Assembly (NCBI RefSeq): GCF_902652985.1
Contig: NC_047031.1
Location: 30,938,001 to 31,002,000, forward strand
Direction of reading: 5' to 3'
Length of the DNA: 64,000 nucleotides
DNA from: Pecten maximus
Taxonomy: Eukaryota
The notes below the pieces were generated by a model. It was given only the letters and a program-made list of their open reading frames with translations. It was not told the DNA's origin and did not search any database. This document shows positions 1 to 64,000 of the stretch, one piece after another (the stretch's first letter is position 1; every line of letters begins with the position of its first letter). The position numbers were made by a program, and so were the translations under genes.

Positions 1-419
1 TCAAAGGAGGGACCTATATTCCAGAATATTCCAAAAATTAACAAAAAATAAATATCTATAATAAATTAGCTTGATCAAAAGACGTTTACAGGAAAACTTT
101 CAATACGCGACTTTTCTGCAGAGATTGTTATGGATGAAAGTGCATATCATACAGTCAACATGACTTGTTTTTTACTCAGGACATATGGTGATAAGGATGG
201 TGTCTTGTCATCGTGTTATGTTAACCACTACCAGATGTCCATAAACGGAATCCAATAACTTTATCAGCAATTCAAATAAGAGGTAAATACCACAAAGGGA
301 ATAGGCCCTTTATTGTATTTGATATGTTGTTAATGTGGTACGCTGGTCAGATGGTTTATAAAATGTATAGACTGCGGATGAATTGGCACTTCTATATCTT
401 TATGTCGGTTAGTTCATGT

Positions 420-637
420 CGGTGTGGCCCAGTGGTTAAGGTGTCCCGACACGTTATCACTAGCCCTCCACCTCTGGTTTGCGAACTTCGCAACCTAGGT
501 GGGGCAGTTACCAGGTACTGACCGTAGGCCGGTGGTTTGTCTCCGGGTACTCCGGCTTTCCTCCACCTTTAAAACCTGGCACGTCCTTAAATGACCCTGG
601 CTGTTAATAGGACGTTAAACGAACCAAACCAAATCAA
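420..637 (+). mobile_element. tRNA-derived SINE with V-domain-like core
   Basis: A-box-like TGGCCCAGTGG head, CTCCGGGTACTCCGGCTTTCCTCCA core typical of V-SINEs, AAACC/AATC tail. Near-identical copy at 25695-25907. Confidence 0.8.
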
Positions 638-754
638 TCATGTCGATGTCTCTATCGTATGTCCATAACTGTCCCGAGTTTAGACTCATTGTTGAGCCCT
701 ACAAGGACAGAACAATGTAATGATGTTTTTTAAGGAATTTTCGGTTATTTGATA

Positions 755-1270
755 AACTGATAATAGGGGGCGCCCTGTTCTGTTGTAGTTATGTTGTAAG
801 CTAAGAGCAGGTGGCGCCTTGTTTTGTTGTAGTTATTATGTAAGCTGACAATAGATGGCGCCCTGCTCTGTTGTAGTTGTTGTGTAAGCTGACAGTAGAT
901 GGCGCCCTGTTATGTTTTAGTTATTGTGTAAGCTGACAGCAGATGGCGCCCTGTTATGTTTTAGTTATTGTGTAAGCTGACAGCAGATGGCGCCCTGTTA
1001 TGTTTTAGTTATTGTGTAAGCTGACAGCAGATGGCGCCCTGTTATGTTTTAGTTATGATGTAAGCTGACAGCAGATGGCGCCCTGTTATGTTTTAGTTAT
1101 TGTGTAAGCTGACAGCAGGGGGTGCCTTGTTTTGTTGTACTTATTGTGTAGGCTGATAGCAGTAGTTACAATTGCAGATAATTCGGAAATTGACAGCATG
1201 GGACTTATTGTGCCTTTATAGTTATTCCGGAAACTGACAGCAGGGGGCTCCCTGTGCTGGTGGTGTCACC
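755..1270 (+). repeat. 44-bp tandem repeat containing a CAGCAGATGGCGCC motif
   Basis: Unit AGCTGACAGCAGATGGCGCCCTGTTATGTTTTAGTTATTGTGTA starts at 931, 975, 1019, 1063; about 11 copies, degenerate at the edges. Further copies at ~1490-1630 within a duplicated block. Confidence 0.9.
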
Positions 1271-4200
1271 CCTTTTGACGGAAATTTTGCCCGAATAGCC
1301 CTTGATAGCACGCGACCGACTGACCTGACCTGGTTCTTTTAAATAGCCACCCGATATACCGGGAAGCCCTGTGTGTAATTATTTGGCCTTGACTTTCTAC
1401 ATGACGATAATCATAGCGTACTTTTGGACGCATCATCATTGTTGAGCCCTACAAGGACAGAATAATATAATAACGTAGCTTAAGGAAGTTCCGGTTATTG
1501 TGTAAGCTGACAGTAGGGGGCGCCCTGTACTGCTGTAGTTATTGTGTTAGCTATTTTACAAACTGACTGTAAGGTACTCCATGTTCTGTTGTAGTTATTT
1601 CGAAAGCTGACAGCAGGGGGCGCCCTGTGTTTTTGAAGCTTACCCACTACTGACGGACACTCGCCCCAATAGCCCTTGATATCACGCGACCGATTGACCC
1701 GACCTTGGTCTGTAAGATAGCCACCCGATATACCGGGTGGCCCTGTCTGCAATTGTATGCCCTTGGCTTTCTACGTGACGATAACCGTGGCGTGCCTTCC
1801 TTTATCGTGTTCGTAACAACTATATCGAATATACAGGTAGAGTACCATATTTTGGAATGCAATTACATACAATGTAAATTTCCAAAATGGTTTATTCTCG
1901 CTACAAGAACTATGCTTCACAAATGTTAGAGATGAGGAACACCACGGAAAGGTATATGACATATATTATATAACATTTCCGTAATTAAATCGATACTTTT
2001 CCTCGAGTAAATGAAGATTTTATGACCTACCTACAGTATCAGCTATCTTGATCCAAGTGCTCGATTAAATACATTTCCTGAATAGGAAAATCAACCAATT
2101 AACGGTGTTTCGAAAGAAGTTTGGTAAGAAAGTAAAGTTCCTCATTAGCATGGTAGTTTCGGGGATTTGTTTTGATGTATTGATGACATGTCTTATATCT
2201 ACTTTAAAATATTATTATATAGAATCTATACTGCATATACAAAACAAGATACATTACTTAGTTGTCTTTCCTGGCGGAAAACTCGTCTAGTTATCTTTAA
2301 AAAATAGTCTTGGATGTGTTTATCATCTGATTTCATAGCTGAATTGCTTGTGAAACTACAAGGATTTATTAAATCCGTCAAAAAGGGATGTAGAACATGT
2401 GCATTTATGTCTTTAGCCTTTTTTAATTCGGTTAAATTTAGTGAGTAATTATCTAAAGGCTTCAATCGTTAGTTACAGCATAAATTGTATGACCGGCTAG
2501 GCGTGAGACCTAAAGGAGCCAGTGGAGACGGTTTGGTTGGTACGGCGCGCTTCATTGACGTGTACAGTCGATTGTAACGGTAAAACTGGTGTTAACGTGC
2601 TGAAGGATGATCGGTTATCTTACGACCAGCCAGCTGTTATCTCCCGTGTAAAATATCTCACCTGTAATCAGATTACAGCAAGGACGGTTTGATCAGGATT
2701 ATTTTAATATAGGTCAATTCGTAGTTCAAAGTTTAAAGGTCAATTCGGTAGTTCAACGTTTTGGTGATCCTACCAGTTGCTTGATAACCTTACATGCCGT
2801 GTTCAGCGGTACAATCTCTTGACAATGTATAAGGATATAGATGTTAGAGGGCTGACATCACCCTATCAACTGCCTCCTCCCCTCCCTCTAAAAAGGAAAA
2901 AAATACATATATTTTCAATCGTTTGTATGGAATGAATAATAAATAATTGCTTTCTCCTATTTCGAAATTCTATTGTGAAATAAAACAAGTTGTCAACCAG
3001 GAAGAGGGCTGGGTGAGAGAAAGAGAAGGAGGCCAGCACGTCTCCAGACGGAAGTAAAACGAGCCATGGATTTCTTGCAGAGAAACATATCTTCAGGATG
3101 CATCTTCATGACCATGCCAATCAAGATTCATGCAAACAACAAATCAAGTGATTTTTACAAGTACCAACATCACTTTTCTATTTAAGCAGTAAACTGTCTT
3201 TTTATAGGATTATATGGTCTATATAGATGCCAGAGCTTTGCAGACAATCTTCATAATGCGCGCTAGCTGGTCTCGTACTCTATCCGATAGCATGATGAGC
3301 AATGATCAGATGCCATTTGTTTACATTGGTTGCTAGTTCCGGGGGATCCGATCCGTACATCCGGTCGCGTATGAATAACACATGAATGCACGATTTGGGT
3401 GTCAGTTATGCATAGAATGGTGTCACGCTTTGGGTGTCAGTTATACTCTCATAGACTGCAAATTTGTTTAGTTTGTTTATATCATGGCTTTGCCATCCAA
3501 ATGTAAATATTACAGTGTCACGGCAAAATGCGTTAAATGCACGTTTCAGGAGAATACAGAACGATTATTTGGTTAGACATATTGATAGCCAACGCTTGTC
3601 ATACATGTGATACGTCTGGTTTATAACCATCGCTTGTCATTATTGAAAGGTCTAAAATTAGCAAACATCCAGTCGGGGGAAACGAACCCGTTTATACCAC
3701 CGAATTCAGCAGATTTATTAATATTCAGCAGAAATGGTTTATCATAAAGGGCCATCCAAATAGCAAACCCAGTGATATCTATAATATTTTACAAGCTAAT
3801 CACTAATGGTTCAGAAGTTACTTTTCAGCATGTAACATGCCTGAACATGGACCTTGTTGCTGACATGTAATTTGTTCAGCGTTTGTAAAATTCCACTTAA
3901 CATGCAAAAATGAATGTTTCAGTGGGACACAATGAGCTCAGCTGCCGACTTGATGTTTGCTGAAGTTGCTTTTGAATCCATTCGTCAGCCAACTTGTTTG
4001 ATGTGTGCTAAGGTTGCTTTTGAATTCATCCGTTAGCCGACTTGTTTGAACAAGTTGGCAGCACTTCATATAAAGATATAGAACGTACATGTATGTGATG
4101 TTTTACCGTTTTGTATGTGCTATGCACTGTTTGTTAACCCGAAGCTATTGTCGCGACGATCTGGACTAAGTGTATGCAGCCTGTTCGTCACTTACTTGTC

Positions 4201-5034
4201 GGTTGATATGAGAGAAGCTGGCCCAACTACTCGGGACATCTACCAAGGATATTACCTTAAGTGTGTTTACATGTTTACTTATATATCAAAAATTGTGTTC
4301 TAATGTGTGATACGCGAATTTAAATTAAATTGGTTTTTACACGACTTACGTCTCCTTTTACGGCGGTTGTTGTGACCAGGCAACATATATTATCCTAAGA
4401 AAATGACGGTTACCTTTTTTTTCTTTTCTGTTTTAGGTTCAATAAATTTTACTTTTTCTAAGTCGCGAACATATACATCAATGTCCTCGTGTAAGAGGGA
4501 TATCAGTCGCCATACTTAATTCATTCTATCTATTAATGTCTTTCTCTTTCATACCAAAGAGGTATGGTCGTTTTCCGCTTATCCTGACCTAGGCCACGGA
4601 CAGCGATAGTCTGGGCTAAAAATACAGGTAAAATATCACGTGACCCCAGTGATTCCTACATTACCAAAATAGATTGTCATGGTCCATTGGCGCGCCGTGT
4701 GTTGTGAACGGATTCATGTATATAGTCAATCAATACCATAGGAAATCAAGTTAAATTGACATGTTAAATTAAACAGGAATTTTACACTACTCATCCATGT
4801 ACATGTATGTCTGTGGTCGACGCTGCAATTCATTTACATTTTACTTTGAATGGTATGGAGTAAATCGGTTATGATTCACTCTTATTTTTATCCAAGTGAA
4901 AATTAACTAACTTAAAACTATATATTTTATATTAAATATGTATTTAATGTTAAAAAAAATCTTTCAAATATGACCAAGAAAACTTAAATGGTATTATTCT
5001 TAAACATAACAAAATATGAATAAGATACATCTTG

Positions 5035-5092
5035 GTGATTCGAACTGAGAACCTTCGGGTTGCTATGCGATGGTTCTACCATATGAGCTATG
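5035..5092 (-). repeat. tRNA-like head fragment (SINE/MITE-internal)
   Basis: Reverse strand TAGCTCATATGGTAGAAC...GTTCGAATCACC has A/B-box-like motifs but no acceptor stem. Confidence 0.4.
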
Positions 5093-5641
5093 CTGACTTA
5101 TGGGAATGCGATGCTCATGTTATGAATTAAAGTCAGTCTGGTTAATGCGAAAATTAAAATGTTTTATCAACTACGTTTTTTTTCAATTTTTCCATACCAG
5201 CGCATCGGAGGACCAATTTTTAAGAATAGGATTTTAGTTGTCTTTTGGTACATAGAATAAAATAAGACATTGTAAAAGTTGGTCTTCCGATGCGCTCTAT
5301 GTCAAAAAATGATATGAATGCGGGAAAACCCCCCTCGAAAGTTGCAAATAGCCCGATGATGCAACTTTACGGTCATTTAATGAAATATCCATTGCAATGA
5401 ACAATGGATTTTTCGCAAATAAGAAATTTTATATGTTATAGATTTGAAGTTTGTATTCAAAAACTAGGTTTTTAACAATATTATTTTGATTTTGAAAACG
5501 GTCACCATTAGGTCGAAACAGGCCAATATGCGCCATACCTCTTTACAGAATCTGTCCTATTGTTTTTGTTAATAATATGTTGGCATACCCTTTCTCGATC
5601 TCGATCTCTCTCCCATCCATACATCCGTATACACATATATT

Positions 5642-5730
5642 GCCGATGTGGCGCAGCGTTATAGGCTGCGGATAGTTCTGGCTGGGCGATTGGGTGCCGT
5701 AGATCTTGAGTTCGAGGCCCGGTCAGGGCA
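5642..5730 (+). repeat. tRNA-derived SINE head, a different family
   Basis: GCCGATGTGGCGCAGCG...GAGTTCGAGGCCCGGTCAGGGCA; A/B-box-like, not a valid cloverleaf. Confidence 0.45.
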
Positions 5731-5833
5731 CGAGTCAAAAAAGTCTTCCTTCGTCATTTGTGTTTCTAAGTTATATATCTATTTATTAGCACAATGTATC
5801 ACATACACTATATGTTGGTGATCCGAAGATTAT

Positions 5834-7440
5834 AAGACTCTTTCATATGTGTATATGTAGGATAGGGATATTCCACCCGAGGGGTCACAAAATGTGGTGA
5901 AACCCGAGGCTTGCCGAGGGTTTTACCACATTTTGTGATCCCGAGGGTGGAATATCCCTATCCTACATACACACATAATGAAAGAGTCTTTTTCTCTCAT
6001 ATCATTACCGAATTTCTGGCGAAAGTGTCCCTCAGCCATCCATTTTCTTCAATTTTTTAATTTCTTTATTTGACGTTTTTACCAAATATACTTGTGATAT
6101 TCTGAAAGATCATACCCTATATTGGCAAACTATGTTTGCCCCAATTTTCATTCATTTTGTGGTTAAGTGATGAACGAATGAACAATTCGCCGATAAAAAT
6201 TACCGTAACTTGACCGACTTTTACGTGGCCGTGATCAAATTGTCAACATCCGAGAAAAAGAAGTTCTATCAACAATACTGAAAGCCAACGCTGAAATGAG
6301 TTTTCCAACTTCACATATAATTTGATTTGCACCTCGACATATTTAATCATTTCACAGAACACACTGTACTTTTAAATGTCAAGTCAAATTTTTTTTATAA
6401 AATACTACGTCACTGCATGACGTCACGACTGTCATTGGAATTCCATTCATAGTTCAAGGATATTGAGAGTGATGTCGATCTCGATCGCCATGACGCGGCG
6501 ATGTTTCGTGGCTGGTAATTTTAAATTCACTGTGATTTTGGCAACTTCTTGTGTGAACCAGCGAACAGTGACTCTATACGAGTATTCGATCTTTTCTGTG
6601 ACATAGGATTATATGTGTTTAACCGGTTGTCTTGATGGAATGACGAAGGTAGGTCAGTCGATAGGCTAACCTAACGATGATCATATTGAAAGGCTAGGAT
6701 GGCAGTTAGTTTTCATGGTTACTCTACACAAATTATAGACTCTGAGTTACAATTAAAATAAATATTTTTATATGAACATCGACGGGTGTCATTTTTACCG
6801 AATGTTCGTTCATTTAAGAGCCAATTCCCAACTTCCAAATACACAAGTTACTGAGTAGGCCTAACAGTTACTGACAGTACAGTAGAGTAAACAAATTCCA
6901 GGGCCCCCTGCTGACGCAAACGGAACCATTTCATAGGTTGTGACGTTTGACATTTTCTTTTTTATATTTTTTTATGTATGGCTTTTATTTTACTTCCTGT
7001 CATTGCCAGGTGATTGTGTGTGTTTACATGTTTTTAATGACAAATGACAAATCTGTCGGGTAGGCAAGTCTGTATTGTACTGTAACTGTTACAACAGGCC
7101 TGTAGGCGTAGTCTAACTGTTTGTTACAGTAACGGAGTTATATGTTCGCTCAGATGAAATGTCTAATCGTTTAACCGTGTAGCCCTATTGATTTACTGCT
7201 GATATGATATATATTTATCTAAGAATGTATGTATTTTTATAGTTAAGTCCAACGTTTCAAAACCGACACCGACGAAAAGGACTGTCGGATGTGAACACAA
7301 GCAGACGACGTTGTGAGAGTTGTCCCCCTTGAACGCAGATTAATCCGCGCGCGTGAAATGCTATGTAAGATAGATTTATCTTACATAGCTATCTTACATG
7401 GGCAAACTCTATCCAACATGGCGAAATATGAGAGAAAAAG
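5834..7440. mobile_element. Non-autonomous hairpin-ended element (possibly Crypton-type)
   Basis: Near-perfect palindrome 5834-5990, then CTTTTTCTCTCATAT (5988-6002), whose exact inverse ATATGAGAGAAAAAG lies at 7426-7440. Degenerate fragment at ~63075-63140. Confidence 0.55.
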
Positions 7441-9520
7441 ATTTGAATTTCCTGTCGTAGTTGTACCGAGAGAAATATATATAACACGACTCTCCTAACA
7501 ACCCAAAGTAAAGTATAAGTAGATGCTTATCTTCACCTCTGACAGAGGAATAATCGTCGTTTGAATACAAAAAAATTCCGTCGAATGTTTATACAATACA
7601 CGAATTAATATTTCAGGTTATTATCGGTATCCAAAAGCTTCTAATTTAACTTTCAGGTGTTGAGAGGAAAAATATTAGAATAATAGCAGATCTATATGTT
7701 TAGATTTTGATGACACACGGACTGTCATCAGTTTCGTTATGTAATTCAATAAAGTGCGATAAACATTGGATTGAAGGCTAATTGAATTATCTTTCGCGGG
7801 TTCTCGCGGCAGGATTAAGAAATCTAAATAACCCGGGTACAGGTATGCGACAGTCACAAACAGGTAATGGAACACCCCTGACCCCGGCCGAGGTGTGTAA
7901 AACATATTTCTTCTGACAAAATTTAAGCTTTAACAGGGAGTATGAAGACAATTTTCCCAGATGTTGTTAAACACCGAGACTTTAAGGTAAAGTTAATGAA
8001 CATCACAGTGTATTCGTTTCAGGACTTCATTTCATTTTTAAAGCTTCGTTCCTTCCCATAAAAGTGTGTAAAAATCCGTCGCAGGAAAGGGCACGCAGAG
8101 ATTGGACTGTTCACCAATCCAACATTACAGAGGCTCTTGGATATGGGTTTTATTTGAATTTTTGGTCGTAGTTACATTTTTCCGTAAATGGTACAGTATA
8201 TGACGAAAATACAACCACAGGTGTTAACCTAGGTTTTGTTTGCTATTTCGATTGCTAAAAAGAAGTTTTTTTGGGTATGGTTGATGTGTTTGACTTGTAT
8301 GTTTAAGTATCTGTTATCAAAATTTCACAAATGTTAAACTTTATTTTTTTTAGTTTTCAACATTTTTGTGGACTGAATATTTAGAACCAAACGCTTCTTT
8401 TCATCTGATAAATAATTCGTATCATTTTCAACACTGAAGATATCACTTTATTTGACCTATTACCGCTGAAATTGCATTTTACAGTTTACAATATGCACCT
8501 GACATTAAAGTATGTTCATTCAAAAATATGTTTACCTCCAATATTGGCATCCTCTTCTGTAATAGCTTAAATATGCTTATAATCAACAAAACAATAAATT
8601 ATAATGTATCTATGTCAATCCAACACTGATTATAACAACAAATTAAAACTCGCTTTAAACAATAGAGACAGGAAGAGCCAGATCATCCGATCAATATGTA
8701 TATAGATATGATAATGTCATTACATTTTGAAATTGGAGCTAATTGCTTAAGTTATTCAATAATTTTTTTTACTTGAAGTTTAAGTTCCTCAATTAACATA
8801 TAGGATTCACCCTGTAACCATTGAAAATTTACAGGAAGTCATGGAATTGTTTTATCCTTATTTTGGCATAATCACTTTTTGGAAAAAATTGCAAATTTTC
8901 CCAAATAAGTCTAAATTTTGAAAATTGGGATGAAAAAACATAATTTTTTGTTTTTGCTTTCCAAATCGTTGTTCAAATATCATTCATTTTAATTCTTAAG
9001 ACCATCGGTTAAGGTTTTCCTGGCCGTGCCCTATCCCCTTAGATTAAGTTTGAAGTTTTTAAATGGTTGTGACTTTTGATGTATTAAATGGACACCCTTT
9101 AAATATATGCTGATTCCTTTTGACATCATCCCTTATTGTGAGACCGAGACGTGTATGTGTTTTTATTTCAGTAGTTCGCTTGTCATTACAGGAACGGTAG
9201 GACTGTTCTGATTAGTTTTTCCTGATAATGCACATATTAAGTTGGAGAAGGATTAAATGTAATGTCCAGGTTAGTTACCAACAAATAAAGATAAGGAAAA
9301 TGGTATACCAATTCGATGAGATAATGATCACATATACTATAAAGAGAGTTGTCATTTGCAAATATTTTAATTTAACTGAAACACAATCAACAATATCATG
9401 AATATATATTAAAAGCAATAACGGCAACCTCGGGGTCAAAGGTTGATGTATAATCTTCAGGCAGAACTCTCTTGCTTTTCAAACGAATTTAAAAGAATCC
9501 TCAATACGCCATAAGATTCC

Positions 9521-11787
9521 AACTTGTAAATTCTAACTTGTAATCCCCTAACTTGTAATCCTATAACTTGTAATCCTATAACTTGTAATCCCCTAACTTG
9601 TAATCGTCTAATTTGTAATCCCCTAACTTGTAATCCACTAACTTGTAATCATATAACTTGTAATCGTCTAACTTGTAATCCCCTAACTTGTAATCCCCTA
9701 ACTTGTAATCCTCTAACTTGTAATCCTCTAACTTGTAATCCTCTAACTTGTAATCCCCTAACTTGTAATCCCCTAACTTGTAATCGTCTAACTTGTAATC
9801 CCCTAACTTGTAATACTATAACTTGTAATCCTCTAACTTGTAATCCTATATCTTGTAATCCTCTAACTTGTAATCCTATAACTTGTAATCCTCTAACTTG
9901 TAATCATCTAACTTGTAATCCTATAACTTGTATTCCTCTAACTTGTAATCCCCTAACTTGTAATCCCCTAACTTGTAATCGTATAACTTGTAATCCCCTA
10001 ACTTGTAATCCTATAACTTGTAATCCTCTAACTTGTAATCATCTAACTTGTAATCCTTTAACTTGTAATCCTATAACTTGAAATCCCCTAACTTGTAATC
10101 CCCTAACTTGTAATCCTCTAACTTGTAATCCCCTAACTTTTAATCCTATAACTTGTAATCCCCTAACTTGTAATCCCCTAACTTGTAATCCCCTAACTTG
10201 TAATCCTATAACTTGTAATCCTATAACTTGTAATCCCCTAACTTGTAATCCCCTAACTTGTAATCCCCTAACTTGTAATCCCCTAACTTGTAATCCCCTA
10301 ACTTATCCTATAACTTGTAATCCTCTAACTTGTAATCCCCTAACTTGTGATCCCCTAACTTGTAATCCCCTAACTTGTTATCCTCTAACTTGTAATCCCC
10401 TAACTTGTAATCCTCTAACTTGTAATCATCTAACTTGTAATCCCCTAACTTGTAATCCTATAACTTGTAATCATCTAACTTGTAATCCGCTAACTTGTAA
10501 TCCTATAACTTGGAATCCTCTAACTTGTAATCCCCTAACTTGTAATCCTATAACTTGTAATCCTATAACTTGTAATCAACTAACTTGTAATCCTCTAACT
10601 TGTAATCCCATAACTTGTAATCCCCTAACTTGTAATCCACTAACTTGTAATCATATAACTTGTAATCGTCTAACTTGTAATCCCCTAACTTGTAATCCCC
10701 TAACTTGTAATCCTATATCTTGTAATCCTCTAACTTGTAATCATATAACTTGTAATCCTCTAACTTGTAATCCTCTAACTTGTAATACCCTAACTTGTAA
10801 TCCCCTAACTTGTAATCGTCTAACTTGTAATCCCCTAACTTGTAATCATCTAACTTGTAATCCTATAACTTGTATTCTTCTAACTTGTAATCCTATAACT
10901 TGTATTCCTCTAACTTGTAATCCCCTAACTTGTAATCGTCTAACTTGTAATCCCCTAACTTGTAATCCTCTAACTTGTAATCCCATAACTTGTAATCCCC
11001 TAACTTGTAATCCCCTAACTTGTAATCCTCTAACTTGTAATCATCTAACTTGTAATCCCCTAACTTGTAATCCTCTAAATTGTAATCATCTAACTTGTAA
11101 TCCCCTAACTTGTAATCCTATAACTTGGAATCCTCTAACTTGTAATCCTCTAACTTGTAATCCTCTAACTTGTAATCCTATAACTTGTAATCTTCTAACT
11201 TGTAATCCTCTAACTTGTAATCCTATAACTTGTAATCCTCTAACTTGTATTCCTATAACTTGTAATCATCTAACTTGTAATCCCCTAACTTGTAATCTCC
11301 TAACTTGTAATCCTATAACTTGTAATCCTCTAACTTGTAATCCTCTAACTTGTAATCCCCTAACTTGTAATCCTATAACTTGTAATCGTCTAACTTGTAA
11401 TCATCTAACTTGTAACCCTCTAACTTGTAATCCCCTAACTTGTAATCTTCTAACTTGTAATCCGCTAACTTGTAACCCCCTAACTTGTAATCCCTAACTT
11501 GTAATCCTCTAACTTGTAATCCCCTAACTTGTAATCCCCTAACTTGTAATCCTATAACTTGTAATCCCCTAACTTGTAATCTTCTAACTTGTAATCCTCT
11601 AACTTGTAATCCCCTAACTTGTAATCCTCTAACTTGTAATCCCCTAACTTGTAATCCTCTAACTTGTAATCCTCTAACTTGTAATCCCCTAACTTGTAAT
11701 CCTCTAACTTGTAATCCCCTAACTTGTAATCCTCTAACTTGTAATCCTCCAACTTGTAATCCTCTAACTTGTAATCCCCTAACTTGT
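9521..11787. repeat. 15-bp satellite TAACTTGTAATCNNN, ~150 copies
   Basis: Direct inspection: 12 nearly invariant bases plus a variable triplet (CCC, CTC, CTA, GTC, ATC, ATA...). Confidence 0.97.
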
Positions 11788-11836
11788 ATATCTATTGTGT
11801 CCAACTTTACCAAATGTCTTGCTTATGTGAATTTTT

Positions 11837-11842
11837 TTTATT
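11837..11842 (-). terminator. Candidate polyadenylation signal (AATAAA) of gene A
   Basis: AATAAA on the minus strand ~350 nt after the gene A stop codon and ~50 nt before the satellite. Chance matches are common in AT-rich DNA. Confidence 0.35.
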
Positions 11843-11974
11843 TAGGCAATCAACAATGGAATGGCAAATAGACAATAACATATTTACGATTAAATCTTTC
11901 AAATCTAGATTAAGTTACAATTTTATATGACTACAATGTACATAGCACACTGTTATAGCTCACCGTTATATTTC

Positions 11975-12232
11975 CATATCACACTTTTGAATACTTAAAA
12001 CATTCAGGTACTTTGATTGAACTGTAGATTTTCTATATAATAATATCACAATTTTGAATACTTAAAACATTAAGGTACTTTGATTGAACTGTAGATTTGC
12101 TATATAATAATATCACAATTTTAAATACTTAAAACATTAAGGTACTTAGATTGAACAGTAGATTATTATATGATAATATCATAATTCTAGATATCTATAA
12201 ACTTAAGGAACTTTGATGAAACTGTGGTTTGT
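11975..12232. repeat. 67-bp tandem repeat (3 copies plus a partial copy overlapping the gene A stop codon)
   Basis: TACTTAAAACATT at 11992, 12059 and 12126; a homologous segment at 12195-12230. Confidence 0.85.
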
Positions 12233-15200
12233 TGGATTTGTCCACACGAGAAGGGAAGTCCGTTTGACCCATCTTCAGCTTTGCGGTCTTTTGAAGATGC
12301 ACCTTATATGTTATCACTACTATGACGCCAACGACAATGGCGACTGCAGATCCAACGACTGCTCCGACAACTGGCCAAACGTTTGATTTGTTGTTAGTGG
12401 TATGGTGTTTGTGTGGTACACTCTCCTGTTGAAACATAAACAAATGAGAAAGTACAAAACCAGTTATCTAAAATTAAAACAGTATGCTGTTTGTAAAAAA
12501 AAGTAAAAATAAAATGCATTCGTTTTCTTCATTAAGACTGTATACCACGAGTATTTACTTTTACTGTTTGAAATAAATGCGTTAATTCCTTAAACATTTC
12601 ATGTCTCTGCGTGTGGATACTGTGGCTTAGATTATGTTCAATTTATAATGCAAAACAATAAATAAGCTTAAAAGTCAAAGTGATACAAATTCAATGCATT
12701 GTAATTTTGTTTTAAATATGTGTAGTTCTATCCGTCTGAAACAGATTTAGTTATATTTTTATCAATAATGACCGGAAATCACCCACATTGTGATGTGTTT
12801 CCGGAGAACCCTGGTCTGTAACTACAGGAACTAAGTCTACCACTTCCTCTTGGGCCGACGCGATCACGCTCTGTGAAGTCTCGCATCCACTTCCGGCGGA
12901 CGGCTTGGCATTTGCGGTAAAGCTATCTTGACAGCAAATTCCACTGCAGAACAACACAAGGTATGTTCTTGTACTTTAGCAATCGTTATATGGCTGTATA
13001 TGTAACGCCATATATGTCATGAAATGTGAAGATTCTGTACAAGTCCTGTATGTCTTCAAAATTAAATTGTACAAAGGATAAACAAATGCGCGGCACCATT
13101 CACAGATTAGAACTGATCTTTACAACTATTTTGTCTTTCTTAAATAATTTGGTGGTACTGGGGAAAGGGGTATGGACAAAGTGAAAGTAATTCAGAAGGT
13201 CAAAGCATGTAAATGGAGATAGGCATTCAATAGGTCAAAGTATGGAAATCGAAAATGGAATTCAGCATGTCAAAGTATTGCAATCGAGTTGGGAATTCAG
13301 CAACTCAAATTATGGAAATCAAGAGGGGAATTCATCATGTCAAAGTATTGAAATCTAGATGGGAATCCAGTATGTCAAAGTATGAAAATCGAAATGGGAA
13401 TTCAGTATGTCAAAGTATGAAAATCGAGATTAGAATTCAGTATGTCAAATAATGGAAATCAAGATGGGAATTCAGCAAGTCGAAATTGCTCCGAAAAGCA
13501 AATAACAAACCCAAATACTTAACCGGTTAAGTATTTATAAGTATATATGAGGTATCGGTTAAAGGTAAGCATTACCTGATATGTAAACGCTTCCTATCGG
13601 TAGAGTCTATGGTCAGTGAAACGTTTGTAATGTCCACGTACGTTGATACATCAAAAGAGAAGACGGCTGTAGCCGACCATGTGAACGAAGTGCAGTTACT
13701 TCCGGTGTCTGACAATCTGCACTTCCGGGATACGAAGGAAGAACATACGGCTCCAGCAAACTAAACAAGAATACATCAGAATGTTATAATTGCTGGATTT
13801 ACCTAAAATATAAGTAAATGAATAACCACATAGTATATATACCTGGCGGATTTTCAGAAAACAGATTGTTTCGTATTTATATGATAACAAACACTACACG
13901 ATACTTCTAAGCTCCATTAAAATAAAGATCATATGTGTATGATGTATTTCAAATCAAACGTGTAGTATATTTGAATGTTGTTTTACAAAATACGGGCATA
14001 GTATATTTGTATGTTGTATTACAAACCCCGTGTATAGTACAATATTCGTATGCATTGTTGCAAATCACGGATGAAGAATATTTGTATGTATTATCAAAAA
14101 ATCACGGGTATAGTATATTTGTACATATTATTACAAATCACGAGTTATCAGAATATGGCTTCTGGCACAAATGTCTACTCTAAAAAAAGCGCCTACATAC
14201 CATAACTGTTGATCTACTAGACTGAAGGACTGACGCAGATCCCGACAGTTTCACACTCACAGTATAAGTCCTACAAATAACAGATTATAATTTAAAATAA
14301 TAATCGTTCATGATTTTAAGATAGAATATAAAAGCATAACTTTTCCGTTAGAATCATTGGTGGATCTGCTTTAACCATAAAGCAGATCCACACGATGATT
14401 TTATCAGTTATTTGAAGATGTAATGATATATATGACAATGTCCCCTCCCCCCCCCCCCCCCCCCCCCCTCCATTAAAATCAAATGCAAAATGTTACAAGA
14501 AATTAATCATACTGATTGAATAATAGAAACGGAAAACATTTATTGACGAGAGTACATGTTGCTACTTAATTGTTGTTGCTTTTACAAATATACACGTACA
14601 TTTTTGTATGTTACTTTCAGATTATTTCTATAACATTACAATGACCATTCGAACACTTTTTAAACGCGTTTTTGATTTCCTATCATTCGAATGTGACAAT
14701 ATGAAAAATGCAAGATATTGATAAATCTATTAAATTGTGTTTCACGTTTAACATTTTCATATATGTAGTTATAAATCCTTAGGTTATAACTTTTAGCATA
14801 CCCAGCGTTAGCTAGATTATACCGTCGGTACATGTCATCGATTCAAAAGGATTGCACGTTATGCTAATTAGAGAAACAATTAGGTCCTGATATTCAATTA
14901 ATTAGTCCTTACACTAGTTCCAATTCATTCGGACTCAATATCTGGAAATATCCACTTGTGGTATTCCCTGCAGGTAGTATTTGCTGTTGAGATGTTGGAC
15001 TTTGAACCCTTCCCTTGTCGTCAGTAATACTGACAGTGTAGGTCTGGGGGGATCCTCCAAGGTTACTTAGTGTATATGTTATATTGTGGACTACTCCAAC
15101 ATCAAGGTTTCCTGTCAGAAATATAATATATACCTCTCCTCATATCGTATAAAGTATAATAATACAAATAAAAGACACAATGAAAGCAAGTTACTTTATA

Positions 15201-18200
15201 AATTGTATAAAGCGTAACTAAAGATCTACTTATTCATGGATGAGAAATAAAAATCAAAATAAGCATATTAAATATGTTTAAGAAAATATTTTACGTATAC
15301 TAATGGGCTTAATGGAAGTGTTCATTAGCTTATTGTGACAGTATAAGCAATTCATACCCGTTAAGAATTATCCAGTTTCTAGAAATTACGAAATAGTTTC
15401 AATTCTTGGATTATGCAACATCGGTTTATCACCTTAACAGAACTTGTATGCCTATTAATATACGAATAGTATACAATCATTTACTTTCTTTATGCTAGGA
15501 CAAATACTTGTTCACCTTAGAAGTTTGATATTCCCCGAGGTCGAAGAGGTCTTGACAAATCAGTTAAAAGTCAAATAACGATTGGTAATCTACCGTGGCT
15601 ATTAAATATAGCTCGAATAAACGAGGACTAATACATAAGTAAGCTAATATTCATACCACATATTCTAGATATATAAAGGATATCTAGCAGTGTCCTCAGG
15701 AATACCAAATACATTGCATATTTCACGAGTGCGAGGCAGGAGTGAAACATATCAAAATATTCGTCACACTAGTGAAATATATTTGGTATTACTGAAGATG
15801 CTGTTAGATATTCCGTTTATTACATTTCACAGCAAAATATACCGAGACAGCTCAAGATCTCCCAGAATTCATTGCGGTCCCCTTTCAATGGCTCACAAAT
15901 GTACACCAAATCGTGACGTTATGTATTACATCTTGTGTTATGGCGTCATACAACATTACGGAGAGATATATGCACATCTTAATTTTCCCCAATTATCGTT
16001 TCTAAGTATTGTTTTGATTGGTAAAACCAGAAAAAATATCAGAAAAAGCAAAACTTTCAAAGAATGAATACTTTTCGAAATTCAATTGGTAAAAATGTAA
16101 TAAATAGCATAAATTTACCAACTCACAAGAATATAAGTCTTCGCTTGTTTTCTACAGAATGTTGACAGACTGTTTCGCAAAATGTATTACTGAACTATGT
16201 TCTTCAAGGACAACCGCGAAAATTTAGCCAGCTATACCGAACAACTTATCAGTAACAGTATAGACCCATTTATATTTACCTTAATCCCCTTCTGGATATA
16301 GAGACCTTTCTCCCTCGCACCACTGACGAGCCACACTTTAATAATTGATATTATAAGTCACCTTTTTATTTGAATAGAGACGACCTTGACGATTTATATC
16401 ATTTGCTCACCTATTATCGGCTTCACAAATAAATCAACGCTAACAGGACTTGTCATTTTTCTACACATCCTCTTGAATTGGAAACCGTTTTGGTCAATAC
16501 CACTTAACTGTACATAGAAATCCTGAAACATAAATAAATTAGTAAAAAATAGATATGAACACAAAGTGTTAAAAAATTAAGATATAATGACGGATTTATA
16601 ACATCATTAGGTTGTCTCCCTTGCTTACCTTTGCTGGTGTAACAATTGCCATGTATCCAGTTATTTTTGAAGAACCAAACAAGATATGTACAGGATGACT
16701 GTACAGGTGCGTTCCATTGTCGTCCAGTAGATGTAGATTGAACGATGACGACGAAGAGTTCAGGTTGTAGGCGAGGACTTCCAGGGTGTAGTTTTTACCT
16801 GTGGTTAGTTTAAAAATATCACTTGAGTTTTATTCAAGTCGATGAGATATGTTTACATATCTGCCATATGCGTTTGTGTAAGGTGAATAGAATGTGATTA
16901 AGTGATAGAATATCGAGCTAAAATATCTGTGAAGTATTCTTGAACCTTTTAAATCTATCATTTGATGTGTAAATGTTTATACCGATATATTGGTTTTTTA
17001 TATATATTTACACTGTATATCATATTATTTATTTTTTGGTACGGTCTCATCTCCATATCTGTCATGATTATCTCCCCTTTTTTGTTTGAGCGATACATGG
17101 TATCATCGTCAAGATAAGCCTACTTGTTGTTATTTGCTATGTAAATGCCATCCAATAACATCAAACTACTGTAAGATGTATGTGAATACATGTAATGGAC
17201 TCCTTGGACACTATTTCAAAGTATCATACATTATTTGTTTATGCTCTCTGTAAGGTCATACGACTATCCTCGTAGGCTACTGGTATATTTTTTAAAATAA
17301 TAATAATAATATGATTTACAAACCTGCAATAGGATTACGGTCTACTACATACGAGATTCCGAATTTGTCTGTTTCTTTAAGCTGGTAGTCAACGTCCAGA
17401 TAAGTGGACGCTGTGACATTTACTGTCCATGAGGAACTGCTACGTCGGGTCAATTTCCAAATACCAGGAGTTGGCTTCTTTAAATAAAGCATTTACAGAA
17501 ATCAAATTGGATTATTTGAAAAACTTAATTTGTAAAATTGCACATAGGGTGACAAATTTGCTTGTCTCTAGTGTTGAAAATATTTACTGAGGTAATGCCA
17601 TTGTTGTAACGCCAACGACGTATCACAAACGAAACGTTCATTGATTTTATCTACTTTTTACCTAGAAATTATTGTAGTATTTAACATTTAAGAACTACAA
17701 CGGTATTACTATACTGTGTTACTTCGAATATTCATCCTTTTGTGAAACTTTATATTTACCTTGTATTACAAAAGGAATGCAACCTTCTAATTGCGACTTG
17801 TATTCGATATATCTATTAGTTGTGATTGCACTATGTATATACTAAATTGACATTCATCAGAAAATAAATTCGTGAATGCGATTCTTTGAAATTAAACCGA
17901 TAATTAACATAGAGAAAATTAAAGGTTAAGCATTATTTAAACAATACACACTTCTGGATACCGTTATTTTTCTTCTCTTATCCCTATACTTTTCTAAGTA
18001 CGATTTAACAGCGTAGGAAAGGGCTTTAGTAATGAACTAAATTTGACAAATTAACACTAAACAGCTCGGGTGATCATTCCTACCTGTATGGACATCGTAA
18101 TTGTATGACTGGAGTAATATTGAGTAGCATGTTTCGTGCTAAATGTCTGGAGAGTTCCTACAAAACAAAACAATATTAGGAAAAGGGTGGAAATGAAAAA

Positions 18201-21200
18201 GGGTAATATAATAAATATGATATTTGAATTATAGGATGGCGAGTTGTCTATGTTATATTTCATTTTGTTTAAATTGACCACTTCCGGGATGGTAATGACG
18301 TTAAACAGGAACAAAGATCGCAAAAAAAATAACCTTTCTTACATTATGCAGTTGTTTGATGCTTGTCAATAAACTTGGTAATTCCATTTTACATCTCCGT
18401 TATAGGTTTTTGCTTGTTGTTTTTATCACGGATATATCAATAAAGAATGCAAATAGAACTCTCCCACCCTGCTGTCCTTTCGTTCTCCCTCTCGCTACCA
18501 TATTTCTGTCCCTCCGTCCTCCCTCCCATTCCTCACCTTCTGTCCTTACGTCTTCCCTCTCATTCACAACCCTTTTGTTGTTCCATCCTCCCTCTCACTC
18601 CGAGCCCTTCTGTCGTACCGTCCTGCCTCCCACTCCCAGCCCTTCTGTCTTACCGTCCTCCCTCCCACTCCCAGCCCTTCTGTCGTACCGTCCTCCCTCC
18701 CACCACTCCCAGCCCTTCTGTACTTCCATCTTCCCTCCCAATCCCACCATTAGATAATAAGAGCGCAGCTCTAGGGCGCCGAAGGTGCCCGAGCGAAGCT
18801 CTCTAAATACTGGAAAACGGTACCTCCAACAAGAGTTGCCTCCCTTCCCATATAATGTACATACGAACAAAGAAAATCGTATGGTCAAAAAAACCGGTAC
18901 CGGAATGGCTCAAAACCGGATGTAGTATTCCCATGGGCAAAAATCTTGAACAATATCAACACCAAAGTCTCACTATAGTGTTTAAGCATTAGTTATATAT
19001 GACTTTTGTTCTCAGATGAAAAATAAGTAACAAAAATAGCGGTATGTTTTCGCTTTTATTTTTATCATGTCGTCCGTAACCGATCGGGAATTACCGAATG
19101 TCATCGTCTCCATTCACGTCTGACCTAGATATATTGTACACAACAAGACATGCGAGTACGTTGGAATTAAACTCAGTATAGGGTCCTTGTAATTATTTTT
19201 GTATGTGGTTCCAGTCTGATCTGATCAAAGGTAGGCATTTGCCGATAACACTGTGTTATGATCGATTCTATCATAAATATTTAGGCCGCCTTGTCGATTT
19301 ATTTTCTCAGCGTTAACGTTAGGCTTACGACAGGCACTTGATTTACATTGTAAACAATGCCGAAAGACAACTAGGCTAGGCATATGCATAGGAAACAAGT
19401 GCCTATCGGTTACGTCCCAGCTTTTTTATTGTTAGTTACAGATGATACGATGTGTCTGACTCGCATTGTATATTTAGAAGAAGGTTATATTATCTACAGC
19501 ACATGGCCATGGGGCTAGTAACCATTTAAAATGAAGCCCATGTGATAACCCTAGATTTTTATCATTTATGAAATGCAGGCTTAGTACATGTGTAGTTAGT
19601 CTACATTAGTCAGCAGAAATAAACATAGATCAACATGGCACATATGTAGGTTGTACCAAGAATAATGATTGAATTTTAAATGAAATTTATCTGAAAAATA
19701 ATTCTTTGCAATGTTTATAAAATAATTGTCATATTATATAATTATACTGTTGAGAGTATTATAGATCAGATTTCTATTGCTAAGTATAGTAACTGTTTAT
19801 TTCACAAAATATTGCCTGAAATTAATAAAAAGGAAATTTAAAACCATCTTTTGTACTCAATGTCAAAACATACAAGGACTGTTTTATTGTGTGTGTTCTA
19901 ATTAGGTGTTTGAAGTTCCAACACTTCTCCAATGCCTGGCATGTTCTTAAATGACCCTGGCAGATAATTATAAAATGAGACTCAATTTAGAGGGACATTC
20001 CTTCTTTCAGATATCAGAACCATGTACATTTTTTACTGATGAAATCCACTTTTGAACAGGGAAATAAATAAATGCCAAAATGTACAGAAAAATGATGAAT
20101 CCTACAAAAATACTGACTGACTTTCAAGTAAAAAGTGATATTTTGGTAGGAATAAAGAATTTTTAGGACTTAGAATTTGGAGAACTTGTGTTAATTACCC
20201 TGCGAGTCAAACTGTTAGATTTATGTAAATTAAAGATTCGAAGATTTACTATTTGGGAAAAAATCATATTTTCCAATAAGTTTAATTTTGATGACCTAAC
20301 CTTTGAATTTAAACTAATGATGGAATCACCCTTTAAATGAAGTAAACCAAATTTAAACCAAATGTATTACAATGTTTATGAACACATGTAAATGTACAGT
20401 GTAATATGATTTAAACCTTATAAACAACTGCTGTTAATTTCCAAAGCCTGGAAGATTATAGAATTTCTATAATTATTTTGTAATTAATCATAATTACAAA
20501 AGGAGAGTAATTGTCTATGGTGTTGACTCTTACAAATTCTGTTTTAGTGAAGACAAGAGAATACATGTTCTTACAATCAAAATTAATTAACTCGAACTAT
20601 GATAACTCAAAAACACTGATTATAAATTAAAGTATCTCACTGGTCCAAGTCAAAATCTTTGTTTTTATAGTAATAAATATATATAAGATAATTCAAAGTT
20701 TGACAACTCGAAAAACTTTGATATAAATAACTAAATTTAAACTTTCAACCAGATATTACAAAATTGACAGAACATTATAATTATATACTGATGTAATCCC
20801 AAAGTTGATTCATATTTCATTTTTGTAAAGCGCACAATGTTAACTGTTAAGTGAATTTCTTTTAAAAGTTCTCTATAAACAGATCTTCAAATCATATGTT
20901 ATAAGTACATGTCCTCGGTTCAAAGCCGTTTTGCCCAAAAATGAGTTGAAGTGACTGAATAACAGTTCAAAATGTTCTATATTCGAATTTCCATTCCAAA
21001 TATATGGTAGAATCAAATATTACACATGGTAAAAGGATCTTCAATTCAAGTCCTTTAAAATTGATATAATTTAATGCACCTTGGGTCTGTAGTTTTTTTT
21101 TTAAGATGAGGGGACCCGTGTTATTTAGTTAACTCAATGCAAAAACAGAAATTATATAATAGAAGTATCAGAATGGGATATCTGTGCAATAGTATATATG

Positions 21201-24200
21201 TTTATATATTTATGTACATGTGTATATACATATATATAGAATAAAACTTGTAGAAACCTTGTGAATCGATTAAATATATATATGTATATATATATATATT
21301 GGCACTATGACTGATCCACAGTGGCCTGAGTAGTGGGACCAAAAAGCGTAAAATTGACGAAACTTCTAAACTTCCAGATATGAAGAAATCAAACTTATCC
21401 TTCATGGATGAAAGAGACTTGATTAAGGTACTTTTCAAAATATTAGATTTTTTTTTTTTTTTTTTTACCACAGGGTGTCCTGTTCTGTTACCCTATAGGG
21501 ATGGGTTATAGAAATAATTATTTAATTCATATACAGAAATCACACTTTTTGGCCTTATTTAATTTGTTCAATTAATTTATTAAATAAAAGCGAGTTTACA
21601 ACCATCACTACAAATATTTAATAGCAGTGGCGTCAATATTTGTTTAAAGTCCACATTTGACAGTGTTATTGAGTTGTATGCTGTCAGATTGAATTGAAAC
21701 TGGTGAGGGTACTGATACAATCATACTGTTGTACATGCTCCTATACTGTACATGCACGCGCACCTATCCATCATTTAGAGGATTTTTTTCCAGGTTCACC
21801 TATTTTTGGGTAAAATAAAAATACTAACGGAATTTTGTGAAGTTATGTTCAGATTCACTTTAAACTGTGTTATAAAAGCAATATTAATCTAATTGAAACT
21901 TAAATGTCTTTACAGATTCACATATTTTGGCCTCAAAACTGAATTTTGAGAATTTTCATTAAAGTTCAGTTTTCACCCTATCTCAATGTCTCACTGAACA
22001 CTGGTTACTGATATTATTTAATTACTTGAACACTACTCCATAAATTGAAAGATGTTATTGATAAAGCGAGAAAGATGAGATATATAATTCTGTATAATTC
22101 TTTTTATATAAGGCCTTTTGATGACTTATCATGGCCTTGTGATTTTCATAAATCTGCTAATATAATGAAAAAATTTACATATATATTACATAAACAGATA
22201 TATATACACGTATACAAGTGACAATTAGATTAGCTGTGCTCTTCCAAGGCTTTGCCTTCATTCATATTATAATTGAATGTTAACCATTTGGAAGTAGTAG
22301 TAATTGTGTAATTATATAGGGCAAATATAGTGTTTACCATTGAGTAGTAGTAATTGTATAATTATATAGGACATATAGAGTGTTTATCATTGGGTAGTAG
22401 TAATTGTATAATAATATAAGACAAATACAGTGTTTACCATTGAGTAGTAGTAATTGTATAATTATATAGGACAAATAGAGTGTTTACCATTGGATAGTAG
22501 TAATTGTATAAGTATATAAGACAAATATAGTGTTTACCATTGAGTAGTAGTAATTGTATAATTATATAAGACAAATATGTGTTTACCATTGGGTAGAAGT
22601 AATTGTATAATTATATAGTACAAATGGAGAGTTTACCATTAGGTAGCAGCAATTGTATGATTATATAGGACAAATAGAGTGTTTACCATTGAGTAGTAAG
22701 TAATTGTATAATCATATAAGACAAATAGAGTGTTTACCATTGGGTAGTAGTAATTGTATAATTATATAGGAAAAATAGAGTGTTTACCATTGGGTAGTAG
22801 TAATTGTATAATTATATAGGACAAATAGAGTGTTTACCATTGGGTAGTAAGTAATTGCATAATAATATAAGACAAATAGTGTGTTTACCATTGAGTAGTA
22901 GTAATTGTATGATTATATAGGACAAATATAGTGTTTACCATTAGGTAGCAGCAATTGTATGATTATATAGTACAAATGGAGAGTTTACCATTAGGTAGCA
23001 GCAATTGTATGATTATATAGGACAAATAGAGTGTTTACCATTGAGTAGTAGTAATTGTATAAATATATAGGACAAATAGAATGTTTACCATTGAGCAGTA
23101 GTAATTGTATAAATATATAGATGTAGGACAAATAGAATGTTTACCATTGAGCAGTAGTAATTGTATAAATATATAGATGTAGGACAAATAGAATGTTTAC
23201 TATTGAGCAGTAGTAATTGTATAATTATATAGATGTAGGACAAATAGAATGTTTACCATTGGGTAGTAAGTAATTGTATGATTATATTAGACAAATAGAA
23301 TGTTAACCATTTGGTAGCATTCATTTTATAATTATATAGATGTAGGACAAATAGAGAGTTTACCATTAGGTAGTAGTAATGGTATAAATATATAGGAAAA
23401 ATAGAGAGTTTACCATTTGGTAGCATTCATTTTATAATTATATAGATGTAGGACAAATAGAGAGTTTACCATTAGGTAGTAGTAATGGTATAAATATATA
23501 GGAAAAATAGAGAGTTTACCATTTGGTAGCATTCATTTTATAATTATATAGATGTAGGACAAATAGAGAGTTTACCATTAGGTAGTAGTAATGGTATAAA
23601 TATATAGGAAAAATAGAGAGTTTACCATTTGGTAGCATTCATTTTATAATTATATAGATGTAGGACAAATAGAGAGTTTACCATTAGGTAGTAGTAATGG
23701 TATAAATATATAGGAAAAATAGAGAGTTTACTATTTGGTAGCATTCATTTTGTAATTATATAGATGTAGGACAAATAGAGAGTTTACCATTAGGTAGTAG
23801 TAATGGTATAAATATATAGGAAAAATAGAGAGTTTACCATTTGGTAGCATTCATTTTGTAATTATATAGATGTAGGACAAATAGAGAGTTTACCATTAGG
23901 TAGTAGTAATGGTATAAATATATAGGAAAAATAGAGAGTTTACCATTTGGTAGCATTCATTTTGTAATTATATAGATGTAGGACAAATAGAGAGTTTACC
24001 ATTAGGTAGAGCCAGTAACGCCTGAGACAAAACGTACGGTCCTTTGATGGTGATAACGAGGACGGCTGCGTCACTGTCCACAATTATATCCATGGTGTCG
24101 TTGTCTGAGGTTGTCCGGACAAAGTAGTCAATAATGGCTTCGGAGGACGGGAAATCTTTCTGTTAATGTATAAATGTTACTAATGTGATCGTTACGTTAA

Positions 24201-27200
24201 AAGGAGCATGGTATACCTGTATAACGATGGTTCCCTAATGACAACTTACACAAGGTATAGGTGGCAGTAGATTGTGACCTTTCAATAGTTGCGTTTTTAT
24301 TTTCGCGTAACTCTTGCGTTAGATGTATAATACTTAATTCTTAAATAGCATAATGTATACCCGATGGAAACAAGAGATATTGGTATATAGGTACAATTGT
24401 ATGAAACACTTTATTTGGTTGGGATAATGATCACATGCACAAACTAATGTTATTTTATGATTTAAATTAAAGGGGAACAACTCTTCATTTATAGATACCA
24501 ATGGCAAACACAAAAGTACCCTCAGCATTAGGCAAATGTAACTTTTTAAATAGCTTGTTACAAAAGTGTTTCTTTAAACAAATATTATATTATTAACTGA
24601 ATTAATTGATCACTTTTTAAATTAAATTCGCCTGATTTAAAAATAAAAATAGACAAAAATACCGAGAGTTCTGATTTTTGCTTTCTAAATGAATACACAA
24701 ACCGACTAAACCGAAACATGACATTTATTTATTGAAAATCGTCCATCCTTTCTATATTATCTACTGACGTTGAATGTTAGGTCATCATATTCCACCCACC
24801 TATTCTGTCGAGAAAGAAAGATCGGTAGCCTCCGGTTAAAATCGACATAAGTTATACTATCAATATGTCACTGTCTGTATGCATATATGTATGTGTATAC
24901 CTACCTCAAGTATAGTATCTAGGACAGCGGTGACGTCAGTGTGGTCTATAAGGTGAACACTACCATTAGTACTAAGAGCAAGGGTCTCGAAGGCTGAACC
25001 TCTTGTTTGTGGCTGCAGTACGTCTGAGTTTAACATAAAATTATACTGTTAATTAATTGATTAATAGGATGAAGTCAAATGAAAAATGTTACCATTTTGG
25101 TATATTCTGTTATATAACATTATAAAAGTCAACTTACCATCAATATATAAAGTTCGAACCGACCTCAGTTTCATCACGATCCTTACCTTATATTGAACTC
25201 TTCCATAGGTAAGTATTACAGAATTTAAGCAAAATTTTTACCGATCTAAAATTCAAGAAAAGCTCTAAGTAGATTGTCAACTAAATGAAATATTGGCAAA
25301 AATATGATATAATAATAAAAAGATAAATAACGATTGAAAATTAACAGTTGTAAATGTAACTAGACGGGATTATTATTATAATCGTAAGGGCAAAGGATAT
25401 ATAAATAAATATGTCAATGTATGAAATATATCAATATTCATGAGACACACGCGCATGCTATCTTGATGTATTGATATATTTCATAAATTGACATATTTAT
25501 TTATATATCTTTTGCCTTACGATAATAAGAATCCCGTCCTGTTACATTTGATAAATAAATGTGTCGATGTGTAAAATATATAAATATATCTTCGATATAG
25601 CAAATATTAAAACACAGGAGAAAACCTAGATTATGGAGGAAGTACATTTGTTTTCGCTTGCGATATGATGAGATTTAACACAGAAATTAGATGTTTGATT
25701 TTGTTAAACGTCCTATTAACAGCCAGGGTCATTTAAGGACGTGCCAGGTTTTCGAGGTGGAGGAAAGCCGGAGTACCTGGAGAAAAACCACCGGCCTTCG
25801 GTCAGCACCTGGCAACTGCCCCACATAGGCTTCGAACTCGCAACCCAGAGGTGGAGGGCTAGTGTTAAAGTGTCGGGACACCTTAACCACTCGGCCACCG
25901 CGGCCCCTTACACAGAGATTAAACTCTCTTGGATAAGAAATTGTATACATTTTCACAAAAAACAAAAGTCAAAGTTGTTCGACACACAAAAAGACGGCAT
26001 ACCTCTACGACGTCGACTAGATCCAGAACAATTGCCTGTAAGTATGAACTCCAGTGTGATATGTTTCGCAGTAGCTTCTTTTATAGCCAAGTCCGTCATA
26101 TTCTCATCCTTGGCGTCAGCATCCGTAGCGATGTAGATTTTAGAATATGGATCGGATGCATTAATAGCTATGAAGTATATAATATTACTATATAAATATC
26201 ACTACATATAATAGTCTCATGTTTATATTGGAATTTTAATTGATATTATTATCAGGTATCTTTGAAATATAGATACAAAATTCTATTCCATTCTTTCATT
26301 ACTTTCCAATAGATCTTTTTCTAACATTAATGTTTCATTTTGCGTTTTCTCTAATTAAGTAATTATAAGTTTGCTATTTCCATTGATAGGTCAGTGGTAA
26401 TATACTATGTTGTAAGACTTACCAGCTCGTACTCCAGACAGGGCAAATTCGGGACAGTCACCTCCCCCATCTACTGTCAGCCTTTCTATCCACCGTATCA
26501 TCTCGTTACCGTCGGCTGTTGCGTTGACCGTGGTCAGGTTTGCTACAATATACAATAAGTTCTTAAAACAACAGGGAATAACACAATTAAAACATAACCA
26601 TATTCTAAATAAAAAAAGAAAAAAAAAACTACGATCTACATTTACAAGGTTGGTAAAGGCAGAAGACGCTTAACCTTCCTGAACATCTGGTTAATTGGTG
26701 TGCCATATTGCTCCCCTATATCTCATTCACAACGTGCCCTAGTTAATTGATTGTACATGTAGTTACGTTTGCGTTGACGCACACAGTAACTGTTTGATAA
26801 AATCACAAACAATGTCCGACTTATCTGACGTTATAGATACTATAAGCTCTAATATTACACACATATGAAAACTTGCTGATGCCTATTTTTATTTTTGCTT
26901 TTTTTCTGTTTTCCATTTGTTTTTAATACGGTCCATGATAAACGTATTTATATTGGTAGTGTAAACCACTACCCGACAGAAATCCACCCCTTTCTGCAAG
27001 TGTATTTCGAACCCATGTTCTGGAGAAAATGATCTGAAGCTCCCAGTTGGCTGCACTGATCACGACCTCAGTATACCGTCAACGCATTACCGGTCACGGC
27101 TACCGAATATGATAACATATGTACATTGTATGTATTACCTACCTGGATCACTGAAGGTCGACAGGACATACTTGGTCGGCTCGTTCTGTGTTCCAATAGC

Positions 27201-30200
27201 TGCTGACAACTTGCCGATTAAAGTTTCTTTGACAGACCTGATATCGTTGGCCATCGATCCAGTGACGTCAATAACAAAACCCATTGTCAGTTCATGAGTC
27301 ACTCTTTTTAATTTGAATATGTTCTTCATGATCGCCGTGTTAACCCCTCTAAGAAAACCTGTCGCTTTAAACAGCACAAAAAATACAAATTAATACATTT
27401 TACATCTTTTTGAAAAGTAATCATATACTTAGCAAGTATCATTGGTAATATGTGGGATGAAAATAAAGGCTATTCTTATCCTGGCATATATTATTCGTAA
27501 CGATGATATCCAGTTCTATAAAAACAATAATTACAAATAGCTATCATGTATAATTAAGTATCATATAGAATGATAATCACTATGAATCATTAGTAGTGTA
27601 TCCTTAATTGTCTTAGAAAGGTTTCCAGGATTGATTCCTGACTTAATTCATGAGTTTGAATTATATGAAATAGATAAAAATAATTTTTGAAATGCTGCTT
27701 TTTTTCTATGCTTTTTTGTTTGTTTTTTTTTTGTTTTTTGCTTTTTGTTTTTTTTTGTTTTAAAATATAACTCATGTGAAGTAGTGTATACATTTGAAAA
27801 TAACTTTTGGAAAAAAGTCTAAATAATATAAATCAAATAACACAGGTATATAAGTAAAGCATACTGGCGTCAATGAAGAACGCTTCCGTCGCTCTGACCG
27901 CCGTCAGTCCGGAAATGTTGTGTAGATGCGCGTGCGGAGACCAGGTCCAATCCGGAGTCTCCTTGTTTATCCCTCCAGTTGCTGCTGTGTTCTTCCCGAA
28001 GTCATTCACTCCACCGTGACTACATTTACCCTCAGTAGCGAGAGGATCGGCTGATAATTATGTTAAAAGATAATTCATCATATATTTGTTATCGCCAGAA
28101 TGGGAATTACAAGTAAGTTACCAAATTTAAAATGATGTTGTAAAAACAAAACAACGAATATAACCTTGTTTTTATTTTGCTGATGTTTCTCACAGCAATG
28201 CTATTTCTTGCAAACATCCATATACGCGTTCCTTCATATTCAATGTGTATGCATTATACTTTAAGAATCTACAATGTCAATACATACATTCGGGTGTCTT
28301 GATGGTTAGATAAATGTCGTGTACCAGTTAGAAAATGGTCTTTTCAAGACTTGTTGGGGCACCATGATCACGGAAGTTTATTGCATTTTAAGCTGCAAAA
28401 TCACGTACTTGTTAGAATAATCTGACTGAGACAAGTACTATATCAAATTCAGAAATAGTTAGAATTTATATGACAATATATATATATATGTGATGTTTTT
28501 CTAGTTCAGAAGCAACTGTGAATCCTTTGCAAAGTAGGGCGAAATGTAAAATTCGTCATCGAAACGTGAGTTTTTGCTCATATTAAATTATCAAAGCAGT
28601 CTAGTGTTTATCTTTGATACCAAAAAGACTCCCCTGCTTTTAAGCAATCTCTCAGCCTTATAATATTTAGAAAGGCAAAGAATGCCAAGCTTTAGAGCTC
28701 GCCAAACTTTGTGAAGGCTTTATGAAATTAACGTAATCTTATAAATGTTTTAATACGATTTGAATTATTTCTGGACTAGACTTTTTTTCAGATTGTATTT
28801 ATAAATAAATAATTTTGTAGCTGAATGCCACTACTATATTCTGTGATTATTCCCTAACGGGTACGTGACAGTATAGATGTATGTGTGGCCATCCTGAACG
28901 GAAGTCGAGGAAATCAAAATGAATTGATATGTACCGATAAAATTAAGGTAACAATGTAATCAGATACTCCTAAACCATCCGATTATGACACTTTTATTCC
29001 TAAATATCTTTATTTACACAAGGACACTAAAAATATTAACAAAAAAACACCAATATGTTAATTTTCATGATCAATGATTTTGAGAATTTGAAAAAACGGA
29101 ATGGACAACTTTAAAGTTTGTTCTTATGTTCTTGCTGACGTAAAATATGTTCAGTCGATTTTTACAGTAAAAATAAAATCTTGGTCGAGAAGGATCAGTT
29201 AAGGATCATCTATATAGCAGAATAATGTTGAATTTCAAACACGAATAAATATCTTAAAATTTGCACAAAAATAGTCATGTTATATACCAAAATGTTTTTG
29301 TGGACATGTAGTGTCTTAAAATCACAAATAATTTGATGTAGATGCTAACAATTTCTTCTATAGAGTTACTTTGTGGTAAGTTGTAGCATGGAATAATTCT
29401 AAGTCACAAAAATAACCAAACCTGAAAAATAGCCCAGCTGTCATGCTCACAAGTGTCCATAGCACAGGGTAGGAGCATTTGTTTGACCGGATTTGACTTT
29501 ATGTACGTATAAACACATATTTTGTTTTGACCTTGAAATGCAAATGGCGGCTGTGGACGATATTACACAAATATGGCATAAAGGGAGGCATTTCAGCCAT
29601 TGAAAATGCTCCTATATCATACTTTTAAAAACATCTGATTATAGTAAGAATGGACTATTTAAGACAAATTGTCAAACTGATGAGTTTTGGGCCTTTTTCA
29701 GAAATATATATCTTTTACCCCAAACTCAACGGATGAACGGTCCTAAAAACAGTCTTCCTACCATGTCTAGAGTTTCTCTATAGTATCTAATATGAGCATT
29801 TTTGACGTTTGAAATACCTTTTTATATGCCATGATTGTGTGATATTACTCATAACCGCCGTTTGCATTTCAAGGTCTAAATAAAATCAGTGTTAATACAT
29901 ATCATAAATTCCAACCTAGTCAAACCAATGCTCCTATTTTGTGCTTTAGACCCTTGTTAACAAAACGCCATGACTGTTTTGCACAATAAATGCGATACAA
30001 ATGTGTGAATCATGTCCCCCTGAAACATGCATTTTTCTCATGTTTTCTTGAAATGTACGAACTACTGAACAAATTAAATGTCAACAGCAAGGCCCACAGT
30101 TTGACATGATGCATATCAAAGTTTTATCAAGTTACTTCTATTAAATTGCACCCCAGTAGGGATGTATAGCCTTGTAAAATAGCAACAGTTTTGGCTGGAT

Positions 30201-33200
30201 TTGCTGTTTAGATGCCCCTTAATGAATATGATAGGTCTAGAGTTCTAAGGATATAAATCGAGGGTCACGTTTTGATTTTTTAAATATTGCCGGTTTAATC
30301 TATTATATAATTATTAAAGGATATCCTTACTTTAAATACTGGTAAGATGTAAAGTTAACCTACGGCCGTACAGGTATTGGTTACACAGGGAGGTTTTTGT
30401 GGTTGCTAAGGCAACACTAAGTGACATTAAATGATGATGTGATGGCGTCCGTGTAATGATGACCACGTATCGTGAGAATCAAAAATATTAGCAATTATTC
30501 CGCAACCGCTAAAAGTGTTACAGAAACTATTTTGCAATCTCACATGAAAGGAAATTGATATATCGATGCCATTTATTATAATGATATATATTTTGACACC
30601 AAACAGACTCACCTGTTGGTTTCGGATAGTGCAGTTGACCATACAGATAGCCACTGGTCAAACGGTCGTGGACCAGCAAGTTGTTGTTACAGGAACTACA
30701 AAAATAATACATGGAAGGTGTAATGTAAACAAATTTACATTGACTGTGTCGTCTCTTGCATATATTAGCACACAATGCAATTATGAACCTAGCAAATAGT
30801 CATAATGAACCGAATACAAATCGACAATGAACTCAAGACAAATACAAAATGAACCGTGCATAAATACAAAATCAACCCAGCACAAATACGTTATGTTCCG
30901 AACACAAATACATAATGAATGGACCATGCACAAGTGCATTATAAACAGAGCACAAATTCATAATAAATTATCTAAAAACACATAATGAATCCAGCACAAA
31001 TACACCGATTGCAAATATGTTCAATGTTAAAATTAAACAACATAGTTTAGTGTAGGTTATACCAAACTACGTCATAGAGTTATTTTTGCTTGTTTGATAA
31101 GTGCCAGAATTCAAAGGTTGGAAATCTAGATTGTCTATCACGCGATAAAGACTAAGGAAAGGCATATATATTACTGTATAGTTATAAACTTCCAGGCGAA
31201 AATATTTCGAAGTTGTCCAAGTCGGAACTTATTCGTATGTATTAAGTTTCGCACAACACCGATTTGTAAATATTCTGCAGTAACGTTTGTATGAATTGCT
31301 TTGTGTATGTTAATATTACGAAGGGTATTCATTAACGGGCTATAATCAATTGGCCCCAAAGTTAGCGAAACCAAATCTCAACCAAAAACAGCCAACTATA
31401 CAGTAATCATATTAATACAGAAGAATTTTCTGGTCAATACTGACACATGTAATTATATCTGAGTGTCAATACTATTCAAACGACAGATTTTGAAATAGAA
31501 CTGATAGCTTATCTTAGCTGTTATTAATTCATTTAGCTTTTACATCACCTAGCAATCTACATTTAATCAATGAGCAGTATAAACAAGTGTCTGTTATTGT
31601 CTGATAATTGGTCCGTTCTTATCATACTTAATAATGAAAAGGTTGTTATTTCATATTAGAAGTTGAGAACAGTAACTAAACGTAATGATGGACCTAGAGA
31701 CGGACAACACGCCTTTCAATGCCGTCCTGCTCTCAATAGGGACAAAGGAAGATTGAGAATTTAAGACGTAAATATCAACCAAACGACTTACCTAGCCACG
31801 GTATCGTCACAGTTACGGCAGGTCACAGTACCTGGTGCGGCAACTTTCACATTAAAGGCGTCAAGAGTTCCTTTGGAAAAAAGTACAGAAACACTGTTTA
31901 TGGATATTTTACATTTCAACACAAATATGTTATGCAGCATCATTTACTCACAGGTTGAACAACGAAAAGATGCTACAAGTTATACGATATCCTGGCGTTT
32001 TAATTGTCTACTTGGTAACTTTCAAATTAAAGGCGGAGAGAGTTCCTTTGTAAAAAGAGTGAAGAAACAATGTCTACGGATATTGCACAAATCATGAATT
32101 ATGTAAAAGTATCTCTTGATTTTTTTTTTACATCAAGACTCGATTTAATCTTACTTTCTATTCATCTTGCTCCATAAACATGGCATTTTTAAAATAACAA
32201 AATACCTAAGTCTATGAAACAAATACCAATAAGATATAAGATAACATGCGTTTCAAATTCCAGTATAGCATTATCAAACCAGGTGTTTCTTAAGCATTGA
32301 ACTGCTTTCTGTTGGAAGTTATGGGCTGATGAATGCCAACTGGACAAAGGCAAATTTCATGAAGCGCTAGCTAGCGCTTCATGTTGAATTTGCCTTTGTC
32401 CAGTTGGCATTCATCAGCCCATAACTTCCAACTGAAAGCAGTTCAATGCTTATATTTACATTTGACAACGTTTTTTTAAAGACTATATCCAGGAAGTTTG
32501 CTCCGACAATGAATGAACAAATTATTATCGTCAAAGACGGAACAGCCTTTTCAACAGCCATCTTTCGTTATCGCCGACGTGACAATTATGACGTCACTAT
32601 ATTAATGACGTCATAATAAAGACTTGGAAGTTATGGACTCATAACTTCCAAGTGAGCTTGATAAAGTTATATAGTGGGGCTGCAGTGTAAATGTAAATAT
32701 TAAAGAGTGAGCGTCTCTGCTTCATCGATGACATCCACCATACAAATCTAGGTCAAATCCAGATAAAGTCAAATTCTTAAATTGAGAACTAGTGTAGTGA
32801 CAATGTAATCACTGGACAATCAACAAGCATCCAAACACGGCTGACATTTATGACGACGGATAGTTGCCCTTAAATCGCTTGATATTTTAACATTACTGCT
32901 GGACGCGTTTCGTAGGTGTTGTTATACCTTCTTTTTCGAGTACATATTAATCTAATGATGACACAAATGTATTACTACATGTAAAAACTATATCAAATTA
33001 CGATATAAGATAACATATATAATGAACTCTAGCACAGGTGCTTGATTCAAAGTATTATGCAGTATATTATCTTATTTCTCGGACGGTCGGGGTTCGATTC
33101 CTCGATCGAAGTTGAAAATGTTAACGATCACTGACCAACCACGTGGTTTTTCTCCATGCGGGCCAACACGCGTGATTAATATAAGTTGATATGTCAGACT

Positions 33201-36200
33201 TACAGTATGAAAAACAAAAACATACAATGCTACAGGTTATACGATATCCTAGCGTGTAATGGTCTACTAAATAACTAATAATGTAAGTATTACTATTATA
33301 AATAATTGCAAATTTTTGCAGAAAACTTAAACATAACACAGAGAACAAGATTAGAGCCAAGCTTTTCGAACATTGGTAAAAATTAACAGCTTAACAACAA
33401 TTTTAAGATTCTGCAAAAAATCCTGTCGGGTAAAACCATTTCCACATTTTTTTAAAAAACCATACCACTAATTAGTCTCTTCCTACCTGCTGATACACAT
33501 AATCAGGTTTGAACAAGTGGATCCAAATGACGTTAATAATAACATAGAGGAACAATTTCAACTTGTTACCAGCACTGTATAATAATAGAATATGCTGTTT
33601 ATAGTATAACAAAGAGACACAATTTAAACTTATTACAAGTATGATAACAATACGATATGCTGTTTATAATATAACAAAGAGACACAATTTTGGAGAAAAT
33701 AAGAATTGATGTCCGATGAAACACCATCTAAAAATACCCCTCTGATCTCTATATATCATTGCATGTACACTCACCGAAATTTAGGTAGGTCTCTCCACCA
33801 TTCACCATCATCTCTATCCAGTTCGTGTTACTGTAGAAGGACTGGATGATCATTAAACACTTCCCCACTTTATCCACCATAATGTTCATCTTCGCATCAT
33901 TTAACGGTCCTGATGATAGGATGGACGCTATCTCTAATCGCGTTGCCTGGACAAGACTGTCAGCTGTGCAATGAGAAAAAAGTCGATTTACATAAAAATA
34001 CTTGTATACAATAAACATGATCTCAATTTTAATCGAATCCACTCCAAACGTTGGCCAAGCTTTTGCCAGTCTTATATATATTGCTTTATAACCCGTTTCA
34101 TACAAGCGTTGTACGATAAAATAATTAGCGTTTATAAGGAAGGTTATGCCATTTGTTAATTTTAGTTTTTATTTAATATACGGGATATCCTAACGTTAAG
34201 GTTTCGTCAATGGTGGTTTGCTGCTTTTAATGTATGCATTGATTGAAGAGCAAGAAAAGTTTTGATTATTTTAACACAAAGTTAACTGAGGATTAATTCA
34301 TTTACTGCGTTATAATGAAACACGTTTATTACTTCAATTAATACCTCGATACCAGAACTATAGAGAATAAACGGAATACCATTCAAATACTCAATAGTGG
34401 TTCATAATATCAACTGATTGTATAAATATGATTTTAGAAAGACCATTAAAAGCATGTACTTTATCGACTGTGACTCATTATATCAACTTATTGTATAACT
34501 GTAATTTTAGGGGGAAATGGAACTCTTTATCAACAGTATTTCATAAAATCAACTTAATGTATCAATATCACTTTAGAGAGACCGTTAAAGTTATGTACTT
34601 TATCGACTGTGACTCATAATATCATCTGATTCCACATGTGTAATTTAAGGGAGACCATTCGAATATTTTATTGCCAGTGATTCATAATAAAATTCATTGT
34701 GTAACTGCAATTAAAGAGAGACCATTTGAGTCCTTAACCAAACAAATGTTCACAATATAAACTAATTATTTAACTACAAAAACATGGTACATGTAAACAA
34801 ATTTGCGTACCACGCAATTGTGTGTACCAATCAGAAAGACATCTAAATAGAAAACACAACATATCCACAAACCTTCCGCTATCCTCTCAGAGTTGACGGT
34901 GTATTCCGGGTTGGTATGGTATGTTCTGTAGACCTTCATTACGGCTGCCGCGAACTCCTTACCTCTTTTTTGGTATTCTTTGTAACTGTTTGTATCTGTA
35001 ATATTATATTATTATAATATTATGTGTAACAAAAATTGCAGATCAATTCGACTTATTACATCAGATTAAAACTATATAAAAGTGTGCAAATCTTAAAACA
35101 ACACGAAAGAAATCGTAAAACATATCGACAATGATAATTGATATTTTATCAATTTCGATTTTAAGGTGGTAACACATATCTGTTTTAGCAGCAGAATAAC
35201 AGTGCTTTTTCTGTGTAATAATATGTCAGAATCGCGCTATCAAAAGGTAACTTATTTTGATATGTCCAACTAAGCAATGTTACTAGGTTGACATATCAGA
35301 TCGTATTCAACTTCGCTTAAATTAGAGTGGTAAAAAACGTTGGCCTCTTAGGTCGTGTTATAATGTGACCTAGACTGTTTTGCTGTGGAAATAAAATAAA
35401 ATAGGAACATATAAACAAAAATTAAAAGAAGAAGAAAAAGACTATTCCGAAATAAGTGGTACTTTTTTCACCTTTTCAATGATTTCTGTGTGAAGGTATC
35501 TTCTGTATAAATGTACCATGGTTTATAGAATCTTCGGAATTCCCTTTTATAAAGATTCCGTTTACAACTGTACATAATCTTGCAATTAGCAAACATTATA
35601 ATCCTTGGCGGTATTACAACTAAAGAATCATGATCTGTCGTTTCAGAAATTATATACAATATCCGAATTTTAGTAACCGTCTTTCCCTGCATTCAGTAAA
35701 TAGGTATGGTTTTATCTAAATGTGTCATAATATTTCGTTTGTTTTCATATTCATTGTTGTATTAGCTGTGATCAAGGGTACATCGTATCTCGATCATGAC
35801 ACTTCATGCAAATATGTACTATACTTTGCTATAATATCACTTCATTATCCGTGTCAGATTTGTTCCAGATATATTATCTCAAAGATAAGATACATAGAAC
35901 TGTCGATCACACATCTCAAGAAGGAATTACTCCTGGTTAACAGCACTTATATACTTAATCGTAATCTAGGCCGGAATATGTGTCATTAAATTGAGCTATA
36001 TTAGGAAACCCATACCTTAATGGTGTCATCGGTTAAGTTAAGGTAAAGTAAACCCTTTGTTCTTGTCCTAAAAAAATACAAATCGGTTATTGGGGAAAAG
36101 TGTTAGAGAAACCCAGATTACTAGCATGTAATGATTGGTAAATATATATATATATATGTTTTGTATGTGTGCCATGATGAATTGCGGTTCGTTGTAGTTA

Positions 36201-36570
36201 GACATTATTGGATGGTAAGTCTGATTACAATGAACATATTACTTCCTCTATGCCCTGAATGACTTTATAAAAATAAGTTATAATGTCGAATATGTATTTT
36301 AATTAATGACGTAATGACTAAAAACCAGACAGTTGTACAATACATACCTGATCCGAAATATTCTTTGAAAATGTCTTTAGGATCAGTCTTTGCTGTGTTT
36401 AATTGACCGCTAGATGTCAGAAACTTGGCGGCCGCCCTCTCCACTCCCTCCAGAGTAATACTCTCGTGAGTGTACATAGAGGGGTCATCTCCTTGACCAA
36501 TGGTCGGCTTAAACGCCAAAGTTCCAACAGCAAGAAATGAACAGAGACACAGCAGGAACAATGACATCAT
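12195..36570 (-). CDS. VWA7-like type I membrane protein, paralogue A (20 exons, ~1006 aa)
   Basis: Exons (GT-AG, phases consistent, total 3021 nt): 36570-36348, 34995-34873, 33963-33775, 31870-31792, 30695-30613, 28050-27865, 27364-27143, 26542-26423, 26167-26003, 25023-24905, 24159-24000, 18157-18084, 17477-17324, 16798-16629, 16522-16411, 15111-14913, 14270-14201, 13760-13576, 12943-12787, 12425-12195. Signal peptide MMSLFLLCLCSFLAVGTLA|FKP. VWA7 motifs THESIT, QSFYSNTNWIE, LTSGY, KCSHGG, GGINKE, SPHAHLH. VWA motifs FVIDVTGSM, FSDP, GGGDCPE, IYIATDADAKD. TM VWPVVGAVVGSAVAIVVGVIVVITY. Exon sizes match paralogues B and C. Confidence 0.9.
13195..13485. repeat. 35-bp tandem repeat, ~8 copies (intron of gene A)
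   Basis: Unit ~GGAATTCAGTATGTCAAAGTATGGAAATCGAGATG; explains spurious ORF 13255..13452. Confidence 0.85.
15678..16104. mobile_element. Hairpin-ended non-autonomous element
   Basis: Imperfect palindrome 15678-15814, then TTTATTACATTT, with its inverse AAATGTAATAAA at 16093-16104. Confidence 0.5.
18460..18750. repeat. C/T-rich ~35-bp tandem repeat
   Basis: Unit ~CCGTCCTCCCTCCCACTCCCAGCCCTTCTGTCGTA; source of the Pro/Ser-rich spurious ORFs. Confidence 0.8.
22280..24009. repeat. 50/56-bp minisatellite with a 106-bp higher-order dimer, ~33 monomers
   Basis: Unit TTTACCATTGAGTAGTAGTAATTGTATAATTATATAGGACAAATAGAGTG. The dimer starts at 23359, 23465, 23571, 23677, 23783, 23889 and 23995; the last copy is the gene A exon 11/intron junction. 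Confidence 0.95.
25353..25549. mobile_element. Fold-back MITE (~200 bp palindrome)
   Basis: AAATGTAAC..GACGGGATT...ATAAATAAATATGTCAAT arm inverted as ATTGACATATTTATTTAT...AATCCCGTC..GTTACATTT. Confidence 0.65.
25695..25907 (-). mobile_element. tRNA-derived V-SINE, full-length copy in an intron of gene A
   Basis: Reverse strand reads GGGGCCGCGGTGGCCGAGTGG...GAGTTCGAAGCC (A and B boxes), followed by the same body as 420-637. Confidence 0.82.
29199..30222. mobile_element. Kolobok-like non-autonomous DNA element with TTAA ends
   Basis: Left end TTAAGGATCATCTATATAGCAG; right end (reverse complement) TTAAGGGGCATCTAAACAGCAA. Internal inverted arms ~29450-29620 and ~29790-29960. Confidence 0.5.
32291..32700. 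mobile_element. Hairpin-ended non-autonomous element
   Basis: Near-perfect palindrome 32291-32452 centred on GCGCTAGCTAGCGC, then ATATTTACATTT, with its inverse AAATGTAAATAT at 32689-32700. Confidence 0.65.
34395..34775. repeat. Degenerate 66-73 bp tandem repeat, ~6 copies
   Basis: TCATAATATCAACT-like motif at 34402, 34475, 34541, 34614, 34682 and 34750. Confidence 0.65.
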
Positions 36571-39500
36571 GTATTATAACGCCTTGTTGATTTTCACATA
36601 TTCCGACTCTAAATGTGCTGGTGTAGTACCGGTACGGCTGTTTCCTACAGACTCTACAAGGTTGAATGTCCCTTGCTACCTAATACCGACTCTGCTAGGG
36701 AGAAATTCTCTTAGCTCATTCGTAATGCGTGCTCCAATAAGCCTAAGTATCCCGGACTTGATTTTGCAGAGAATACAGTGCTTACGCAATGCTCATGATA
36801 TTCCTACTTGGGTCAATATTTAATCCAATGATACGTGAGGTATATGGTGTCCACTGCGGTGATTCAAACAGACATTCTTTCTATAGAAAGTCCCCTATGG
36901 GTTATATAGAGAAAAACGGGTATGTCTCTCATAGATAAAAAGTAGAAATATTTACAGGTGCCCGTGCTCAATTAAATCAAACTTCAAATTGTTTTGTCCT
37001 TTTGACAGGTGAATTCCTATGTCAATAACTAAGGAGATAACGAACCTGGGTTTTAACTTATGAACTTCCCTGTCACAACGATTGGTTAAAACCCTTATCG
37101 ATTTCCCTCTCAGTGGCATAGGACAACTAGACAAGAACTTCACAGAAAAGTAGTAAAGATAATGTATTGATTGGAAGGACGTTTCCAGGTTTTGCCTTTA
37201 GAATATAAAATTAAACTTATTTCGCATTGATCTAAATTGAAATTTTCTCTTTTTCTTTGATGTCTAGCTTACTTTCATCTAACTTTAACGAATTACCTAC
37301 ATTAAATATCATTTAAATCATTTTTTTGTATTATATTAAAGCAAAGCAAATTATTCCAATTTGAATAACAAAACGATTAAAATACATCCTGGTAATATCA
37401 TAGGAGACGAAAAAAATGTCAGAGAAGTAACCACTATGTATATTAAATTAATTATGTTAGATTGACAAGGATAGCACACGTATTAATTGGTCAAAATACT
37501 AGTTGAAGATACAATTTTAGGCATGCTTTCTGCAAGACTATATATATTGTTGAGATTTTGAGTCCCGCAATAATCAGGAGCATATTAGGACATGTTTCCA
37601 AGGACAAATTGACAGCAGTCAACAGATCGCCAACAGGAAGAGTAGGTAAGTAGCAAGCCGAGATTTATATCAATTAATCTATACCCGATGACCATTTCCT
37701 GGTAGGTAGGGCGTCATACGAGTACTTGTATCTTCAGTCTATTTTTCATATGTATGATTCATAAAAAGGTTCTTTGTAATGTCATTATGTCCCATTTGAC
37801 AGCCTATCCCGACCAATCATTGATTAAACGTTCGTCCATTTTATCAAAGATTATGGTTCTGCTTCCTGACTAAGCCAGTCCCAATATATAAATCCGTGCT
37901 TACCTTTTTCTGCTTGAGGTTTATCTGTTGGCATTAAAGACCAGTTTACTTGTAGTTCATTGTTTGAAAATGGCGTCATAATGCATATGTTTCGATTATG
38001 ACATTTGGGGACAGTTTATAATTTCATGTTAATTATATTTTTACCCCCTCTCGAAAACTTAATATTTTAGGCCAGTATGTATGTGCTACCAATTGTGATA
38101 AATTATGGGTGCGTAAGGTACACCTCAACGTAGATTATATCTGACAAACATCGTGTTTGAACGATCACGTAACCTACCTACAAATTACGATTTTTTTTCT
38201 CTCAAATGTTTCCAGACTATCCCAGCTTCGACGCTCTTTTAACCTTAACAAAACATACCTATAACTCATTCGACGTAGGCCAGCGTATCTGACAATTCTG
38301 ATATGTCGGCGTTCTCTGGCTACACCTCTCTGACGATGTCTTGACAGATGAAACGGGATGTTTAATATTTGTAATGTTAACAATAAAATCAAAAAAGTAA
38401 GTAGTGTTGTTAAAAAAAGTTATTCTAATAAAAAAAGTAGGTAATTGAAAATAAGATAAAAAAATGCATATGTATATATATATATATATAGATTTGTAAT
38501 AACAAATACTAAATTACTTCTTTGCCCCATATAGATTTGTATAGAAACATGTTACCATTTGAAACATACAAGGATAATAAGACTATGTGGTCTTATGACT
38601 CCCTGCAATAAGTCATGTGAACGTAGCTAAACCTATGTCTGCTGCATTGCAGACTTCTATTGGGTTTGATTTTGTGTATCTTGACGTTGATCCAATTGCA
38701 TGTTTGGGTTTTTTTTGTAAGAACTTTGTCTTTATACATAGGCATCATAAGTGCCCTATACATTCAGGGTAAGATAGTGAACGCGTCAGGGCAAGATTAT
38801 CTCCACTTGTTTGTATTCTGTTGAAATTAATAATCTGATAAATGACATATTTCGCTGTCAATATAGTAATATTATATTCCCTAACCAAATAAATAGATAT
38901 TCAGTGGGCTCTGTCTAAACCGGACTCTGTCAAATACGGATATAAGTCTAAACCTGTCGAATGATTTAGCCCCGGAAAATTTCTGTTCTATCTATCATAG
39001 TTATCTATGTCTGAAAACCGGACTCTGTCCAATAAGGATCTTTGACTAAACCGATAAAATAATTTAGCCCCGGAAAATCCCCCTTTATCTATATCAATTT
39101 ATGTTTGTGTAATCGGTAATCCCGCCAAGTTTCAGAATTCCATTCCTTCTTTACATGCATATTTTTTATCTGATTTTGTTTTTGCCACCCACGTGTTTTT
39201 ACATGCTAAGGTAGTAAATGAATCACCATGACCATAGGCTTTCTATGGACCGTTTAACTCAAACAAACAAATCCTTATCCTCACTTGTTTTCTAAACGAC
39301 ATTGACATCAACCGAGTGCCACTTAATCAGGTGTTATTCAAATCGAAATTTGTGAGTGATAAATTAGATGATACCCGGTAACGGTGTTACAGCACGTGTT
39401 ATTTAGTTGTCAATAAAGCCACCCGGGTAAACAAGTGTTAAACATGTTGGAATTAACCCAAATAACATAAACCAAGCTCGACATAGCATCGACGAAATTA

Positions 39501-39792
39501 TCAACATGTTGCAATATCAATACTATATGGACTTTCTTCAGATGTGATCTATTGACATGTAATTTAACAATATTTTTTAATATTCATTCAAGTTTGCATA
39601 TATCTCTTATAATTTGGGATCGGAAATCAAGCCTAAAGCTCATATTAACTCCTCTGTTTGGCCATTGTATCATACCAGACTTTATTTTCCTCACAGAAAT
39701 TTGTTTATTAACTTAATCACTTGTCGGCCCGGTCGGGTGGCTACACACTTGCCTTTTACGTAGGTGTCAGAGGCTCGATTATCTGTTCATTG

Positions 39793-39927
39793 TCTGTTTG
39801 TTTGTTTGTTTGTTTTTAATCAATAGCCAGGGTCATTTAAGGACGAAGTTTGTGAGGTAGAGGGGAGCCGCAGTACCCGGAACCACCGGTCTTCGGTCAG
39901 CATCTGGCAACTGCCCCACGTAGGTTT
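39793..39927 (-). mobile_element. 5'-truncated V-SINE copy with (AAAC)n tail
   Basis: Shares AGCCAGGGTCATTTAAGGACG and TCGGTCAGCA..TGGCAACTGCCCCAC with the 25695 copy. Confidence 0.7.
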
Positions 39928-52731: not shown

Positions 52732-55700
52732 TCAATATCTGTAATTGTAATGCATCTTGGCTGAGTTGTATGCTGGCGTTGACATGTCCACATTTTGGAA
52801 TGTATCTTTCTGTGACAGTTTATTGTTTTTCCCGTTACATGCTTTAAATATCATTGCTCCAACTGCAACGGCGACGATGACAGCTGCAGATCCGACCGCG
52901 ATACCAACTACAAGTCCAATGTTTGAACTAGTGTTGGTGATAGGCTCTTCATTTGACTCACTCTCCTGTCAAGACATATTGATTATTCATAACGATTACG
53001 TATTTAAAGAAAATATAATACATATCGCTACTTAATGATAATCATATATATACATTATGCTGTGAATGTCTGTAATGAAATAAGAAAAATGAACATATGA
53101 ACAATTTATTCATGAACGATAATTTTGATATTATTAACATTTTTATTATATTTATATTTTTTCTTACTGTCATCTTCAATTATAAAACAGTTGATGGTCA
53201 ACTTCTGCGGAACTTATGTACAATACTAATAGAGCCAACAACTTTATATCCGGAATGAAGTGACTTCCCCTCGGATACTAAATGACATAAATGGATAAGT
53301 CGCATACCTATATTAATTGAGACATTTTGTCACTACCAAAAATTACAAAGGAGCCTTGTCACTTCGAAAACATTATTTTTAGGCCTAAATTACACCACAG
53401 TATTGCAGATGGCGTCAAATTGTGGGATCGCTTTCGCTACTATGGTATCTAATAGCATTAAAACTACATTTTAATAGTGTTTTTCGAGTTAAACAGTATC
53501 TAATGTTCTTTATTTAACAAAACAAATATTTTCCCGTTTCATCGTGGCATATGCAGTTTGTTTATTATACATGTACATGATTATTTTTATTTGAATTGTG
53601 ACAATCTGCGTTCTTAGATAAGTAACTTAGTTACGAAATTAGTTAAGCAGGCAAGTGCATAATCTATTAATTTGGTTACATTTATGGCCAAGGGAACTTG
53701 AATAGCACAAAGCCTGTATCTGTATTCATTAAATGTGAAAAAAAACTCTTTCGTCCGACTCCTATGGGATAAAACATTTTCTGAAAGACCCACCTTTTAT
53801 TCTTCTGTGGAATCATATATTTAATTTGTGATGAATGTATAGAATAGAATTGCACCTACATTGCGATGTGCATCGTTAGAACCGTCCTCTATGACTTCTT
53901 CATTAACCACTTCATCTACAACTTCGTGGTTTGCTGCTACAACGCCTTGTGACGTCTCGCACCTAAGTCCAGCTAACGAACTAGCATTCACTGTGAAGTT
54001 GTCTTGACAACATGTCCCCCTAAAGAACACCATAATGTTACGTTGCTTGGCTTCTTATAATTAAAATGTTAATGCTAAAATATTATTAAAATAGTGTCTG
54101 TAGGGTGTTGTTTCAGCCACCTTATGTGCATGAATTTATGACAAATATAATCTCAAAAGGGGGTATTACCTGATATGTAAACGCTGGCTATCGGTAGAGT
54201 CAATGGTCAATGAAACGTTTTTAACGCTCATGTAAGTTGATATATCAAATGAAAAGACAGCTGTGGCCGACCATGTGAATAAAGTACAGTTTCTTCCGGT
54301 ATTAGCCATTCTGCACTTCCGGGATACGAAGGAAGAACATATAGGGCCAGTAAACTATGTAATGACATGAAAAAATATTCACGAATATTCCATAACACAA
54401 CTGAACGTATTGCATGTTAACGTCTAGTATTCATGGTTTTCAATTGGGTTTCTCTTACTAGTATAAAATGTTTCACATTTCAAATTGTATCACGTGATCC
54501 GAAGATAATCATTTTATGTGTATCGTATTGTTGTTATGACTTGTAATGTATGTTTGTAATAGACTTATACACGTATATATGCTGGTTATTGATTAGCTTA
54601 CACATCGATCTGTTATAGATAAATGTTTGATTCATCCATTTTTTTAATTATTCGTCCTACATTTGAATGGAATTCAGTCAAGCTTATTTTAAATGAATTT
54701 AGCGTTTAGCGAAAATATACTTTATTAATTTATTTCTTTATAAGTAAGAAATCGTATCAAGCCTGTTCTTCTTATGAAAGTGTCGTTGTGAGTATAATTA
54801 ACTTGTAAAACTTACCATAGCTGTAGATCTGCTCGACTGAAGGACAGAGGTCGATCCTGACCGTTTCACGCTCACCGTGTATGTTCTACAAAATATGTAG
54901 CAAATGATTACTATATGGACTATTATCTATTATGCAAAGTAAATATCTAATGCATCATCTTTTGAAAGTTATAAAGGTATTTTTTAAACTCAGCATTGAA
55001 TAGTTTCAAAACGTGTTTACTTAATGGAAGGATCTATCTTTGAACAGTGAGTTTTTACTGCAAATGATATGTACATTAATTCCAATTCTGTGGGACTCGA
55101 TATCTTGAAACGTCCACTTGTTGAATTCCCGCCAGGCAATATATGCTGTTGTGATGTTGAATTTTGAACTCTTGCTTTGTCGTCGACAATGCTGACTGTG
55201 TAAGACTGAGAGGTCATGCCCAGATTACTTAGTTTATAAGTTATATTGTGTGCCATCCCGACATCAAGGTTCCCTGTAAATCACAAGTATATTCTTATTA
55301 TGTTGATATCAATCTATTCGATACATGTCAATATACAGACATTATGGAAAATATGTACGTAGTTTATAGAAGAAATACCCGTTGGTTCGGAGAAAGGCGT
55401 ACTAAACAGAAAAAAACAGCATATGCATTGCTATTGGTATAACACATGTGGAAAAATAAAAATCAGAGAGTAGCTTAATCTTTTAAGAATAGTTTTGTAC
55501 AATTACTTTCTTCGACAGTATTTATAGGTTATTAAAATGTATTAAATATAATGGAATTTTTATTCGTTTGATCCATTTTATATGTACTCTTTCACCTTAT
55601 AACCCAAACGAGTTGCATCTCACTTAAGTTGACGGAGTTATCATACATGTATATGATTGTATAGAGATGACAAGTATCAATTAGCAATCGTGTACGTGAC

Positions 55701-58700
55701 GTTTGCTTATTGTACAAACAAAACATATCGGAAATATTCTAATATAAATCGTTCAGTGTCATTTTAAAAGTAAGGAAATGTCAAACATTCTCACCGACAA
55801 TAGGCTCTACAAATAAGTCCACACCAACGGGAGTAGTCAATTTACTTGACGTTCGTTTAAATTTGAAACCGTTTTGATCAATACCGCTAAGCTGTACATA
55901 GAAGCTCTGAAACAAATATGAAAACTATTACATTGTTTCACTAAATTGGTGCTTAAGTCTTAAACCGTACTGTTTTTTTTTTTTTTTTTTTTGTTTTTTT
56001 TTTCTTTTAAAAGTGTAGATTTCTGATTTATGTTTCCCAATAAGATTTTGTATAGAGATCAAGGCATGTTTGATCTTCGTAGACTACATGTGATACAGAA
56101 AGTGGTAATAATTAATTAATAATCAATATTCAAAGACAGACAATTATTTGTTGAATTAGAAAGGGAATTAACACATTCATGTGTCGACAATGTATAGAGA
56201 GAACATTTCAAATTTAGATTTTAAAAGAGCATATCCTTTACCTTTGATGGGATACTGATTCGTACATATCCACTTATTTTCGAAACCTCAAACGCGATAT
56301 GCACAGGATGATTGTACATGACCGTTCCATGGTCGTCTAGTAGATGTAGTCTAAACGATGAGAACGACGAGTTCAAATTGTAGGCGAGGACTTCCAGGGT
56401 GTAGTTTTTACCTGTGGTCAATTTTGCAAAATAAGTAAAAGTTAATTGACTTTGAAGAGGGATATTACCTGAATTTTGTCTATACGTATATTGGTTGACA
56501 CAGGTCTTGTAGATCTAGATTGCAATAATATCTAACCATTTTATCGACTTGGAGTTAGAAGCATAGATTAGTAAACAAGAATGAATTCTCTTACTTTTGT
56601 ATTCAAGTGATGGGTGAACGATATACACTCAATATGTTTTCCTTTTTTATATTAAATATTGAAACACTAATCAATACGAAACAAAGAACTTCACCAGAAA
56701 AAAAGACCTACCTACAATAGGGTTTCGGTCCAATATATACGATATTCCGAATTCGTCTGTTTCTTTAAGTTGAGTGTCGATGTCAATATTAGTGGAGGCT
56801 GTGACGTTAACTTTCCATGAGGAACTCTGATAGCGGGTCAATTTCCAAATACCAGTTGACGGTTTCTTTAAAACATATCGAAATAGTAGTTGTTATTTTT
56901 TGTGTGTATTTTATTTAATTATCAATCTGCTTTTTGCCGAAAGGACACAGTTATGAACTATTATAAATCAAACTATTATATATTCTCTATAGAAAAATAT
57001 TGTATTGCCTAAAATATTTCAATTTTTTTCCGAGCATACAAAATCATTTTTGATGCAGACTCTTTTCATGATATTCGAATTACTTCTTAATGATCATTAT
57101 TGATATTCTTTGTTTGCATTAGTATTTTAACAATTATGTATGTCTTACTTTACTCGATTCTCCATTTAGTTGTTTTGATATATCTGCATTCCCATTTGTA
57201 AATTAACAGTGTTTTTTATAGCTATCTTCTTATGGAAACATTAAAGCTATGTATCAGGTATTTCTACAGTCATCACATACATGCATACCTGAATTGACAT
57301 AGTCATTCTATTGCTGGAGAGATATCGCTTAGCATGATCCGTTGGGAATGTCTGGATGGTTCCTAGGACAAACTACAAAACGACAAGTCTTAGAATGACA
57401 AAACAAACCAGGAAATTCTCACGATATTAGCCAAAGAAAGTAAAATCACATGTCTATTTCCCTAGTTGTTAATGCCTTAATTCCGGCAAATAAAGTTTTC
57501 TTTTTCCCCCATTTGAAATTGATGAAATTATGTGATTTTATGCTTGATATGAAGCTGAGAGTAGAAAAAAGTATGTGTTTCTGTTATGGTAATATATTAT
57601 TAGAATATAAACGGGCCCGCATTCCGGAAACCATTCTCGTATTCAAACATGCAATCTTTTTTTAAACTAACTTAAATAAAAATCATAGAAATTAAAAAGG
57701 AATGTTTAGAATAGTTAGACATTTGAACGCTGCCTGAAATTCCTTTAAATCACTGAAACATGTTAATCAAGATATCAGATTTATTCCTAAAAGTATTGGA
57801 CCCTGATAATGTTTTCATGAATACAGGTACCGACCTTCAAATCGTTGCAATTGTTTTCGAAATGGAATAATTTGCATATAATCTGCACCAATACTATATA
57901 CAAATAAATAAACTACAATTGTACAACAAGACAAAACGCTTACCATTTGGAAGTGATAACGATGCATGTGATTCATGACTAGGTCCACTGATGGTAATAA
58001 CGAGGACGGCTGTGTCACTGTCCACAATTATATCCATAGTGTCATTGTCTGAGATAGTCAGGACAAAGTAGTCGATAATGGCTTCAGAGGATGGAAAGTC
58101 ATTCTGAAATATTTAAATTATGTCGTTTTTTTTTTTAAATATTAATGCTTAAGTCTGTTGAAAAAGTTTTTTCCACAGGAATAATTGTTTGAATGTCATG
58201 CAGATACATATCCACAAATACTCCCTTATGCTTTATTATACAATTAATTATATTTTAGTTATGACATCAATACATTTAAAAGCCATATCGCTGAAAGTTT
58301 TCCACTATTAACAGATATATCAATATTTGCATAACAGGTTGATAAAATAATAAAGAATAACAAGGTATGGATGAAATAACAAGCAAGACGTGAAATGTTT
58401 TAAAAGGGAGTAACTTGTCAAAGCTGAAAGGTATCTAGAAAACTACAATATGAACGACCAATTTTGATATTAAGCGTCAGAGTTATTTCCACTCTAAAGA
58501 TGTTCTTTCGCATAAAACTAGAACAATACTACTAGTTCTCAAAATCAGTGTTATATACGTGTCTACATTTTATGTAACCGCCTGGATATACACTCGTTTA
58601 AGAGTGTATTCAAGTCTCTTTCTGGTGGTTTTACCAAAAGATACAGTTCAATATTGTATCGATATTTAGAATAAACCACGTCGAAAAAAAATCCAAAACG

Positions 58701-61700
58701 GTACTCAAGTCCTAATAATTTGATTTGCATACTATTTAATTATACTTAATCATAATTTTACTCTTCAACGTTTAATTAAAACTTAGTAAACTTTAAAAAG
58801 CCCTACTTGATGTTGGGAATTTCCGCCAACTTAAAAATATAACAAAAATAGTTCCATTAAATGAACTCTTATGTTTGGGTTTTCCCCAAGGGGAGAGTGA
58901 AATCACTTTCGTTATTTTCCTTGCTTATTTGAATGATCAATAATGCATCCATCCTTCGTGTCAAACAGTGCATTACAAAACGGGAGACGCGTAACAATTA
59001 TAGGTCATCGTCATGTGCAATTTGCAGCAATACTTTACACAATGTAGATATTTATCCATTGATCAATTGCGTAAATGAATGGATTACAACATCAACCCTT
59101 GTTTTCAATATTATATCTATTGAAGCATCGTATTCACCTGCGCGGCTCAAAACTGTGCATTACTTACGGATTCTATCTAAGCAAGAAGACCGGATAGCAT
59201 TTGGCTGAGATGAATAGAATTGATACAACCAATTACCCACTGACCGTTAATATATATACCTACCTCGAAGATACGATCGAGCACTGTAGTAACCTCACTA
59301 TGGCTAACACGGTGAACAGATCCCCCAGTACTGTCAGCAAGTGTTTGAAAGGACGAGAGACTTCTTTTATATCGCAGTTTTACGCCTGAAGAATAAATGA
59401 AAATAAACTTTGTCATTTAATTTCAAAGTATATAACAATGGTTAGACTTTCTTCACGGTTCGCTATACGGACACAATAACAAGAAACCATACATCCTAGA
59501 AAATGTTATTCAACAATCGGCTCTTGCTCTTCTGAGAAAATGGCATTAGAATAATTTTGATTCTTATAGTGGTGTATGAAAGCGCTATATTTAAAAGCCA
59601 AGATAATACTTTTTTTAACAAATCATTATTTTTTTAAGTTTTCATATGAAGACCTAAATGCAGTCATATATTAAGGCATTTGCTGAATGGGATATATGTT
59701 ATAATTGAGATAACATATATCTGATGTGTAATTAATACCAGTTTTTATGTTGTTCTTACTTCTGCGAAATCGGCACGTTCCTGTAAGAATGAACACCAGT
59801 CTAATATGTTTTGCTTTCGCCTCGTGAACTAAAATGTCAGTCATATTATCGTCTTTTGCATCTGCATCCGTGGCAAGGTAGATCGGGGAATATTCACCAG
59901 ACTCTTTGATGGCTGAAACATATACATTTACACATATCTATAAAATGTCTTAGCTATAACGCAGCAACAATGCATACACAATTCCATACTCCATCATAAC
60001 AGTTTGTGTTCATCTTATTTTGTCACCAACTGAACACATGAATATAAACATACCAGCTAGTAGTCCTGACAATGCATATTCTGGGCAATCCCCTCCTCCT
60101 GACGCAGTCAATGCATCTATCCATCGTATCATCTCGAATCCGTCGGTCGTATTTCTAACTCTGGTAAGGCTTTCTGAAATATATGACGGATTTGCATGTT
60201 TTTTTCAACAGTATAGCATAATTTATTCGCGTTAAAAGTTTTGACTTAAACTTGCCGCAAACTTTTTATTTGTAGGTATTACGCTTTTTTATAGGATTAA
60301 CGACACATTAGAAATATGAGGATTATCATAAATTTTAAAGTTAGTATGTGATCTGCCTAATATGTGGTCGTGATTAATATCACGATTAGGCATGAATTTC
60401 TGTATTTTATCAGATAAAAAAAAATTACAAAATTATGAAAGAATAACGAAATGATTTCTTCTTACTTCTAATTTAGATTTAGAATATATTTTACCTACTA
60501 CTTCCATTTAGATAAATTTAAAAGTTTTTAAAAATCATTTCAGAATCATGGCGATCGGCTTCCTAGTTCCAAAAGTTTTCTTTTTTACAGTGTTAATAGA
60601 TATATAAAAAATCTACAAGAATAGCGATGTCTGCACGTCCTGAATAAATTAAGAAATGGAAATAAAACCAAAACTACAATTGTACGCAAAAATAATAAGT
60701 CGAAAAACATACCAGGGTCACTGAATGTGGACAGGACATATTTATTTGGTTCATTAACAGTTCCAATCTTTCCTGACAACTTGCCGATTAGCATTTCCTT
60801 AACGGAATTGATATCGCCAGCCATTGATCCAGTAACGTCGATGACCAATCCCATTGATATTTCCTGTTTCGCTTTCGTCAGTCTTAATATCGATTTGATT
60901 GTTGTTTCGTCCAAACCCCTCAATAATCCCGATGCTTGAAAGATAAAAATGACAAAATCACTGCCGTTTGAAGAGCATCCTATAACAGATGAAAGAGAAA
61001 ATGTAGCGGCCAAACTGGGATTCGAACACGGGACCCTTTGAACTCTAGACGGACACTCTACCAACTAGGCTACCTGGTTGCCAAAGATCAACCCAGACCA
61101 GTTCCATTACATTTCTCTCTCCATTTTTGTCACGTCATCACCCCCGAAAAGCACAAGTTCAGGTATCCCCTTGCTAAGCGTACTCCAAATGCTTTAAACA
61201 AGAGTTGGCAAGCTCGCCAATTTTGAAGCAGGAGAACGATAAAATGTAGAGGCCAGATCGGGGTTCGAACACGGCCCTCCGAACTCTAGACGGACACTCT
61301 ACCAACTAGGCTACTTGGTCGCCAAAGATCAATCCAGACCATTTCCATTACATTTCTCTCTCCATTTTTGTCACGTGATCACCCCCGAAAAGCACAAGTT
61401 CAGATATCCCCTTGCTAAGCGTACTCCAAATGCTTTAAACAAGAGTTGGCAAGCTAGCCAATTTTGAAGCAGGAGAACGATAAAATGTAGAGGCCAGATC
61501 GTGGTTCGAACACGGCCCTCCGAACTCTAGACGGACATTCTACTAACTGAACTACTTGGTCACCAATGATCGACCCAGTCCAGTTGCGCTATGTTTTATA
61601 TAGTCACATCAAAACAAGGCATAGTTTGAGTAAAAAGCTAAAGACCAATACAAAATGTTTAAGCATACACTAGCAACATTTTTTTCACGTTATAATACTT

Positions 61701-64000
61701 TAAACAGATATCCAGGCTTTACATTAACAGTATTTACAATGCATAAGCTTTATATTAACATACCCTTTTACGCATGCTACGTATTGAAAAAAAGGATTAA
61801 TAATAATGACAAAGAAATTTTCTGTCGACACAACTGGAACTTATACACTACAACAGACATCCGATTGCATCTTGGTTCGATTGTTATTATTGTCAGGAAG
61901 TCTTATTTAGGAGTTTGGGTTGAACTTATGAGTAAACTTACCGTTTTTCGGTTTAATAGGGGGCAGTAGTTTACTATAAAATATATTTATCGCATGGATT
62001 GTTGAATAGCACATTTGAGTGTTAGTTTTTATTTGTGTATATTTTTTCGGCCCCTGTGGTCGTCTGTCTGAATCTCTCCATTTCGTTTTATCCGATATTA
62101 CGATTAACTAAACGATTGCCTTAACGGCGGCTTTGTCCGTTGATCAACTACTTTCAACCGGCGCAGCTGAAATAGAGAAAGCACATCCTAAAATTGTGTT
62201 GATCATTTTTAAGACGAATCTGTATGAAAGTCACACAGGAAGCTGTCTCGGGGATATTCAGGAAGATGTTATTTAGACCTTTGTTGTTTTAAATTCTAAG
62301 CAACACAGGCCGCCCTCTTGCCCCCTAGGAAGCAATATTGTAGGGGATCAAATCGTGACCCGACTTTCACCAGTCAGCATCAATGCTCTCACGGTAAAAT
62401 GATACGAGGACGGACTGATATGTCGTGAGCCTCATATTGAAAGATTTGAATTTTGCAGGACATATTTTATTATTTTTCAACATAATCCCCTTCAGTATCT
62501 ATACACTTTTGTAAAACTCCTTTTCTTGGCTGTTCAGAAAGTCATTCACTGCATGTATGACGTCGTCATCGGACAGAAAGTGGGTGCATGAAATAGCTGT
62601 TTTCAGTTTCGGAAAAAGATGAATGTCTGGTGGAGCGAGATCAGTTGAATAAGGCGGGTGCTCAATCAATTTAAAGCCACAATCGTGAATGGCAGCCATG
62701 ACAATGACAGAGATGGAATAACACATCTTTATTGAGCTTTCCCCGTTTTTCCGTAACTGCCTCAGAGGTGAAGCATAATATATGCCATTGATTCAGCAGA
62801 ATACAATCTGTATCCAAGAAAACCGAGGCCATAGCCTTCCAAGCTGATGGAACAGTCGTTGCCTTTTAAGCGGGGAGAGCCATGGTGCTTCCATTGTTTC
62901 GATTGTTGTTTGGCCTCTGGGTAAAAAATGATGGACACATGTTTCATCCATAATGACAAATCTGTGAAGAAAGTTGTTAGGATCTTCCTAAAAAAATACG
63001 TTAAGCACGCAATAGTGTGCGCCCGGTGTGCTTCATGTGCTTCTGATCAACTGACAGGCCTTCTCGGATTGATATGTGTATATAGGATCGGGATATTCCA
63101 CTCGGGGGTCACATCATATGTGTGCATGTAGGATAGGGGTATGCTACACCAGATATATACAATTTGTTGAAACCAGCGAAATATCTCTTACCTTCATTCA
63201 AACGTCACATTTTCTGAGGAAATAATTCAGATAATTGATTTTACCAAGCACATTTTTGATTTTCCTACCATAGCAACTTTTTTTGCAAACTCTAAGTTTC
63301 CATACACATTTCAGTCTGTCATTGGACAACTGCTGAACGAATTCATATTCAGAAAACAATTGCCATAACTCGACCGATGTTTTACATGTCCATGGAAAAT
63401 TGTCAAGAGGGAAAGGAGAAGATCCTTACCCTCCCTTTCAGCTAAAATTAAAGTTTGCTTTACCTGTTGATATTCATGTTCGACACATTTGCAGAAACGA
63501 CATATCTATTTGCAAACAATGATGGTAAAAAAGCCATACTTGCGTCCATGAAGAACGCTTCCGTCGCTCTGACCGCCGTCAGTCCGGAGATGTTGTGTAA
63601 ATGCGCATGCGGAGACCAGGACCAATCCGGAGTCTCCTTGTTTATCCCACCAGTTGCTGCTGTGTTCTTCCCTAAGTCTTTCACCCCGCCATGACTGCAT
63701 TTACCCTCAGTAGCGTGCGTGTCGGCTAAATGCCGTTTATACAAATTAAAGCAAAGTTCAATTGCATGATATCAAAATACGATATTGTAAAATCAAAAGG
63801 CATTCGTGGTATTTAATGTTTAAAATTTGTTTTATTCCGTTTGCGAATAGTTGCGACGTACAAATATATGTTATGGATAGATTTCAGTTTCAATAACTTA
63901 AGATCAATAAAAATGAATAAGACTCAAAATCATCAATCTCACCTGGCGGTTTTGAATAATACAGCTGGCCATACAGATATCCACTAGTCAAACTGTCGTG
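52732..64000 (-). CDS. VWA7-like type I membrane protein, paralogue C (5'-partial, exons 5-20)
   Basis: Exons >64000-63943, 63725-63540, 60934-60713, 60173-60054, 59912-59760, 59385-59264, 58103-57944, 57362-57289, 56865-56712, 56411-56242, 55906-55795, 55273-55075, 54885-54816, 54354-54170, 54019-53860, 52965-52732, colinear with A. Motifs KCSHGG, DVTGSM, GGGDCPE. TM IGLVVGIAVGSAAVIVAVAVGAMIF. Tail ends PAYNSAKMHYNYRY*. Confidence 0.88.
61000..61590 (-). repeat. 240-bp tandem repeat of a tRNA-like unit (~2.4 copies) in an intron of gene C
   Basis: Reverse strand GTAGCCTAGTTGGTAGAGTGTCCGTCTAGAGTTC...GTGTTCGAA occurs three times at ~240-bp spacing. Confidence 0.8.
62403..63060 (-). pseudogene. 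Degenerate Tc1/mariner (mariner-type) transposase relic
   Basis: HPPYSTDLAPPDIHLFPKLK (canonical HPPYSPDLAPSDFHLF), MDETCVHH and PEAKQQSKQWKH motifs in broken frames; TACGAGG-type terminus at 62403. Confidence 0.88.

What the first reader, a model, noticed from the sequence alone, without database searches (positions are those of the whole stretch)
22280..24009. A 1.7 kb minisatellite built from the gene's own splice donor
On the minus strand exon 11 ends ...CTACCTAATG|GTAAAC. The repeat unit is the last ~10 exonic nt plus ~40-46 intronic nt, so about 30 near-copies of the ATG|GTAAAC donor follow in tandem. The paralogous junction in C (57944, CCAAATG|GTAAGC) has no array. Reading past the first donor reaches TAA within 11 codons, so use of any distal donor would give NMD or a secreted, TM-less product. 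The array is polarised: homogeneous 106-bp dimers next to the exon and older 50-bp monomers distally. Copy number could tune splicing efficiency (inference).
Basis: partly seen in the sequence, partly recalled or inferred. Interest (0 to 1): 0.7.

Follow-up and report, generated by a model that had tools for sequence, protein, structure and literature searches.

The report
Repeated splice donor in scallop VWA7
A roughly 50-base piece covering the end of one exon of a scallop VWA7-like membrane-protein gene and its splice signal is repeated 33 more times in the next intron; the assembled RNA, which comes from a different allele, uses the first signal, so the copies are likely silent, as in similar repeats known from human and lancelet genes.

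Summary
The array at 22280-24009 repeats the exon 11/intron 11 junction of a 20-exon VWA7-like gene. The authentic ATG|GTAAAC donor is followed by 33 units, 28 with the identical 9-mer; the unit occurs nowhere else in the genome. This is a known kind of repeat: amphioxus 'mirages' and the human F7, CBS and ABCA7 VNTRs. The scan has reported it before at other loci of this genome. Three more such arrays sit in paralogs of this gene family. RNA contigs from two runs of one study join exon 11 to exon 12 at the first donor, and none enters the array. That transcript, however, differs from the reference by about 10% in exons 10-11, so it may come from an array-free haplotype. The donor is weak (rank 80-81 of 85). 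The NCBI model of this gene (XP_033725344.1, 566 aa) ends by reading through it to the stop in unit 1. This is most likely an annotation artefact, but it leaves a truncating allele open. Tuning of splicing by copy number is untested. 'Older distally' describes homogenisation, not ancestry.

The parts
12195..36570 (-). Gene A: VWA7-like protein, 20 exons, 1006 aa, with predicted signal peptide, VWA7_N, VWA_4, Ig-like region and a C-terminal hydrophobic (predicted TM) segment in exon 20
   Evidence: Open model; Pfam PF25107 and PF25106 on single exons; 100% match to P0003; junctions 10/11, 12/13, 14/15, 15/16 and 16/17 listed as joints in RNA contigs, exons 13 and 14 contiguous in the X1 record
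24000..24159 (-). Exon 11 (160 nt, ends in phase 1)
23994..24002 (-). Authentic, weak donor ATG|GTAAAC (no +5G)
   Evidence: Local PWM 2.67 bits against a median of 9.05, rank 80-81 of 85; used in the X1 and X4 contigs
22280..24009 (-). Junction-spanning minisatellite ('mirage'): 33 downstream donor-like units, 28 with the identical 9-mer; only 2 AG dinucleotides on the sense strand, so no internal acceptor for pseudo-exons
23308..23999 (-). Recently homogenised block, 6.5 dimers of 56+50 bp (units 1-13)
22285..23307 (-). Heterogeneous 49-56 bp monomers (units 14-33) with traces of an older higher-order duplication (units 19 and 26 identical)
23968..23970 (-). In-frame TAA in unit 1; ends the 566-aa NCBI model and precedes every pseudo-donor
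22259..22274 (-). Unique distal flank matching the end of the 56-bp unit (15/16), a likely remnant of the original intron start
18084..18157 (-). Exon 12 and its acceptor
57936..57946 (-). Paralogous exon 11 donor in gene C (ATG|GTAAGC), single copy

Best explanation
The array is a locally born minisatellite made of the last 10 or so bases of exon 11 and the first 40-46 bases of intron 11 of a scallop VWA7-like gene, and its 33 extra donor-like sites are likely silent because splicing likely takes the first donor. Inferred origin: one short tandem duplication across the exon-intron border, then expansion and homogenisation by unequal exchange or slippage, most recently as a 106-bp dimer next to the exon. 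Inferred tolerance: the first copy keeps the exon intact and the array has no internal acceptor. Only donors 2 and 3 give exon lengths (216, 266 nt) near the family's range (maximum 222 nt in 80 internal exons). Any leak to them would carry a stop codon and would probably be removed by NMD. The array would then be near-neutral cargo with no evolved role.
For: The unit is locus-specific (18 of 18 genome matches in the array). Paralogs C, D and E lack it at this junction, and E has the same weak donor in one copy. RNA: in run X1 a 2545-nt contig has 108 letters between place 24034 and the start of exon 13, exactly the remaining 34 nt of exon 11 plus the 74 nt of exon 12; the 1317-nt contig of X4 gives the same 108 (the records were matched across calls by length and depth). 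The listed loose end at acceptor 18158 differs from the authentic exon end at 4 of 30 letters and from 6 pseudo-donor flanks at 16-19 of 30. No contig was laid on 23895-24020 in 4 of 4 runs (X2 had no cover anywhere on that stretch). Base rate: TRF covers 14.6% and 13.5% of the two paralog clusters, and 39 GT sites in the 4.1-kb non-array part of intron 11 score at least as well as the authentic donor. Three more splice-site arrays lie in paralogs. Precedent: only the first donor is used in F7 IVS7 (PMC1557585), and mirages do not disturb splicing in amphioxus (PMC3087553).
Against: The RNA contig is not the reference allele. It differs from gene A at 19 of 636 letters in exons 13-16, but at 15 of 156 in exon 11 and at 10 of 121 plus a 3-nt insertion in exon 10. 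Its exon 11 end is closer to paralogs D and E (4 and 3 of 30) than to reference A (8 of 30). It may come from a haplotype without the array. All informative runs are from one study, contigs drop rare forms, and 159 loose-end rows were not shown. The donor is among the weakest in the family. The NCBI model of this gene reads through it and stops in unit 1, and no protein for exons 12-20 of this gene turned up (weak evidence). In CBS, 6-16 and ABCA7 the nearest one or two pseudo-donors are used to some degree (PMC1557585 introduction; PMC5954066 passages).
Confidence: 0.7

Rival explanations
1. The array impairs splicing on the chromosome that carries it. The weak donor competes with 28 identical neighbours, and read-through or use of donors 2-3 would give NMD substrates or a secreted 566-aa VWA7_N+VWA protein without the Ig-like region and membrane anchor. 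The array allele would be a hypomorph or a soluble-isoform allele beside an array-free, membrane-bound allele.
For: XP_033725344.1 is identical to the gene A model up to the end of exon 11 and ends in the read-through peptide. The donor is weak. The only spliced RNA seen comes from a divergent haplotype. ABCA7 shows one-unit retention with a PTC and lower expression with length (PMC5954066 passages).
Against: Exons 12-20 of the reference are intact, with canonical junctions. No RNA contig enters the array. The NCBI model can be explained by failed read alignment: 8 mismatches in 30 of the last 34 exon bases, then a 5.8-kb intron with repeated donors (inference). The neighbouring paralog D has a 3.8-kb donor array and is modelled full length (P0004).
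Confidence: 0.2
2. The array is a selected, length-variable rheostat: copy number would set the ratio of membrane-bound to secreted or degraded product.
For: Precedent only: ABCA7 VNTR length correlates with expression and exon 19 skipping. Splice-site arrays are 4 of 12 arrays inside the family's genes, against 1.07 expected (P=0.016).
Against: No sign of selection. The array is absent from three paralogous junctions, and 5 of 33 units have decayed donors. Without the ascertained array the excess is 3 of 11 against 0.97 (P=0.065). Two of those three repeat acceptors rather than donors. Length polymorphism was not measurable here.
Confidence: 0.06
3. The homogeneous dimer block is inflated or smoothed by the assembly, so copy number and polarity are partly artefacts.
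For: Units 1-13 are 96-100% identical at lag 2, the kind of sequence assemblers collapse or polish (general knowledge).
Against: The block carries ordered private variants (one state in units 1, 3 and 5, another in 7-13; a lost G before donor 6), and units 14-33 are almost all distinct. No gap letters occur in the stretch.
Confidence: 0.04

Closest known systems
Amphioxus 'mirages' (Adh3; globins BflGb6, BflGb9); Ebner et al. 2010, PMC3087553, passages read; the Adh3 work is known only through those passages
   Same: Tandem duplication of an exon-intron boundary into the intron of an invertebrate gene; most but not all units keep the splice signal; concerted evolution within the cluster; both donor and acceptor types occur, as in this gene family.
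   Different: Mollusc; 34 units against 3-6 for BflGb6; here the unit at the exon is part of the homogenised block, whereas Ebner reports cluster boundaries excluded; haplotype length variation not shown here.
Human F7 IVS7 37-bp VNTR; Borensztajn et al. 2006, PMC1557585, abstract, Introduction and Discussion read
   Same: First unit spans the exon-intron junction; identical pseudo-donors follow; only the most upstream is used.
   Different: F7 has 5-9 units and 4 exonic bases; here 34 units, 10 or more exonic bases and a two-unit higher-order repeat. All distal donors here follow a stop, whereas two in F7 would be in frame. Polymorphism and latent competence of pseudo-donors are shown for F7 and untested here.
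CBS IVS13, 6-16 intron 2, lamin B2 and PDGF intron 4 minisatellites (seen only as summarised in the PMC1557585 Introduction)
   Same: 10-25 reiterated donors; the 6-16 array (25 pseudo-sites) is close in copy number.
   Different: CBS and 6-16 also use the two nearest pseudo-sites; this was not seen here, on limited data.
ABCA7 intron 18 25-bp VNTR; De Roeck et al. 2018, PMC5954066, passages read
   Same: Each unit begins at a donor GT; use of the next unit gives a PTC.
   Different: Length variation (12-427 units) and its correlation with expression and exon skipping are measured there; nothing of the kind is shown here.
Internal tandem repeats at exon-intron borders of duplicated human genes; De Grassi and Ciccarelli 2009, PMC2812944, passages read
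   Same: Minisatellite expansion that distinguishes recent paralogs at an exon border.
   Different: Many of those create new introns or alternative transcripts; here the protein-coding structure is unchanged.

Membership tests
Junction-spanning minisatellite (mirage / F7-type) | First unit contains an authentic exon-intron boundary | tested here: met
   Gene model and RNA place the donor at 24000, inside unit 1
Junction-spanning minisatellite (mirage / F7-type) | Head-to-tail copies extend into the intron and most keep the splice signal | tested here: met
   28 of 33 downstream units have the identical 9-mer; 32 of 33 keep GT
Junction-spanning minisatellite (mirage / F7-type) | Unit derived locally, not from a dispersed repeat family | tested here: met
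   18 of 18 pattern matches and 4 of 4 DNA matches in the genome lie in this array; paralogs have single junctions
Junction-spanning minisatellite (mirage / F7-type) | Regular splicing at the authentic site on the array-bearing allele | tested here: inconclusive
   First donor used in the X1 and X4 contigs, but from a divergent haplotype whose intron is unknown; the NCBI model reads through
Junction-spanning minisatellite (mirage / F7-type) | Length variation between haplotypes (VNTR) | not testable with these tools
Splicing-regulating VNTR (ABCA7-type) | Array length correlates with junction use or expression | not testable with these tools
   Needs genotyped animals with raw RNA reads; only contigs were served
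VWA7/hemicentin-like proteins (host gene) | VWA7_N domain followed by a VWA_4 domain | tested here: met
   PF25107 E=1.6e-13 on exon 6 and PF25106 E<=1.7e-7 on exons 7-9; Ig_VWA7 and GBD_Hemicentin below cut-off; 4 of 12 exons had no hit

The most novel reading that the evidence does not exclude
The scallop population segregates two haplotypes of this gene: an array-free one, partly converted from a neighbouring paralog, that makes the full membrane-anchored VWA7-like protein, and the array-bearing one, where 28 copies of an already weak donor push transcripts into read-through and a secreted 566-aa form. A minisatellite grown from a splice site would then act as a membrane-versus-secreted allele switch.
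Probability: 0.12. Interest if true: 0.6.

Novelty: new member of a known kind. Interest (0 to 1): 0.25.

Why it matters
As it stands it is another clean, large example of a known repeat type. It suggests that first-donor preference also holds in a mollusc with a weak donor, and it flags a probable annotation error: the NCBI model stops in the array and lacks nine intact exons. The family is a convenient natural panel, with donor arrays of 34 and about 106 copies, two acceptor arrays and array-free paralogous junctions, for testing how splice-site choice tolerates reiterated sites. It would matter more if the array allele proved to shift the product from membrane-bound to secreted.

Tried and rejected
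Dispersed element or transposon origin: rejected, no copy elsewhere in the genome (the DNA search skips common words, the pattern search is exact). Pseudo-exons or recursive splicing inside the array: rejected, only 2 AG on the sense strand and neither is followed by GT. In-frame extension by any distal donor: rejected, the TAA comes before donor 2. Homology of the unit's intronic part to the intron start of paralog E looked good by eye but is not significant once the shared GTAAAC is removed (p 0.11-0.91 over 8 units); C and D also give nothing convincing (one p=0.048 among 16 tests). RNA structure hiding the pseudo-donors: no strong fold (z=-1.68; 4 of 100 shuffles as stable), uninformative. 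A separate protein for exons 12-20 was not found, which is weak evidence. Run X2 gave no contig on the donor side and X6 covered no exon. Enrichment of arrays at splice sites is suggestive only: cluster 2 exon edges come from tblastn, the site count of its last gene is too low, and 60 kb of that cluster were not fetched. The PWM uses 81 donors from five related genes, at least two of them mis-placed by my snapping, so it is a rough ranking. Zhuo et al. 2007 (PMC1783408) is not held and is known only from a reference list. PMC10078293 passages added nothing specific. Searches for a printed description of this locus or of such arrays in bivalves found none among the listed titles (listings only, subscription journals largely missing). 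No supplements were opened.

Full report
Setting. The window lies on contig C17 of a 918-Mb genome. Exon 7 of the host gene matches at 100% a protein labelled 'von Willebrand factor A domain-containing protein 7-like [Pecten maximus]'. The minus strand holds a tandem cluster of VWA7-like genes. Gene A (36570-12195) has 20 exons and an open 1006-aa frame; B and C follow in the window, and D and E beyond it. A second cluster of four paralogs lies 17 Mb away. Pfam finds VWA7_N and VWA_4 on exons 6-9.

Observation. The array is real: TRF period 50 over 22294-24009 and period 106 over 23018-24009. Anchoring on the donor gives 34 sites: the authentic donor at 24000 and 33 downstream, of which 28 repeat ATG|GTAAAC exactly, 4 are variants that keep GT and 1 has lost GT. 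All 29 copies of the 9-mer in the window are in the array; base shuffles give 0.002. A 22-nt unit pattern matches 18 times in the genome, all here. Paralogs C, D and E have a single junction. Read-through hits TAA at 23970-23968, 24 nt before donor 2, so every distal donor carries the stop. The array's sense strand has two AG dinucleotides, neither followed by GT, so it offers no internal acceptor or recursive site.

Anatomy and history. Units 1-13 alternate 56 and 50 bp with 98.5% and 100% identity within type; units 18-33 average 87.9%. Units 19 and 26 are identical and sites 14 and 34 share a variant, traces of an older block duplication. The 56-bp type ends in a 16-mer that matches the unique DNA just past the array at 15 positions (0 of 500 shuffles for unit 7), and the six other units tested do not match significantly. 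I infer that the first duplication covered about 10 exonic and 46 intronic bases, that the proximal block was homogenised last, and that the distal monomers are diverged rather than ancestral. The 50-bp dimer partner also matches the exon end of paralog E at four further in-register bases, so its exonic share may reach 18 nt; this is unresolved. The donor is weak: 2.67 bits on a local matrix against a median of 9.05, rank 80-81 of 85 (rough). Paralog E has the same 9-mer without an array, so the weakness came first.

RNA. Four of 24 listed runs hold the stretch, all as contigs and all from one study. Reads were laid on the two flanks, not across the array. In X1 one 2545-nt contig covers exon 11 to place 24034 at record 820 and resumes exon 13 at record 929: 108 letters, equal to the last 34 nt of exon 11 plus the 74 nt of exon 12. 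X4 gives the same 108. The loose end at the exon 12 acceptor fits the true exon end (4 of 30 differences) and not six pseudo-donor flanks (16-19 of 30). No contig lies on 23895-24020. The limit is serious. The contig is 97% identical to gene A in exons 13-16, where paralog D is 80-88% identical to A, but it differs by about 10% in exons 10-11, and its exon 11 end is nearer to D and E. It is an allele or recombinant of A whose intron 11 is unknown. Contigs also drop rare forms, and 159 loose-end rows were not shown.

The contrary lead. No protein for exons 12-20 of this gene was found (weak). I read this most likely as an annotation failure: reads from divergent alleles mismatch the last exon bases and face a 5.8-kb intron with repeated donors (inference). 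The downstream exons are intact, and paralog D, which has a larger donor array, is modelled full length. Real read-through on the array allele is not excluded; I give it about 0.2.

Base rate. Tandem repeats cover 13.5-14.6% of the two clusters. Other splice-site arrays in the family are a 3.8-kb array with 106 copies of the exon 7 donor in D, four extra copies of the exon 15 acceptor in D, a 2.9-kb acceptor array in a cluster 2 gene, and a degenerate exon 1 donor repeat in E. Of 12 arrays inside the genes, 4 span a splice site against 1.07 expected (P=0.016); without the array I was given, 3 of 11 against 0.97 (P=0.065). That is a hint of excess, not proof. The scan's notes list the same kind of array at CCDC40, UCK and two SLC22 genes of this genome (unchecked by me) and nothing near this locus.

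Mechanism. Shown: local origin, reiterated donors, a stop before all distal donors, no internal acceptor, and first-donor splicing in one haplotype. Inferred: expansion by unequal exchange or slippage; preference for the most upstream donor through exon definition (donors 2-5 would give exons of 216, 266, 322 and 372 nt, against a family maximum of 222); removal of any leak by NMD; near neutrality.

Comparison. This is the structure called a mirage in amphioxus (PMC3087553, passages) and studied in the F7 IVS7 VNTR, where identical pseudo-donors are functional but unused (PMC1557585, abstract, Introduction, Discussion). That paper lists CBS, 6-16, lamin B2 and PDGF. ABCA7 is the precedent for a length effect (PMC5954066, passages). 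Three defining features are met, splicing on the array allele is inconclusive, and length variation could not be tested. My searches listed no paper on this locus or on such arrays in bivalves (listings only).

Verdict. Observation confirmed; interpretation partly supported. New member of a known kind, interest 0.25. The one open point of value is whether the array-bearing haplotype makes the truncated form that the public annotation shows.

Noticed in passing
L016-L015 region, G000:C17:31033524-31037362 (paralog D intron 7): 3.8-kb minisatellite of 30/34-bp units carrying 106 copies of the strong exon 7 donor CAG|GTA; read-through stops two codons after the donor. A larger example than the finding itself.
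   Followed up: partly
L015, G000:C17:31027644-31027870 (paralog D intron 14): 57-bp repeat with four extra copies of the exon 15 acceptor.
   Followed up: partly
L039, G000:C17:13722665-13725605: 2.9-kb, 34-bp array (about 88 copies) ending in the exon 14 acceptor of a distant paralog.
   Followed up: partly
L020, G000:C17:31073615-31074012 (paralog E intron 1): Degenerate repeat of about 90 bp with three further donor-like copies of the exon 1 junction.
   Followed up: partly
window 11976-12225: 67-bp repeat (3.7 copies) that begins in the last codons of exon 20 of gene A and covers the stop codon region.
   Followed up: partly
window 24000-25025: The expressed RNA differs from the reference by about 10% in exons 10-11 but 3% in exons 13-16, with all five listed exon 11 changes matching paralog D: possible gene conversion between tandem paralogs or an unassembled copy. 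X3 also holds a near-reference exon 10 contig at low depth.
   Followed up: partly
window 41850-49355 (gene B): Paralog B has exons 1-9 only, then a short exon with a hydrophobic stretch and stop at about 41968-41850: a possible short membrane form or a truncated copy.
   Followed up: partly
L035-L036, G000:C17:13689000-13697000: Exons 18-19 of one cluster 2 paralog appear four times in tandem.
   Followed up: no
window 9521-11788: 15-bp minisatellite, 151 copies, giving long repetitive open frames on both strands; probably non-coding.
   Followed up: no
window 62502-62987: Broken fragment resembling a mariner-type transposase (family recalled, not tested) in an intron of paralog C.
   Followed up: no
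window 15640-16215: Dispersed repeat in intron 15 of gene A that draws many high-depth RNA contigs from elsewhere in all four runs; a second dispersed element recurs at 424-623, 25700-25898 and 39819-39928.
   Followed up: no
P0001, P0002: Mizuhopecten homologs carry the VWA domain twice, unlike the Pecten proteins.
   Followed up: no
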